The notes under the pieces: model-generated | Told to the model about the DNA's origin: nothing | The model's database searches: none | Seen by the model: the letters and a program-made list of their open reading frames with translations, nothing else | Assembly: GCA_964590105.1 (NCBI GenBank) | Contig: CAZPYM010000004.1 | Span: 1-40,008 of the forward strand | DNA length: 40,008 bases | Direction: 5' to 3' | Source: an uncultured Gammaproteobacteria bacterium | GTDB taxonomy: Bacteria; Patescibacteriota; Patescibacteriia; UBA11705; JABHMO01 | Part shown: positions 1-40,008 of the stretch, in pieces | Layout: each line of letters begins with the position of its first letter | Position numbering within the stretch: the stretch's first letter is position 1 | Translations under genes and position numbers: made by a program

Positions 1-195
1 ACCCATATTTGCCTCCGCTACGCTACGGCAAACATCAGATATGCCGAAACGTTATACCGCTCTCACCAACTCTAATTTTACGTCAGATCGGCCATCCACA
101 CCCGGCCAATGGCAAGCCCTTGCCAATTTCTATTGTTTGTACTACAATTCTGTTGATGGGCCAAAAGGCCTTTTTAGAATACAAAGAAAAACATT

Positions 196-387
196 ATGAA
201 CCTAAAAGAAAATCGATTGGTGAAATACCTGATCGAATCAAAAAGAGAATTAAAAAAAGTCACCTGGCCGACGAAAAAAGAAACAACCAAGCACACGCTA
301 ATTGTAATCGGGCTAAGTTTGTTTGTGGCCGCCTTCCTTGGTATTCTTGATTTTATTTTTTCCAAGCTACTGGCAATCTTTATATAA
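196..387 (+). CDS. secE: preprotein translocase subunit SecE (63 aa)
   Basis: ATG ORF with one C-terminal TM helix preceded by ELKKVTWPTKKET, a typical SecE segment. It lies directly upstream of nusG, the conserved arrangement. Confidence 0.85.
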   Translation: MNLKENRLVKYLIESKRELKKVTWPTKKETTKHTLIVIGLSLFVAAFLGILDFIFSKLLAIFI

Positions 388-394
388 AAGGGAT

Positions 395-430
395 AGAAGT
401 GTAAGAAGTGTAAGAAGTGATAAAAGTGTT
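395..430 (+). repeat. four tandem 9-mers AGAAGTGTA / AGAAGTGTA / AGAAGTGAT / AAAAGTGTT in the secE-nusG spacer
   Basis: Read directly from the sequence. Followed at 434-469 by a 9-nt periodic pyrimidine-rich tract (CCTCTATCA CCACTATCG CTTCTACCA TCTCTAATT) that ends at the nusG ATG. Confidence 0.8.
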
Positions 431-471
431 TTACCTCTATCACCACTATCGCTTCTACCATCTCTAATTCT

Positions 472-1014
472 ATGGCAAAACAAATACAACGCGGGAGACG
501 CTGGTATGTGATCCACACATATTCCGGCTATGAGGAAAATGTGGCTGAAAATCTAAAACAAAGAATTGAATCAATGGACATGGAAGAAAAGATTTTCAAC
601 ATTCTCATTCCCACGGAGAAAAAAATCAAAATCAAAAACGGCAAAAGAAAAATCATTACAGAAAAGATTTTCCCGGGTTATGTTTTCGTTGAAATGATTG
701 TTACCGATGATTCCTGGTACGTAGTGCGCAATACGCCAAACGTCACGGGCTTCATTGGCACGGGCACCATACCCACGCCGATTTCAGAAAAAGAAATGAA
801 AGAACTGCAAAAACGCATGGGCGTTGAAGAACCCAAATACACGATCGACGTATCAATTGACGCTCCGGTTAAAATTATTGACGGGCCCTTCAAAAATTTC
901 GAAGGCAAAATATCCGCAGTGGACGAAGATCGCGGCAAAGTCAAAGTGCTGGTCACCATGTTTGGCCGAGAAACTCCGGTTGAGCTTGATTATTTGCAAG
1001 TCAAAAAAATTTAG
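472..1014 (+). CDS. nusG: transcription termination/antitermination factor NusG (180 aa)
   Basis: N-terminal RWYVIHTYSGYE, FPGYVFVEM and a C-terminal KOW-like GKVKVLVTMFGRETPVEL. secE-nusG-rplK synteny. Confidence 0.95.
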   Translation: MAKQIQRGRRWYVIHTYSGYEENVAENLKQRIESMDMEEKIFNILIPTEKKIKIKNGKRKIITEKIFPGYVFVEMIVTDDSWYVVRNTPNVTGFIGTGTIPTPISEKEMKELQKRMGVEEPKYTIDVSIDAPVKIIDGPFKNFEGKISAVDEDRGKVKVLVTMFGRETPVELDYLQVKKI

Positions 1015-1159
1015 CAAAAACTGTTTTTCTTGTTCCCCTTGTTTTTCATGTTATATATAATCAAGTTGCTAAGATTTCGGTTCAATAAAACATTCCCGCT
1101 TCACGCTTCAGGCGTCCGCGCGAATCTTTTTCAAACCAATACCTTGGCTCTTAAATTTT

Positions 1160-1582
1160 ATGGCAAAGAAGGTAAAAACGCAGATTAAACTGCAAATTCA
1201 AGCAGGCAAAGCAACACCCGCTCCTCCGGTCGGCCCGGCCCTCGGACAGCACGGCGTGGCTATTCAGGATTTCTGCAATCAATTCAACGACAAAACCAAA
1301 GATCGCAGCGGCGACATTGTTCCGGTTATTATCACTGTTTACGAAGATCGAACTTTTGACTTTATAATGAAAACCCCGCCAGCTTCCGAATTAATCAAAA
1401 AAGCTGCCGGCATTGCAAAAGGTTCCGGCAAACCGCTGGTTGAAAAAGTCGGTAAGATCAGCAAAGCTCAATTGCGCCAAATCGCTGAAACTAAATTGAC
1501 AGACTTAAATACTACTAATATTGAAGCCGCCATGAAAATTATCGCCGGCACTGCCAGACAAATGGGCGTGACAGTAGAATAA
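1160..1582 (+). CDS. rplK: 50S ribosomal protein L11 (140 aa)
   Basis: [24 protein letters not shown] is the canonical L11 N-terminal motif. Confidence 0.97.
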
Positions 1583-1587
1583 ACAGC

Positions 1588-1616
1588 TTGACAAAAAATA
1601 CTGAATACAATAGCAT
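1588..1616 (+). promoter_or_regulatory. candidate sigma70-type promoter for rplA (TTGACA, 17 nt, TAGCAT)
   Basis: TTGACA at 1588-1593, a 17-nt spacer, then TAGCAT at 1611-1616, immediately after the rplK stop. Confidence 0.35.
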
Positions 1617-1627
1617 ATAAAAATGTT

Positions 1628-1728
1628 GTGGGAGTCCCCAATCGGACGGGACGCCATTACCACGGCCAGAACGCTTGAATAAATTTTTTGTTCAAGCGCC
1701 AAAGGTCGCGGCAACGCGATTCTTTTTG
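1628..1728 (+). promoter_or_regulatory. structured rplA leader: GTGG..CCAC-closed element, 8-bp hairpin, and short GCAA-tetraloop hairpin followed by a T-run
   Basis: GTGGGAGTCCCCAATCGGACGGGACGCCATTACCAC (1628-1663). CGCTTGAA/TTCAAGCG stem (1672-1698). TCGCG-GCAA-CGCGA followed by TTCTTTTTG (1706-1728). Confidence 0.3.
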
Positions 1729-1805
1729 TTACTTAAGTCCTGTTTTCCATAATTTGCGCCAAAGGCGCATCCGCCTATGGCGGACATAATTCATAATTCA
1801 AACTT

Positions 1806-2489
1806 ATGTCAGTAAAAAAACGCGTTAAAACTCTTTACCAGTCTTTTGACAGAAACAAACTTTTCCCGATCGAAGAAGCAGTGGAAATCGTAAAAAAATC
1901 AGCCACTGCTAAATTCGACGAAACTGTCGAAGTTCATCTGCGGCTCGGCATTGACCCGAAAAAAGGCGAACAGCAAGTGCGCAGCACAGTTGTACTGCCT
2001 TATTCTTTCGGTGAATCAAAAAAAGTAGCGGCTTTTGTCACGGAAGACAAAGCCAAAGAAGCAAAAGAAGCCGGCGCTGATATTGTTTACACTGAAGGCG
2101 ATATTGAACAGCTAAAAAAATCCGGCAAAATTGACTTTGATATTGCCGTGGCTATTCCTGAAATCATGAAAAGCTTGTCTCCGCTAGCCAGAATTCTCGG
2201 TCCGAAAGGTCTGATGCCTTCACCAAAAAATGAAACCATCGCCACCAACCTGAAAAAAACAATCGGCGAATTAAAAAAAGGCAAAGTGGCCTTTAAGAAT
2301 GACGATTCCGGCAATATTCATCAGGCCATTGGCAAAGTCAGCACCGACGCCAAGTCGCTCGTGGAAAACATCAGTACCTTTTTGGAAGCTGTAAAAAAAT
2401 CCAAACCAGAAACTTCAAAAGGCGTATTTATCAGAGCGCTCACGATTTGTTCAAGTATGGGACAGGGAGTCAAAGTTGAGACCAAGTAA
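1806..2489 (+). CDS. rplA: 50S ribosomal protein L1 (227 aa)
   Basis: FDETVEVHLRLGIDPKK, LGPKGLMPSPK and IHQAIGKVS are typical L1 blocks. Confidence 0.97.
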   Translation: MSVKKRVKTLYQSFDRNKLFPIEEAVEIVKKSATAKFDETVEVHLRLGIDPKKGEQQVRSTVVLPYSFGESKKVAAFVTEDKAKEAKEAGADIVYTEGDIEQLKKSGKIDFDIAVAIPEIMKSLSPLARILGPKGLMPSPKNETIATNLKKTIGELKKGKVAFKNDDSGNIHQAIGKVSTDAKSLVENISTFLEAVKKSKPETSKGVFIRALTICSSMGQGVKVETK

Positions 2490-2645
2490 AATTTTCAATT
2501 TACAATTTTCGAATTTACAATAAATTTTCAATGAAAAAATTTTCAATTCAGCTCGCGATGCGTTGAAAATTGTCAACTTAACGTCGCCAAAGGTGACCCG
2601 CCTCTGGCGGGAAAATTGCAAAATTGATAATTGTAATTATTGTAT

Positions 2646-2684
2646 TAAAAAGGCCGTCGCAGTGTTTCACTGCGGCGGCCTTTG
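2646..2684. terminator. bidirectional intrinsic terminator between rplA (+) and the RHH cassette (-)
   Basis: 13-bp stem GGCCGTCGCAGTG-TTT-CACTGCGGCGGCC (2652-2680, one G.U pair). AAAAA on the left and TTTG on the right. On the minus strand it is followed by TTTTTAAT. Confidence 0.6.
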
Positions 2685-2688
2685 CTTG

Positions 2689-2907
2689 TCAACGCCTATC
2701 GCGACCAACACATTCTTCTATCTGTTCTTCATCCGTAAGCGGCAGAGTCCCCTCCGGTTGATTATGTTTTACTTCTTCCCCGCGCGCCCACAGGGCCAAA
2801 CGAAGTTCAATGGTCTTTTTTAATGTCCAGCCAGCAGTTTTTGCTTCCGCAGTCAGTATCCTGGCTGTGTCTGCGCTGAGTTCGATTGTTACACGCGTCT
2901 TACTCAT
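2689..2907 (-). CDS. ribbon-helix-helix (CopG/Arc-like) small DNA-binding protein (72 aa)
   Basis: I moved the start to the ATG at 2907, which is preceded by AAAGGAGGCGATTC. N-terminal MSKTRVTIELSADTARILTAEAK has the beta-strand-plus-helix pattern of RHH proteins. Confidence 0.6.
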   Translation of the reverse strand: MSKTRVTIELSADTARILTAEAKTAGWTLKKTIELRLALWARGEEVKHNQPEGTLPLTDEEQIEECVGRDRR

Positions 2908-2924
2908 GAATCGCCTCCTTTGAA

Positions 2925-3239
2925 TCAATCGGCCGGCGCAAAGCCGCCGAGATTGTCATCAACCATTAATTCAAAACAATCCAGACACAAGGCACGGTCA
3001 TTCCCCATCTTGGAATGGATAAAGCGCATAACCTCACGCACAAAGCCGCTGTCCAGCCGCAAATTCACTGCGCCGCGCCGAATCCTAGCCGCTTCAAACG
3101 TCCGATGCAGAATTGAAGAATCTTCTTCCCCGCATTCAGAACACAGGGTTCCGCCCTTTTCTAAGACGTTCAAATAGACTTCCAATCCATTGAATTTTCT
3201 ACCTTCTTCCGTCTGATTAACGATTCTCAGTTTGATCAT
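2925..3239 (-). CDS. hypothetical protein with two CxxC pairs (Zn-ribbon-like), 104 aa
   Basis: ATG preceded by GGGAGGTGATCAG. CSEC and CLDC pairs. Its stop lies 17 nt upstream of the RHH gene start. Confidence 0.5.
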   Translation of the reverse strand: MIKLRIVNQTEEGRKFNGLEVYLNVLEKGGTLCSECGEEDSSILHRTFEAARIRRGAVNLRLDSGFVREVMRFIHSKMGNDRALCLDCFELMVDDNLGGFAPAD

Positions 3240-3340
3240 CTGATCACCTCCCTTTTTGTTGTCAAAATTCCCGATTGATTTACTCTAACACACTCGGAGC
3301 CTCTCGTCAAGCTTATCAACTTCCCGATTAATCTTATATT

Positions 3341-3349
3341 TGGTAAAAT
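3341..3349 (+). promoter_or_regulatory. candidate extended -10 promoter (TGgTAAAAT) for the nucleotide block
   Basis: TGGTAAAAT at 3341-3349, about 75 nt upstream of the ThyA-like ATG. No good -35. Confidence 0.3.
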
Positions 3350-3423
3350 AAACAGGAACGTGGCACCTGCGCCTTTAACACCTTTATCTTCTTTATCCCC
3401 TTATCGCTTCTTTGTCTATCCAC

Positions 3424-4254
3424 ATGACCCAATTTGACTCACAATTCAAAGCCGCTGTTCTGCGCATTATGAATGAAGGCTTTGATGAATACAATGAACG
3501 CACCGGCCACACCTGCAAGGTACTGCCCGGCATTACTTTTGAATTGGACAAGGGCTTTCCTCTTTTAACCTTGCGCAAAATTCCGATTAAACTTTTTGTT
3601 GCCGAACAAATATGGTACATTATGGGAAGCAAAACTCCTGGTGACTTTGTTAATAAATTCACCAAAATCTGGGAAGACTTCACAGAAGAAGACGGCACAG
3701 TGCCGGCGGCTTACGGACACCGCTGGCGGCATGCTTTTGGCCGAGACCAACTTGGTCTCCTGGTTAAACATTTAACGGAAAATCCCGGCTCAAGACACGG
3801 CGTTGTCGTAACCTGGGATCCGCGCGAAGATGGCCTAGGCAATCCCGAAGGCAAAAAAAATGTTCCCTGCCCCTATACCTGGACCGCCAATATTATTGGC
3901 AATAAACTGCACATTCATTCTGTAATCCGCTCCAATGACATGATGCTCGGCTGTCCTCACGACGTAGCTGGATTTGCCCTCCTGCTGGCAATCCTAGCCG
4001 GCAAGCTCGGCGTTAAGCCTGGCAAATTAACTCATACCATTTCCAACGCTCATATTTACGACACGCATTTTCAGCAGGCCTGGGAACTTATTGAGAGAGA
4101 AAACAATCATTCGCCGATTTACTTTGAAGCGCAAGCTGATTATTTTGACCGCGCCGAGACTGGCGACGAAACGCTGGTTGAGGACATTACCAATCTCTTG
4201 CAAAAACAATATAACCCGCTGGAACCGATTAAGGGGATTAAAATAGTGCTTTAA
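3424..4254 (+). CDS. thymidylate synthase (ThyA) family enzyme with Asp at the Asn177-equivalent position (276 aa from ATG 3424; the ORF opens at TTG 3412)
   Basis: Collinear with E. coli ThyA by eye: NERTG, GFPLLTLRK, AYGHRWR, catalytic Cys in VPCPY (3868-3870), and RSNDMMLGCPHDVAGF with Asp at 3961-3963. Confidence 0.85.
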   Translation: MTQFDSQFKAAVLRIMNEGFDEYNERTGHTCKVLPGITFELDKGFPLLTLRKIPIKLFVAEQIWYIMGSKTPGDFVNKFTKIWEDFTEEDGTVPAAYGHRWRHAFGRDQLGLLVKHLTENPGSRHGVVVTWDPREDGLGNPEGKKNVPCPYTWTANIIGNKLHIHSVIRSNDMMLGCPHDVAGFALLLAILAGKLGVKPGKLTHTISNAHIYDTHFQQAWELIERENNHSPIYFEAQADYFDRAETGDETLVEDITNLLQKQYNPLEPIKGIKIVL

Positions 4255-4258
4255 AATT

Positions 4259-4780
4259 ATGAAAGTAATTTTGATGATGGTCATCACCGCCGACGGTTTT
4301 ATCGCCAAGAGCGCCAATCAGCCGTCAATTGAATGGACGTCAAAAGCGGACAAAGGAATTTTTGTTGAACGGACTAAAGCGGCCGGTGTTATTATCATGG
4401 GACTATCCACCTACAAAACCATTGGCAAGCCCTTGCCCGATCGGCTGAACATGATCATGACCTTCAAGCCAGAGAAAGAAATAAGCATCCCCGGTCAATT
4501 AGAATACACAAACAAACCGCCGGACGAACTGCTCGCAGAACTTGAAACTCGCGGATTCAAAGAAGTGATTCTCGGCGGCGGCTCTATGGTCAATTCACTA
4601 TTTTTAAAAACTGGGCTGGTTAATGAATTACAGATCACGATTGAACCGATTTTATTTGGTGGCGGACTCACATTATTCAAGGATTTAGATTTAGATATTA
4701 AACTTGAACTTATAGAAATGAAAAAATTAAATGATAATGTAATTAATCTAAGATACAAAATAATTTCCACCCCACTTTAG
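4259..4780 (+). CDS. RibD C-terminal-domain type dihydrofolate reductase family protein (173 aa)
   Basis: MMVITADGFIAK..., IMGLSTYKTIGKPLPDR and VILGGGSMVNSLF are typical of the RibD_C/DHFR-like family. Positioned 4 nt after the ThyA-like stop. Confidence 0.7.
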   Translation: MKVILMMVITADGFIAKSANQPSIEWTSKADKGIFVERTKAAGVIIMGLSTYKTIGKPLPDRLNMIMTFKPEKEISIPGQLEYTNKPPDELLAELETRGFKEVILGGGSMVNSLFLKTGLVNELQITIEPILFGGGLTLFKDLDLDIKLELIEMKKLNDNVINLRYKIISTPL

Positions 4781-4837
4781 TGGCTCTCCCGCCCCGGCAG
4801 TCGAACTGACTAAAGTCAGGCAGAAATTTATCTCATT

Positions 4838-5518
4838 ATGTCTATCCTCACCAAGAAACAAATTCTGGAACGGCTTAAAAATCAGCAAATTTCATTTTCG
4901 CCCGAATTGGATGAATATCAGCTGTCGCCAAACTCAATCGACCTGCGCGTCGGCTGGAGTTTTTATGTGCCTCACTCCTGGAAAATGAGCGACAAAGGAC
5001 GCGTGGCTGTAAATGCTGATTATTTAAATTATCAAAACACAGAAGAATACCTAAAGTTAATTAAATTAAGCCCTGGTCAATACTTTGAAATTTTACCAAA
5101 AGAATTTATATTAATTTCTACGCTAGAAAAAATCACCTTAAATTGTGGCGACGTTGCCGGCATGTTATTGCCAAGAAGCTCTGCTCTTCGCCGCGGACTG
5201 CAAATTGAAACCGGCATGATCGACTGCCGCTACAATGGCCAGCTAACAATTCCCGTGGTAAACAATTCATATCACATAATAAAGATTTATCCGGGCGAGC
5301 GAATCTGCCAGATGCAACTTTATAAACTTGACGGTGAATTAAACGAAGAAGACGCAAAAAAACACGGTAAGCAGGAGGCCAAATATGTTGGCTCAACTCC
5401 CTATAGTTTAGAAGCTCGACACGACGCCGATGAAGAGATCGACTTATTAAAAGCCGGCAAAATTAATGAATTAAAAGATCAGTTTAGAATACAAACCGAA
5501 GAACAAAAAAATGCTTAG
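4838..5518 (+). CDS. dCTP deaminase/dUTPase-superfamily (Dcd-like) protein with a C-terminal extension (226 aa)
   Basis: Dcd-like N-terminus (ILTKKQILERL, SIDLRVG), PRSSALRRG and GMIDCRYNGQ. The Glu138-equivalent position appears to be Pro (5252-5254). Confidence 0.75.
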   Translation: MSILTKKQILERLKNQQISFSPELDEYQLSPNSIDLRVGWSFYVPHSWKMSDKGRVAVNADYLNYQNTEEYLKLIKLSPGQYFEILPKEFILISTLEKITLNCGDVAGMLLPRSSALRRGLQIETGMIDCRYNGQLTIPVVNNSYHIIKIYPGERICQMQLYKLDGELNEEDAKKHGKQEAKYVGSTPYSLEARHDADEEIDLLKAGKINELKDQFRIQTEEQKNA

Positions 5519-5984
5519 CAGCTATGCCTCTTCCAAACCATATCCCTTCATCCATCCTAATGGAAAAATTTTTTATGTTTCTGAGAAAAACAAGTTCATT
5601 CAAGCGGCTCAGTGTATTGCCGAACGTTCCGGCTGTATCAAACAAGCAACAGGGGCTGTAATTGTTATAAACGACGAAATAGTGGCTTCGGGCAGTAACG
5701 CAGGAATTCGAGTCAAGGTCTGCCCCAGGGTAGAGGAAAAATGTCCGACCGGAACCGGCTACCACCATTGCCGAGAAACCTGCAAACAAGAAGGCCATGC
5801 TGAACAAATGGCTATCAAAGATTTACTGAACAAAAATATTGTTCACTCTGAACCGGCGCTGTATCTCTGGGGGCATTGGTGGTGTTGCGAGCCATGCTGG
5901 GATGCTATGATGACAGCAGGGATTAGAACTGTTTACTTGGTCGAAAAAGCAACAGAACTTTTTGACCTTGACGCTTCAAAATAA
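5511..5984 (+). CDS. dCMP deaminase (cytidine/deoxycytidylate deaminase zinc-binding family), 157 aa
   Basis: HAE zinc/catalytic motif (EGHAEQMAI) and a downstream CCEPC (PCxxC-type) motif. Overlaps the Dcd-like gene by 8 nt. Confidence 0.8.
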   Translation: MLSSYASSKPYPFIHPNGKIFYVSEKNKFIQAAQCIAERSGCIKQATGAVIVINDEIVASGSNAGIRVKVCPRVEEKCPTGTGYHHCRETCKQEGHAEQMAIKDLLNKNIVHSEPALYLWGHWWCCEPCWDAMMTAGIRTVYLVEKATELFDLDASK

Positions 5985-6037
5985 AAAGCCAGTAATAAGT
6001 TAAATAGTGAATCTTGGACTCCCTACTCACCAATCTT

Positions 6038-6613
6038 ATGAACAAAATTCTCGCCCTCGTCGGCATGACCGGCTCGGGAAAAAGCCTGGTCGCCGACTAT
6101 CTGGTTCAAAAAGGCTGGGGTTTTGCCCGCTTCGGCCAAATCGTGCTCGACGAAGTAAAGGCTCGCGGGCTGGAACCGACTGAGGCAAATGAACGACCAA
6201 TCCGCGAACAAATGCGCGCCGAACACGGCATGGCGGCCATGGCTATTTTAAACATCCCAAAATTTAACAAAATTCTACAGGAGAAAGGTCTAGTCGCCGA
6301 CGGACTATATTCATGGTCCGAATATAAAGAATTAAAAAAATATTATGGCGATCGATTATCAGTCATTGCCATATACTCACCGCCCAAATTGCGCTACGAA
6401 AGACTGACCGGTCGCACGCTCAAATCGACTGACAAAGAACTTCGCAATCGCCCGGCAACCGAAGAGCAAGCTCAGGCTCGCGATTTTGCGGAAATTGAAA
6501 ATATTGAAAAAGGCGGACCGATCGCCATGGCTGATTTTACGATTCTGAATATCAAAGGAAAAGATTATGTGTACAAACAGCTTGATAAAATCATCCAGAT
6601 ACTATGCTTTTAG
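6038..6613 (+). CDS. P-loop nucleotide kinase (dephospho-CoA-kinase-like / UPF0200-like), 191 aa
   Basis: Start moved to the ATG at 6038. Walker A LALVGMTGSGKS at the N-terminus. Size and layout fit a small NMP-kinase fold. Substrate unknown. Confidence 0.6.
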   Translation: MNKILALVGMTGSGKSLVADYLVQKGWGFARFGQIVLDEVKARGLEPTEANERPIREQMRAEHGMAAMAILNIPKFNKILQEKGLVADGLYSWSEYKELKKYYGDRLSVIAIYSPPKLRYERLTGRTLKSTDKELRNRPATEEQAQARDFAEIENIEKGGPIAMADFTILNIKGKDYVYKQLDKIIQILCF

Positions 6614-7032
6614 ATATAAAATTAATCGACAAAACTCTTCCCCTGCCAGAATACAAAACCAAAGGCGCGGTCGCCTTTGATCTATATTCGAGAACTGACA
6701 TTGAAATTCCGCCACAAAAACTAATTTTAGTTCCCCTGAATGTAATAATCAAAATACCAAAGGGTTATTTTTTATTAATGGCGGCGCGCAGTTCTCTTCC
6801 TGTCAGAAAAGGCATAATGTCAGCTAATTCAATCGGTATTTTTGATGAAGATTTTTACGGCAAAAATGATGAATGGCGATTTGAAGCCTATAATTTTACT
6901 TATGCTCTGATAAAAATAAGCCGAGGAGAACGCATTGCTCAGGCAATGCTGATAAAATTCGAGCGAGCTGAATTCAATCAGATTGAAATAATAAAAGACA
7001 GTTCGCGAGGAGGCATTGGTTCGACAGGATAA
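6604..7032 (+). CDS. dut: trimeric dUTPase (142 aa)
   Basis: dUTPase motifs GAVAFDL, ARSS, GIFDEDFYG, ERIAQ and C-terminal RGGIGSTG. Confidence 0.9.
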   Translation: MLLDIKLIDKTLPLPEYKTKGAVAFDLYSRTDIEIPPQKLILVPLNVIIKIPKGYFLLMAARSSLPVRKGIMSANSIGIFDEDFYGKNDEWRFEAYNFTYALIKISRGERIAQAMLIKFERAEFNQIEIIKDSSRGGIGSTG

Positions 7033-7040
7033 ATCAATAT

Positions 7041-8030
7041 ATGAATATTCAAATTCAAGGGATGAGACCAAACTTGCTGATTTTTAGATTTGAAAAAATT
7101 TCCAGGCTGGCTTTTATTAAAATCATTACTGAATTCAATATTTTTTCTTATAAAACGCAAAAGCTGTCTGAAAATTATATCGATGCCGCCCTGGAACAAG
7201 ACGAGCTCTATAAATCATTGCTACCGGAGCTTGAAAAGCTAGAAGCCATAACCAAGAAGGAGCATTTTCAAACTCTCGGACAACTGCTTGACGCAGAAAT
7301 CGCTATTTCAGAATTTGCTTTTTCCGGCTTCATAAAAAAATTATCAACAAACAGTTTGCCGGAATTAAACCGACTGGCTGAAAACATTTGTTTGCAAAGA
7401 GGCGTCAGCTGTCCGGCCAGGCAAAACGATACAATTAAAAACTGCCAGGTAAGCGAAACGCCACGACAGCAGGAAATAAAACTCCTTGATGTTGACCGTT
7501 CATTTGAAAACAAAATTCTTTTTTATTATCTGCGCGCCAGTAGCACTGAAAACACTGAAAAAGTACTGGAAAGAGTTGAATTACTGACAATGGAACAAAA
7601 GGAAATTATGTTTCAAAACATTTTCAGCGCCGGAATCAGCACTTGTCTGCCCAAAATTATCCTTGAACACCAATTTTGTTCACTTCAGCTAAGCGACACA
7701 CTGCACAATTTTCAAGCGCTCATGCTTTGCCCGCAAACCCGTTTATTTTTTGAACCTTTTTCTACAAAGCATGGCTACCTAATGCCGGAGTCAATAATTC
7801 CAGCCGGGCAACAAGAGCTCTTTCTGACAACTATGGAAAAAATTAAAAAATACTTTTTGGAAACCGGCAACCAATATATTATTCCGCAAATTTTCAGGCA
7901 AAATGCGCTGGTAAGCTTAAACCTATTGCAATCATTCATAATCAAACGCCAGCAAGCTCAATCAGTTCTCATTAATCAGCTACTCAATCAAATATATCAA
8001 GAGCTTCCGTTTTTAAAAACTCTTAACTGA
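7041..8030 (+). CDS. hypothetical, mostly helical protein (329 aa), unrecognised
   Basis: Long ATG ORF in the same orientation and tightly packed within the nucleotide block. I could identify no motif. It ends with TGA. Confidence 0.5.
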   Translation: MNIQIQGMRPNLLIFRFEKISRLAFIKIITEFNIFSYKTQKLSENYIDAALEQDELYKSLLPELEKLEAITKKEHFQTLGQLLDAEIAISEFAFSGFIKKLSTNSLPELNRLAENICLQRGVSCPARQNDTIKNCQVSETPRQQEIKLLDVDRSFENKILFYYLRASSTENTEKVLERVELLTMEQKEIMFQNIFSAGISTCLPKIILEHQFCSLQLSDTLHNFQALMLCPQTRLFFEPFSTKHGYLMPESIIPAGQQELFLTTMEKIKKYFLETGNQYIIPQIFRQNALVSLNLLQSFIIKRQQAQSVLINQLLNQIYQELPFLKTLN

Positions 8031-8036
8031 TTTACT

Positions 8037-8675
8037 ATGCAAAATTTTCCGGGAAAATTTATTGTGTTTGAAGGCGGCGAAGGCACGGGCAAGACCACAC
8101 AAATAAAACTGCTCGCCGAAAAACTAAAGCAAAACAGCTTCAATGTTTTCCTGACCCGCGAACCGGGCGGCACCAATTGTCCTATTGCTGAAAAAATTCG
8201 TTACATGCTAAAAGATCCGGAAAACAAAAACATGTGCACGGAAACTGAATTATTCCTGTTTCTGGCTTCCCGCGCCCAGCATGTCAAAGGCGTCATCCTG
8301 CCCCATCTGCGCCGGGGAGACGTGGTTATTTCAGATCGATTTTTCGGTTCCACCCTTGCATATCAACATTTTGGCCGCGGACTATTCAACCTGGAAGAAG
8401 TAAAAAAAATCAATGAATTCGCTACCGGCGGCTTGGAACCGGAACTGACAATACTACTGGATATTGACCCCAAGAAAGGCTTAGAAAGAATAAAAGAACA
8501 TATTGCCAGTGATCGACTGGACAGTGAGACATTAGCCTTTCACGAAAAGGTCCGTGCCGGTTACCTAACCCTGGCCAAAATAAAACCAGACTGGCAGGTC
8601 ATCCCGGCCGATTCAACTATTGACGGCGTTCATTTGCGCATTTGGAATAGCGTTTGCGAAGTCTTGGATTTATAA
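8037..8675 (+). CDS. tmk: thymidylate kinase (212 aa)
   Basis: FIVFEGGEGTGKTTQ P-loop, DRF motif (SDRFFGSTLAYQ), and typical Tmk length. Confidence 0.93.
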   Translation: MQNFPGKFIVFEGGEGTGKTTQIKLLAEKLKQNSFNVFLTREPGGTNCPIAEKIRYMLKDPENKNMCTETELFLFLASRAQHVKGVILPHLRRGDVVISDRFFGSTLAYQHFGRGLFNLEEVKKINEFATGGLEPELTILLDIDPKKGLERIKEHIASDRLDSETLAFHEKVRAGYLTLAKIKPDWQVIPADSTIDGVHLRIWNSVCEVLDL

Positions 8676-8691
8676 CCGAAAGGAGGCCTAT

Positions 8692-9318
8692 ATGTTTCGA
8701 CGAGGCTGTATAGAGCTTATTATTGGCGGCATGAGGGTTGGTAAAACAGCCCAAGGGCTGGAAAGATTGAAACAAGAAAGCTTTGCCAAAGGAAGAAAAG
8801 CAATGATTTTCATTCCCCGCGGCTCTGACCGAGAGGTTGAGCTGGACAGTTGAGAAAAAGTAAAAACAAACGGTCGTGCAGTCTGCCGCAGCGGTATTAT
8901 CATTACTGAAACCGTCGAATTTGACAAAAACAATCCACGGGAAATTCTGGCGCACATTACGCCGGATTTGACTACGGCTTTCATTGATGAAGCTCACTTT
9001 TGCTCTGACGAACTGGTGTCAGTGGCCAAAGAACTGGCGGAAAAACATAGACTGCGCGTCATCATTGCTGGCCTTGATCAGACCTTTGAGGAAATTCCAT
9101 TCGGACCAATCCCAAAACTGGCCTGCGAAGCAGACTTTGTCACCAAACTCCAGGCTGTCTGCATGTACTGCGGCGACGCGCCGGCTACCAAAAGCTGGCT
9201 CCATCCAAGGCTGCGCTCGCAAGTCAAAGAAGGGTCTGTCCATGTAGGCGACAAAGACTATTTGTCTGTTTGCCGGCATTGTTTCCGGCTACTGGAGGAG
9301 AATCCTCCGACATGTTAA
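8692..9318 (+). pseudogene. tdk: thymidine kinase interrupted by one in-frame TGA (8851-8853)
   Basis: AAAGGAGG RBS then ATG at 8692. N-terminal part IIGGMRVGKT; C-terminal part FIDEAHF, IIAGLDQTF, and CxxC..CxxC (CMYCG, CRHC). Both parts are in the same frame (8620 and 8968 are both 1 mod 3), and TGA is the only stop between them. Confidence 0.8.
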
Positions 9319-9324
9319 TTTCAA

Positions 9325-9364
9325 AGAGCCCCGTCCCTCGAAAAGGATCGGGCTCTTTTTTTTT
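9325..9364 (+). terminator. intrinsic terminator after tdk
   Basis: AGAGCCCC...GGGGCTCT stem with inner TCC/GGA pairing, followed by nine T. Confidence 0.8.
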
Positions 9365-9430
9365 CATATTTTTCATGCTACGATAGAAAAGCTTCTAGAG
9401 GCACAAAATCTTGCGTCTCTACTTTCCGCA

Positions 9431-9467
9431 CCTCTATCTCCTTTATCCCCTTTATCTCCTTTTTTTT
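9431..9467 (+). repeat. 9-nt periodic CU-rich array CCTCTATCT CCTTTATCC CCTTTATCT CCTTTTTTTT abutting the gatB ATG
   Basis: Read directly. Related arrays occur at 3381-3411 (before the ThyA-like gene) and 434-469 (before nusG). Confidence 0.85.
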
Positions 9468-11003
9468 ATGAAATTCCAAACTATAATCGGCCTTGAATTC
9501 CACGTTCAGCTGAAAACCAAAACAAAAATGTTTTGCGGCTGTGAAAACAATCCTGACAATGACAAGCCTAATGAAAACATCTGCCCGATCTGTCTTGGTC
9601 ATCCGGGAATTTTACCGACCATCAATCATCATGCTGTTTTAATGGGCATCAAAGCGGCGTTGGCTATCAATTGCCAAGTTGCTAATTTCACAAAATTTGA
9701 CCGCAAAAATTATTTTTATCCTGATTTACCAAAAGGCTATCAAATTTCTCAATACGACAAGCCGCTGGCTCTGCACGGCTGGCTGGCTATTAATGTCCAA
9801 GCCAGAGATGGACTGTCTGGCCGACTGGATGATGAAAAACAGCTCAAAAGAATCAATATCATTCGCTTGCACCTGGAAGAAGACTCTGCCAAGTCAACTC
9901 ATCAGCAGGATTCCTCACTCATTGACTACAATCGTGGCGGCACTCCGCTCATTGAAATCGTCACCGCGCCTCACTTTTCATCACCGCAGGAAGCCAAAAC
10001 CTTTGCCCAGGAATTGCGTCTGATCATGCGCTATCTGGACATTTCAGACGCTGACATGGAAAAAGGCCAATTGCGCTGTGACGCCAATATTTCCCTTCGG
10101 CCAGAGGGAGATTCCACTCTTTATCCGAAAGCTGAACTAAAAAACATTAATTCTTTCCGCTCGCTTGAACGGGCGCTTGATTTTGAAATAAAAAGACAAA
10201 CAATATTATGGAAAGCCGGAAATCCACCGACAGTGGAAGAAACTCGCGGCTGGGATGAAGGCAAGCAGGAAACGTTCTCCCAAAGAACAAAGGAATCAGA
10301 ACATGATTACCGCTATTTTCCGGAACCTGATCTGGCGCCATTAACTTTTGACCAAAAGCAGATTGAAGAAATAAAACAAACCTTGCATGAATTGCCTCAA
10401 GTCAAAAGAAGACGCTTCATGGAAATGTATGGTTTCACGGGCGAACAGGCCAAAATATTAACTGATTCAAAACAGCTGGCCAATTACACTGAACAAATTA
10501 TTTCAGAACTAAAAGACTGGCTGCAGTCTATAGAAGGAATTGAAGATGAGGAACATGAAATCTGGGCGCGCAACAAAAAGAAACTGCTCAACCTTGTTTC
10601 CGGCTGGCTAGTAAATAAATTTTTACCGTTATTGGATGAATTAATAATTCCGCTTGAAAAAAATAAAATTACTGCGGAAAATTTTGCGGAATTCATCACC
10701 ATGGTTTACGAAAGCAAAATTAATAGCGCCGCGGCGCAACTTATTTTAAAAGAAATGATCAAAACTGGTGCTGACCCATCGCACGTAATGGATGAAAAAG
10801 ATTTAAGTCAGATGAGTTCGGAAAAAGATCTGGCACAAATCATTCAAAAAATTATAAAAAACAATCCCGAGCAGACCGCGCAATACAAGGCCGGCAAAGA
10901 AGTGGTAATAAAATATTTTGTTGGTTTAGTAATGAAGGAAACAAAAGGCAAAGCTGATCCGCAAAAAGCAGAACAACTGCTAAAAGACCATTTGCTTAAA
11001 TAA
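9468..11003 (+). CDS. gatB: Asp/Glu-tRNA(Asn/Gln) amidotransferase subunit B (511 aa)
   Basis: Start moved to the ATG at 9468. KFQTIIGLEFHVQLKTKTKMFCGC, LEEDSAKS and the C-terminal GatB/YqeY region. Confidence 0.95.
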   Translation: MKFQTIIGLEFHVQLKTKTKMFCGCENNPDNDKPNENICPICLGHPGILPTINHHAVLMGIKAALAINCQVANFTKFDRKNYFYPDLPKGYQISQYDKPLALHGWLAINVQARDGLSGRLDDEKQLKRINIIRLHLEEDSAKSTHQQDSSLIDYNRGGTPLIEIVTAPHFSSPQEAKTFAQELRLIMRYLDISDADMEKGQLRCDANISLRPEGDSTLYPKAELKNINSFRSLERALDFEIKRQTILWKAGNPPTVEETRGWDEGKQETFSQRTKESEHDYRYFPEPDLAPLTFDQKQIEEIKQTLHELPQVKRRRFMEMYGFTGEQAKILTDSKQLANYTEQIISELKDWLQSIEGIEDEEHEIWARNKKKLLNLVSGWLVNKFLPLLDELIIPLEKNKITAENFAEFITMVYESKINSAAAQLILKEMIKTGADPSHVMDEKDLSQMSSEKDLAQIIQKIIKNNPEQTAQYKAGKEVVIKYFVGLVMKETKGKADPQKAEQLLKDHLLK

Positions 11004-11017
11004 TTTTTTTCTAAAAA

Positions 11018-11047
11018 GAACGAATCCAAAAAATTCGTTCTTTTTTT
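11018..11047 (+). terminator. intrinsic terminator after gatB
   Basis: GAACGAAT-loop-ATTCGTTC followed by TTTTTTT. Confidence 0.75.
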
Positions 11048-11087
11048 AAAAAAAACCGCTCCTGCCCTTTGAGAAAAGGCAGGAGCG
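11048..11087 (-). terminator. intrinsic terminator after the Cys-rich lipoprotein gene
   Basis: 10-bp stem CGCTCCTGCC/GGCAGGAGCG. On the minus strand it is followed by GTTTTTTTT. Confidence 0.75.
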
Positions 11088-11106
11088 TTCATGAGATCCA
11101 CGGGGA

Positions 11107-11673
11107 CTAGTAACAGTACCCGTCGTTTGCGCAATAGTACTCGTACGGACAATCATCGTCCGTATAGCACCAGTCGTACTCGTAACAGTAGCCGTCCACT
11201 GCGCAGTATGTGTCTGATGGGCAATCATAGTCTGACTGACAGCCATCTTCGTACACGTAACAGTAACCGTCACTGCCACAGTAGGTATTCACCGGACAAT
11301 CGTAGTCGTCCCAGCACCCGTCGTCAACGACAGTCACGGACACTGTCTTCTCGTGACAGTACCCGTACGAATCGCAATACGTATCGCTAGGGCAATCGTA
11401 GCTAGAGTAGCACCCAAAATCCTCGGCCTCGTAGCAGTAACCATCCGTGGCGCAGTACGTGGCGTAGGAACAGTCACCGTCCGAGTAACAACCGCCGCCA
11501 GAAACGGCGACAGTCGTTCCGCTCGAATACCCGCCAGCCGAATAGCAATAGCCATCGCTGGCGCAATACTCATCTGAATAGCAGTCGTAGTCATCCGAAC
11601 AGGCAGGGTAGCTATCGACAATACACCCCGACAACAGGATAGCCATTACTACCAAAACCAACCAGTATCTCAT
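11107..11673 (-). CDS. secreted lipoprotein made of six 4-Cys modules (188 aa)
   Basis: RBS AGGAGGTGAAAG. Lipobox LLSGC. Six repeats of C-x2-D-x-D-C-x4-Y-C-x2-DGYCY. Confidence 0.75.
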   Translation of the reverse strand: MRYWLVLVVMAILLSGCIVDSYPACSDDYDCYSDEYCASDGYCYSAGGYSSGTTVAVSGGGCYSDGDCSYATYCATDGYCYEAEDFGCYSSYDCPSDTYCDSYGYCHEKTVSVTVVDDGCWDDYDCPVNTYCGSDGYCYVYEDGCQSDYDCPSDTYCAVDGYCYEYDWCYTDDDCPYEYYCANDGYCY

Positions 11674-11784
11674 CTTTCACCTCCTGGTTTGTTTGTCATT
11701 CTAATTATACTCCATTTAACTAATGACTATATCACGAACACTCAGTAAAGTCAACTGTCACCCATAACATACACTAAATTTAGT

Positions 11785-11809
11785 AAAAAACTACCGACAT
11801 TTCTGCCGG
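11785..11809 (-). terminator. intrinsic terminator after miaA
   Basis: Minus strand reads CCGGCA-GAAA-TGTCGG then TAGTTTTTT. Confidence 0.6.
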
Positions 11810-11813
11810 CAAT

Positions 11814-12722
11814 TTAATTTATAAACACACTCACTAGTTCTGTCGCCTCTTTGCTACCATTCACCCAATGAATTGTTTTATCGCGCTTGAACCAGGTCAT
11901 CTGCCGTTTCGCATATCGCCGCGTATCGCGTTTAATCAGTTCAATCGCCTGCTCGCCGAAAATTTCGTGATCTAAAAACTGACAAATCTGGCGGTAGCCA
12001 ATACCGCTCATGGCCGCTGATTTGCAATCATAACCTTCCGCTATTAATTTTTTTACTTCATCAACCAATCCTTCATTCATCATTGCATCGACTCGCGCAT
12101 TGATCTTCTCATACAATTTTTCACGCGGCAATTCAACGCCAAGTTGCAAAAATCCATATTCACTCTCCCCTGTTCCGCGCGCTAGCGGTTTTTTTGTTTG
12201 CATTAGAATTTCCAGCGCACGCGCCACTCGACGCGGATTATTGAGGTCAATCTTCTCGCCAATGTTCGGATCTATCTTCTTAATTTTATTTATTAAATAA
12301 TCTAAACCATATTTGGCCAACCGTTTTTCCACTTTTATTCTAAGCTTCTGATCAAAACGCCCTGGCAGTTCATAATTATTTATCAAAGCTGAAATATACA
12401 AGCCAGTGCCGCCGACAATAATCGGAAGTTTATTCGAATGAGCGTTAATCGTTGACTTCACGTCTCTCAACCAATTTTCCAAACTGTAATATTCACCCGG
12501 GTCAATCAGATCAATCAAGCACTCTTCTATTCCTTCTACAAAAAAATTGCTCTTAATCCAAACGCCTTTATCTTTATTTGTGCCAATATTCATTTTTTTG
12601 AATACCTGTCTCGAATCTGCGGAAATCAAAAAGCCATTAAACTTTTTTGCTAGTTCAAGCGCAATGGCTGATTTGCCGCTGGCTGTGGGGCCAAGCACGA
12701 TAATCACTTTTTGTTTAGACAT
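11814..12722 (-). CDS. miaA: tRNA dimethylallyltransferase (302 aa)
   Basis: Start moved to the ATG at 12722 (MSKQKVIIVLGPTASGKS P-loop). Also GGTGLY and RRYAKRQMTWF. Confidence 0.93.
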   Translation of the reverse strand: MSKQKVIIVLGPTASGKSAIALELAKKFNGFLISADSRQVFKKMNIGTNKDKGVWIKSNFFVEGIEECLIDLIDPGEYYSLENWLRDVKSTINAHSNKLPIIVGGTGLYISALINNYELPGRFDQKLRIKVEKRLAKYGLDYLINKIKKIDPNIGEKIDLNNPRRVARALEILMQTKKPLARGTGESEYGFLQLGVELPREKLYEKINARVDAMMNEGLVDEVKKLIAEGYDCKSAAMSGIGYRQICQFLDHEIFGEQAIELIKRDTRRYAKRQMTWFKRDKTIHWVNGSKEATELVSVFIN

Positions 12723-12741
12723 ATGGCAGAAAAGTAAAAAA

Positions 12742-14013
12742 TTAAGCAAACAACATCCATTCCCTGGCCTGTTTAATCTTGACTTGAACAATATCGCCCG
12801 GCATTGCTTGGCAATTCTTAATTCTGACGCGTTTCATTTCCAAAGAATTGCCATCGCAAAAATCTTTTTCCTTGGTGTCGATTAATACACTGACCATTTT
12901 GCCAAGATATTTTTGATTTATTTCCAGAGTAATCTTTTCCATGATTATTTGTAATTCATGCCAACGTCTTTTTTTTTCTTCATGAAAAACATCATCGTCA
13001 AATTTCGCAGCGGCCGTTCCCCTACGCAACGAGAACATTGCATTATAGGAAATATCGAACCGAATTTTTTTATAAAACTTCAAGGTATTTTCAAATTGCA
13101 CGCGAGTCTCACCGGCAAAGCCAACGATAATGTCCGTGCCAATGGCAATTTCCGGTTTTACTTTGCGAACTTTGGTAATTAATTTTTCAAAATCTTTAAT
13201 TGTGTACTTACGATTCATTTTTCCAAGGACCTGATTGTCGCCGGATTGCAAAGCTAAATGCAAATAATTTACCATTTTTGGCAGAGCCAAAGCCCGGATC
13301 ACATCGTCATGCAAATCCTTGGGGTGACTGGACATAAAATTAACCCGTTCGATATTTTCAATTTGATTTATTTCCCAGAGCAATTTGGCGAAGTTTTGCT
13401 GAAACGGATTTTGTTTTGAAAAACAATCTTTGTCATCGGGCTCATATGAATTAACATTTTGCCCGAGCAAATCAACTTGTTTACAACCGTTTTTAACCAA
13501 TGCCTGAATCTCTTTCAAAATATCCTTAACTTTTCGACTAGTTTCCCTGCCTCGGACATACGGCACAACACAATAACTGCAATAATTGTTACAGCCGGTC
13601 ATAACCGGAACGTGCGCTTGAAAATTCACTGCGTATCGAGGTAAATGCTCAAAATACTTTTCCTTGCTTTCACTTTCACGCGCGTCCAAAAAGTTTTCCA
13701 GCTCCAATAATTTTTTTATATTGAAAACCAAATCAAATCTTTTTCTAAATTTAATCCTGTCGCTAGGCAGGAGACAGCCGGTCAAAATCGTGGTGTATTT
13801 TTTTTCGCCTTTAAGTTGTGAGAATTTTTTTACCACACCCCAGATCCGATCAATGGCCGTCTGCCTAACGGAACAAGCGTTGACTACCAAGATATCAGCC
13901 GCCTGCATGTCCTCTGCCGGCTGGTAATTTAGACGTTCAAAAACACCGGCGATTCTCTCGGAATCAGACTTATTCATTTGGCAACCAAAGGTAATAATAT
14001 GATATTTTGCCAT
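12742..14013 (-). CDS. miaB: tRNA-i6A37 methylthiotransferase, MiaB-type radical SAM (423 aa)
   Basis: N-terminal FGCQMN, radical SAM CNNYCSYC, a C-terminal TRAM-like region, and adjacency to miaA. Confidence 0.9.
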   Translation of the reverse strand: MAKYHIITFGCQMNKSDSERIAGVFERLNYQPAEDMQAADILVVNACSVRQTAIDRIWGVVKKFSQLKGEKKYTTILTGCLLPSDRIKFRKRFDLVFNIKKLLELENFLDARESESKEKYFEHLPRYAVNFQAHVPVMTGCNNYCSYCVVPYVRGRETSRKVKDILKEIQALVKNGCKQVDLLGQNVNSYEPDDKDCFSKQNPFQQNFAKLLWEINQIENIERVNFMSSHPKDLHDDVIRALALPKMVNYLHLALQSGDNQVLGKMNRKYTIKDFEKLITKVRKVKPEIAIGTDIIVGFAGETRVQFENTLKFYKKIRFDISYNAMFSLRRGTAAAKFDDDVFHEEKKRRWHELQIIMEKITLEINQKYLGKMVSVLIDTKEKDFCDGNSLEMKRVRIKNCQAMPGDIVQVKIKQAREWMLFA

Positions 14014-14084
14014 AACAACTTCTTAGTTAACATAATGAATCCCGCACCCCTTGTAACATATTTTAGCCAAAATTTCAACCTCGC

Positions 14085-14137
14085 CCCCGCCGCTCGCGAG
14101 CGGCGGGGTTGACATAACACTTCAATTCAGGCAAAAT
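14085..14137 (+). promoter_or_regulatory. 24-nt perfect GC palindrome immediately followed by TTGACA (candidate insulator hairpin plus promoter)
   Basis: CCCCGCCGCTCG/CGAGCGGCGGGG at 14085-14108. TTGACA at 14109-14114. A weak -10, CAAAAT, lies 17 nt downstream. Confidence 0.3.
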
Positions 14138-14183
14138 ACATGCTACACTATCATAGCATTTGAATCAAATAAATCTCAATCGC

Positions 14184-14585
14184 ATGCTAATCCACTTTTA
14201 TAAATTTATAGACAAGCTGAGAGCCACGCCAGCCAGAAAAAACAAACTGATCATAGCCGCTACCGCAGTTGGATTTGCAATCAATGTTTTAATCTGGGCG
14301 CTGATATATTTTAAATTTTATCCGGCAGTGTACAGCCTGCCCGAGGAGCAATCATTTATTCCTCTGCACTATAACATATATCTTGGGATTGATCTTTTCG
14401 GCCACTGGCAAAGAATTTTTATTTTACCAGGAATCGGACTATTTATTTTTGCGCTGAATACAATTTTGGCATTGGCTTTGTTTAACAAAAAGGAAATCAT
14501 CAGTTACTTTTTGTCAGTCGGAGCGGCTCTAATCCAGATTTTCCTTTTTATCGCCACACTCCTGACTATTTTAATCAACATCTAA
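14184..14585 (+). CDS. hypothetical integral membrane protein (about 133 aa)
   Basis: Three or four hydrophobic helices. Start uncertain: TTG at 14160 or ATG at 14184. Confidence 0.55.
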   Translation: MLIHFYKFIDKLRATPARKNKLIIAATAVGFAINVLIWALIYFKFYPAVYSLPEEQSFIPLHYNIYLGIDLFGHWQRIFILPGIGLFIFALNTILALALFNKKEIISYFLSVGAALIQIFLFIATLLTILINI

Positions 14586-14612
14586 AAATTAATCGCCTGT
14601 CAGCTATTGCGT

Positions 14613-15662
14613 ATGGAAACAGCTTTTGTTTTTAAAATCGGCATTCTTTGTGTATTGTCTTTTTTAATTGCCTTTTTCTTTACTCCCCTACTCTCCCACT
14701 TTTTATATAAATACAAGATGGGCAAACAAATCAGAGATTCCAAATCCGCTCCGATTTTTTCCGCCCTGCACAAAAATAAATCCGGCACGCCGACAATGGG
14801 CGGCATATTAATATGGTTGACAGTGTTATTTCTGGCAATGCTTTTTTTCATTATTGAAAAATTTTTTCCAGGCAGTTTTCTCGGCAACTTAAACTTTTTA
14901 ACCAGAGAACAAACATTACTGCCGCTCGGCGCGCTGGTGATCTCGGCTATTATCGGCCTGATTGATGACTACCTAGGGGTAAAAAAAATCGGCCCGAAAG
15001 GAGGCGGTCTAAGCGTGCTCTACAGATTGGGGCTATATACTGTTATTGCGCTCGGAGGAGCTCTCTGGTTTTACTTCAAGCTTGATTGGGATGTTTTCCA
15101 TGTGCCTTTTCTGGGCAATTACGAAATCGACCTCTGGTATATTCCTATTTTCATTTTTGTATTAGTGGCTTCTGCTTTTTCTGTTAATGAAATTGACGGC
15201 CTCGACGGATTGGCTGGAGGCACGTTGGCCACGACTTTTGCCGCCCTAGGAGCAATCAGCTTTTCTCAAGGAAAATTTGAATTAGCTGCGTTCTGCGGCG
15301 TCATCATGGGCGCGCTTGTTGCTTTTTTGTGGTTCAACATCAATCCGGCGCGATTTTTCATGGGCGACACGGGCGCCATGAGCCTCGGAATTTCCGTCGG
15401 CCTCATAGCCATGCTTACGAACACAGCTCTTTTACTGCCGATCATCGGGTTTTTATTTGTGATAGAATCACTGTCAGTAATTATTCAAGTGCTGTCAAAA
15501 AAATTCCGAAATAAAAAAGTTTTTCTATCAGCGCCGATACATCATCATTTTCAAGCCAAGGGCTGGCCAGAACCAAAAATAGTTATGCGCTTTTGGCTAA
15601 TCTCAAGCATCACGGCAGTCGTAGGCGTTGTCGTCTTTCTACTAGACAAAGGATGGTATTAA
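14613..15662 (+). CDS. mraY: phospho-N-acetylmuramoyl-pentapeptide transferase (349 aa)
   Basis: NEIDGLDGLAGG, FMGDTGAMSLG and PIHHHF motifs. Confidence 0.95.
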   Translation: METAFVFKIGILCVLSFLIAFFFTPLLSHFLYKYKMGKQIRDSKSAPIFSALHKNKSGTPTMGGILIWLTVLFLAMLFFIIEKFFPGSFLGNLNFLTREQTLLPLGALVISAIIGLIDDYLGVKKIGPKGGGLSVLYRLGLYTVIALGGALWFYFKLDWDVFHVPFLGNYEIDLWYIPIFIFVLVASAFSVNEIDGLDGLAGGTLATTFAALGAISFSQGKFELAAFCGVIMGALVAFLWFNINPARFFMGDTGAMSLGISVGLIAMLTNTALLLPIIGFLFVIESLSVIIQVLSKKFRNKKVFLSAPIHHHFQAKGWPEPKIVMRFWLISSITAVVGVVVFLLDKGWY

Positions 15663-15814
15663 TCACGACGGCGCTAACAGGTTGTATACGGGTAGGTCGG
15701 TAGGTTGACGAACTGGAATTCCTACATCCTACAACATCATATACCCTTAAAACAATCCATACGAAAGAAAAAAAATTCCCAAAATTTAATAACAAAAAAG
15801 TCCTGATCCTTGGA

Positions 15815-17104
15815 TTGGGCTTGCTTGGGCGCGGATTAAAAGACGCGATTTTTTTTGCTGAAAAAGGCGCGCAAGTGACTGTCAGCGATCTAAAACCAGC
15901 CGATGCATTAAAATCTTCAATTGAAAAGCTGGAAAAATATCCAAATATAAAATTCGCGCTAGGGGAACACAAAAAAGAAGATCTTTTGAACGCAGAACTG
16001 ATTATCAGGAATGCGGCTGTTCCGGCAGACTCGCCATTTCTTAAACTTGCGAGAAAAAATAAAAAGAAAATAGATATGGATGAATCGCTATTTGCCGAAT
16101 TCTGCCCTTGTCCCATTATCGGCATCACCGGCACCCGAGGTAAAAGCACAACTACGACGCTCATTGGAAAAATTCTGCAGGACACCTGGCAGACCGACAA
16201 AAGAAAAGTTTATATTTCCGGCAATCTACAGGGTAAAGCAACTTTGCCGCTGATTGATAAAGTGACCAAGAATGACTTGGTTGTTTTGGAACTCTCCAGC
16301 TGGCAACTGCAGGGCTTTGGCTGGAAAAAAATCAGCCCACACATTGCTGTTTTCACCAATATTTTTCCTGATCATTTGAATAGTTACAAATCAATGCGCA
16401 GTTATATCAATGACAAGAAGCTGATATTCCAATTTCAAACCAAACGCGACTACTGCATCGTCAATAATGAAAATAATTACACCAAGCAAATTCAGGAAGA
16501 AATAAAATCAACTGTTGTGCCGTTTTTCAAAGGGCAAGTGCCGACCAGCTGGGATATAAAAATCCCCGGCCGACACAACCTGGAAAATATCGCCGCTGCG
16601 CTCGGCGTCTGCAAAGTACTGGGAATTTCAAAGAAAAAAGCTCAAAAATCCATTGAAAACTTTTCCGGACTGGAACACAGAATGGAAATCATTGAAACAA
16701 TAAACGGCGTAACTTTTATTAATGACACTACCTCCACAACTCCGGCCGCCGGTCAGGCGGCCCTGGCTTCAATAAAATCACCAGTCATTTTATTGGCTGG
16801 TGGCGCAACAAAAAATCTCAATTTGAATCCATTTGCCAAAGATATTTCCAAAAAAGTAAAAGTCGTCATCTTGTTAGAAGGCTCAGCCACTGACGAACTG
16901 GCAACAAAAATCAGTCGAAATGGCGGCGAAAATATTATTGCCGGCCGTTTTGACAATTTTGAAAAAGCCATTCAACATGCATACGGACTCAGTCTTGCCG
17001 GCGATACGATCCTGCTCTCCCCCGGCTGCGCCAGTTTTGGCATGTTTAAAAATGAATTTGACCGCGGAGAACAGTTTAAAAAAATTGTCAGCAAACTGAA
17101 ATAA
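15815..17104 (+). CDS. murD: UDP-N-acetylmuramoylalanine--D-glutamate ligase; 5' boundary unresolved
   Basis: GITGTRGKSTTT P-loop and Mur ligase layout. The open frame extends upstream to 15704 and encodes KKVLILGLG, part of the Rossmann motif, but has no ATG/GTG/TTG there. Confidence 0.9.
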   Translation: MGLLGRGLKDAIFFAEKGAQVTVSDLKPADALKSSIEKLEKYPNIKFALGEHKKEDLLNAELIIRNAAVPADSPFLKLARKNKKKIDMDESLFAEFCPCPIIGITGTRGKSTTTTLIGKILQDTWQTDKRKVYISGNLQGKATLPLIDKVTKNDLVVLELSSWQLQGFGWKKISPHIAVFTNIFPDHLNSYKSMRSYINDKKLIFQFQTKRDYCIVNNENNYTKQIQEEIKSTVVPFFKGQVPTSWDIKIPGRHNLENIAAALGVCKVLGISKKKAQKSIENFSGLEHRMEIIETINGVTFINDTTSTTPAAGQAALASIKSPVILLAGGATKNLNLNPFAKDISKKVKVVILLEGSATDELATKISRNGGENIIAGRFDNFEKAIQHAYGLSLAGDTILLSPGCASFGMFKNEFDRGEQFKKIVSKLK

Positions 17105-17149
17105 CTTCGCTTCAAACTTCTGATTCTTGTTTTCAAATTAATTGCCACC

Positions 17150-18262
17150 ATGAATAAAACATCCAATTACCACGCTCCAGACTATATTTTAATCGGCGCT
17201 TTCGGCGCTTTAATTTTACTCGGCCTCGCCGTCCTGTCGTCCGCCGGCACGGCTGTCGGGTTTGAAAAATTCGGCGACAGTTATTATTTTATTAAACATC
17301 AGGCCCTTTACGGCCTGTTGCCGGGAATTTTGCTTTTTATTATTTTTTCCAAAATCAACTACCAAGTCTGGAAAAAATTCATTGTACCGCTATTGGTAAT
17401 TTCAATTCTTTTGCTGATCATTGTCTTCATTCCCGGAGTTGGTGCGGAATACGGCACAGCCAAAAGTTGGATAAACATTGGCAATTTTTCATTTCAACCT
17501 GCGGAATTGGTCAAGCTGACTTTCCTGCTTTATCTGGCAACCTGGCTGGAACGCCGCGGTGTTTACGGTGTCAAAGATTTTTATTCCGGGTTTTTGCCAT
17601 TTTTGTTTTTAATTGGCATTATCTCCTCCCTCATGCTTTTACAGCCCGACATGGGCTCGCTTTCAATTATTATTTTCATGTCAATCGCCGTCTTCTTTGC
17701 TTCGGGCGCAAAAATGAAACATGTGCTGGCTATGGTGGCGGCCGGCGCTACCGCGATTTATCTTTTAATTATCAAGTCACCATATCGAGCCGCCCGCCTG
17801 ACAACTTTCCTACATCCTGAATTAGACCCTCAAGGTATCGGCTATCACATTAACCAAGCTTTTCTGGCTATCGGCTCCGGCGGCATCTGGGGACGCGGCT
17901 TTGGACTATCTAGACAAAAGTTTCAATATCTGCCAGAAGCAACCGGCGATTCTATTTTCGCAATTTACGCAGAAGAACTTGGCATGATCATGTGTTTTAT
18001 TTTACTGGCTTTATTCATCCTGCTAATATATCGAGGATTAAAAATTGCCAGACGCTCTCCGGACCAGTTCGGCAGATTGGCCAGCGCAGGCATAGTTTCC
18101 TGGCTGGTTTTCCAAGCATTTTTTAACATTTCTTCCATGGTCGGCCTGCTTCCCATGACCGGCATTCCCCTGCCATTCATCAGCTACGGAGGCACCGCGC
18201 TGGCCGTCGGCCTGGCGGCTATGGGAATTCTGGTTAATATCTCCAGACAAACAAAAACATAA
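17150..18262 (+). CDS. ftsW: SEDS-family peptidoglycan polymerase FtsW (370 aa)
   Basis: About ten TM segments, FQPAELVKL, and a LPFISYGGTA-type C-terminal motif. Follows mraY-murD. Confidence 0.9.
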   Translation: MNKTSNYHAPDYILIGAFGALILLGLAVLSSAGTAVGFEKFGDSYYFIKHQALYGLLPGILLFIIFSKINYQVWKKFIVPLLVISILLLIIVFIPGVGAEYGTAKSWINIGNFSFQPAELVKLTFLLYLATWLERRGVYGVKDFYSGFLPFLFLIGIISSLMLLQPDMGSLSIIIFMSIAVFFASGAKMKHVLAMVAAGATAIYLLIIKSPYRAARLTTFLHPELDPQGIGYHINQAFLAIGSGGIWGRGFGLSRQKFQYLPEATGDSIFAIYAEELGMIMCFILLALFILLIYRGLKIARRSPDQFGRLASAGIVSWLVFQAFFNISSMVGLLPMTGIPLPFISYGGTALAVGLAAMGILVNISRQTKT

Positions 18263-18264
18263 AA

Positions 18265-18292
18265 GACGACACTTCAGGGTGTCGCCTTTTTA
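18265..18292. terminator. bidirectional terminator between ftsW (+) and nifS (-)
   Basis: CGACAC-TTCAGG-GTGTCG stem flanked by AAAA on the left and CCTTTTT on the right. Confidence 0.65.
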
Positions 18293-18311
18293 TATAAAAT
18301 TTTCCGAATAA

Positions 18312-19496
18312 TTATTTTGGCGCCATTTGACGGAGTTTTTCTACTGTCCTGGTAATCTCCTTTATAAACGGCGCCACATCGCCCAGTGAATTAAATCGGC
18401 CAAGTGAAACACGAATACTGCCATGCGACCATTCCGGTTTAATGCCCATTGCCGACAAAACATGAGACGGTTCGAGAGAACCGGACGAACAAGCAGAACC
18501 GGTTGAAACAGCGATCCCGGCCATATCGAGCATCATTAAAATGCTTTCGCCCTCTGCGTTTTTGAAACTGACATTAATAATATTTGGCAGTTGATTTTCA
18601 GGATTGCCATTAAATCTAATATCTTTAATTTTATCAAGTCCCTCGACTATTTTCTGCTTCACTTGTTTTACTTTTTCAATTTGTTTTTTCTGATTAATCA
18701 GCCCCATGGCGGCTCCCAGCCCGACAATCCCGGCTACATTGTGAGTTCCCGGCCGCAGATTGTATTCCTGATGCCCGCCAAATATTATTGGATCAATTTT
18801 CACTCCACGACGAACATAAAGAGCTCCAATGCCCTTTGGCCCGTAAATTTTGTGACCGGACAAGCTCAATAAGTCTACGCACAACTTGTCAACATTGCAA
18901 TCCAAATAGTTCATCGCCTGCACAGCATCGACATGAAAATAAAGCGGCAGAGATTTTTTATTTTCTCTATCTTGTTTATCCCGTTTAGCCCGAATAATCT
19001 CCCCAATCTCTTCAATTGGCTGCACGCTTCCGACTTCATTATTGGCGTACATTATTGAAACCAAAATAGTATTTGCTTTAATTTTCTTTTCCAGCTGGTC
19101 AATTTTAATCACGCCGTTTTCATCAACGTCAATGTAATCAGTTTCAACCTGATTATTTTTTTCTAAATATTTAAAAACTTCCAACACAGCCGGGTGCTCG
19201 ATCTTTGAAGTAATAATATGAACTTTCTGCCCCTGTTTTCCAAGTTTCTCAACTAATCCTCGAATAGCCAAATTATTACTTTCTGTGGCGCCGGAAGTAA
19301 AAATAATTTCCTGCGCTTCACAACCCAAAAAATCAGCGACCCGATCTCTCGCCTCATCGACAGCTGAAAGCGCGGATTGTCCGAAAGAATGCACTGATCC
19401 GGCATTGCCAAATTTGTCCTGCAAATATGGCAGCATAGCATCAAAAACGCGAGGATCTATCTTTGTGGTTGCTGAATTATCAAAATATATTTGCAT
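18312..19496 (-). CDS. iscS: cysteine desulfurase, NifS/IscS type (394 aa)
   Basis: PLP-lysine motif SLSGHKIYGPKG and active-site STGSACSSG. Confidence 0.93.
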   Translation of the reverse strand: MQIYFDNSATTKIDPRVFDAMLPYLQDKFGNAGSVHSFGQSALSAVDEARDRVADFLGCEAQEIIFTSGATESNNLAIRGLVEKLGKQGQKVHIITSKIEHPAVLEVFKYLEKNNQVETDYIDVDENGVIKIDQLEKKIKANTILVSIMYANNEVGSVQPIEEIGEIIRAKRDKQDRENKKSLPLYFHVDAVQAMNYLDCNVDKLCVDLLSLSGHKIYGPKGIGALYVRRGVKIDPIIFGGHQEYNLRPGTHNVAGIVGLGAAMGLINQKKQIEKVKQVKQKIVEGLDKIKDIRFNGNPENQLPNIINVSFKNAEGESILMMLDMAGIAVSTGSACSSGSLEPSHVLSAMGIKPEWSHGSIRVSLGRFNSLGDVAPFIKEITRTVEKLRQMAPK

Positions 19497-19508
19497 AAAA
19501 TATAATGA

Positions 19509-19766
19509 TTAAACTGAAATAACTTCTTTGACTTCTGGAATTTCTTTTTTTAGCGCCGCTTCTACACCTTGCTTCAAGGTTATTGCGGACATTGGACAAT
19601 GAGCGCAGGCGCCCTGTAATTTAACTTTTACCACCCCCTCTTCTGTTACCTCAACCAATTCAATGTCTCCCCCGTCCATTTGAAGAGAGGGTCTTATTTT
19701 TTCAATAACTTTTTGAACCTTGTTTTTCATAAATTTATTTATCATGGAACATATAGCATTATTCAT
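19509..19766 (-). CDS. NifU C-terminal-domain (Nfu-type) Fe-S carrier (85 aa)
   Basis: RBS AAAGGAGAAGGGGGG. GGDIELVEV...GACAHCPMS CxxC motif. Confidence 0.8.
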   Translation of the reverse strand: MNNAICSMINKFMKNKVQKVIEKIRPSLQMDGGDIELVEVTEEGVVKVKLQGACAHCPMSAITLKQGVEAALKKEIPEVKEVISV

Positions 19767-19795
19767 AGAGCCCCCCTTCTCCTTTCAGCTGCTCT

Positions 19796-19830
19796 ATGTT
19801 CCGTGTTCTATGTTCTATGTTTTATGTCTT
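19796..19830. repeat. five tandem 7-mers ATGTTCC GTGTTCT ATGTTCT ATGTTTT ATGTCTT
   Basis: Read directly, in the iscU-nfu spacer and overlapping the iscU stop. The same heptamer family occurs at 30697-30731 and 37849-37869. Confidence 0.85.
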
Positions 19831-20224
19831 ATTTTTTATGGTTTTCATCTTCAAGATACTTTTTAATCGCCTGCTTCAATGCTTCCTGCGCCAAAACTGA
19901 ACAATGGTGCTTGAGCGGCGGCACGCCTCCGAGAGCTTTGACAATATCATCTTTCGAAATGTTAAGCGCCTGATCAAATGTTTTTCCTCTTGCTAAATCG
20001 GTCAACATCGAAGTAGCACCTATTGCGGCTGCACAACCAAGTGTTTCAAATTTAATATCTTTAATTATGCATTCGCCTTTTTTATTTTTTGCAACCCTGA
20101 GATACAGTTTCATAATATCACCACATTTAATATTGCCAACCTCGCCGATAGCATCGGCGTTTTTTATTTTTCCCTGATTGTGGGGATTTCGAAAATGTTC
20201 CAACAGTTTTTTTGTATACATCAT
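19829..20224 (-). CDS. iscU: Fe-S cluster scaffold IscU/NifU N-terminal type (131 aa)
   Basis: Three conserved Cys in CGDIM, LGCAAAI and HHCSVLA. Confidence 0.93.
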   Translation of the reverse strand: MMYTKKLLEHFRNPHNQGKIKNADAIGEVGNIKCGDIMKLYLRVAKNKKGECIIKDIKFETLGCAAAIGATSMLTDLARGKTFDQALNISKDDIVKALGGVPPLKHHCSVLAQEALKQAIKKYLEDENHKK

Positions 20225-20228
20225 ATGT

Positions 20229-20615
20229 TTACATTATTGATTTTAGACTAATTGAATTGAGTGTTTTTCTTACTTGAGCATAAAGAGCCTCCCAGACTGG
20301 GTGAACCTTACAGCCGCATTCGCAACAAACCTTTTTGTCGACGCATCCATATGGCGCGACAGTGCCTTCCAGCGCTTCAATTATTTGTAGGGTTGTAATT
20401 TTCCCGGCCGGCGCAGCCAATAAATATCCGCCGTTGACTCCCTTGACTGATTTTACAATGCCGGCTTTTTTCATTCTGGCAAACAATCTCTCCAAATAAG
20501 ACAAAGACAGCCCTTCATCTCTCGCAATCATAGCCAAAGAAACCGGTTTTTTACCGGCCGGATCAAGATGCACAATGGCTCGGAGCCCGTATTCTGTCCT
20601 GGTGGAAAACTTCAT
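20229..20615 (-). CDS. Rrf2-family transcriptional regulator (IscR-like), 128 aa
   Basis: MKFSTRTEYGLRAIVHL is an Rrf2 N-terminus. Cys cluster CVDKKVCCECGC. First gene of the isc operon. Confidence 0.85.
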   Translation of the reverse strand: MKFSTRTEYGLRAIVHLDPAGKKPVSLAMIARDEGLSLSYLERLFARMKKAGIVKSVKGVNGGYLLAAPAGKITTLQIIEALEGTVAPYGCVDKKVCCECGCKVHPVWEALYAQVRKTLNSISLKSIM

Positions 20616-20624
20616 AAAGAAAAA

Positions 20625-20675
20625 CCAACTAATTTAGTTGGTTTTATAATAGCACATCTTTTTCAGAGGCGTCAA
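20625..20675 (-). promoter_or_regulatory. isc promoter (TTGACG, 18 nt, TATTAT) with a 17-bp palindrome CCAACTAA-T-TTAGTTGG just downstream of the -10
   Basis: On the minus strand, -35 is at 20670-20675 and -10 at 20646-20651. The palindrome at 20625-20641 lies 9 nt upstream of the Rrf2 ATG. Confidence 0.45.
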
Positions 20676-20703
20676 GAGCCTGGGGACAAGTCCCGAAACA
20701 CGC

Positions 20704-21831
20704 CTACTTTGCCGGCAAACCGGCTGCTTCTATTGCCCTCGCCTGCTCTGAAGAAAAAGCTACGCGATACAAATTTGACGGTTGAATTTCCCTCATCATT
20801 TCCCTGATGGTCGCGCCTGGACCCAGCCGAGAGAGCACCTGGGCAATGTAGGGAGTAATGTCGAGAATCGACACTTTTTTTTGCAATTCCCCGGTACGAA
20901 GAACTCTTTTCGTAAAATCGAACAAGCTGTTCGTTGTCACGAATTCATCCAGACAGGATGCATTCAGTTTTTCCACAAACGTTTTTTCGGCACCATCTTT
21001 GTCAAAGCCAAGCGTATGAGTAACAAGCGCAATCACGTACTTTGCGCCCTTGTCCTTGGCATGTTCAGCAGCCGCAAAAAGAGAGTCGCCGGAAGCGCAC
21101 AAATCATCCCTCGTATACACGAGGCAGGAAACCACGTCGCCCGCGATTCCCATGCTGACGACTGAATGAGCCTGCGACCAGTCGCGCTTTTTCAAATGAA
21201 CAGCAAGTTCATGTTCCATGGCTTTGGAAATACGATAGTTCGGACCGACAGCCCCTTCGTCGGGCGGCATCGCCCTAACTTTGTCTGCCTGAATTCCAAA
21301 ATGCGAAACAATCGCCGGCAGCCGCGCGCCAAGATAATCCAGGTAAATGTTATCCATCCACAAACCGCGGACCTTGGCGTGAGTGAAAAATCCCTCAATC
21401 TGATCCGCATGAATATCAACGTAGACAATGCGCGCCATGCCGGACATTTCGAGCACATCAGCAACCCAACGGGCGCTGATCGGCTCTCTCTTGCCATGGC
21501 TTTTGTCCTGACGGGCATACGGAAAACACGGCACCACCAAAGTAATTTTCTCCGCCTCGCCTTTTTCAAGCGCGCGGAGCAGGAGACAAACCTGCACCAG
21601 CTCATCATTGGTGTTGTACGGCGACCAGACCACTGCGCAATCGCGTCTTGACACGTTGCATTTGATTTCAGGCTTGGTTTCACCACCGGTCGGCACAGCT
21701 CCCTTGAAACGAGACCATTGCAAGGGCGAAAGAGGTACGCCGATTTCCTCGGCCAACCTTGAGGCAAACCCATCATTCGGAACGCCGGCAAACAAAAGAA
21801 ACTGATCAGAACCCCGTCTTCGTTGATTCAT
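20704..21831 (-). CDS. ribose-phosphate pyrophosphokinase family protein, divergent (375 aa)
   Basis: Start moved to the ATG at 21831, preceded by GGGGGAGAAC. Collinear with E. coli Prs (FAG..., PYARQDK, DIHADQIEGFF). The PRPP loop is atypical: RDDLCASGDSL versus DDMIDTGGTL. Confidence 0.8.
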   Translation of the reverse strand: MNQRRRGSDQFLLFAGVPNDGFASRLAEEIGVPLSPLQWSRFKGAVPTGGETKPEIKCNVSRRDCAVVWSPYNTNDELVQVCLLLRALEKGEAEKITLVVPCFPYARQDKSHGKREPISARWVADVLEMSGMARIVYVDIHADQIEGFFTHAKVRGLWMDNIYLDYLGARLPAIVSHFGIQADKVRAMPPDEGAVGPNYRISKAMEHELAVHLKKRDWSQAHSVVSMGIAGDVVSCLVYTRDDLCASGDSLFAAAEHAKDKGAKYVIALVTHTLGFDKDGAEKTFVEKLNASCLDEFVTTNSLFDFTKRVLRTGELQKKVSILDITPYIAQVLSRLGPGATIREMMREIQPSNLYRVAFSSEQARAIEAAGLPAK

Positions 21832-21905
21832 GTTCTCCCCCTGTTCTAAGTTACCCAGATTATAATTAGCGCCATATATCATAAGATTCAACAGCCCATA
21901 TAATG

Positions 21906-21934
21906 AGCTTACGACAGGCTTGCTTATTTGTCAA
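21906..21934 (-). promoter_or_regulatory. candidate promoter for the prs-like gene (TTGACA, 17 nt, TAAGCT)
   Basis: Minus-strand TTGACA at 21929-21934 and TAAGCT at 21906-21911. Confidence 0.4.
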
Positions 21935-21939
21935 AAGCT

Positions 21940-22707
21940 TCACTGCCCCTTGATTATCAACATGTTTTTCCCGCCTTCCAACATTTTAGCCTGCTTTATT
22001 TCATCCTCGTCCTGTTCATCATACGGCCGGTAAATTTCGCCGCTTGTTTTCACTGACAAATCATGATTAGCATTGATTATAACTGAATAATCGTATTTAA
22101 ATCCCTCTCCCCTGCGCGTGCCCACATCATTAGTAATAAATTGTTTTTCTGTATAGCCGCGGATTAAAAGAAAATGATATATCGGACCGGGCTGAGTATA
22201 ATATGGATTGCCAAGCTCTCTGCCGGCCATTGGCATTAAAATCAAATAACCCTGATCAAGCTGATTCTTTATATTTTCAATTGTTATGTTTTGCGTTATT
22301 TCACTTTGCAGACCGAAATATTCATCCGCCATAATCTTCACTTCTGATAATGTAGTGTCAGAATACAAACCAAACTGCTGTTTTTCCCATTCAACCAATT
22401 TTTGGATTTCCTGATCCATTATTTCCGGAGTTAGATTTTCTTTGGCAAAATATTTTGCCGCCAAAATCAATGCCGACTCTTCGCAAGCTTCCTGATATGG
22501 CAGGTCCCAATTGGCCATCGGAGCTTGCGAGGCAAAAAGCACCGGGATATTTACTTGTTCGCTTTTGCCCGGCTTCAACTCTTGCGCAGTCTGCTGAAAA
22601 TCCGCTTTATCCAATTCCATTAATTTATTGCCAATATCAAACAAAGGCGCCGCCGTGCAACCGGTAAGCATTATCATTATAAAAAAACATAGAATTATTC
22701 GCTGCAT
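21940..22707 (-). CDS. lipoprotein with C39-like (papain-fold) peptidase domain (255 aa)
   Basis: Start moved to the ATG at 22707. Lipobox MLTGC. Q...W...EACEESALILAAKYF and later HFLLIRGY...NDVG match the Cys/His pattern of Peptidase_C39-like domains. Confidence 0.65.
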   Translation of the reverse strand: MQRIILCFFIMIMLTGCTAAPLFDIGNKLMELDKADFQQTAQELKPGKSEQVNIPVLFASQAPMANWDLPYQEACEESALILAAKYFAKENLTPEIMDQEIQKLVEWEKQQFGLYSDTTLSEVKIMADEYFGLQSEITQNITIENIKNQLDQGYLILMPMAGRELGNPYYTQPGPIYHFLLIRGYTEKQFITNDVGTRRGEGFKYDYSVIINANHDLSVKTSGEIYRPYDEQDEDEIKQAKMLEGGKNMLIIKGQ

Positions 22708-22817
22708 ATATTCATTGTAGCAGATATTGGGCGAAAATAGCAAAAATTGCCTAAATTTGATGACCAGACGTGTCAGACCTTTCTCGCTTGACTCAAAGAA
22801 CTTATTCGCAGACCAGC

Positions 22818-22846
22818 TTGACAAGTTCTTTGTTTTAATATAAAAT
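22818..22846 (+). promoter_or_regulatory. rpmA promoter (TTGACA, 17 nt, TAAAAT) embedded in an inverted repeat CAAAGAACTT...AAGTTCTTTG
   Basis: -35 at 22818-22823 and -10 at 22841-22846. The 10-nt inverted repeat arms are at 22794-22803 and 22823-22832. Confidence 0.55.
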
Positions 22847-22883
22847 GATAACTAGTTATTATTAGCTAAAAGAATCAAACAAT

Positions 22884-23168
22884 ATGGCACATAAAAAAGC
22901 AGGCGGCAGTACCGCGCTTGGTCGCGATTCAAATGCCCAACGGCTGGGAGTAAAAGTATATTCCGGCCAACAAGTAAAAGCTGGAAGTATTTTGGTCAGA
23001 CAACGAGGGACCAGGATTCACACCGGCAAAAACGTGCTCAAGGGCAAGGACGACACTCTTTTCACGACCGTTGCGGGCATTGTCAAATACAACACCAAAA
23101 AAGTCAAAAATTTTACCGGCCGATTAAAGGCCAGAACCTTTGCCAGCGTGACTGCGGAAAAAAAATAA
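22884..23168 (+). CDS. rpmA: 50S ribosomal protein L27 (94 aa)
   Basis: [24 protein letters not shown] is the canonical L27 N-terminus. Confidence 0.97.
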
Positions 23169-23176
23169 CTTCATAT

Positions 23177-23208
23177 AAAAAAACCTGGCGAATAAGCCTG
23201 GTTTTTTT
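23177..23208. terminator. A-tract/T-tract hairpin after rpmA
   Basis: AAAAAAACCTGGC-GAATAA-GCCTGGTTTTTTT, with one mismatch in the stem. Confidence 0.6.
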
Positions 23209-23230
23209 ATTTTAAATTGATTATAGAATT

Positions 23231-23255
23231 GAAAAAGGCGGAACTTGGTTCCGCC
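23231..23255 (-). terminator. intrinsic terminator after the 724-aa surface protein gene
   Basis: GGCGGAAC-TTG-GTTCCGCC. The minus strand continues with TTTTTC. Confidence 0.75.
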
Positions 23256-23263
23256 CTTATTAT

Positions 23264-25438
23264 TTACTCAGGGAAGCATTCGAAGTCTGTAAACCACACT
23301 TCCCCTTCACCGGCCGAATCTATCAGGCCGGGAATTTTTGTTTCAAACTCATGGTCGCACTGAATCACAGCCTCTGCCGGATCAAAGCACGCCCACTCGT
23401 TTGGATATTTGCAGGCGCAGTTGAAATCAATCCAGGCCGCGCCTCGCTCACATATTTCCCCGATTGTTGAGCTAAAGCTAGCCGCGCCCCCCCCGCTCGC
23501 TTGGCCAGAAGCGCCATACCAGACAAAAGCCTTCATGTCAGAGGGACAAATGACAGTGCAATTAACGCTGTCGCTTTTTTCTGGTTCTTCGTCGCCTTCA
23601 GGCTCATCTATCGGCTCCGGCACAAACTCCGGCTCCGGTTCATTTTCAGGCTCTGGCTCATATTCCGGATCTGGTGCCGGATCTGGTGTCGGATCATCTT
23701 CCGGTTCAATTTGTATTGCGACGCAAGCGCCGGCAAAACAAAGCTTTCCGGAAGGACACAGCTCGCCCTCGTCAATCTGGCCGTCGCAATCGTTGTCAAC
23801 GGCGTCGCAGACTTCGAACGGAACAGATCCGCATTGGCCGCAAGCGTTTTTCACGCCCTCGTCAATCTGACCGTCGCAATCGTTATCAACGGCGTCGCAG
23901 ATTTCAATCGGAACAGCTCCACATTGGCCGCAAGCGTTTTTCACGCCCTCGTCAACCTGGCCGTCGCAATCATTATCAACGCCGTCGCAGATTTCAATCG
24001 GAACAGCTCCACATTGGCCGCAGACGTTTTTCACGCCTTCGTCAATCTGGCCGTCGCAATTATTGTCAACGCCGTCGCAGATTTCCATCTGGCCGGGAAA
24101 AACATTCTGATCGCTATCGTCGCAATCACCGGCGTCCGCTGAAATGCCGTCGCCGTCATTGTCGATTGTCAGCTGAAATCCCTGCCAACCCTGGCCATAC
24201 TCATTGCTAGGGTTAAGGCATTGCTGACTTTGCTCCGTCGTAATCAAACTGCCAATATTCTGCAGGCTGGCATAGAACTGATCCTGTCCCACCAGTGTGA
24301 CCGGCAGCTGATCATAGCCCATCTCGCAAAACAGGTTCCAATTTTCAAACGGCAAAAGTTCGCCATTGTGGACAGCCACGAAAACCGCGCCCGGACCATA
24401 GCCCGGCACGCTAAAGGTCGGCTTTACCAACGTGCCATGACGCACATAGAGCAGGCCGCCACTCGCATACTTGCTGAAATATTTTACTTCCGCTTCTGAA
24501 ACGTTCAGCTGTTTGACCATTCCCTGAATATTCCAGGAATTAAAGCTGACAGCCGATGAAAACTGATAGACAGAGCCGCCGCTCGAACCGAGTGACTGCT
24601 TTTCCATCAGATAATATATTTCCCCCACTTTGAACAGCTCGCGATACGGCTGCCAATTGATTTCGCCGCCGTACGAGTAACATTCAAATTCGCTCTCTGA
24701 AATCTGAATCACTTTTTGCCAGTCAAAGTTATGGGCGTTGAAAACCGCCTCATTGATAATCCAATGCGCCTTGCCATCGATCAAAACATAAATCTTGGCA
24801 TCGCCCGCAACCTGAATCAGCGAACCGTCAGGATGCCAGGAAACCGGCGAAGTGTCTACAAACAAGCTAGCGTAATTGGATGTCTGCCATGAAGCCAAAA
24901 ATTGGTTATGGCTGTAATAATTGTACTCGCCGAGGGTCTTGCCCGGGTCGTGCACAATCACTTCAGTTTCATTCAGGCCGACCAGCAGCATGAAATGTCC
25001 CTGCTTTTGCGGATCCATCTGAATATTGACCGCCACAATGATTGGATTGCCTTTGGACAATTTGTCCGCCAGAAGATCCAGATCGTTTTTGTTTTGCTTG
25101 ACCAACGGGCCCAGCTTGAAATACCCGGCCAGCACATTGGACAAAAGAGCCATGGTCGTGGCATTGCCGTCATAATAATCAGCGCCCGGCTGGGGGCTGA
25201 GATAATTGTTTTCGTAGAGCCAATCAATAACAGCCTTGAGGCCGTCTTCTGTTGGCGCGAAGTCAAGGTAATAGCCGGCCAGCATAAGAGCTGAAGCCGG
25301 ACCGCAGTTCATATTCTGGCTCCAGTCGCCGGGCGGTGACTGAGATTTGAACTGCACATTGTCGAGCTGAATGTCCGCGGCTCTCGCCGGCAGAACAAAG
25401 ACAACTAAACTGCCAAGAATCATTAGCCAGCTTTTCAT
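23264..25438 (-). CDS. large secreted protein: signal peptide, C39-like peptidase domain, central domain, 4x Cys/Asp-rich DNDCDG repeats, Pro/Glu-rich linker, Cys-rich C-terminal domain (724 aa)
   Basis: Start moved to the ATG at 25438, preceded by AAAAGGAGGCAGCG (MKSWLMILGSLVVFVLPARA). NCGPASALMLAGYY and GHFMLLVG..VHDP. Repeats are CDGVDN(D/N)CDGQ(I/V)DEGVKNxCGQCG. Confidence 0.8.
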   Translation of the reverse strand: MKSWLMILGSLVVFVLPARAADIQLDNVQFKSQSPPGDWSQNMNCGPASALMLAGYYLDFAPTEDGLKAVIDWLYENNYLSPQPGADYYDGNATTMALLSNVLAGYFKLGPLVKQNKNDLDLLADKLSKGNPIIVAVNIQMDPQKQGHFMLLVGLNETEVIVHDPGKTLGEYNYYSHNQFLASWQTSNYASLFVDTSPVSWHPDGSLIQVAGDAKIYVLIDGKAHWIINEAVFNAHNFDWQKVIQISESEFECYSYGGEINWQPYRELFKVGEIYYLMEKQSLGSSGGSVYQFSSAVSFNSWNIQGMVKQLNVSEAEVKYFSKYASGGLLYVRHGTLVKPTFSVPGYGPGAVFVAVHNGELLPFENWNLFCEMGYDQLPVTLVGQDQFYASLQNIGSLITTEQSQQCLNPSNEYGQGWQGFQLTIDNDGDGISADAGDCDDSDQNVFPGQMEICDGVDNNCDGQIDEGVKNVCGQCGAVPIEICDGVDNDCDGQVDEGVKNACGQCGAVPIEICDAVDNDCDGQIDEGVKNACGQCGSVPFEVCDAVDNDCDGQIDEGELCPSGKLCFAGACVAIQIEPEDDPTPDPAPDPEYEPEPENEPEPEFVPEPIDEPEGDEEPEKSDSVNCTVICPSDMKAFVWYGASGQASGGGAASFSSTIGEICERGAAWIDFNCACKYPNEWACFDPAEAVIQCDHEFETKIPGLIDSAGEGEVWFTDFECFPE
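23765..24090. repeat. 3.6 tandem copies of a 90-bp (30-codon) near-identical coding repeat
   Basis: Units start at 23765, 23855, 23945 and 24035, with only a few substitutions between units. In frame within the 724-aa gene. Confidence 0.9.
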
Positions 25439-25509
25439 CGCTGCCTCCTTTTGCCGAAACAATCCATCCTTATCGGATGTGTTCCGGCGGCTTTGGGTTT
25501 GCGGTTTTG

Positions 25510-25551
25510 GCACGCAAAGCAGAAGCGCAATTTCGCTTCTGCTTTGCGTGC
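25510..25551. other. 18-bp perfect stem hairpin (GCACGCAAAGCAGAAGCG-CAATTT-CGCTTCTGCTTTGCGTGC) between two minus-strand genes
   Basis: Read directly. There is no U-tract on the minus-strand side; GATGTTTTGTTGTT follows on the plus side. Confidence 0.8.
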
Positions 25552-25563
25552 GATGTTTTGTTG

Positions 25564-26241
25564 TTAGAACTGGAAGTCAGCCAGAAAAGCATTGAAAACT
25601 GAATACGCTTCCTGCTTTTCTTGGTCGCTGTAATAAAGGCTAAAGTCGTAGATCTTGTCGCCACTTCTGGCGAAAAACCTCGGTTGGCCGGCTAGCACGC
25701 CGCTAACGTTCGTAGGCGCAACGCCCTCGATCTCAGGCTGGAAAGGCACTTGATAAGGATGAAACTCTGTGACCACATCAGTATAGATCTGATCAACAAA
25801 GTCCTGCCAAGGCCGCCCCTGATATCCGCTGTATATTGACACAGAAATCAAGATGAATCGGTCAGCATACTTTTCCGTATTAATCTTGTTTGTGCCATCC
25901 ACTTCCACGTAATAGTCGTCCGGCGCCGCGCCGCCAAGCATGACCTGCTTATCAGTGCTTTTTACCTGCAAAAGCAGAACGCCCGAAGCCTCTGTTGTTT
26001 CCACCTGCCAGTCGGCCGGATAACGGAAACCAAGACCGACTTCTGAATAATTTTGCCAATCATTCTGACTGGCTTTGTCAGCGCCAAGGTCAACCGGCTG
26101 AACCGGCTGACTGGCCGGCTCTTCATTGCCAAACTGTTCGTCAGGCACCGAAATTGTGCGTGTGCAAGCAGAGCCGAAAATCATGATTATCGCCGCCAGC
26201 AAACAAGTGTAGAGCATAATGCCCAATTTTTCTAGGTTCAT
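25564..26241 (-). CDS. hypothetical secreted/lipoprotein (225 aa), paralog of 26327-26971
   Basis: RBS AAAGGAGACAACGCT. Hydrophobic N-terminus ending in FGSAC. The C-terminal block GDKIYDFSLYYS...VFNAFLADF resembles GDKVFQLILIYS...YVNQIMTKF in the neighbouring gene. Confidence 0.6.
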   Translation of the reverse strand: MNLEKLGIMLYTCLLAAIIMIFGSACTRTISVPDEQFGNEEPASQPVQPVDLGADKASQNDWQNYSEVGLGFRYPADWQVETTEASGVLLLQVKSTDKQVMLGGAAPDDYYVEVDGTNKINTEKYADRFILISVSIYSGYQGRPWQDFVDQIYTDVVTEFHPYQVPFQPEIEGVAPTNVSGVLAGQPRFFARSGDKIYDFSLYYSDQEKQEAYSVFNAFLADFQF

Positions 26242-26326
26242 AGCGTTGTCTCCTTTGCCCTGAACTTGGAATCTTCCTGTTCCAAATTTCAGAACGGTTG
26301 ATTTGTTATTTGTAGGTAAATGCCCG

Positions 26327-26971
26327 TCATGGGAATTTGGTCATAATCTGATTGACGTAAGTGCGGCTGGTGCCGCTGTAAATCAGAATCAGCTGAAAAA
26401 CCTTGTCGCCATGCCGCACAAAAACCGTTGGCGCATTCCAATAATAATCAACATCCCAATTGAGCTGCATTGCCCGGTGCTCTCCGATGTCAACCGAACG
26501 ATGGCTAAAATATTTCGTGCCATACATTTTTTTCAAATACACTGTCCAGTCAAAATCGTCCTCGCTAAAAGATTCGTCCGTTTTGACGACAAACAAATTG
26601 TACACGGCGCGATAACTGCGCTGTTCGCGACTCTTGAACTCTTCCGGTTCAATCAGGCAAAACAACAAAGAACTGCCCACCTGCTTCACAATGTAAATCT
26701 GATCATCCAAAGCCTGCGCATCCTTTAACCATGAAATTGGAACGTTAAACGCTTGCAAATTTGCCTGTTCAAAATTCCGTGGATTATAGCCAAAAGCAGA
26801 CACGCTGACATTCTGGCTAGTTTTCAAAGTAACATCCGCGTCCTCCACCACGATCTTCTCATAATCCCACGGCTCTTTCAAAAGCGGCCGCGACAGGTCA
26901 ACTGCCTGCACACCGCCGCACCCAATAAGCATAGCCACCGCGACAATCAACTGCCACTGATTTGTCTTCAT
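26327..26971 (-). CDS. hypothetical lipoprotein (214 aa), paralog of 25564-26241
   Basis: RBS AAAGGGGGACGCG. Lipobox MLIGCGG. Shares a C-terminal block with the neighbouring gene. Confidence 0.6.
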   Translation of the reverse strand: MKTNQWQLIVAVAMLIGCGGVQAVDLSRPLLKEPWDYEKIVVEDADVTLKTSQNVSVSAFGYNPRNFEQANLQAFNVPISWLKDAQALDDQIYIVKQVGSSLLFCLIEPEEFKSREQRSYRAVYNLFVVKTDESFSEDDFDWTVYLKKMYGTKYFSHRSVDIGEHRAMQLNWDVDYYWNAPTVFVRHGDKVFQLILIYSGTSRTYVNQIMTKFP

Positions 26972-27252
26972 CGCGTCCCCCTTTCGGCCGCCATTGGCCG
27001 TAAAATTTTAATTGTCAAAGTGCGATTATTTTTTGCACTTTAATCATAAATCAAAAAGTTTCCGCTTCCTAACAAAATGTTTTCCACACTCGTCAGATTT
27101 TTGTAAAACGACTTTTTCCCATAGAAAAACAACAAAAAACTTGTCGAGCTAGGTCGACAAGTTTTCAGATAGCGGACGGTAACTTCTTATTTGAATTTCA
27201 ACCAAGACAGATACTAGATATTACTTTTGTAACCAAAAGTAACAAAAGTTTT

Positions 27253-27389
27253 GGGGGTAATTGATTCGCGTCAGAGCATCGCGTTCGTGGTTATCACTCC
27301 TTCTTGGCACATTCGCAAAAATGATATTGAACATCTCATTGATGCTGCTTCGTACGACAGCCGCGGCCACTGGCTCAGCAATTACCCCC
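27253..27389. other. long-range 11-bp inverted repeat GGGGGTAATTG ... CAATTACCCCC enclosing about 115 nt in a 575-nt noncoding gap (possible structured RNA)
   Basis: Arms at 27253-27263 and 27379-27389, read directly. There is no SD-led ORF in the gap. Confidence 0.2.
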
Positions 27390-27483
27390 AAACCCCCACC
27401 ATTTAAACAAGTTCCACTCGTAAACTCGAGAACAACTCTCAATGAAATCCGGGTTCTATTTCTAATATGAACTCAACAGCAAC

Positions 27484-27511
27484 TTGACAATTCAAGCTCA
27501 ACAGTTAAACT
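27484..27511 (+). promoter_or_regulatory. candidate promoter (TTGACA, 16 nt, TAAACT) for the HAD gene
   Basis: TTGACA at 27484-27489 and TAAACT at 27506-27511. Confidence 0.45.
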
Positions 27512-27547
27512 AATAAAAATTGTTCATTGCCAACCAAGGAGGACGCT

Positions 27548-28384
27548 ATGACCAAAGGTCTTATACTATTAGACCTTGACAAGACTTTAATTGGAACAAA
27601 TTTCGTTTACACCAACACAGGCATATTTGACGCTGTCAAAATACTACAAGCCGACGGCTGGACAATCGGCCTTAATTCAGATCGCGCAATTATCAATTTG
27701 AGAAAATACAAGGAATTGTTTGGCCTGAACGGCCCGTTGATCTGCGAGCTGGGAAACATCATTGAAACTGATCAAGACTCCGAGCCACGCTGGACACAGC
27801 CGAGACTACAAAGCCTCTTTATCAAACTATTCAAATCGCTGGTTCAATTGCTTCGCACTGATTACCCGCAAGTGATTGCCATAATCAGCGACAATGAACG
27901 GGCGCAAAAAATACTGGCCGGCGCCAGACTTGACACCACAGTGCTGCTTTTTCTTTTGAATAGCCTGCGCCAAGCTAGTCTTGCTTTCAATGCTTTTTAT
28001 CTTGAAGCATACACTCTCCGAGGATTTTCATCCGCGCCCGACCTACTGCAAGAAATTGCGGCGGAAGTCACAGAAATGTTTATTTCGATTTTTGACTGCA
28101 AACCGATATGCTCTATGGATGCGAGAACATACAACCTCTGCATGCTCCATCATCCCGATTCCAGCAAAACACTGGGCGCGGCCGCTCTTTTGCAGAACAG
28201 TGACTATTCGCGCGTATTCATGGTCGGCGACACCACATTTGACTATCTTGAAATCAAGGGCGTGACCCACTGCGCAGTTGGAAACGCTTCGCCTGAATTC
28301 AAACAGCTCTGCCAATTTGTGGCTCCTCACACGCTAACAAGCGGGGTAATTGAGTGTCTCGAATGGATCAATCAAAGCTCCTAA
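27548..28384 (+). CDS. HAD-superfamily phosphatase, Cof/IIB-like (278 aa)
   Basis: RBS AAGGAGGACGCT then ATG at 27548. DxD motif LLDLDKTL. C-terminal MVGDTTFDY...AVGNA, as in HAD-IIB. Confidence 0.8.
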   Translation: MTKGLILLDLDKTLIGTNFVYTNTGIFDAVKILQADGWTIGLNSDRAIINLRKYKELFGLNGPLICELGNIIETDQDSEPRWTQPRLQSLFIKLFKSLVQLLRTDYPQVIAIISDNERAQKILAGARLDTTVLLFLLNSLRQASLAFNAFYLEAYTLRGFSSAPDLLQEIAAEVTEMFISIFDCKPICSMDARTYNLCMLHHPDSSKTLGAAALLQNSDYSRVFMVGDTTFDYLEIKGVTHCAVGNASPEFKQLCQFVAPHTLTSGVIECLEWINQSS

Positions 28385-28429
28385 TAAAAAAACGCTAGGC
28401 TCACACTGCCGGCGTTTTTCTTTTTAAAC

Positions 28430-30031
28430 TTAAATTTGTCTTAATATTTTCTTCAACCGCTCAACCATTTCATTATACAACCACAACCGCTCGGGCGCTA
28501 TGCAATAATCGCATTTGCAAGCGGAATAAACAGAATACCAGATAGCCCGACAAAGCTGCCAAAAATCGCGATTAAAAACTTTATTTTTAATATATTTTTC
28601 CGCTTCACTTTCAATTTGCTGAATCAATGATTGCAGATTCACTTCCGCTCCTGACCTTTTCAATTCCAAGTCTTTGCGAATAACTGAAACATAGTAACCA
28701 GCCAGATCAATGGCAACATTCCCTATGGCTTTTGATTTTTCCAAATATGGAACAGCCTGGCGCGGATCAATAAAATAGGCCTTGTCGTCTTTAACAATGA
28801 TGTTGCCAACACTCAAATCTTTGTGCGCCATTGAACAGATATTATGCGTCAAGAAATGTTTTTCATTTTTTTTAATTTTTTCCAAAATCTCCGCCGCTTC
28901 GGCAATCGGCCATTCGGCCTTTTCAAAATTTATTTTCAATGCTGACAATAATTCATTAAAAAATAATTTAGATTGAACAACATCTTCTCTTTTTGTTGCT
29001 TCATGAATTTGACGAATCAACCGCAGAACCGCCTGATTATATTTTTCCAAATTGATTTTATCAGCCGCAACGGCCAAACGATAGGCTTGCTCCAAATTTT
29101 TCTCGCCCAAAAATTCAATCTCCAGGATTGCCGCTCCATCTTGTTCGAAAATCAGCTGAACGTCGGGAAAAGCTTTACAGCCGTTAAGCTTTTCCGCGAA
29201 GCGTTGGTAATTGTCCAATTCCTGCCTGATTTTTTCAACAGCTCCGACTTTGTAAATCTTTTTATTATACAAAAATACCCGTGAATCAGACGAGCCGGAC
29301 AATTTTTGCAATTGCCCTTCCTGAAAATCATTTTGGCCAAAATAATTAGCGAGAATATCTTTTAACGGATTATCCTTGCCCATTAAAAATTTTTTTATTT
29401 GCAAAATATCATTAATAATATAATCGGCAAACTCTGACTCATTGCCGCCGACCAGAATAGTTGTCATGCCCAGTTTTTTTGCAGGAGCAATGTCCGTGCA
29501 TTCCTGATCACCGACGGAAATGCAATTTTTGCATTCAATGCCGTATTTTTCCGCAATGAACTGAAAGCGATTATTATGATCTTTGCGAATATCACTCTCG
29601 CCCGTGAAAAAATTTTTTTGAAAAATATTTTCAATTTCCAATTGTTTCATCACGCGTTCCACCCAAACTTTAGGGGCGTCGGAAACCAGCGCCAGATTAT
29701 ATTTTTTGCTGAGGCTCTTCAAAATAACATTAATGTCCGCTTGCTCTTCCATCAAAGGCGCCGGATCAATGTCCCAGACAAAATTAAAATATTCATAACG
29801 ATCTATTCCGTGCTCTTTTTCAAGACCAAGGCTGATTCCTTGTTTATATTTATCAATCACGTCTTTTAATATCTGTTCCGCCTGCTCTATGCTTTTGTTT
29901 AATTTTTTTTGGATATACAGCCGCGCATTTTCAAGAACTTTAACTTTTAATTGCGAATTGTCATAAGACCCGCCCTTTAATTTGTAAAGGGTGCCGTCAA
30001 GATCGAAAATTATCAATTTTTTGTTTTCCAT
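28430..30031 (-). CDS. fusion protein: N-terminal HAD hydrolase plus C-terminal APH/choline-kinase-like phosphotransferase (533 aa)
   Basis: IIFDLDGTLY and VGDQECTDI (HAD motifs I and IV). Kinase catalytic loop HKDLSVGN and metal-binding FIDP. Confidence 0.75.
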   Translation of the reverse strand: MENKKLIIFDLDGTLYKLKGGSYDNSQLKVKVLENARLYIQKKLNKSIEQAEQILKDVIDKYKQGISLGLEKEHGIDRYEYFNFVWDIDPAPLMEEQADINVILKSLSKKYNLALVSDAPKVWVERVMKQLEIENIFQKNFFTGESDIRKDHNNRFQFIAEKYGIECKNCISVGDQECTDIAPAKKLGMTTILVGGNESEFADYIINDILQIKKFLMGKDNPLKDILANYFGQNDFQEGQLQKLSGSSDSRVFLYNKKIYKVGAVEKIRQELDNYQRFAEKLNGCKAFPDVQLIFEQDGAAILEIEFLGEKNLEQAYRLAVAADKINLEKYNQAVLRLIRQIHEATKREDVVQSKLFFNELLSALKINFEKAEWPIAEAAEILEKIKKNEKHFLTHNICSMAHKDLSVGNIIVKDDKAYFIDPRQAVPYLEKSKAIGNVAIDLAGYYVSVIRKDLELKRSGAEVNLQSLIQQIESEAEKYIKNKVFNRDFWQLCRAIWYSVYSACKCDYCIAPERLWLYNEMVERLKKILRQI

Positions 30032-30087
30032 ATTAATTTAAACTTACCAATTTTAACCTCGTTCGTCAACATAAACCCCCTGTCTAA

Positions 30088-30116
30088 AATAAAAAAAGCT
30101 GCACATGGAGCAGCTT
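30088..30116 (-). terminator. intrinsic terminator after the GNAT gene
   Basis: Minus strand reads AAGCTGC-TCCATGT-GCAGCTT followed by TTTTTTTATTTT. Confidence 0.7.
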
Positions 30117-30125
30117 GCTTGCGAA

Positions 30126-30680
30126 TTAACAATTTATTTTTATGAACCAGAACTCATGAAACAACGGCCTTTGGCTGGCGGGCTGGATTATACCCGTTCG
30201 CTTGAAGCCAAATCGCTCTGCAGTTTTAATTGAACCAATGTTGTCAGTTCGCAATCTGGTCAACACCAGTGTTTTTCTGCCAGCGCGTTCAAGCTTTTTC
30301 AAAAAATTCCGACGAAGCTCGGCGCTGATGCCGCGGCGCTGAAAATCCGGATCAACGAGTAATTCCCTTTCCCAGACAAGAGCGCCGTTCAAGTCAAACC
30401 GGCGGATTTGCTTTTCAGCCCAGCCAGCCAAATCTCGGCCTCTTTCTTCTGCCAAGCGAGCCAGACTTGTCGTGTCATACCAATGCGCGCCGGCGATCCG
30501 GCTATCAACCTCCGCCACAATTGCCGTAAAACCGGACATGGCCGACTGCTTGTTCCAACGAACCGTAACTTCCTCGTCTGATAAATTTTCATGCCAAGGA
30601 AATCCAGCAAATGCTCTCTGGTACACTTGCAGAACAGCATCAACATCTTCCGTCCGAAGCAGGCGTATTCGCCTTTCCAT
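30126..30680 (-). CDS. GNAT-family N-acetyltransferase (184 aa)
   Basis: RBS AAGGAGGAGCTC. Acetyl-CoA motif A-like QRRGISAELRRNFL. Confidence 0.85.
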   Translation of the reverse strand: MERRIRLLRTEDVDAVLQVYQRAFAGFPWHENLSDEEVTVRWNKQSAMSGFTAIVAEVDSRIAGAHWYDTTSLARLAEERGRDLAGWAEKQIRRFDLNGALVWERELLVDPDFQRRGISAELRRNFLKKLERAGRKTLVLTRLRTDNIGSIKTAERFGFKRTGIIQPASQRPLFHEFWFIKINC

Positions 30681-30696
30681 GAGCTCCTCCTTAAAA

Positions 30697-30731
30697 ATGT
30701 TCCATGTTTCGTGTTAGGTGTTAGGTGTCCA
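30697..30731. repeat. five tandem 7-mers ATGTTCC ATGTTTC GTGTTAG GTGTTAG GTGTCCA
   Basis: Read directly, in the spacer between the AstE-family gene and the GNAT gene, overlapping the end of the AstE-family gene. Confidence 0.8.
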
Positions 30732-31535
30732 GTGAACTTTAATCATTTTATAACAAGCTATTTCATATTCGCCGGCCAACAACGGATAAAATTCTTCGTC
30801 GTCAATTTTTGTCAATTCAAAATCTTTTAATTGCCGGTCACATTTTTCCAATTTGCCATTAACAAAATATATATTTTTACCGGCTAAATTTTCTTTTGTA
30901 ATCGGCCGGCTGTAATTCCCACAAAATTCTTTAATTATTTTTTTTAATTCTCGCGCTACACCCGGATCGTTTTTCGGACCGGCTTCAATTTCAATGGCCG
31001 GCTCAATGAATTCGACCAACGGACCAAAATCGCGCGTAGTTGACGGCAACCAGATGACAATATTTTTTATATTAAATTGCAAAGCCAGCATTAAATCATT
31101 GAAAGACAATTTGGTTAGAATAATAAAAAGCCCGGTATCCACTTTACTGCCGTGCAGATCAATTATAGAATTATAATTTTTCGCTTGTTTTATAATTTCA
31201 GCGGCTCGGCGCTCTTCATGTTTTTCCGACCTGGAATTTCCCGGCCCGGCGCGATTCAGATCGCAGTCAACAAAACGTTGGTTCAGTTCAAGCGCTTTTT
31301 CATTGGCAATTAGCCAGTCAAAATCCGCGCTTTTGCCCAGATCCTTCAAAACTTCAATGCCAATACTCTCATCGCCGTGCGTAGCGGCCAAAAATAAAAT
31401 TGGTTTTTTTACATCTACTTTTTCCAATAAAACATGGCTATCTTCTGAAATCTCAAATGCCTGCAATTTTTTGTAAAACTGATTAAATTTCTCCTGATGA
31501 AGAGGGTTTATTTTATTAAAAAATTTGTTTGGCAT
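30714..31535 (-). CDS. succinylglutamate desuccinylase/aspartoacylase (AstE/AspA) family zinc hydrolase (273 aa)
   Basis: Start moved to the ATG at 31535. ATHGDESIG (HxxE zinc site), DCDLNRAGPG and IDLHGS. Confidence 0.75.
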   Translation of the reverse strand: MPNKFFNKINPLHQEKFNQFYKKLQAFEISEDSHVLLEKVDVKKPILFLAATHGDESIGIEVLKDLGKSADFDWLIANEKALELNQRFVDCDLNRAGPGNSRSEKHEERRAAEIIKQAKNYNSIIDLHGSKVDTGLFIILTKLSFNDLMLALQFNIKNIVIWLPSTTRDFGPLVEFIEPAIEIEAGPKNDPGVARELKKIIKEFCGNYSRPITKENLAGKNIYFVNGKLEKCDRQLKDFELTKIDDEEFYPLLAGEYEIACYKMIKVHWTPNT

Positions 31536-31615
31536 TTTCTTGTTATTCAATTTGACAGTAAAACATTTTCGAATGATTGTCAATTAAAATCAACCGGCAC
31601 GGCATACAACTCCCC

Positions 31616-31798
31616 TCATATCAAAAGCCAATCTTGAATCCCGCCGCTAAGATCAAGAACATACTGCCCCGCGGAAATGCAATTTAAACAGTATTTGTAA
31701 AATTTTGAATACTCATTAATTTTATGCATTACAAGGCCTGCAAAACAATTGCAAGCCTTTTTCGACCCGGCCTTTTCATGGTTCACCTCCATTGCCAT
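31616..31798 (-). CDS. small Cys-rich ORF (60 aa), possibly a rhodanese C-terminal remnant; an alternative SD-led 16-codon ORF lies at 31729-31779
   Basis: The C-terminus YVLDLSGGIQDW resembles the rhodanese LxGGxxxW end. The 60-aa frame has no SD. GGAGGTGAACC precedes an out-of-frame ATG at 31779 encoding MKRPGRKRLAIVLQAL. Confidence 0.3.
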   Translation of the reverse strand: MAMEVNHEKAGSKKACNCFAGLVMHKINEYSKFYKYCLNCISAGQYVLDLSGGIQDWLLI

Positions 31799-31968
31799 TG
31801 ACTGAATCTCAAAATGCCTTGCCTGCCCACAAACAGTTCTGGCCTTTCGTTTTTTAAGGCTCGCTGATATTGTCTTGTGAATCCTTGTGTTTTACACTAA
31901 ATTATAATATAATTTTATAAGTAGCGAATAAAACGGTTTGCGAACAATGGAAAAACTGCGTTCAATAT

Positions 31969-32663
31969 ATGTCTCAAATAAAACTACAATTCATAAAAAA
32001 TTTCCAAAAAGAATATTGGTTTATAAAAAATAAACTCAACGCCGCAGAGAAAGAAATTGGAAAAAAAAGATTTGCTTTAATTGTTAATTATAATATTCCA
32101 AATTGCTACAACAAAGACAAAAAAAAATTATTTCAGGTCTAATTGTATATTTTGACCGCAACCGTGAACAAATTCAAAAACAAATATCAAAAAAAGCAAC
32201 CGCAATGGAAAAAAGATGGAAAAAATATGGCAATGCATTCTTTGAGCAAGTAAGAGAAGCAACAAAAGTTAGATGGCGCCATAGGACATACAAGAGCCAC
32301 TTCGTATATTCGTGTTTTTGGGGTGGAGATTATGATATCAATAAAAACAACATCTATATTAATCCCCTCATTCCCCAGGGAGATCCGCTGTATGTTATTT
32401 TTCATGAACTGTGTCACTTGCACTACTGGGAATACATCTATTCCGAACACTCCGCCAGCTTCATTAAAAAAAACCATCAGTTATTATGGAAACTATCAGA
32501 AGTAATGGTAAACTATCCCCTCCGGAAAATAAAAATCAATTATCGTTTTCCAATGGTAATTCCGCCCAATCTAAAACATTTCAGTTCCGCCATCATAAAA
32601 TCATTCTCCACTGAAGAATTCGCAAAGATTATTAAACAAACAATAAATATAAAAGCCAAGTAG
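31969..32663 (+). CDS. HExxH (HELCH) putative zinc metallopeptidase, split by a frameshift in an A9 run (32119-32127)
   Basis: A 57-codon ATG ORF (31969-32142, frame 1) and the ORF-track ORF (32103-32663, frame 0, TTG start only) overlap at the A9 run. One extra A would fuse them as ...NKDKKKIISGLIVYF... Motif VIFHELCHLHYWE. Confidence 0.55.
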
Positions 32664-32730
32664 ATGCCACTTGGCTTTTATCTGTGAGATGTGGTGAATT
32701 TATTTTATCAAAAAAGTTATTTTGCTTTTT

Positions 32731-33432
32731 TTATTTTTTCTGCGCCATTACAAACAACCGAGCCGCGCCACGAATTTTTTTTCTTCCATTCAAATCCGAA
32801 CAAAACGATATTGAGCCGAATCCACTACCTTTGGCTAATTTTTGTATTTCTTTCATGGAATATAATCTTTCTATATGTCTTTCGCGAAAGACTTTTCCTT
32901 TATCCGCAATTATTATGTCTGCCTGCCAAAACTTTCCCTTTACCTTATTCACCATAGTAATATTATCTTTTTTGATCACTGGCGGTAATATTTTAAAATT
33001 AGTATTAAAATCAAAAATAAAAAAACCTTCGCTCTCCAAGTGCCCGGAAATATTTTTAAAAAATGCTCCCATTTCGCTCAAAGTCAATAAATAGTTAATG
33101 GAATCAAACGTTGAAACAATTATATTAAACTTCTCTTTTATCCGAAAATCGGCAAACGATCGCGTATAAAAAGCCACGCCCTTATTTCTTTTTTTGGCAA
33201 TTGAAACCATACCCGGCGAGCAATCAAACCCAGAGATAGCCGCGGCCGGAAATTGTTTTTGAAATTCTTTAATAAACAAGCCGGTACCGCAAGCCGCATC
33301 TAATAACTGAATCTTGTTAATTCGCCGTTCAGTAATTATTTTTTTAATAAAAATCACATAATCACGGTAAAAATCGCGATCATAAATTTCGTCATAATGT
33401 CTTGAAAACTTTTGGTAGCAGTTTGCTCTCAT
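32731..33432 (-). CDS. class I SAM-dependent methyltransferase (233 aa)
   Basis: Motif I LLDAACGTGLF, motif post-I GFDCSPGMV, and typical size. Confidence 0.85.
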   Translation of the reverse strand: MRANCYQKFSRHYDEIYDRDFYRDYVIFIKKIITERRINKIQLLDAACGTGLFIKEFQKQFPAAAISGFDCSPGMVSIAKKRNKGVAFYTRSFADFRIKEKFNIIVSTFDSINYLLTLSEMGAFFKNISGHLESEGFFIFDFNTNFKILPPVIKKDNITMVNKVKGKFWQADIIIADKGKVFRERHIERLYSMKEIQKLAKGSGFGSISFCSDLNGRKKIRGAARLFVMAQKK

Positions 33433-33477
33433 AAATATAAATTCCTGGCAATCCGAAAGGCTGCCAGGACGTGAGCG

Positions 33478-34866
33478 CTATAATCCCTCTAAAGGGATAC
33501 CATTCTTCTGAAGAAATGGTCTTGCTACTTCAACAAAAAACCTAACTGCCTGGCAAGCATAATCATCGCGAGAATTGTAAAAATCACCATGAAGAAAATA
33601 TGCATTTGCCCGACAACCCGTTGCACAATATTTCCGCAATTCGCAATCCTTACACCCCTCAACGTCACCAATCCGGATTTCTTTTACTTGCTGCATGGCC
33701 GATGAGTACCAAATTTCAGCAAGTGAATTTTTTCGAACATTACCGACTGGGAAATCCGAACAATAGGCACAAGAAACAACATCCCCGTTCGGCTTAATAC
33801 AACAAGTTTCTCGTTTATCTTCATAATCACAAACGAAATCCTTATCAGATAGTGCTTGTAAATTACCAAACAGTTCTTCACGATAAAGATATTCTATCTG
33901 TAAATGAAACGTACGACCTTCGTGAAAATGGTGTTGTAGCAAAGAAAAGGCTGCATTCGTCATTTCTACCCAAGATAGGCCATACTCTTTGGCCCCAACA
34001 TCCTTAAAGTACCCCATTTCCTTTGGGTAACCAATTCTCCAGCTTTTGACGCCCATGCTTTTTACGATATTATACATCGCAGGAAGAGTATCAATATTAA
34101 GTCGGTTCATTACTGTATTAATCACCACTGATATACCACTAGCAACAAGAGCCTGAATGTTTCCAAGGATTGTGGCCAGTGCAACTTTAGCATTCGTCTG
34201 AGAAAGACCACGGAATCGCATACCTTCAACTGTTATAGAATCCAAACTGACAAAAACCGTTGGATTACTTCTTGTTTTAAGAATATTTCCAATTTTTTGC
34301 TCATCAAGCAAAATAGCATTAGTAAAAACAGAAATAATTCGGATCTCCCTGTCTTCAAACAGCTTCATCATCGGAAATAAATCATCCTGTAAAAATGGCT
34401 CCCCACCACTTACGCTAACACCCTGCACAAGCAGTTCCCTCATTTCTTCTGCCAGCCGCTCGATTTCAGCGAAAGTCAAATTTTCGTCTTTATTGTATCT
34501 TTCCCCTTGGTAGCAATGTACACACCTAAGATTGCAACTGCTACGAACCTCCAGATGCACAATCTGGAGTCCCCTATTAGGCGGTAATTTGTTCGGAAGT
34601 ATGCGCAAGGCTGGACCTTCTGTTTTTTTAACAATGCCCTTCTTCACAAGCTCATCGTGAAATACTTGCGCCACCGGGCGTGATTCTACGTCAAAAAGCT
34701 TAAGAATGTCTACGCCTCGGCGTTGACCATTGCACATTGAAAGAAACTCAAATTGTCCTTCCTGTAGCTCAAATCTCAATCCATCCGTGACTCGCATCAG
34801 TACAGGACTTGACTCATATCCCTTGAGTGAATACTCAGGTGAAAGAATCAGATATTTTTTTGTCAT
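33478..34866 (-). CDS. radical SAM/SPASM-domain peptide maturase with N-terminal PqqD/RRE-like domain (462 aa)
   Basis: RBS GGAGCAGGAGGGACGGCA. CNLRCVHC (Cx3Cx2C). C-terminal Cys-rich SPASM region (CCIKPNG..SCAYC..., CKDCELRKYCATGC). About 95 aa precede the SAM motif. Confidence 0.9.
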   Translation of the reverse strand: MTKKYLILSPEYSLKGYESSPVLMRVTDGLRFELQEGQFEFLSMCNGQRRGVDILKLFDVESRPVAQVFHDELVKKGIVKKTEGPALRILPNKLPPNRGLQIVHLEVRSSCNLRCVHCYQGERYNKDENLTFAEIERLAEEMRELLVQGVSVSGGEPFLQDDLFPMMKLFEDREIRIISVFTNAILLDEQKIGNILKTRSNPTVFVSLDSITVEGMRFRGLSQTNAKVALATILGNIQALVASGISVVINTVMNRLNIDTLPAMYNIVKSMGVKSWRIGYPKEMGYFKDVGAKEYGLSWVEMTNAAFSLLQHHFHEGRTFHLQIEYLYREELFGNLQALSDKDFVCDYEDKRETCCIKPNGDVVSCAYCSDFPVGNVRKNSLAEIWYSSAMQQVKEIRIGDVEGCKDCELRKYCATGCRANAYFLHGDFYNSRDDYACQAVRFFVEVARPFLQKNGIPLEGL

Positions 34867-34884
34867 TGCCGTCCCTCCTGCTCC

Positions 34885-34924
34885 AAAAAATATTGGCGGG
34901 GTCTATTTAGAACAGATCCCCGCC
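34885..34924 (-). terminator. intercistronic hairpin plus T-run between the short ORF and the rSAM gene (attenuator-type terminator)
   Basis: Minus strand reads GGCGGGG-ATCTGTTCTAAATAGA-CCCCGCC followed by AATATTTTTTGG. Confidence 0.65.
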
Positions 34925-34956
34925 ATCGTTGATGGTTTCACTGACAGGACCACATT

Positions 34957-35061
34957 CTACGTGCCGGGAGGGCTCGCATTCAGCGCCTGTGTCAACCGAT
35001 AGTTGATCAACTTCTTGCGAAGTTTACCAACCGTCATCCTGAACTTCGGTTTCTTTTTCAT
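34957..35061 (-). CDS. 34-codon ORF, candidate precursor peptide MKKKPKFRMTVGKLRKKLINYRLTQALNASPPGT
   Basis: AGGAGGTGATTGGC then ATG at 35061; TAG stop at 34957-34959. It is below the ORF-track length cutoff and I translated it by hand. Confidence 0.5.
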   Translation of the reverse strand: MKKKPKFRMTVGKLRKKLINYRLTQALNASPPGT

Positions 35062-35092
35062 GCCAATCACCTCCTTTCAATTGGCTCTCATT

Positions 35093-35108
35093 CTTAGCGA
35101 CCGCTAAG
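35093..35108. promoter_or_regulatory. palindrome CTTAGCG-AC-CGCTAAG in the 5' leader of the rSAM operon (candidate operator)
   Basis: Read directly. It lies between the predicted -10 and the RBS. Confidence 0.35.
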
Positions 35109-35144
35109 GTTAAATTTAAAGGACACGTCAATTCCCTTTATTTT

Positions 35145-35172
35145 ATTGTAAACCTTCAACCTAATTTGTCAA
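35145..35172 (-). promoter_or_regulatory. promoter of the rSAM operon (TTGACA, 16 nt, TACAAT)
   Basis: Minus-strand TTGACA at 35167-35172 (a second overlapping copy at 35174-35179) and TACAAT at 35145-35150. Confidence 0.55.
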
Positions 35173-35251
35173 CTGTCAATTCACTTTGATATCCGCCATC
35201 TATATCAATTTCATCGCATACTCAACCAACTTTACTAAATTTTAATTTTCC

Positions 35252-35284
35252 CGGGCAGGCCATTCGACCTGCCCGTTTTTTTTT
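35252..35284 (+). terminator. strong plus-strand intrinsic terminator with no annotated plus-strand gene upstream
   Basis: CGGGCAGG-CCATTCGA-CCTGCCCG followed by nine T. Confidence 0.6.
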
Positions 35285-35370
35285 CAAACGCCTTAATGCG
35301 GACTTTCATATTTGGCCGCGCTAACCGGCGGCCGCAAATCAACTCGGCTATGCGCCGAATTAAATATTCA

Positions 35371-35562
35371 TCAACGCCTCGCCCTTTTCCTTCCGGCCAG
35401 CGCCAGAAGACACATGATGATTATGAATTGGCATCGCTTTTTCTGTTTTGCCTCTTCATAATCGAGCGGCTCAATGTCAGCCGGCTCATGATAGTCAAAG
35501 AACAAAGCCTCAATGGTTTTACTTTCACTGTCTGGCCATTGGCCATCGGATCCTTTGACCAT
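35371..35562 (-). CDS. small protein (63 aa): acidic N-terminal half, one C-terminal hydrophobic helix, basic tail
   Basis: RBS GAGGAGGGGAATC. ...KKRCQFIIIMCLLALAGRKRARR. TGA stop. Confidence 0.55.
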   Translation of the reverse strand: MVKGSDGQWPDSESKTIEALFFDYHEPADIEPLDYEEAKQKKRCQFIIIMCLLALAGRKRARR

Positions 35563-35606
35563 GATTCCCCTCCTCGCTCAATCGGCGGCTAAAAATTATC
35601 CGCCCG

Positions 35607-36029
35607 TTACTTTCCGCTCCGTTCATCTGCGCCGGATCGCGCCACGCTCCACAAGCGGAAAAACATCCGCCTCATATCCTCGGCAAAAGAAGCGTTGTCA
35701 ATCACGAAGTGTTCATCGCCGTCCGATACGGCCACGCTCTCGCCAAGAATCAGCATTTCGGTTTTGAAATCGTACTCGCCAACCGGCAAATATCTGATTT
35801 CAACTTTGGAATCGCCGACCAGCAGAGCTTGCAAGCGCGGATTCAATTTCGCTTCATGAGCGACATAGAGGATTTTGAATTCCGAGGCTCTTTTCAAAAG
35901 CGCCTCAACATGTTCAGCTTCATAGAAGCGCCCAAAGCGCTCCTCATTAAAAATGTTCAGGGCTTCGCCCTGCGCGCGAGCCAATACCGCCTCGCGTAAA
36001 CCGTTGAGATCGACACTTTTCTTTTTCAT
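35607..36029 (-). CDS. hypothetical protein (140 aa)
   Basis: RBS CAGGAGGGCGAGAG then ATG. No motif recognised. Confidence 0.65.
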   Translation of the reverse strand: MKKKSVDLNGLREAVLARAQGEALNIFNEERFGRFYEAEHVEALLKRASEFKILYVAHEAKLNPRLQALLVGDSKVEIRYLPVGEYDFKTEMLILGESVAVSDGDEHFVIDNASFAEDMRRMFFRLWSVARSGADERSGK

Positions 36030-36114
36030 CTCTCGCCCTCCTGACTTGACCGTGCCGAAAAAGCGCCATCATTGGACAACTCCGCTATAGCGAATTATAT
36101 CGCCATAACGCCAC

Positions 36115-36142
36115 ATAATATCACACTCAAAAAATTTGTCAA
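36115..36142 (-). promoter_or_regulatory. promoter for 36029-35371 operon (TTGACA, 16 nt, TATTAT)
   Basis: Minus-strand TTGACA at 36137-36142 and TATTAT at 36115-36120. Confidence 0.5.
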
Positions 36143-36172
36143 GCCCCACGCCCTCCCGATACAGTTAAATGG

Positions 36173-36192
36173 CTATTTTTAGCTAAAAATAG
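36173..36192. promoter_or_regulatory. 20-bp perfect palindrome CTATTTTTAG/CTAAAAATAG in a divergent intergenic region
   Basis: Read directly. It lies 30 nt upstream of the -35 at 36137-36142. Confidence 0.4.
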
Positions 36193-36495
36193 ACCTACTA
36201 TTTATCAAGTTTTTTAACCGCCATTGACAAATATTTTTTGTCGTGCTATCCTTTTGTGTTTATTTCACTATACCAAATAATAGCGCTATGAGGCCAGGCA
36301 ATAGAAAAGATTTAATCTCTATCAAATCAACCAACAAATTGCGCGTCAGCTGCATTGTTGCTTATCTTAGAATTTATGCTAAATATAGAAAAGTTAAAGC
36401 TATTCTGTGTCATTATTTCATTGAAAAAAAATAATCGCGATTCTTTTACTATTCAGGCAAATGTGATAAAATGATTTTAGGAGACAACTAAATAT

Positions 36496-36786
36496 ATGCC
36501 CAAAAAACAAAAAAGCGCTTGGATCAATGAAGCCAGCACGGACATGTTCCGCACGATTTTGAAACTAAAAACGCTGACTGAAGCGCAAAATTTTTTCCGC
36601 GACTTGTTGACGGAGGCGGAAATTCGCGAATTTTCCAATCGCTGGAAAGCGGCCCAAATGCTGCATAAAAAAATCCCCTTTGCTCAAATCACAAAAGCCA
36701 CCCGCATGAGCCCGAATACAATCGCCAGAATAAATCGCTGGCTGAAAAAAGGGCATGGGGGATACAGGAAAATGCTGAAACGGTAA
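36496..36786 (+). CDS. TrpR-related YerC/YecD-family small DNA-binding protein (96 aa)
   Basis: FFRDLLTEAEIREFSNRW, ITKATRMSPNTIARINRWLKKGHGGY matches the family pattern as I remember it. Confidence 0.75.
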   Translation: MPKKQKSAWINEASTDMFRTILKLKTLTEAQNFFRDLLTEAEIREFSNRWKAAQMLHKKIPFAQITKATRMSPNTIARINRWLKKGHGGYRKMLKR

Positions 36787-36803
36787 TCATTGCAACAAAA
36801 AAC

Positions 36804-36836
36804 CGAGCCGTCAAACAGGCTCGAGTTTTTTATTTT
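36804..36836 (+). terminator. intrinsic terminator after the YerC-like gene
   Basis: CGAGCC-loop-GGCTCG followed by AGTTTTTTATTTTTT. Confidence 0.75.
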
Positions 36837-37166
36837 TTAATCTTATTTTGTGATAACCATTCAAAAAGTCAACCCTTGCCAACCAAAACTTTCAGCCGAG
36901 CGTTTTGCCGTCGCCCCAGTCAGCCGTCTTGTGTAGGCGGGATTCCCGAATCCCGCCACCCTCCCCGACGTCAAGATATTTCATCCCTTATTGCAAATTA
37001 ATCCAAAGTCATTCCATCGAAATAAATTACAAAATAAAACTTGTCAAACCACCTCGACATAAAAATTGTTAATTAAAGGAACAATCATCTCCCTATAATA
37101 ATTATTGATGAAAGTGGATAACATTTTTCTGGCGTTTCGAAAAATTAAAACGCACAATGGATATGT

Positions 37167-37790
37167 ATGCAAATACGAGAACGAAAATTAAACCGGTATG
37201 GCGCTATTGATTATTCATTGCCGGGATTTTATTTTATCACCATTTGCATTGCTGAACACGAGAAATATTTTGGTACAATAACCAACAAAAAAATGTACTT
37301 TAATAAATACGGCGGTCTGGCAAATGTTTATTTGCAAATGATCCCCAATTATTACCAAAATGTGGTTGTTGATTGTTTTGTTGTTATGCCGAATCATATA
37401 CACGCGATAATACAAATCAAACCGCCGTCGTCAATCGCCATCCGGGTAGGGACAGAATTTAATTCTGTCCCTACCAACCCCGACGCAACCAACCCCGACG
37501 CAACCAACCCCGACGCAACCAATCCCGGCGCAACCAATTTGACGGCGCGCACAAAACAAACCAGAAATTATGGGTTATTATCAAAAATCGTGAAATCATT
37601 TAAACATGATTTCACCAAAACAATCAAATGTTTATATAAAAATCACGAATTCAAATGGCAGAGGTCATTTCATGATCATTGGATACGCAATGAAATCGGT
37701 TTAACTAATATCCGTTCATACATCCGGCGTAATCCGGAAAAATGGAATTCGGATCGAAATAATGACGCCCATCGTAGGGACAAAATTTAA
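37167..37790 (+). CDS. REP-associated tyrosine transposase / IS200-like Y1 transposase family protein (207 aa)
   Basis: HUH motif VVMPNHIHAIIQI. C-terminal FKWQRSFHDHWIRNE...IRSYIRRNPEKW with the catalytic Tyr region. Confidence 0.85.
   Translation: MQIRERKLNRYGAIDYSLPGFYFITICIAEHEKYFGTITNKKMYFNKYGGLANVYLQMIPNYYQNVVVDCFVVMPNHIHAIIQIKPPSSIAIRVGTEFNSVPTNPDATNPDATNPDATNPGATNLTARTKQTRNYGLLSKIVKSFKHDFTKTIKCLYKNHEFKWQRSFHDHWIRNEIGLTNIRSYIRRNPEKWNSDRNNDAHRRDKI
37471..37545 (+). repeat. about five tandem 15-nt units (CAACCAACCCCGACG) encoding (TNPDA)n inside the RAYT gene
   Basis: Three near-perfect and two decaying copies, read directly. In frame. Confidence 0.9.
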
Positions 37791-37800
37791 TTTTGTCCCA

Positions 37801-37869
37801 CTTCTCCCGCCGCCCTTCTCCCGCCGCCCTTCTCCTGTCAATTATTTCATGTTCTATGTTCTATGTTCT
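37801..37869 (+). repeat. 2.7 copies of CTTCTCCCGCCGCC (37801-37839) followed by three perfect ATGTTCT heptamers (37849-37869)
   Basis: Read directly, just downstream of the RAYT stop. Confidence 0.85.
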
Positions 37870-37874
37870 ATATT

Positions 37875-37929
37875 CGCCCCCGCCGTGGCGGGTGGCGAGC
37901 TTGACAATCTTTTCCCCTCATGCTAACTT
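37875..37929 (+). promoter_or_regulatory. GC-rich hairpin followed by TTGACA, 17 nt, TAACTT (candidate promoter of the 306-aa lipoprotein gene)
   Basis: CGCCCCCGCCGTGGCGGGTGGCG at 37875-37897. TTGACA at 37901-37906. TAACTT at 37924-37929. Confidence 0.35.
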
Positions 37930-37990
37930 GTGATATGATATATATGGTTCTTTTTGCCAACTTCGCTCACCAAAAACAGAGGAGAAAATC

Positions 37991-38911
37991 ATGAAGAAGG
38001 CATTTGTGTTCTTTGCAATTTCGATCTTTGTCGGTTTCGGCTTCTCTGCCTGTTCCGGCTTCTCGGCTGACGACGGGGGCGTCAAATTCGCCTGCGCCGA
38101 CTCCTGCGACATGATGGTCAAATGCGGCGCGGACAGCGACGCGGACAAATGCAAAAAAAACTGCTCCGCTGATTACGGCGATGAAAATTCCCTGTGGACC
38201 TGCAACGCCGACTGTTGGCTGAATGCCGGCTCGTGTTCGGACGGCGAAAGCTGTGTCAAGTACAAATGCGATGATCCGGAAAATCCTAACCCTTGCGATT
38301 CCATCACCCTGCCCGGCTCTTGCGGCGACGGGTGTTGCGATCAGCAGGGAGGAGAAAATTCTGAAAACTGTTGGGACGACTGCCAAGACGCTCCCTACTA
38401 TTGCGGCGACGGAAAGTGCGAAGGAATCATCAACATATATCATAGCGAAACCCACGGCTCCTGCCCGGCTGACTGCGGTCTCTGCGGAGACGGCAAGTGC
38501 GAGCTGGATGAAAATTGCAACGACTGCGAGGACGACTGCGCCTGCGCAGATGGACAGCTTTGCAATGAAACCTCGTTCGTCTGCGAAGACGATCCTCTGG
38601 CAGAGTACTACTGGCTGGAGGGAATGTGGAAACGCACAGAAGTAAATGGAATCCCCGATGGCCAAATTGTAGAAGTAACCATTGATCACTGGGATGATGA
38701 AAAAGGCGCAATGGTAAAAAACTTCAAACCACTTGGTGGGTGCTGGATAAAAAAAAATTCTGAAACTTCAGAATTCTCATTGTTTGTAGAATTCGATGAC
38801 GGCAACTATGCCGAAGGTTGGGCAATTGAGGCCACCGAAACGGTTGAGTTTGACTCTTGTGATGCCGGTGGGACTCTCTGTTCGCACACCGTTTACATAA
38901 AGCTCAAGTAA
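37991..38911 (+). CDS. Cys-rich secreted lipoprotein with three CGDGxC...C..DC modules (306 aa)
   Basis: RBS GAGGAGAAAATC. Signal peptide with GFSAC. Modules CGDGCCDQQGGENSENCWDDC, CGDGKCEG...CPADC and CGDGKCELDENCNDCEDDC. Confidence 0.7.
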   Translation: MKKAFVFFAISIFVGFGFSACSGFSADDGGVKFACADSCDMMVKCGADSDADKCKKNCSADYGDENSLWTCNADCWLNAGSCSDGESCVKYKCDDPENPNPCDSITLPGSCGDGCCDQQGGENSENCWDDCQDAPYYCGDGKCEGIINIYHSETHGSCPADCGLCGDGKCELDENCNDCEDDCACADGQLCNETSFVCEDDPLAEYYWLEGMWKRTEVNGIPDGQIVEVTIDHWDDEKGAMVKNFKPLGGCWIKKNSETSEFSLFVEFDDGNYAEGWAIEATETVEFDSCDAGGTLCSHTVYIKLK

Positions 38912-38913
38912 TT

Positions 38914-38952
38914 AAAATCCGCCAGCGCGCAACGCGCGCCGGCGGATTTTTT
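38914..38952. terminator. bidirectional terminator between convergent Cys-rich protein genes
   Basis: ATCCGCC-A-GCGCGC-AAC-GCGCGC-C-GGCGGAT flanked by AAAA and TTTTTT. Confidence 0.8.
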
Positions 38953-38966
38953 ATACATCACTCATT

Positions 38967-40008
38967 CTAAGGAATTACATAAATAAATCCATCATAATAT
39001 TCAGCCGCATTTTTATTATCCGAGTATTTTAAATCACAATCATCATAGCCATTGTTCCCACTATCATCATAATACCCATCTTCATCAACCGCATCTCCAT
39101 ACGCATCATGATCCGCATTACACCAGCCCCAATTGTCTTTGATCTGCACAGCCGGCTTGAAGCGACAGCCGCGCTGGCCACCTTGGCCAGGAACCTCGGT
39201 CTGGCAGTATGACGCTGTGGCCGCTTCCGAGGTTCCGCACTCCGGCACGCCGGAGATTGTCTGGCACATATACATGTGCTTGTAATTGAAATACCCTTCC
39301 TTGCAAGCGTCGACTGTGTCGCCGAAGCGGTCGGCTTTGCACGACTCCTTTAGAGTTGCGGCATCCGAATCATAATCACAGTCAGCGTCAACCCAACATT
39401 TCATTATTCCACCCTGATCGGCTGTTAAATGATCACATTCATCACTATCCGGTGAACAAGCATAGCCATAATACAATCCCGGTCCCGGCTTGTTACAAAC
39501 ACCCAGTTCCTCCCCGGCCGATCGCTGGCACCGCGGCTTGTGGTTTTGGTACAAACCTTCCAATGGCCCCAGCGTTTTGCTGTCGCCCCAGTCAACCGTA
39601 ACACTCCGGATCGGCATCTGATCATCATCAGCCCATGCATAGAACTTCAAACTAATATCCAGTTGGCCGTCAAATCCTACAACATCGCCTTCAAGCGCAG
39701 TAAAGTCAGGCGTTGATACGGTCAATTTATCCGGCGCCGCCGCGTAGAGCGGATTGCCGGCTTCGTCGGATTTCTGAGTATTTACGAATCCTGCCACGGT
39801 CGGAGGATTTTGAAGCGCTGTTTCACTAATATCCCAAATATTACCGGCATCTTTATTCTCATAAAATGTCTCTACAGAATTGCTGGGATATGTATTGTTG
39901 TATATATGGCAGACAGCGGCTTGATCTTTTCCGGACACTGTCTTTGCACTGCCGCATGCGCTATTATTTAATGTAAAATACCCCTTTATGCAAGCGCCAT
40001 TCCAGAAG
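38967..40008 (-). CDS. Cys-rich secreted protein, 5'-truncated by the window edge (347 codons visible)
   Basis: The frame stays open from the GTG at 39938 up to position 40008, so the true start lies outside the window. It contains a PKD-like WGDSKT segment and many Cys/Asp. Confidence 0.7.
   Translation of the reverse strand, partial: FWNGACIKGYFTLNNSACGSAKTVSGKDQAAVCHIYNNTYPSNSVETFYENKDAGNIWDISETALQNPPTVAGFVNTQKSDEAGNPLYAAAPDKLTVSTPDFTALEGDVVGFDGQLDISLKFYAWADDDQMPIRSVTVDWGDSKTLGPLEGLYQNHKPRCQRSAGEELGVCNKPGPGLYYGYACSPDSDECDHLTADQGGIMKCWVDADCDYDSDAATLKESCKADRFGDTVDACKEGYFNYKHMYMCQTISGVPECGTSEAATASYCQTEVPGQGGQRGCRFKPAVQIKDNWGWCNADHDAYGDAVDEDGYYDDSGNNGYDDCDLKYSDNKNAAEYYDGFIYVIP

What the first reader, a model, noticed from the sequence alone, without database searches (positions are those of the whole stretch)
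3341..9318. Nine co-directional pyrimidine dNTP genes mirror the T-even phage nucleotide toolkit and sit where rplJ-rplL is expected
The genes are tightly packed, with gaps of 4 to 57 nt or overlaps:
- ThyA-like with the Asp signature
- DHFR-like
- Dcd/dUTPase-superfamily protein
- dCMP deaminase
- stand-alone P-loop nucleotide kinase
- Dut
- unknown 329-aa protein
- Tmk
- Tdk

Function for function, this matches the phage T4 set: gp42 dCMP hydroxymethylase, frd, gp56 dCTPase/dUTPase, cd, gp1 dNMP kinase, td and tk.

The ordinary reading is a complete dTTP supply regulon: dCTP to dUTP to dUMP to dTMP to dTDP, plus salvage. The unusual reading is a chromosomal pathway for a C5-modified deoxycytidylate with its own kinase.

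The block begins right after rplK-rplA. In most bacteria that operon continues with rplJ-rplL-rpoB-rpoC, none of which is in this window.
Basis: partly seen in the sequence, partly recalled or inferred. Interest (0 to 1): 0.75.

Follow-up and report, generated by a model that had tools for sequence, protein, structure and literature searches.

The report
CPR thymidylate operon with cytosine-type synthase
This is an inherited housekeeping operon for making the DNA building block dTTP in ultra-small (CPR/Patescibacteria) bacteria, but its thymidylate-synthase gene carries the active-site signature of a phage enzyme that methylates dCMP rather than dUMP, so these bacteria may make thymidine by methylating cytosine nucleotides and then deaminating them.

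Summary
The nine co-directional genes exist at 3412-9318: TS homologue, DHFR, Dcd-like, dCMP-type deaminase, P-loop kinase, Dut, an orphan of 329 aa, Tmk and Tdk. Tdk has one in-frame TGA. The organism is a CPR/Patescibacteria bacterium.

The block is not an insertion. The same order between secE-nusG-rplK-rplA and gatB occurs in Kuenen- and Falkowbacteria. In 80 CPR species genomes the TS lies within 7 kb of the deaminase in 72, DHFR in 55, the Dcd-like gene in 49 and nusG-rplK in about 30. None has rplL nearby.

The TS is neither canonical ThyA (L143/H147/N177) nor T4 gp42-like (D143/T147/D177). It has N143/P147/D177 in 77 of 80 CPR genomes. That is the signature of phage Xp12's enzyme, which is shown experimentally to convert dCMP to 5-methyl-dCMP. 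Identity is 39% to Xp12, 26% to E. coli ThyA and 25% to gp42.

The "dCTP deaminase" never has the catalytic Glu (Pro instead). Fusions link the deaminase to a D-type TS, a pyrophosphatase to a D-type TS, and the Dcd-like protein to the deaminase.

Best reading (about 0.5): dTMP is made from dCMP via 5-methyl-dCMP, as in Xp12, with DHFR recycling folate. Main rival (about 0.3): the ordinary dUMP route. All of this is inferred from sequence. I found no paper describing it.

The parts
3313..3340 (+). sigma-70-like promoter candidate (TTATCA-16-TATATT) upstream of the block
   Evidence: Consensus scan. Weak evidence: 19 sites were found against 12.6 +/- 3.9 in shuffles.
3412..4254 (+). Thymidylate-synthase-family enzyme with the cytosine-type signature N143/C146/P147/D169/D177 (E. 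coli numbering). Predicted dCMP C5-methyltransferase (5-methyl-dCMP synthase). Probable start is the ATG at 3424.
   Evidence: PF00303, E 6e-49. Signature mapped. 39% identity to Xp12 TS, against 26% to E. coli ThyA and 25% to T4 gp42. NJ tree.
4259..4780 (+). Dihydrofolate reductase of the RibD_C-like type, starting 4 nt after the TS stop
   Evidence: Pfam RibD_C 5.6e-18 and DHFR_1 2.5e-10. 28% identity, E 8e-10, to the Xp12 DHFR. The 91%-identical AXL1 homologue of the Xp12 DHFR is a proven DHFR (PMC9206674).
4838..5518 (+). Dcd/dUTPase-superfamily protein. The catalytic Glu of dCTP deaminase is replaced by Pro; the dUTPase-type Asp and Tyr are kept. Predicted (d)CTP or dUTP pyrophosphatase, not a deaminase.
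   Evidence: TIGR02274 101 bits. Alignments to Dcd structures. The position is Pro in 112, Ser in 5, Ala in 1 and never Glu among 118 CPR homologues, and Pro in 47 of 49 GTDB loci.
5511..5984 (+). Zinc-dependent dCMP/ComEB-type deaminase (HAE ... CxxC, with a Cys-rich insert and a 'GHWWCCEPCW' motif). Predicted to deaminate 5-methyl-dC nucleotides to dT nucleotides.
   Evidence: PF00383. Best PDB match is the S. mutans dCMP deaminase 2hvv. Lies within 7 kb of the TS in 72 of 80 CPR genomes. Fusions P0140 and P0328.
6014..6613 (+). P-loop nucleotide kinase of the UPF0200/SSO1041 family, homologous to the kinase-like domain of anti-phage dCTP deaminases. Substrate unknown.
   Evidence: PDB 3lw7/3h0k, E 6e-13. 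NF041025 and PRK08356. PADLOC PDLC02373, E 2.8e-11. No CoaE hit. Near the TS in 12 of 80 genomes.
6604..7032 (+). Trimeric dUTPase (Dut)
   Evidence: PF00692 8e-20. TIGR00576 92.8 bits. Near the TS in 26 of 80 genomes.
7041..8030 (+). Fast-evolving orphan protein of 329 aa, predicted mostly helical, function unknown
   Evidence: No family hit. Only itself found in the 5.8-billion-protein search. 35% identity to the positional orthologue in L001 and 21% in L003. AlphaFold2 single-sequence pLDDT 37.7.
8037..8675 (+). Thymidylate kinase (Tmk)
   Evidence: PF02223 3.7e-47. TIGR00041 175.5 bits, above the cut-off.
8692..9318 (+). Thymidine kinase (Tdk), interrupted by one in-frame TGA at 8851-8853
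   Evidence: PF00265 6.4e-25. The stop codon is shown. It aligns to Gly (GGA) in L001.
9337..9352 (+). Terminator-like hairpin followed by a T-run, 19 nt after the Tdk stop
   Evidence: Consensus scan. Weak evidence.

Best explanation
**What it is (shown).** The block is a vertically inherited housekeeping operon of a CPR/Patescibacteria bacterium. It supplies dTTP and keeps the pyrimidine dNTP pool clean.

**How it most likely works (inferred from sequence).** The thymidylate-synthase homologue is not a dUMP methylase. It belongs to the cytosine-specific clade with Asn143/Pro147/Asp177, the clade of phage Xp12's dCMP methyltransferase. The proposed steps are:
1. dCMP is supplied. One possible source is hydrolysis of dCTP by the Dcd-like protein. 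That protein has lost the deaminase Glu but keeps the dUTPase-type Asp.
2. The TS homologue reductively methylates dCMP to 5-methyl-dCMP with methylene-THF, releasing dihydrofolate.
3. The adjacent DHFR regenerates THF.
4. The adjacent zinc deaminase converts the 5-methyl-dC nucleotide into the dT nucleotide. This happens either at the monophosphate level, or after phosphorylation, possibly by the UPF0200-type kinase.
5. Tmk makes dTDP. Tdk adds salvage. Dut removes dUTP.

This is the 'Xp12-type' thymidylate route, here used by a cell for ordinary T rather than by a phage for fully 5mC-substituted DNA.

**What is shown and what is inferred.** Shown: gene identities, conservation and synteny, the active-site signatures, and the gene fusions. 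Inferred: every substrate and the order of the steps.
For: **Vertical inheritance**
- The same order, secE-nusG-rplK-rplA-[small ORFs]-TS-DHFR-DcdL-deaminase-kinase-(Dut)-unknown-Tmk-Tdk-gatB, occurs in Kuenenbacteria and Falkowbacteria.
- Variants occur in Doudnabacteria and a Hainich groundwater CPR.
- At least 160 GTDB species genomes carry the TS, and all 80 listed are MAGs labelled CPR/Patescibacteria or carrying uninformative or evidently wrong labels.
- Counts within 7 kb of the TS: deaminase 72/80, DHFR 55/80, DcdL 49/80, nusG-rplK about 30/80.
- TS homologues are 55-86% identical across CPR.

**TS type**
- N/P/D at positions 143/147/177 in 77 of 80 genomes. Asp177 with the PCP motif occurs in 118 of 120 close homologues.
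- About 100 of the 150 nearest cluster representatives (50% identity) are Asp-type. Canonical L/H/N proteins appear only below about 132 bits.
- BLAST: 154 bits and 39% to Xp12 TS, 97 bits and 26% to E. coli ThyA, 58 bits and 25% to T4 gp42.
- The NJ tree puts the CPR clade inside the Asp-type clade with Xp12, Donnerlittchen and Mallos, apart from canonical ThyA.

**Published rules**
- Positions 177 and 147 are the two residues most associated with cytosine modification (PMC8670742).
- N177D switches TS from dUMP to dCMP (references).
- An acidic residue at 143 marks hydroxymethylases, and D169N marks 5-hydroxylases (PMC13326640). Neither applies here.
- The Xp12 TS was shown to make 5mdC. Five of seven metavirome TS genes linked to deaminases did the same (bioRxiv 10.1101/2024.12.05.627091).
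- In that study TS-deaminase co-location marked modified-cytosine contigs: 70% against 6%. The neighbouring deaminases convert 5mC nucleotides to T.
- A paper by Kuo et al. [quoted passage not shown]

**Other support**
- DHFR next to the TS fits a reductive methylation, which makes DHF, rather than a hydroxymethylation. It resembles the Xp12 DHFR.
- The Dcd-like protein never has the deaminase Glu.
- Gene fusions:
  - deaminase::Asp-type TS (P0140), encoded next to a Pro-type Dcd-like gene;
  - PRA-PH pyrophosphatase::Asp-type TS (P0160);
  - Dcd-like::deaminase (P0328).
Against: - No biochemistry exists for any CPR member. Every substrate assignment rests on signatures and on homology of 39% or less.
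- Gene adjacency and the fusions fit the canonical order (dCMP to dUMP to dTMP) equally well.
- The CPR deaminase is not detectably related to the Xp12 deaminase beyond the family motifs.
- The operon carries a bona fide Dut, which also makes dUMP, the canonical TS substrate.
- TIGR03284 (thymidylate synthase equivalog) is just passed: 109.8 against a cut-off of 108.35.
- I could not test whether these genomes lack an Asn-type ThyA or a ThyX elsewhere.
- The dUTPase-type Asp of the Dcd-like protein is Asn in about 5% of members, so its pyrophosphatase role is uncertain.
- The NJ tree has no support values.
Confidence: 0.5

Rival explanations
1. Ordinary thymidylate pathway. The deaminase makes dUMP from dCMP, and Dut and perhaps the Dcd-like protein make dUMP from dUTP. 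The TS homologue methylates dUMP to dTMP despite carrying Asp177/Pro147. DHFR, Tmk and Tdk play their textbook roles.
For: - The protein is probably the 'thyA' of these genomes. It is annotated as thymidylate synthase everywhere and just passes TIGR03284.
- Dut is in the operon.
- TS with dCMP deaminase and DHFR is also the canonical Gram-positive and eukaryotic route (established knowledge). Adjacency and fusions therefore fit it equally well.
- The CPR-wide purifying selection (55-86% identity) fits an essential dTMP synthase.
Against: - The two positions that best separate uracil-type from cytosine-type enzymes (177 and 147; PMC8670742) are both of the cytosine type in 77 of 80 genomes.
- N177D and N229D mutations convert TS into dCMP methylases (references).
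- Every characterised natural Asp177 enzyme uses a cytosine nucleotide: T4 gp42, MilA, Xp12 TS, RB69 gp48.
- The protein is closer to Xp12 TS than to any canonical ThyA.
Confidence: 0.3
2. Pre-replicative DNA modification of the bacterial chromosome. The TS homologue makes 5-methyl-dCMP (or 5-hydroxymethyl-dCMP). The operon kinase and cellular kinases raise it to the triphosphate. It then partly or wholly replaces C in CPR DNA, as in phages Xp12 and T4.
For: - The cytosine-type TS signature and the affinity to Xp12.
- A dedicated P-loop kinase next to the deaminase.
- A Dcd-like protein that could deplete dCTP.
- Short-read metagenomics would not reveal 5mC (established knowledge).
Against: - The kinase is near the TS in only 12 of 80 genomes, while the deaminase is near it in 72 of 80. 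This points to removal of the methylated cytosine, not its use.
- There is no acidic residue at 143, so 5hm is unlikely.
- No glucosyltransferase or other modification genes are in the window.
- Cells need dTTP, and no other TS is seen here.
- Global 5mC replacement is known only from viruses.
- No paper reporting it for CPR was found.
Confidence: 0.08
3. A phage-derived or horizontally acquired island (a T-even-like nucleotide toolkit) that inserted after rplA and displaced rplJ-rplL.
For: - The spacer between rplA and the TS holds small, variable - strand ORFs.
- The TS clade also contains phage enzymes.
Against: - The block and its linkage to nusG-rplK and gatB are conserved across CPR classes.
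- GC content is like the surroundings.
- Hits of the Dcd-like protein, deaminase and DHFR to phages are weak, 28-35% identity.
- There are no integrase, tRNA or repeat boundaries.
- No rplL is near the TS in any of 80 genomes.
Confidence: 0.03
4. An anti-phage nucleotide-depletion system: the kinase and deaminase act as a split version of the DcdV-type anti-phage dCTP deaminase.
For: The kinase matches the kinase-like region of anti-phage dCTP deaminase models (NF041025; PADLOC PDLC02373, E 2.8e-11).
Against: - The deaminase gives no PADLOC hit and only a weak partial match to NF041025 (E 3.4e-4, 19.6 bits against a cut-off of 400).
- The context is core housekeeping and conserved across a superphylum.
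- The kinase is dispensable in most genomes (12 of 80).
Confidence: 0.02

Closest known systems
Phage Xp12 / PaMx74 (Bradleyvirinae) module: NTP pyrophosphohydrolase, TS homologue (dCMP to 5-methyl-dCMP), dCMP-family deaminase (5mC to T), DHFR
   Same: - The TS shares the N143/C146/P147/D169/D177 signature and 37-40% identity.
- The TS sits with a deaminase and a RibD_C-like DHFR.
- A dNTP pyrophosphatase function is plausibly present.
- In the phage, thymidine is made by deaminating methylated cytosine nucleotides.
   Different: - Here the module is chromosomal, vertically inherited across a bacterial superphylum, and linked to ribosomal-protein and gatB genes.
- Its presumed purpose is ordinary dTTP supply, not full 5mC substitution.
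- The deaminase is not closely related to the Xp12 one.
- The pyrophosphatase candidate is a Dcd/dUTPase-fold protein instead of a MazG/PRA-PH or HAD enzyme.
- Dut, Tmk, Tdk and a UPF0200 kinase are added.
Phage T4 pyrimidine toolkit (gp42, frd, gp56, cd, gp1, td, tk)
   Same: The list of activities is broadly parallel. Asp177 is shared with gp42.
   Different: - gp42 is only 25% identical (58 bits) and has D143/T147, the hydroxymethylase type.
- There is no BLAST similarity between the Dcd-like protein and gp56.
- The kinase is not gp1-like.
- There is one TS homologue here instead of two.
- There are no glucosyltransferases.
Canonical bacterial ThyA-FolA with dCMP deaminase or Dcd/Dut
   Same: Same folds, same cofactor logic (TS with DHFR), and the same end product, dTMP to dTDP by Tmk.
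   Different: - Canonical ThyA has L143/H147/N177; this one has N/P/D.
- Canonical Dcd has the catalytic Glu; here it is Pro.
- NCBIfam ThyA equivalog models NF002495-NF002499 are missed by a wide margin, for example 134 against 327 bits.
Anti-phage dCTP deaminase (DcdV-type: P-loop kinase-like domain fused to a dCMP-family deaminase)
   Same: The operon kinase is homologous to its kinase-like domain and sits next to a dCMP-family deaminase.
   Different: The genes are separate and in the opposite order, sit in a housekeeping context, and the deaminase does not match the defence models.

Membership tests
Canonical thymidylate synthase ThyA (dUMP to dTMP, EC 2.1.1.45) | TS fold with the catalytic Cys146, and Glu58, Tyr94, Arg166, Asp169, His207, Tyr209 | tested here: met
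   PF00303, E 6e-49. All ten mapped columns are conserved except 143, 147 and 177.
Canonical thymidylate synthase ThyA (dUMP to dTMP, EC 2.1.1.45) | Asn177 (reads O4/N3-H of uracil), with His147 and Leu143 | tested here: not met
   Asp177, Pro147 and Asn143 in the window protein and in 77 of 80 CPR genomes.
Canonical thymidylate synthase ThyA (dUMP to dTMP, EC 2.1.1.45) | Score above the curated equivalog cut-offs | tested here: inconclusive
   TIGR03284 109.8 against 108.35, a bare pass. NF002497 134 against 327 and the other models fail.
Xp12-type dCMP C5-methyltransferase (5-methyl-dCMP synthase, TS superfamily) | Asp at 177 with a non-His residue at 147, Asp169 retained, and no acidic residue at 143 | tested here: met
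   The N143/P147/D169/D177 signature is identical to Xp12, Donnerlittchen and Mallos. The rules come from PMC8670742 and PMC13326640.
Xp12-type dCMP C5-methyltransferase (5-methyl-dCMP synthase, TS superfamily) | Closer in sequence to verified members than to canonical ThyA or to hydroxymethylases | tested here: met
   154 bits to Xp12, against 97 to E. coli ThyA and 58 to gp42. The NJ tree agrees.
Xp12-type dCMP C5-methyltransferase (5-methyl-dCMP synthase, TS superfamily) | Genomic association with a dCMP-family deaminase and a DHFR | tested here: met
   Deaminase within 7 kb in 72 of 80 genomes and DHFR in 55 of 80.
Xp12-type dCMP C5-methyltransferase (5-methyl-dCMP synthase, TS superfamily) | Enzymatic conversion of dCMP to 5-methyl-dCMP with DHF release | not testable with these tools
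   Needs expression and LC-MS or a 340-nm assay.
T4 gp42-type dCMP hydroxymethylase | Asp177 together with an acidic residue at position 143 that admits water | tested here: not met
   Asp177 is present, but position 143 is Asn, whereas gp42 has Asp. The rule is from PMC13326640.
T4 gp42-type dCMP hydroxymethylase | Sequence affinity to gp42 | tested here: not met
   25% identity, 58 bits. gp42 is the most distant sequence in the tree.
dCTP deaminase (Dcd) or bifunctional Dcd-Dut | Dcd fold and family score | tested here: met
   PF22769 1.7e-25. TIGR02274 101.4 against 92.8.
dCTP deaminase (Dcd) or bifunctional Dcd-Dut | Catalytic Glu (E138 in E. coli, in the motif '..L/TLE(L/F)..N') | tested here: not met
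   Pro in the window protein. Pro in 112, Ser in 5, Ala in 1 and Glu in 0 among 118 homologues.
T4 gp1-type dNMP kinase | Full-length match to the family | tested here: not met
   phrog_139 matches only residues 4-40, the P-loop, at E 7.5e-5. The best structural relatives are SSO1041/UPF0200.
Dephospho-CoA kinase (CoaE) | Match to the CoaE family | tested here: not met
   No CoaE hit in Pfam or NCBIfam at E <= 0.01.

The most novel reading that the evidence does not exclude
Many CPR/Patescibacteria do not only pass through 5-methyl-dCMP on the way to dTMP. They also feed 5-methyl-dCTP into replication, so part or all of the cytosine in their chromosomes is 5mC installed before replication. That state is so far known only from viruses. 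The Dcd-like protein and the UPF0200 kinase would set the dCTP to 5-methyl-dCTP ratio.
Probability: 0.08. Interest if true: 0.92.

Novelty: new variant of a known kind. Interest (0 to 1): 0.66.

Why it matters
- **If the inference holds,** a large share of bacterial diversity (Paceibacteria, Kuenen-, Falkow-, Uhr-, Nomura-, Doudnabacteria and others) makes thymidylate by a route known only from a few phages: methylating dCMP and then deaminating it. The universal dUMP to dTMP step would be bypassed.
- **Consequences.**
  - The 'thyA' and 'dCTP deaminase' annotations of thousands of CPR genomes would need changing.
  - The origin of the phage 5mC pathway could be traced to, or shared with, a cellular lineage.
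  - Minimal cells would have a thymidylate route that does not depend on dUMP as the TS substrate, which could reduce uracil in DNA. This point is speculative.
  - A new pool of candidate 5mC-acting deaminases and dCMP methylases would be available for methylome-sequencing tools.
- **It is directly testable** with an assay that already exists: co-express the TS with T4 gp1 in E. coli and analyse plasmid DNA by LC-MS.
- **If the ordinary reading is right instead,** the Asn177 rule for uracil specificity has a superphylum-wide natural exception. That matters for predicting DNA modifications from metagenomes.

Tried and rejected
1. **TGA recoding (code 4 or 25) as the explanation of the Tdk stop.** Rejected. 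TGA ends 5 of 41 genes, and the other genes are intact under table 11.
2. **T4 gp42-like hydroxymethylase.** Rejected on residue 143 and on sequence distance.
3. **5-hydroxy-dCMP synthase.** Rejected because Asp169 is retained.
4. **Homology of the Dcd-like protein to T4 gp56.** No BLAST similarity.
5. **Halovirus Dcd hits as a second example of the module.** Rejected. HRTV-21 has a ThyX and a Glu-type Dcd.
6. **Structure of the orphan gene 7.**
   - The single-sequence model had pLDDT 37.7 and was unusable, so no fold search was run.
   - The homology search found only the protein itself.
7. **Rfam and tRNA scans of the window.** Nothing found.
8. **Literature searches for a CPR or cellular Asp-type TS, or a 5-methyl-dCMP route in cells.** Nothing found. 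The library lacks most subscription journals.
9. **Whether these genomes also hold an Asn-type ThyA or a ThyX.** Could not be tested.
10. **Names for the nearest non-CPR cluster representatives.** None available.

Full report
**1. The observation**

The window encodes nine + strand genes from 3412 to 9318 (ORF list). Pfam, NCBIfam and PHROGs confirm the families:
- thymidylate-synthase homologue, 3412-4254;
- RibD_C-type DHFR, 4259-4780;
- Dcd/dUTPase-superfamily protein, 4838-5518;
- zinc deaminase of the dCMP/ComEB type, 5511-5984;
- P-loop kinase, 6014-6613;
- Dut, 6604-7032;
- protein of 329 aa with no family, 7041-8030;
- Tmk, 8037-8675;
- Tdk, 8692-9318.

Three corrections are needed.
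- Tdk has an in-frame TGA at 8851-8853. It aligns to a GGA Gly codon in the closest orthologue. TGA ends 5 of 41 genes in the window. This is therefore a nonsense mutation or a sequence error, not recoding.
- About 920 nt with two small - strand ORFs separate rplA from the block.
- The TS probably starts at the ATG at 3424, because orthologues are 276 aa.

A promoter-like site (3313-3340) and a terminator-like hairpin (9337-9352) bracket the block. The scan is barely above shuffled sequence.

No rplL, rpoB or rpoC is in the window.

**2. Organism and inheritance**

The closest TS homologues are 65-86% identical. Where they are named, they come from Patescibacteria/CPR: Kuenen-, Falkow-, Uhr- and Doudnabacteria.

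The full order is secE-nusG-rplK-rplA-[small - strand ORFs]-TS-DHFR-DcdL-deaminase-kinase-(Dut)-unknown-Tmk-Tdk-gatB. It recurs in a Kuenenbacteria contig and, with a fused Tmk-Tdk and no Dut, in Falkowbacteria. Doudnabacteria and a Hainich groundwater CPR show rearranged versions.

A scan of one genome per GTDB species found 160 genomes with the gene. All 80 loci kept are CPR MAGs. I called ORFs in these 80 loci and searched them with the window's proteins. Within 7 kb of the TS I found:

| Gene | Genomes (of 80) |
|---|---|
| deaminase | 72 |
| DHFR | 55 |
| Dcd-like | 49 |
| GatB | 31 |
| RplK | 31 |
| NusG | 29 |
| Tmk | 27 |
| Dut | 26 |
| RplA | 18 |
| kinase | 12 |
| Tdk | 4 |
| gene 7 | 3 |

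No locus has an RplL homologue.

So the nine-gene layout is specific to the Kuenen/Falkow group. The core is TS plus deaminase, usually with DHFR and the Dcd-like gene. That core and its linkage to nusG-rplK are old and vertical. The block did not displace rplJ-rplL recently. GC content does not stand out from the surroundings. Phage hits to the Dcd-like protein, the deaminase and DHFR are weak, at 28-35% identity.

**3. The thymidylate-synthase homologue**

I mapped the protein onto E. coli ThyA numbering. It keeps Glu58, Tyr94, Cys146, Arg166, Asp169, His207 and Tyr209. At positions 143, 147 and 177 it has Asn, Pro and Asp, where ThyA has Leu, His and Asn.

Conservation of this signature:
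- Asp177 with the PCP motif is present in 118 of 120 close homologues.
- The full N/P/D signature is present in 77 of 80 GTDB loci.
- An exhaustive HMMER search of 1.84 billion cluster representatives returned about 100 Asp177 proteins among the best 150, mostly N/P/D. Canonical L/H/N proteins appear only from about 132 bits downward.

The best phage matches are Bradleyvirinae siphoviruses at 35-41% identity. Their TS genes carry the same 'NVPCP ... P(Y)DV' motifs. Each sits in a pyrophosphohydrolase-TS-deaminase-DHFR cassette.

Xp12 belongs to this subfamily (genus Bosavirus in its GenBank record; placed in Pamexvirus in PMC9206674). Its TS is 39% identical to the window protein (154 bits). 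By comparison, E. coli ThyA gives 26% and 97 bits, and T4 gp42 gives 25% and 58 bits.

An NJ tree, without support values, places the CPR clade inside the Asp-type clade with Xp12. Canonical ThyA forms a separate clade and gp42 is the outgroup.

**4. What the literature says about these residues**

- Positions 177 and 147 are the two residues most differentially conserved between cytosine-modified and unmodified viral contigs. N177D converts TS into a dCMP methylase (PMC8670742).
- A bulky hydrophobic residue at 143 is thought to exclude water, giving a methyl product. Asp or Glu at 143 marks hydroxymethylases (T4 gp42, MilA). D169N marks 5-hydroxy-dCMP synthases (PMC13326640).
- The Xp12 TS makes 5mdC in an in vivo assay, and so did five of seven TS genes linked to deaminases. 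TS-deaminase co-location was found in 70% of modified contigs and 6% of unmodified ones. The neighbouring deaminases prefer 5mC nucleotides and are proposed to supply dT nucleotides (bioRxiv 10.1101/2024.12.05.627091).

The window protein has Asn143, as Xp12 does, and keeps Asp169. It is followed 4 nt later by a DHFR that resembles the Xp12 DHFR (E 8e-10). The AXL1 homologue of that phage DHFR is a proven DHFR (PMC9206674). A DHFR partner is expected for a reductive methylation, which makes DHF. It is not expected for a hydroxymethylation.

**5. The other genes**

*Dcd-like protein.* It scores as dCTP deaminase (TIGR02274, 101 against 92.8). In alignments to Dcd structures the catalytic Glu aligns to Pro. 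Among 118 CPR homologues that position is Pro in 112, Ser in 5, Ala in 1 and never Glu. The Asp that is catalytic in dUTPases is kept in 110. The annotation 'dCTP deaminase' is therefore probably wrong. A dNTP pyrophosphatase acting on dCTP, dUTP or 5-methyl-dCTP is the most economical guess. That function is inferred only.

*Deaminase.* It has the HAE and CxxC zinc motifs and a Cys-rich insert like the ComEB/dCMP deaminases. Its best PDB match is 2hvv. It shows no specific similarity to the Xp12 deaminase.

*Kinase.* It resembles Sulfolobus SSO1041 (UPF0200; E 6e-13). It also matches the kinase-like domain of anti-phage dCTP deaminases. It is not CoaE and not gp1-like.

*Gene 7.* It is an orphan that evolves fast. 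Its positional orthologue is 35% identical, while the neighbouring TS is 86% identical. Its structure could not be predicted.

*Gene fusions elsewhere tie the functions together.*
- P0140 is deaminase::Asp-type TS. It lies next to a Pro-type Dcd-like gene on a probably viral contig.
- P0160 is PRA-PH pyrophosphatase::Asp-type TS.
- P0328 is Dcd-like::CPR-type deaminase.

**6. Explanation**

*Shown:* a conserved, vertically inherited CPR operon of pyrimidine deoxynucleotide enzymes, with a TS of the cytosine type and a Dcd-like protein without the deaminase Glu.

*Inferred (confidence about 0.5):*
1. dCMP is methylated to 5-methyl-dCMP.
2. DHF is recycled by DHFR.
3. The deaminase turns the methylated cytosine nucleotide into the thymine nucleotide.
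4. Tmk continues to dTDP.
5. Tdk adds salvage and Dut sanitises the pool.
6. The Dcd-like protein may supply dCMP or remove an unwanted triphosphate.

*Main rival (about 0.3):* the textbook order, dCMP to dUMP to dTMP. Gene context fits this equally well. Only the active-site signature and the affinity to Xp12 argue against it.

*Other rivals:*
- Literal DNA modification of the chromosome, about 0.08.
- A phage island, about 0.03.
- A defence system, about 0.02.

**7. Comparison with known systems, and novelty**

The block works most like the Xp12/PaMx74 cassette, not like the T4 toolkit. It meets every sequence-testable criterion of the Xp12-type dCMP methyltransferase family. It fails the Asn177/His147/Leu143 criterion of canonical ThyA. 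It also fails the acidic-143 criterion of gp42-type hydroxymethylases. The enzymatic criterion could not be tested.

I found no paper describing an Asp-type TS or a 5-methyl-dCMP route in CPR or in any other cell. CPR papers treat the gene as ordinary thyA.

I therefore rate the finding a new variant of a known kind: a phage-type pathway used as chromosomal housekeeping across a bacterial superphylum. The rating depends on biochemical confirmation.

The key untested point is whether these genomes hold another TS, either an Asn-type ThyA or a ThyX.

Noticed in passing
window 8851-8853: A single in-frame TGA splits the thymidine kinase gene. The orthologous codon in the closest relative is GGA (Gly). 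TGA is otherwise a normal stop here, so Tdk may be a fresh pseudogene or the site may be an assembly error.
   Followed up: yes
window 2490-3411 (ORFs 2689-2928 and 2925-3239, - strand): The spacer between rplA and the operon holds two small overlapping - strand ORFs. One is ribbon-helix-helix/TraY-like (weak, E 0.005). The other has a weak DUF7685 match. Relatives have one to five different small - strand ORFs in the same slot (L001, L003). It looks like a variable hot spot, possibly for toxin-antitoxin-like genes.
   Followed up: partly
window 4838-5518 and homologues P0276-P0395: The whole CPR family annotated 'dCTP deaminase' lacks the catalytic Glu (Pro instead). This is probably a superphylum-wide misannotation. 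One non-CPR-looking contig (L011, probably viral) has the same Pro-type protein next to a deaminase::TS fusion.
   Followed up: yes
window 7041-8030: Gene 7 evolves far faster than its neighbours: 35% identity to its positional orthologue, against 86% for the TS. It has no detectable relatives beyond Kuenen- and Falkowbacteria.
   Followed up: partly
window 11107-11673 (- strand): A protein of 188 aa built of Cys/Tyr/Asp-rich repeats ('DGYCY', 'SDTYC'), with a hydrophobic N-terminus (possible signal peptide) and a weak DUF7107 match. It lies between gatB and miaA.
   Followed up: no
window 21940-25513 (- strand): Two adjacent proteins with C39-like peptidase domains. The larger (749 aa) also carries MopE-type metal-binding motifs and acidic repeats. 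They lie in a segment with GC about 0.50, against about 0.40 nearby.
   Followed up: no
window 32731-34866 (- strand): A radical SAM/SPASM enzyme next to a class I methyltransferase, in the lowest-GC part of the window (0.33-0.38). This may be a peptide-maturation cluster.
   Followed up: no
window 37167-39938: A weak IS200-like Y1 transposase fragment, followed by a GC-rich (about 0.50) stretch whose long ORFs have no Pfam match.
   Followed up: no
L003/L004 14881-16125: In Falkowbacteria, Tmk and Tdk are fused into one protein of 414 aa, and the operon has no Dut.
   Followed up: partly
L012 8001-9401 (P0122): The second-closest TS cluster representative (49% identity, N/P/D type) carries an extra N-terminal domain of about 190 aa with no Pfam match.
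   Followed up: no

Follow-up and report, generated by a model that had tools for sequence, protein, structure and literature searches.

Conversion of dUMP to dTMP by ThyA or ThyX is regarded as universal among cells and is a major drug target, and a route to thymidylate through 5-methyl-dC nucleotides is so far known from only a few phages. Within the thymidylate synthase (TS) fold, the residue at the position of E. coli ThyA Asn177 (Ec177; other positions are numbered likewise) differs with the base that is bound, as the cytosine enzymes MilA, BcmA and T4 CH carry Asp there while TS and dUH carry Asn (PMC5175136). The N177D and N229D mutants of TS become dCMP methylases, and a MetaGPA study ranked Ec147 and Ec177 as the two positions with the strongest association with cytosine-modified DNA/contigs (PMC8670742). 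Among Asp-type enzymes, the TS homologue of Xanthomonas phage Xp12 (deoxycytidylate C-methyltransferase, EC 2.1.1.54, related to enzymes of the phages PaMx74, Mallos and RDJL) has been shown experimentally to make 5-methyl-dCMP (bioRxiv 10.1101/2024.12.05.627091). The same study expressed Xp12 TS and seven metagenomic Asp-type homologues in E. coli and obtained 5mdC with Xp12 TS and five of the seven; some virome homologues were predicted to be 5hmdC makers, and the deaminase mSCD-B5, encoded in cis, worked on triphosphates, implying a 5mdCTP pool (10.1101/2024.12.05.627091).

These Xp12-type phage TS homologues are the closest relatives with experimental data of a protein encoded in the 40-kb stretch of DNA analysed here (40,008 nucleotides; hereafter the window). 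The bearer of this phage-like dCMP-methylating signature is an ultra-small Patescibacteria (CPR) bacterium, and the radiation to which it belongs may methylate cytosine nucleotides first and deaminate them afterwards. Phages are known to have this type of enzyme; a housekeeping role for it in cells does not appear to have been described. The window gene stands at the head of a conserved operon, where it is accompanied by a Thermotoga-type DHFR, a Glu-less DCD-like protein, a Zn deaminase and Tmk. In the window the relevant genes are as follows.

3424..4254, + strand: ThyA-fold Asp-type enzyme, candidate dCMP C5-methyltransferase (PF00303, identity to Xp12 TS, neighbour-joining clade, AF2 model)
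4259..4780, + strand: DHFR of the Thermotoga maritima / RibD_C type (PDB, Pfam, synteny)
4838..5518, + strand: DCD-family protein without catalytic Glu (Pro139, codon 5252-5254), annotated 'dCTP deaminase' (HMMER, MAFFT, synteny)
5511..5984, + strand: protein of the Zn-dependent cytidine/dCMP deaminase family with HAE and CxxC motifs (Pfam, PDB, synteny)
6014..6613, + strand: P-loop kinase of the UPF0200/AdkA-like family (Pfam AAA_18; PDB 3LW7, 3H0K, E = 6e-13)
6604..7032, + strand: trimeric dUTPase Dut with C-terminal motif V (Pfam dUTPase, E = 8e-20; TIGR00576, 92.8 bits)
8037..8675, + strand: dTMP kinase Tmk (TIGR00041, 175.5 bits against a cutoff of 83)

The ThyA-fold gene and its base-reading site

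The open reading frame at 3424-4254 (+) starts with ATG at 3424 and encodes 276 amino acids, which is also the length of most close homologues; its public annotation is thymidylate synthase. The protein has the profile match, the TS fold and the catalytic residue set that define superfamily PF00303. Specifically, the Pfam Thymidylat_synt profile (PF00303) matches residues 7-233 with E = 5.7e-49 and 167 bits (cutoff 24.3), PHROG 160 is matched with E = 1e-63, and a Foldseek search of the PDB with an AF2 model (pLDDT 83, pTM 0.86) returned TS structures as all of its top matches (TM 0.75-0.80, E ~1e-20). As Foldseek gave no residue-level superposition, the structural step bears on the fold only. 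Retained residues include R26, E61, W83, Y97, R124, C149, R169, S170, D172, H210 and Y212, and among them C149, E61, Y97, R169, S170, D172, H210 and Y212 are invariant among relatives. Of the NCBIfam models, TIGR03284 scores borderline above its cutoff (109.9 versus 108.35 bits), and seven further ThyA equivalog models lie well under theirs (e.g. 134 versus 327).

The initial annotation had aligned the protein by eye to E. coli ThyA in a series of collinear blocks, and all of these were recovered in that order, with NERTGHTC, GFPLLTLRK and AAYGHRWR at residues 24, 44 and 95, NPGSRHGVVVTWDP at 120, VPCPY at 147, RSNDMMLGCPHDVAGFALL at 169 and NAHIY at 208. The E. coli ThyA reference used here agrees with literature residues at 18/18 numbered positions checked, and 246/246 residues of the T4 gp42 reference align to PDB 1B49/1B5E without visible mismatch. 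The active-site codons that matter below are the following, each placed by alignment.

3868..3870, + strand: TGC, Cys149, catalytic nucleophile (E. coli C146), invariant
3961..3963, + strand: GAC, Asp180, base-reading site (E. coli N177, T4 dCH D179, MilA D186)
3871..3873, + strand: Pro150, replacing E. coli His147
3925..3927, + strand: Ile168, replacing E. coli Gln165
3679..3681, + strand: Phe86, replacing E. coli Trp83, in the region of the folate and the C-terminus

Both the catalytic Cys at TGC 3868-3870 and the Asp opposite Asn177 had been proposed before, and each holds, profile and pairwise alignments alike giving Asp and not Asn at GAC 3961-3963. In HMMER alignments to five solved TS, the segment 'rsndmmlgcphdvagfall' lies over 'rsadiflgvpfniasyall' with Asp180 on the base-reading Asn, and a MAFFT alignment with E. 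coli ThyA likewise sets Asp180 at Asn177. Asp occupies Ec177 in 120/120 of the close database homologues examined and in 81/81 sequences from 80 species-level Patescibacteria genomes, which is far beyond chance and not a one-off. None of these close homologues with the Asp is known to be an ordinary dUMP-specific synthase, which would have refuted the earlier proposal; none of them has been characterised.

The Asp does not stand alone. All CPR sequences also have Pro at Ec147, Phe at Ec83 and Val, Ile or Leu at Ec165 (81/81 for the last), and the same residues co-vary with Asp in 126 of the best 150 representatives at 50% identity. The Asn-type representatives (n = 18) have Trp83 and Arg127 in every case and His147 in 17, with Gln (13) or Met (5) at Ec165. 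Phe is found at Ec83 in nearly all Asp-type sequences and Trp in every Asn-type one. Gln165 of E. coli ThyA is presumably the residue that orients the Asn177 carboxamide. The window TS therefore lacks the canonical ThyA active site of Asn177 with His147, Gln165 and Trp83, having Asp180 with Pro150, Ile168 and Phe86 in their place, and it fulfils the requirement for Asp at Ec177 that applies to Xp12-type methylases and to T4 gp42-type hydroxymethylases alike.

Comparison with the described enzymes places the window TS nearest to the phage methylases. It is 38-39% identical to the TS homologues of Xp12, Mallos and RDJL (E ~1e-50; Xp12 alone 38.7%, E = 3e-49), against 26.4% for E. coli ThyA (E = 6e-28) and 25% for T4 dCH. 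Asp at Ec177, Pro at Ec147, a hydrophobic residue at Ec165 (Leu in Xp12) and Phe at Ec83 are shared with the Xp12 enzyme within the common TS fold, as are indels such as the AWDP..DG.G...KN(V/I)PCP segment. Unlike Xp12 TS, it has Asn rather than His at Ec205, His or Gln rather than Arg at Ec127, and a longer, more TS-like C-terminus. With canonical ThyA (EC 2.1.1.45; E. coli, L. casei and human) it shares the fold, the C-terminal closure segment, a DHFR partner and the catalytic Cys, Glu58, Tyr94, Arg21/126/166, Ser167, Asp169, His207 and Tyr209, but at 26% identity it differs by Asn177 to Asp, His147 to Pro, Gln165 to Ile/Val, Trp83 to Phe and Arg127 to His. T4 dCH (gp42, EC 2.1.2.8; PDB 1B5D/1B5E) likewise has its Asp where the base is read, and its residues at the three further positions are again not those of canonical TS: Thr149 (Ec147), Met167 (Ec165) and Val85 (Ec83). 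The local T4 segment given in the initial annotation, RSNDVVFGFRND, is correct, D179 being the last D, and the spacing RSND-x7-D is indeed common to T4 dCH and the window TS. In a neighbour-joining (NJ) tree, which was unbootstrapped and carries no support values, the window TS falls with the Xp12 type in a single Asp-type clade separate from Asn-type TS, and the CPR sequences form one tight clade.

A ribonucleotide substrate (CMP), as used by MilA and BcmA, was judged unlikely. The ribo-specific enzymes of that type have Ala at the Ser167 position (PMC5175136), and the window TS keeps the Ser167 equivalent, S170, along with His210 and Tyr212.

Operon neighbours and a possible route to thymidylate

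The Asp-type gene or its cluster was found in at least 363 species-level genomes of many Patescibacteria classes. In the window it sits in a chromosomal setting, with nusG, rplK and rplA upstream and gatB, miaA, miaB, mraY, murD, ftsW and prs downstream. No second TS or ThyX was found in the 40-kb window or in the flanking sequence (~1.1 Mb) of 80 related genomes, a weak null result as it covers flanks and not whole genomes. A literature search on TS, dCMP methylase or 5-methyl-dCMP in CPR/Patescibacteria found nothing on a dCMP-methylase role; a paper on Asgard thymidylate makes no mention of CPR or dCMP, and a paper on hyperalkaline CPR handles thyA and folA as ordinary genes.

The downstream neighbours keep company with the TS gene across the radiation. 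The DHFR matches PDB 1CZ3/1D1G over its full length (E = 2e-25) and both the DHFR_1 and RibD_C models of Pfam, is 27.7% identical to the Xp12 DHFR (E = 5e-9), and adjoins TS in 59/80 genomes. The deaminase, said earlier to lie three genes downstream, does so in the order DHFR, DCD-like, deaminase; it matches PF00383 (E = 9e-10) and, weakly, the dCMP deaminase 2HVV (E = 1.7e-6), is not significantly similar to the deaminase of Xp12, and adjoins TS in 67/80 genomes. Tmk is near TS in 38/80 genomes, and the UPF0200/AdkA-like kinase, possibly a (d)NMP kinase, and Dut are in the cluster in 20/80 and 15/80, respectively. Natural fusions join deaminase to TS(Asp) (P0140), MazG to TS(Asp), and the DCD-like protein to the deaminase (P0325).

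The DCD-like protein adjoins TS in 68/80 genomes, and TIGR02274 (NCBIfam) would name it dCTP deaminase (101.4 versus a cutoff of 92.8). HMMER alignments to four solved Dcd structures, however, put Pro139 opposite the Glu of 'LEL', and MAFFT with E. coli Dcd puts it at E138, within the motif that follows the GxID segment. The position is Pro in 64, Ser in 3 and Asn in 2 of 69 syntenic orthologues and Glu in none, and the catalytic Glu is present in 0/120 database homologues examined. Since the catalytic Glu is absent in 69/69 and 120/120 relatives, the protein, as judged from its sequence, cannot be a dCTP deaminase, and one apparent source of dUMP is thereby removed. We infer instead a (d)NTP pyrophosphatase, whether a dCTPase that feeds dCMP, a cleaner of 5-methyl-dCTP or a second dUTPase. 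Its only phage relatives are ordinary Dcd proteins of haloarchaeal viruses (~28% identity), which are uninformative.

The cluster resembles the Xp12 module, in which an NTP hydrolase, TS(Asp), dCMP deaminase and DHFR correspond to the DCD-like protein, TS(Asp), deaminase and DHFR of CPR, with genes for a Zn deaminase and a RibD_C-type DHFR near the TS in both. The NTP hydrolase differs, being a Glu-less DCD-family protein in CPR and a MazG or HAD enzyme in the Xp12 type. Unlike in Xp12, the window has Tmk within the operon, there is no evidence of bulk 5mC in host DNA, and the gene is chromosomal and cellular, its spread across many Patescibacteria classes suggesting vertical inheritance. In the phage route of mSCD-B5/Xp12 as in the window, an Asp-type TS has in cis a gene for a Zn deaminase from the dCMP-deaminase family, and the role proposed for the deaminase is the same: 5-methyl-dC nucleotides would be turned into thymidine nucleotides with no dUMP-dependent TS involved. 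In the phages this deaminase belongs to DNA modification; in the window the proposed setting is cellular housekeeping.

From these comparisons, we lean with restrained confidence towards reading the ORF at 3424-4254 as a DHF-producing dCMP C5-methyltransferase, not a dUMP-dependent TS, the product of which is deaminated to dTMP; substrate and product are inferred, and what the data themselves show is which residues are present, how they are conserved and co-vary, the clade to which the protein belongs, and the synteny. By the mechanism of the family, Cys149 would attack C6 of dCMP while Asp180 would read and protonate the N3/N4 face of the cytosine, and the one-carbon unit of 5,10-methylene-THF would be moved to dCMP and reduced by the folate hydride, giving 5-methyl-dCMP and dihydrofolate. 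A DHF-producing transfer of the Xp12 type is supported indirectly by the partner DHFR and the ThyA-like C-terminus, the chemistry itself being inferred. In the putative pathway, the Glu-less DCD-family protein would hydrolyse a dNTP, most usefully dCTP to dCMP; TS(Asp) would methylate dCMP; the adjacent DHFR would regenerate THF; the Zn deaminase would turn the 5-methyl-dC nucleotide into thymidylate; and Tmk, as consumer of the pathway product, would phosphorylate dTMP. This methylate-then-deaminate route could be the housekeeping thymidylate pathway across Patescibacteria. The order of the steps and the role of each neighbour gene are inferences drawn from conserved synteny and the Xp12 precedent.

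The initial annotation had likewise predicted a cytosine-nucleotide C5-(hydroxy)methylating enzyme, and those of its suggested computational tests that were run all came out in favour, with activity remaining unproven. It had suggested in addition that the deaminase could make thymidylate from the methylated nucleotide, which gains support from the phage precedent, the synteny in 67/80 genomes and the deaminase-TS(Asp) fusion. We infer that the protein at 5511-5984 is a 5-methyl-dCMP (or 5-methyl-dCTP) deaminase yielding thymidylate, while a preference for the 5-methyl substrate is not readable from sequence. Neither gene order nor the fusions decide whether methylation or deamination comes first.

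Several points count against the methylase reading. Assay data are lacking for the whole CPR clade, the nearest tested enzyme being only ~38% identical; two of the seven Asp-type homologues expressed in E. coli gave no 5mdC (10.1101/2024.12.05.627091); the set of NTP hydrolase, deaminase, TS, DHFR and Tmk also suits a deaminate-then-methylate pathway; and Dut, and possibly the DCD-like protein as an archaeal-type dUTPase, would supply dUMP without a consumer.

If the sole ThyA-fold enzyme of a bacterial radiation is a dCMP methylase, its thymidylate would come through 5-methyl-dC nucleotides, and the metabolism of Patescibacteria would have to be reconstructed differently. The annotation of two gene families would then be wrong, as 'thymidylate synthase' in at least 363 genomes and as 'dCTP deaminase' in a family whose homologues lack the Glu in 120/120 cases. 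A pathway that spares dUMP might be relevant to how organisms with minimal DNA repair avoid uracil, and the radiation would be a source of cellular dCMP methylases, and possibly of 5mC-selective deaminases, useful to methylome-sequencing technology.

Alternative readings of the enzyme and its product

The alternative that survives best, though we regard it as unlikely, is an ordinary dUMP-dependent TS that can accommodate the Asp, for instance by keeping it protonated in hydrophobic surroundings. The operon would then encode the classical route, with dUMP coming from a dCMP deaminase and the dUTPase(s) and dTMP being made for Tmk by TS together with DHFR. The public annotation agrees with it, as does TIGR03284 by its narrow excess over the cutoff, and so do an overall fold closest to canonical TS (TM 0.75-0.80) and the retention of most catalytic residues. 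The operon could serve such an enzyme as well, since it includes Dut, a deaminase and Tmk, and the Glu-less DCD-like protein could be a dUTPase, given its dUTPase matches in HMMER alignments. Against this, among the characterised TS-family enzymes treated in two of the cited papers, uracil users have Asn and cytosine users Asp (PMC5175136, PMC8670742), Asn-to-Asp mutants shift their preference from dUMP to dCMP (PMC8670742, 10.1101/2024.12.05.627091), and the Asp co-varies with three more active-site changes common to proven cytosine enzymes. The entire Asp-type clade also stands apart from Asn-type TS in the NJ tree (no bootstrap), and one operon would have no need of two dUTPases.

Slightly less probable again is that the enzyme methylates dCMP and that the 5-methyl-dCMP is then phosphorylated, with the UPF0200 kinase as a candidate, and enters DNA. 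As in Xp12, 5mC would stand in for part or the whole of the cytosine; some of the pool would be drawn off to thymidylate by the deaminase, and the DCD-like protein would keep dCTP out as a dCTPase. Each part of the module does have its counterpart in Xp12 (NTP hydrolase, TS(Asp), deaminase, DHFR), the operon here, as in 20/80 genomes, contains an extra NMP-kinase-like gene, and a Glu-less Dcd-derived protein is the expected form of a dCTP-binding hydrolase. The triphosphate-level action of mSCD-B5, with the 5mdCTP pool that it implies (10.1101/2024.12.05.627091), points the same way. However, we found no report of bulk 5mC in CPR DNA, although the literature was not queried directly on that point, and the kinase is present in only a quarter of the genomes while Tmk is present in about half, which points to dTMP as the product. 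We know of no wholesale base replacement in cellular organisms. As an extension of the thymidylate pathway, the Patescibacteria could also phosphorylate 5-methyl-dCMP and build it into their chromosomes, in the manner of Xp12, before replication replacing much or all cytosine while the DCD-like protein excludes dCTP; we rate this doubtful, a shade below the preceding reading. Were it true, these would be, to our knowledge, the first cellular organisms with a wholesale non-canonical DNA base, and pre-replicative 5mC in Patescibacteria DNA becomes a directly testable question.

A dCMP hydroxymethylase making 5-hydroxymethyl-dCMP without DHF, like T4 gp42, is improbable by a wider measure. T4 dCH hydrates the methylene intermediate and does not reduce it, and hence forms no DHF. 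The Asp and the RSND...D spacing of the window TS are identical to those of T4 dCH, and 5hmdC is the predicted product of some virome Asp-type TS homologues (10.1101/2024.12.05.627091). The window TS nevertheless fails to match the gp42 type, which is defined by the lack of a closure segment and of a dedicated DHFR: T4 dCH ends earlier, while the window TS has the segment, its C-terminus YNPLEPIKGIKIVL resembling YDPHPGIKAPVAI of E. coli ThyA, and is paired with a DHFR gene. A genuine DHFR, adjacent in 59/80 genomes, would serve no purpose without DHF formation. The preference of the initial annotation for methyl over hydroxymethyl transfer, which it drew from the neighbouring DHFR-like gene, is supported by the DHFR, its synteny and the TS-like C-terminus. 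Identity is also lower to T4 dCH (25%) than to Xp12-type methylases (38-39%), and no glycosyl-, carbamoyl- or other 5hmC-associated transferases were seen in the 40-kb window.

Finally, that the TS gene is recent prophage or mobile-element cargo without a housekeeping part in the host, as could be imagined from its nearest relatives of known function being phage enzymes and from related modules lying on phage-like contigs, was rejected as barely credible because the window is ordinary chromosome and the gene is broadly and monophyletically distributed, with at least 363 genomes, one tight CPR clade and synteny kept.

Active-site residues and relationships of the Asp-type synthase

The ThyA-fold enzyme of the window, publicly annotated as a thymidylate synthase (TS) and here termed TS(Asp), and two of its active-site codons lie as follows:

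3424-4254, + strand: TS(Asp) ORF, ATG at 3424 to stop at 4254, 276 aa, the same length as most close homologues
3868-3870, + strand: catalytic Cys149 (TGC), from motif mapping of the translated ORF
3961-3963, + strand: Asp180 (GAC), aligned to E. coli Asn177

The ORF matched the Pfam Thymidylat_synt profile (E = 5.7e-49), and all seven motif blocks that the initial annotation had aligned by eye to E. coli ThyA were present and collinear. When aligned by HMMER with five solved thymidylate synthases, the window protein had RSNDMMLGCPHDVAGFALL over RSADIFLGVPFNIASYALL, which sets Asp180 at the base-reading Asn (Ec177 in E. coli ThyA numbering); several MAFFT alignments gave the same placement, confirming the earlier by-eye assignment. 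The E. coli ThyA sequence used for comparison has the literature residue at 18/18 numbered positions checked. For T4 gp42, the dCMP hydroxymethylase (T4 dCH), all 246 residues of the sequence used align to PDB 1B49/1B5E with no visible mismatch, and D179 is the final residue of RSNDVVFGFRND, the segment that the initial annotation had given correctly. An AlphaFold2 model of the window protein (pLDDT 83, pTM 0.86) had the TS fold, with TM scores of 0.75-0.80 to solved TS structures in Foldseek; because Foldseek gives no residue-level superposition, this comparison confirms the fold only.

Cytosine-utilising members of the family conserve Asp at this position (T4 CH Asp179, MilA Asp186, BcmA) and uracil-utilising members (TS, dUMP hydroxymethylase) conserve Asn (PMC5175136). 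The TS mutants N177D and N229D become dCMP methylases, and no two positions separate TS homologues from cytosine-modified and unmodified virome contigs better than 177 and 147 (PMC8670742). The Asp noted in the initial annotation is also that of close relatives: it was kept in 120/120 of the closest database homologues, 65-86% identical to the window protein and named by source as Kuenen-, Falkow-, Uhr- and Doudnabacteria or 'Patescibacteria group'. With each GTDB species represented by a single genome, a close relative turned up in 363 genomes, and 80 loci were retrieved from many Patescibacteria (CPR) classes (Kuenen-, Falkow-, Magasanik-, Jackson-, Moran-, Harrison-, Doudna-, Portnoy-, Wildermuth-, Shapiro-, Woese-, Nomura-, Colwell- and Paceibacteria, plus Gracilibacteria). 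With the window protein these form a set of 81 sequences, all of which have Asp at Ec177, Pro at Ec147, Phe at Ec83, His/Gln at Ec127 and Val/Ile/Leu at Ec165.

This pattern extended to an exhaustive search with HMMER against 1.84 billion representatives at 50% identity. Among the best 150 matches, 126 carry Asp, nearly all with Phe83 and most with Pro147 and a non-Gln residue at Ec165; the 18 Asn-type matches, found only at E > 1e-33, carry Trp83 (18/18), Arg127 (18/18), His147 (17/18) and either Gln (13) or Met (5) at Ec165. The corresponding residues at Ec147, Ec165 and Ec83 are Thr149, Met167 and Val85 in T4 dCH, and Pro, Leu and Phe in the TS homologue of Xanthomonas phage Xp12, which makes 5-methyl-dCMP. 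Since the Asp co-varies with Ec147, Ec83 and Ec165, it is not an isolated substitution; judged from sequence, Asp180 is one of several co-varying changes that reshape the pocket surrounding the base at its N3/C4 edge.

Across 50,697 phage records, the best matches were to an Xp12-like group (Mallos, Donnerlittchen, RDJL Phi1/2, PaMx-type and Achromobacter phages). Identities were 39.5% to RDJL2 TS (E = 6e-53), 38.7% to Xp12 TS (3e-49) and 37.2% to Mallos TS (2e-50), versus 26.4% to E. coli ThyA (6e-28) and 24.6% to T4 dCH (7e-14), and the window protein and the Xp12 group have indels in common, e.g. WDP..DG.G...KN(V/I)PCP. In a neighbour-joining tree of 151 sequences, Asp-type sequences formed a single clade separate from the Asn-type, within which the Patescibacteria sequences made up a single tight subclade, with Xp12 and Mallos placed elsewhere in the Asp-type clade; the phylogeny called for in the initial annotation thus places the window protein in the Asp-type clade, although the tree is indicative only because it lacks bootstrap values.

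The gene module and its Glu-less DCD-family protein

Between 3424 and 9318 the genes all run in one direction and are closely packed, TS(Asp) being followed in order by:

4259-4780, + strand: DHFR, four bases 3' of the TS gene
4838-5518, + strand: DCD-family (DCD-like) protein, 'dCTP deaminase' by annotation
5511-5984, + strand: Zn deaminase
6014-6613, + strand: UPF0200/AdkA-like kinase
6604-7032, + strand: Dut
7041-8030, + strand: unknown ORF
8037-8675, + strand: Tmk
8620-9318, + strand: thymidine kinase (Tdk)

This synteny recurs to differing degrees among the 80 genomes: the DCD-family protein is near the TS gene in 68, the Zn deaminase in 67, Tmk in 38, the UPF0200/AdkA-like kinase in 20 and Dut in 15, and DHFR adjoins it in 59.

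By score, the DCD-family protein passes the cutoff of the NCBIfam model for dCTP deaminase (TIGR02274), and its source-named database homologues are all titled 'dCTP deaminase'. However, Pro139 (codon 5252-5254) occupies the catalytic Glu site of solved Dcd enzymes (E. coli E138), and the Glu was found in 0/69 syntenic orthologues (Pro 64, Ser 3, Asn 2) and 0/120 database homologues (Pro 114, Ser 5, Ala 1). Without this residue, deamination of dCTP by the protein is ruled out, and a nucleotide pyrophosphatase of unestablished specificity is its likeliest identity; the operon thereby loses one apparent dUMP source. The 'dCTP deaminase' accompanying the module is systematically mis-annotated.

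Three natural fusions were observed: Zn deaminase with TS(Asp) (P0140, locus L088, 10001-11302, on a phage-like contig with RNR and next to another Pro-type DCD-like protein), MazG/PRA-PH pyrophosphohydrolase with TS(Asp) (P0160), and Pro-type DCD-like protein with Zn deaminase (P0325). These fusions link the module proteins to one another. In Xp12, an NTP hydrolase of HAD/MazG type is combined with TS(Asp), a dCMP deaminase and a DHFR; the Patescibacteria set corresponds to this module in function but uses another hydrolase.

Proposed thymidylate route and competing readings

With moderate confidence, we propose that TS(Asp) would act as a dCMP C5-methyltransferase yielding 5-methyl-dCMP and DHF, that the adjacent DHFR would recycle the folate, that the Zn deaminase would convert the 5-methyl-dC nucleotide to thymidylate, and that Tmk would carry dTMP onward. 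Somewhat greater confidence is merited if the claim is limited to dCMP as substrate. The DCD-like hydrolase may supply dCMP from dCTP or clear 5-methyl-dCTP. The analysis establishes which residues are present, how they are conserved and co-vary, the clade membership, the synteny and the fusions; substrate, product, step order and hydrolase specificity are inferred, as no member of the Patescibacteria clade has been assayed. In E. coli co-expressing T4 dNMP kinase, the Xp12 TS homologue made 5mdC, as did five of seven metagenomic Asp-type homologues (none from the other two), and deaminases encoded beside Asp-type TS were selective for 5-methyl- and 5-hydroxymethyl-cytosine nucleotides, with a proposed role in dTTP supply (10.1101/2024.12.05.627091, a 2024 preprint). 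Neither the window nor about 1.1 Mb of flanking sequence, which together fall short of whole genomes, contained a second thyA or a thyX.

Phage precedents exist both for Asp-type TS homologues that methylate dCMP and for thymidylate synthesis coupled to a deaminase (PMC5175136; 10.1101/2024.12.05.627091). Our literature searches found no description of such a route in cellular organisms or Patescibacteria, and one CPR paper handles thyA and folA as ordinary genes. The novelty therefore lies in chromosomal, radiation-wide use of a known phage-type module, which, its activity being inferred, would constitute a conserved cytosine-methylating 'thymidylate synthase' pathway across a major bacterial radiation.

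An ordinary dUMP-dependent synthase is unlikely but cannot be set aside, as the same gene set would also suit the classical order, with deamination before methylation; the operon includes Dut, and an archaeal-type dUTPase is a possible identity for the Glu-less DCD-like protein. Against it, the characterised members discussed in the cited literature (e.g. PMC5175136) divide into Asn for uracil and Asp for cytosine, and three further changes that co-vary with the Asp are common to proven cytosine enzymes. We also regard as quite unlikely that 5-methyl-dCMP is phosphorylated and incorporated to give 5mC-substituted chromosomes as in Xp12: the module matches that of Xp12 part for part and includes an extra kinase, but the TS gene is linked more strongly to Tmk than to this kinase, and our literature searches, which did not ask the question directly, found no such report.

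Whether methyl or hydroxymethyl is transferred bears on the proposed methylation step. The neighbouring gene, taken in the initial annotation for DHFR-like, matches the characterised T. maritima DHFR over its full length (E = 2e-25) and is 27.7% identical to Xp12 DHFR (E = 5e-9). The C-terminal sequence YNPLEPIKGIKIVL of the window protein aligns to the ThyA closure segment (YDPHPGIKAPVAI), whereas T4 dCH stops short of it. Both features favour, indirectly, a reductive, DHF-producing transfer, the chemistry being inferred, and they leave a hydroxymethylase very improbable. Prophage cargo is scarcely credible given the chromosomal context (nusG-rplK-rplA upstream; gatB, miaA/B, mraY, murD, ftsW and prs downstream) and the broad, monophyletic distribution of TS(Asp) across Patescibacteria.

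Further observations on the cluster and its records

The Zn deaminase has an unusual zinc-ligand motif, HWWCCEPCW versus the usual (F/S)PCxxC, with a Cys-rich insert (CPRVEEKCPTGTGYHHCRETC) ahead of HAE; its WWCC recurs in the fused homologue P0325. Between deaminase and Dut, the P-loop kinase belongs to an uncharacterised UPF0200/AdkA-like family (PDB 3LW7, 3H0K, E about 6e-13) and has a weak match to the half of the NCBIfam 'anti-phage dCTP deaminase' model that resembles a kinase. Dut scores 92.8 against TIGR00576, just under the cutoff of 102.55; its motif III contains an insertion of three residues (GIFDEDFYGKNDEWRFEAYN); it is otherwise canonical-looking and, unexpectedly, has Glu in the column of the Dcd catalytic Glu. 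The 329-aa ORF at 7041-8030 has a homologue at the same position in only 4/80 related loci and no match in Pfam, NCBIfam or PHROGs.

The Tdk gene contains one in-frame TGA (8851-8853), which could be a pseudogene mutation, sequencing error or read-through; orthologues are intact in two related genomes (L008, L017), and in four others (L011, L013, L014, L040) Tmk and Tdk share a single stop-free frame, which suggests fusion. Many GTDB representative records with the Patescibacteria-type cluster (L011, L012, L015, L021-L030 and others) bear the title 'uncultured Gammaproteobacteria bacterium' or else 'uncultured Candidatus Saccharibacteria bacterium', probably placeholder or wrong names for CPR MAGs. 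Unrelated to the TS(Asp) module, 23264-25513 (- strand) encodes a 749-aa protein with a Peptidase_C39-like domain and four MopE-type metal-binding repeats, near a second C39-like protein at 21940-22824 (- strand).

Follow-up and report, generated by a model that had tools for sequence, protein, structure and literature searches.

The window, a stretch of 40,008 nt from an uncultured Gammaproteobacteria bacterium (GCA_964590105.1, CAZPYM010000004.1:1-40008), carries on its minus strand a gene for a 34-aa basic peptide, followed by a gene for a radical SAM (rSAM) enzyme with a predicted RiPP recognition element (RRE) and a SPASM domain, and then by a methyltransferase gene (Table 1). The transcription unit is bounded by a promoter upstream and by a terminator-like hairpin downstream. 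A first-pass annotation had described in this region a promoter, a palindrome, a 34-codon open reading frame (ORF), a hairpin, the rSAM gene and the methyltransferase gene, and all of these sequence elements were found on the minus strand exactly where it had placed them.

Table 1. Features of the cassette, listed in the direction of transcription; positions are counted from the first letter of the window.
Feature	Position	Strand	Details
Sigma-70-type promoter	35145..35172	-	TTGACA 35172-35167, 16-nt spacer, TACAAT 35150-35145; 11/12 consensus
7-bp inverted repeat CTTAGCG-gt-CGCTAAG	35093..35108	-	5' leader of the precursor gene
Shine-Dalgarno sequence AAGGAGGTGA	35067..35076	-	5 nt before ATG; 10/10 consensus match
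Precursor peptide gene, 34 aa, MKKKPKFRMTVGKLRKKLINYRLTQALNASPPGT	34957..35061	-	ATG at 35061; conserved upstream of rSAM
Terminator-like hairpin and T6 between precursor and rSAM genes	34885..34925	-	hairpin 34925-34894, T6 34890-34885
rSAM protein, 462 aa	33478..34866	-	Pfam Radical_SAM residues 110-265, SPASM residues 351-409
RRE-like (PqqD-like winged-helix) N-terminal domain, residues 1 to ~92	34591..34866	-	predicted structure, profile matches
Radical SAM core and SPASM domain	33478..34590	-	Pfam PF04055 3.3e-19, PF13186 4e-11
Second hairpin CCTGGCA...TGCCAGG with T-rich tail	33444..33468	-	rSAM-methyltransferase spacer; -17.4 kcal/mol
Class I SAM-dependent methyltransferase, 233 aa	32731..33432	-	Pfam Methyltransf_25/12/31/11/23
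Terminator-like hairpin closing the transcription unit	32649..32681	-	15-pair stem, then T-rich tail

The peptide is composed of a basic leader that contains VGKLRKK, followed by the invariant core RLTQALN and an ASPPGT tail, its C-terminal end being RLTQALNASPPGT. A GTG at 35070 offers a possible alternative start three codons earlier, with the Shine-Dalgarno spacing favouring the ATG. Related sequences form a family of about 45 short basic peptides in which RLTQALN is invariant: a profile search retrieved 31 called homologs, all of them (31/31) with RLTQALN, and each locus with upstream sequence contains one basic ORF of about 26-50 aa, ending RLTQALNA(S/G)xPG(T/S/E) and lying 57-216 nt upstream of the rSAM gene. 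The short ORF had been put forward as a precursor gene from the window itself; homologous short ORFs upstream of homologous maturases were seen in every full locus examined. When the seven core codons were compared across seven independent loci, all nucleotide differences were synonymous, which rules out a conserved RNA element in place of a peptide; as judged from these codons, the precursor is conserved as a translated sequence. Moreover, a blind scan of metagenome DNA with the back-translated motif, in a pattern that used CGN for Arg, recovered the basic-leader, short-tail form in 8 cases, with an rSAM homolog beside 8/8, while about 70 chance matches in the same scan included none with an rSAM homolog.

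Outside the core, a leader motif, [GS]-x-L-[RK]-[KR], is conserved about 10 residues upstream and is also present in distant subfamilies, and a Lys/Arg/Ser-rich N-terminus is conserved in composition among the ~45 peptides. This strongly basic N-terminal region differs from many RiPP leaders, which are acidic or hydrophobic. None of the ~45 peptides has Cys in the RLTQALN core (elsewhere Cys is sporadic, seen in a few leaders and the tail of the L128 peptide), and the core has no conserved Trp, Tyr, Phe or His, with the position before the Arg varying among Y, F, V, L, H and P. Beside rSAM enzymes at 30-42% identity, related but different cores were found (NLKATMNNDNA, NMKATLNNNNK and QLKVAIHPVGPD), and the subfamilies that carry them keep the same leader motif, hairpin and methyltransferase. 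At the level of sequence, peptide and enzyme co-vary.

The rSAM enzyme contains a CX3CX2C motif (C111-x3-C115-x2-C118) that is invariant in 34 homologs, among which the seven-Cys pattern of the SPASM domain (C346/C356, G361-x4-C366, C405-x2-C408-x5-C414-x3-C418, C438) is invariant or nearly so. In the predicted model of the enzyme (pLDDT 93.7), the N-terminal domain has a beta-beta-beta-alpha-alpha-alpha arrangement (pLDDT ~95). Aligned by hhalign with PqqD-positive N-termini, it gave a probability of 93% and an E value of 2.9e-7 against a template of only 3 sequences, and PqqD was the most frequent weak Pfam match to the domain (5/23 members, sub-threshold). The initial proposal of a PqqD-like RRE at this position was thus borne out by both the model and the profile matches, with moderate support from sequence, and we assign the domain as a predicted RRE with moderate confidence. 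A charge complementarity between an acidic RRE and the basic leader was not supported, as values of net charge for the domain span -10 to +13 among family members.

Foldseek returned SuiB (E 6e-20, full length), SkfB, TigE and CteB as the best fold matches, the alignments with SuiB, TigE and CteB being full length and including the N-terminal domain; among solved structures, the best sequence matches were SkfB, SuiB and CteB. By sequence as well as by fold, the enzyme therefore groups with peptide maturases and not with sulfatase maturases or cofactor enzymes, in keeping with the maturase role first ascribed to it. The anaerobic sulfatase-maturating enzyme (anSME) aligns over the core only (~380 columns) and ranks below the RiPP maturases; given this alignment and the presence of an RRE and of a conserved adjacent peptide, an identity as anSME was rejected. 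The scan of the genome collection with the rSAM alignment used generic SPASM patterns, and among the matches listed, one of 80 loci (L010) is a member of the family. Roughly 2,500 relatives reach an E value of 1e-30 or better.

The methyltransferase gene starts 45 nt after the rSAM stop codon, and a methyltransferase follows the rSAM gene on the same strand in 12/13 loci long enough to show it. These proteins share the motifs LDxACGTG, FDSxNY, GxFIFDxNT and ExHxERLY, and their identities to the window, given as rSAM/methyltransferase, are 74/55, 54/43, 48/46, 46/40, 44/32-37, 42/35 and 42/25%. On these values the methyltransferase co-diverges with the rSAM, and we propose that it is a tailoring enzyme. 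The methyltransferases compared were taken from family loci; a direct homolog search gave at least 3 relatives.

The other genes in the vicinity do not appear to belong to the system. The first-pass annotation had suggested that an HExxH protein and an AstE-like hydrolase close to the operon could trim the product; this suggestion was abandoned, as both lie outside the promoter-to-terminator unit, the HExxH gene being on the opposite strand and convergent with the cassette, and neither has a homolog in 15 related loci. Indeed, with 0 homologs in 15 family loci, the flanking HExxH, AstE-like, GNAT, HAD-kinase and YerC genes were all rejected as parts of the system. Additional rSAM genes found close to the cassette in L001, L004, L006 and L008 were assigned to different systems, since they show 19-26% identity to this enzyme where matched, or no match (L004a), and have other or no obvious precursors. 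The family loci compared share neither a leader peptidase nor an exporter, an uncommon situation for secreted RiPPs and one that counts against a RiPP reading.

Upstream of the precursor gene, the promoter was joint best in a 7-kb scan with its score of 11/12, and 5/14 family loci have a perfect TTGACA-N16/17-TAnnnT at 56-118 nt before the start codon of the precursor gene. A Shine-Dalgarno match of at least 8/10 at the same spacing is present in 9/14. The inverted repeat in the leader had been taken for an operator. The repeat is real, but it is absent from 13 other family loci, and a perfect inverted repeat of at least 7 bp arises in 7% of shuffled leaders; the operator reading was rejected on these grounds, and the repeat is probably an incidental 5'-UTR stem. 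No riboswitch or known leader RNA passed the Rfam gathering threshold, and the leader gave no match even when E values up to 1 were allowed. A possible TCTTTAAC element was seen in the 5' leaders of some family loci only.

The hairpin between the precursor and rSAM genes (34925-34894) has a loop of 3 nt on a 14-bp stem interrupted by a single bulge, with a folding energy of -21.7 kcal/mol (z = -3.4). A hairpin with a T-run is found at the precursor-rSAM junction in 12/13 loci, with sequences unrelated to each other. As a control we used the spacer between the rSAM and methyltransferase genes, where a similar hairpin is present in 8/13 loci. We propose that the hairpin after the precursor gene is a leaky terminator, an idea already present in the first-pass annotation; the recurrence at 12/13 junctions supports it, whereas the specificity for this junction did not hold, so that an attenuator is plausible but less strongly indicated than was originally stated, because hairpins also follow the rSAM gene in 8/13 loci. 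The window has one of its own in that second spacer, which had passed unmentioned.

A cassette of these three genes, with an identical core in the peptide, is found again in many ultra-small (CPR/DPANN-labelled) microbes, and it therefore very probably represents a family of enzyme-modified peptides that has not been described before. Contigs labelled 'Nanoarchaeota' and 'Aenigmatarchaeota' are among those concerned, an apparent cross-domain distribution that may be real or may be an artefact of binning; no description of an RLTQALN peptide was found in the curated families or the literature searched. Our main reading, with a probability of roughly 0.75 based on sequences and predicted structures, is that the three genes constitute a self-contained cassette that would produce a modified peptide. 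The central proposal made at the outset, a compact RiPP-like operon of precursor, leaky terminator, RRE-rSAM-SPASM maturase and methyltransferase, is in this respect supported computationally by the conserved upstream ORFs, the RRE model and the grouping with maturases, and we rated the cassette as a putative new member of the radical-SAM-modified peptides (RaS-RiPPs).

In the mechanism that we envisage, the strong promoter and the near-perfect ribosome-binding site would drive high expression of the 34-aa precursor, and the hairpin and T-run after its gene would probably stop most transcripts, the rSAM enzyme and the methyltransferase being made at lower levels from read-through. The fused RRE would bind the basic leader, most likely through [GS]-x-L-[RK]-[KR], and the radical SAM site, together with two auxiliary SPASM clusters, would abstract a hydrogen atom from a residue within R-L-T-Q-A-L-N. 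The peptide may as a result be either crosslinked intramolecularly or epimerised, with the reaction falling on aliphatic or polar residues rather than Cys or aromatic ones, after which the co-inherited class I methyltransferase would methylate the product. Given that the cassette has neither a protease nor a transporter as a conserved partner, the product may be a full-length small modified protein, or may be processed by general cell machinery.

We compared the cassette with characterized systems. The streptide system (SuiA/SuiB) shares the three-domain architecture of the enzyme and the placement of a short precursor gene immediately upstream. No structure matches better than SuiB, whose alignment extends over the full length and takes in the N-terminal domain (E 6e-20 to 9e-19, TM 0.61-0.70) and which is also a strong sequence-profile match (1.2e-18), yet the identity is only ~16%. 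Streptide chemistry is a Lys-Trp C-C crosslink (PMC9389541), whereas the RLTQALN core has neither Trp nor Lys; relative to this RaS-RiPP of streptococci, the cassette adds a conserved methyltransferase, occurs in different taxa and has a basic leader. A conserved core aromatic residue serving as crosslink partner, as in the streptide, darobactin and triceptide types, is absent from the core. A likeness in the precursor is provided by TqqA/TqqB of the TQQ subfamily in Streptococcus suis, in which the rSAM enzyme TqqB modifies a core that contains neither Cys nor aromatic residues, joining an adjacent Thr-Gln pair through an aliphatic ether to give a backbone morpholine (PMC9389541). RLTQALN also has an invariant adjacent Thr-Gln, a resemblance to TqqA at the level of the precursor motif. 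In contrast to TqqA, subfamilies L010, L211 and L212 carry Lys-Ala or Lys-Val in place of Thr-Gln; with Thr-Gln lost in these distant subfamilies, the chemistry, if a single one is shared across the superfamily, would not be of the TqqB type.

The sactipeptide and ranthipeptide maturases SkfB, CteB and TigE are top matches by sequence and fold, and the match to CteB covers the N-terminal RRE region (profile positions 22-218). However, sactipeptide and ranthipeptide chemistry needs Cys donors, and the RLTQALN core has no Cys that could act as thioether donor. Lantibiotic operons such as nisA-nisB carry a stem-loop after the precursor gene, and the stem-loop and T-run between precursor and maturase genes observed here would similarly give an excess of precursor transcript; unlike in those operons, hairpins in this family also follow the maturase gene in many loci.

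The invariance of the core and the type of enzyme also call to mind mycofactocin (MftA/B/C) and PQQ (PqqA/D/E), which likewise combine an rSAM-SPASM enzyme and a PqqD-type RRE with a short precursor that has an invariant core and is acted on in its C-terminal part. The peptide could in this manner be the precursor of a cofactor, its core moiety being excised and used inside the cell in redox or catalytic roles. PqqE is among the fold matches, the best (sub-threshold) NCBIfam match is the mycofactocin maturase MftC, with PqqE also listed, the core is essentially invariant across ~45 peptides as in PqqA and MftA, and no exporter is conserved. We nevertheless consider a cofactor precursor unlikely. 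MftC (TIGR03962) scores 102 bits against a cut-off of 265, and the Val-Tyr end of its precursor is absent from a peptide that ends in PGT; PqqE (TIGR02109) scores 78 bits against 381, and Glu-x3-Tyr is absent as well, the core having no Tyr or Glu of the kind that these pathways use. In both pathways the RRE is a separate protein, whereas it is fused here, and their other genes are missing. Furthermore, the cassette lacks a conserved partner of the peptidase, oxidoreductase or cofactor-dependent enzyme type, and the different cores of the distant subfamilies argue against a single universal cofactor. The same near-invariance, beside enzymes that share only 40-55% identity, is seen more often in cofactor precursors and recognition motifs than in antimicrobial cores, so that RLTQALN could be a recognition element and not the modified site; in most RiPP families, indeed, the conserved part of the precursor serves recognition and the variable part is the core. 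The chemistry would then fall on the variable basic N-terminus or on the tail, giving a permanently modified small basic protein that keeps its leader, a possibility that we judge quite unlikely, as we do its extension to a protein that binds, for example, nucleic acid or the cell envelope. The lack of a conserved protease or exporter and the conserved composition of the N-terminus would suit such a protein. Against it, the separate motif [GS]-x-L-[RK]-[KR] lies upstream and, as it persists in subfamilies with different cores, is the better candidate for RRE binding; in PqqA, MftA and SuiA, moreover, modification takes place in the C-terminal part of the precursor.

Finally, a short ORF, a terminator hairpin and then enzymes make up a classical attenuation layout, and the ORF might encode a cis-regulatory leader or arrest peptide, with stalling or placement of a ribosome at ...NAS-PG-T-stop controlling whether the hairpin forms, and hence the expression of an rSAM-methyltransferase pair that works on another target. 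The conserved C-terminal Pro-Gly resembles known arrest motifs, the lack of sequence variation among distant taxa would suit a peptide aimed at a conserved target, for example the ribosomal exit tunnel, and in about 4/12 loci, as estimated from the spacer folds, the hairpin starts within ~14 nt of the stop codon, so that a terminating ribosome could block it. This distance, however, varies from ~6 to 37 nt (an estimate from the terminator hairpin folds only), and hairpins of this kind are also present behind the rSAM gene, a position without a leader peptide. An arrest peptide would not need the conserved leader motif ~10 residues upstream or the basic N-terminus, nor does it fit with a core that changes together with enzyme divergence. 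The enzyme, with its predicted peptide-binding RRE and its grouping with peptide maturases, would need a peptide to act on, and the neighbourhood offers no other conserved candidate. We regard arrest as very unlikely and favour the reading of the ORF as the precursor of a modified peptide.

With respect to the organisms, RiPPs of CPR/Patescibacteria and DPANN are barely described, graspetides being the only ones that we found reported (PMC8939145). These microbes have tiny genomes with few accessory pathways, yet the cassette is kept across many lineages with an essentially invariant core, suggesting that its function is under strong selection. Most characterized rSAM-SPASM peptide chemistries rely on Cys or aromatic residues, which are missing from the core, and this makes the enzyme a promising place to look for new radical chemistry. 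The system consists of a peptide and two enzymes, without further conserved partners, and its small size makes it directly testable by heterologous co-expression. More speculatively, the RLTQALN peptides may represent a new radical-SAM-modified class, formed by an aliphatic or polar crosslink or rearrangement followed by methylation, and specific to CPR/Patescibacteria and DPANN-labelled episymbionts, in which the near-invariant core would reflect a conserved function in this lifestyle, for instance as a host-interaction signal or a peptide-derived cofactor.

The decisive question is whether the short ORF upstream of the radical SAM/SPASM protein (rSAM) is real, and comparison of sequences across loci shows that it is. 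Wherever upstream sequence is available, a single small basic ORF with the ending RLTQALNA(S/G)xPG(T/S/E) lies 57-216 nt 5' of rSAM. The seven codons of the core differ only synonymously across seven independent loci (in order, four Arg, four Leu, four Thr, both Gln, four Ala, three Leu and both Asn codons are used), and therefore selection acts on the peptide and not on an RNA element. A conserved RNA element as the explanation of the core was ruled out by this pattern, and Rfam gave no family match in the window or in the leader. A metagenome scan that used the back-translated motif alone returned 120 loci, in eight of which a basic N-terminus precedes the motif and the ORF stops 3-10 codons after it; all eight carry an rSAM homolog, which was found at none of about 70 chance matches (within long ORFs or non-basic contexts, mostly high-GC). 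A profile search gave 31 called peptides of 30-63 aa, none of them named, with RLTQALN invariant in all. With E values of up to 10 allowed, these peptides still had no match in Pfam or NCBIfam, and the motif was absent from the microbial papers that could be searched.

All the elements listed by the first-pass annotation were found at the coordinates it gave, on the minus strand within 32649-35172.

Elements of the cassette in the window
Feature	Position	Strand	Remarks
Promoter TTGACA-16-TACAAT	35172-35145	-	Score 11/12, joint best in 7-kb scan
Shine-Dalgarno AAGGAGGTGA	5 nt 5' of precursor ATG	-	Perfect
Precursor ORF	35061-34957	-	Product MKKKPKFRMTVGKLRKKLINYRLTQALNASPPGT
Hairpin after precursor ORF	34925-34894	-	-21.7 kcal/mol, z = -3.4; then AAUA, then U6
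rSAM, 462 aa	34866-33478	-	Radical_SAM and SPASM domains
rSAM-methyltransferase spacer hairpin	33468-33444	-	
Class I methyltransferase, 233 aa	33432-32731	-	
Terminator-like hairpin, end of unit	32681-32649	-	

Among 14 family loci, TTGACA-N16/17-TAnnnT promoters were present in five and a Shine-Dalgarno match of at least 8/10 in nine. The leader palindrome proposed as an operator is there in the sequence, but 7% of shuffles equal it and it is absent from all other loci, which leaves the operator reading unsupported. A partial terminator had also been proposed between precursor and rSAM; a G+C-rich hairpin with a T-run, differing in sequence from locus to locus without evident relation, occupies this junction in 12 of 13 loci. 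As control, the rSAM-methyltransferase spacers were inspected, and 8/13, that of the window included, contain a similar element, so that the junction hairpin, though frequent, is not unique. The cassette is more accurately described by graded termination after each gene, with the read-through that we infer. A further strong G+C-rich hairpin (35252-35275), 80 nt upstream of the promoter, is flanked by an A-run and, on the opposite side, a T-run; it could act as a terminator both ways, and is the putative insulator of the cassette from the upstream gene (35607-36029), whose 140-aa product matches no family.

Of 13 loci of sufficient length, 12 have the methyltransferase next to rSAM, downstream and co-oriented, the exception having a GNAT and another gene in between. 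These methyltransferases have family-specific motifs in common, and their divergence parallels that of rSAM. Homologs of the other window neighbours (HExxH, AstE-like, GNAT, HAD-kinase, YerC-like and others) were found in 0/15 family loci, and the HExxH gene is convergent and beyond the cassette terminator, leaving the suggested trimming of the product by the HExxH and AstE-like proteins unsupported. No conserved protease or exporter accompanies the cassette. G+C reaches the window minimum (0.329) at 32001-33000, which spans the methyltransferase and the convergent HExxH gene; a mosaic origin of the 3' end of the cassette, or its horizontal acquisition, may be the cause.

Alignment of 34 homologs showed that C111-x3-C115-x2-C118 is invariant and the SPASM cysteine set complete. 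No curated NCBIfam model reached its cut-off for rSAM, the best being MftC (102 bits vs 265). In a confident AlphaFold model (pLDDT 93.7, pTM 0.91), residues 1-82 form a beta-beta-beta-alpha-alpha-alpha domain. The top Foldseek PDB match was SuiB (E 6e-20, TM up to 0.70), aligned over the full length (462-467 columns), followed by SkfB, TigE and CteB, while the alignments of PqqE and anSME, neither of which is known to have a fused recognition domain, were limited to about 355-390 columns. The neighbours in a sequence profile of rSAM agree, the CteB match beginning at profile position 22, within the N-terminal domain. The profile of this domain matched PqqD-scoring N-termini (93% probability, E 2.9e-7), and PqqD was the commonest of its weak Pfam matches (5/23 members). 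Model, profile and full-length SuiB alignment give moderate support to its proposed identity as an RRE. Much less probable readings are that the short ORF is a leader or arrest peptide, or that the peptide is a cofactor precursor. By sequence and fold, rSAM grouped with neither sulfatase maturases nor cofactor enzymes, in favour of its role as a peptide maturase. None of the outcomes named beforehand as speaking against the RiPP-like reading (such clustering, no conserved peptide, no RRE) was observed.

Cys is absent from the RLTQALN core, as is any conserved aromatic residue, and for this reason sactipeptide, ranthipeptide, streptide, darobactin and triceptide chemistry were ruled out. TqqB joins adjacent Thr and Gln by an ether bond, giving a morpholine (PMC9389541). 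The core likewise has an invariant adjacent Thr-Gln, but this dyad is lost in distant subfamilies of the present enzyme, and the likeness is therefore a lead only. Another, much less probable reading is that RLTQALN is a recognition site only. Among relatives of rSAM at 30-42% identity, the precursors are related but the cores differ: QLKVAIHPVGPD in locus L010, NMKATLNNNNK in L211 and NLKATMNNDNA in L212, all three retaining the [GS]-x-L-[RK] leader motif, hairpin and methyltransferase. What the subfamilies still have in common is the pattern phi-x-[LM]-[TK]-x-[AT]-[LMI]-[NH]. At locus L213 (1-3796), an rSAM of 33% identity is preceded by a hairpin and an acidic 24-aa ORF, MKKETIMDLTEMVEVGVIMCSTES, with Cys, Ser and Thr, and followed by a 715-aa YcaO protein in place of the methyltransferase, which suggests a hybrid rSAM/YcaO peptide pathway.

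About 88 full-length rSAM relatives (30-74% identity) include no characterised member. By depositors' bin labels, the named ones are mostly Patescibacteria/CPR (Kuenenbacteria, Parcubacteria, Nomurabacteria) or DPANN (Nanoarchaeota), with one distant cluster labelled Actinomycetota. An exhaustive profile search gave roughly 20-30 clusters (50% identity) above about 350 bits, grading into 2,502 relatives at E 1e-30 or better. Locus L004 (Nanoarchaeota by bin label; 5441-6000) and its close relative L121 have perfect bacterial-type TTGACA-17-TAnnnT promoters upstream of the precursor and the Shine-Dalgarno sequence AAGGAGGTGA 5' of it, pointing either to CPR DNA contaminating the bins or to transfer of the cassette between domains. 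L004 also encodes a second, unrelated rSAM (2664-4055); a 47-aa ORF whose C-terminus is rich in Cys (...AAKCGTCACKCACRYNNNPKKTPW) ends about 100 nt upstream, and the two would seem to form a distinct, Cys-based rSAM peptide system within this organism.

Elsewhere in the window, about 8 kb from the cassette, a 749-aa protein (23264-25513, minus strand) has a Peptidase_C39-like domain together with four putative copper-binding repeats of the MopE type; C39-like peptidases are linked to bacteriocin processing. In an unusual 533-aa fusion (28430-30031, minus), the N-terminus is an HAD phosphatase domain and the C-terminus a RIO1/Bud32-like kinase region. An IS200-like Y1 transposase homolog (37167-37790, plus; weak Pfam match) contains an in-frame 15-nt tandem repeat (4.3 copies, 37473-37537) encoding TNPDA units. 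Two Cys/Asp-rich proteins of 306 and 323 aa without Pfam match (37991-38911, plus; 38967-39938, minus) lie where G+C is about 0.50, vs 0.33-0.43 near the cassette.

In conclusion, independent comparative and structural evidence, all of it computational, supports the RiPP-like operon, and the cassette is best classed, on sequence and model, as a putative new, uncharacterised radical-SAM-modified peptide system, its notable features being the taxa that carry it, an invariant core free of Cys and aromatics, a basic leader and a minimal set of three genes.
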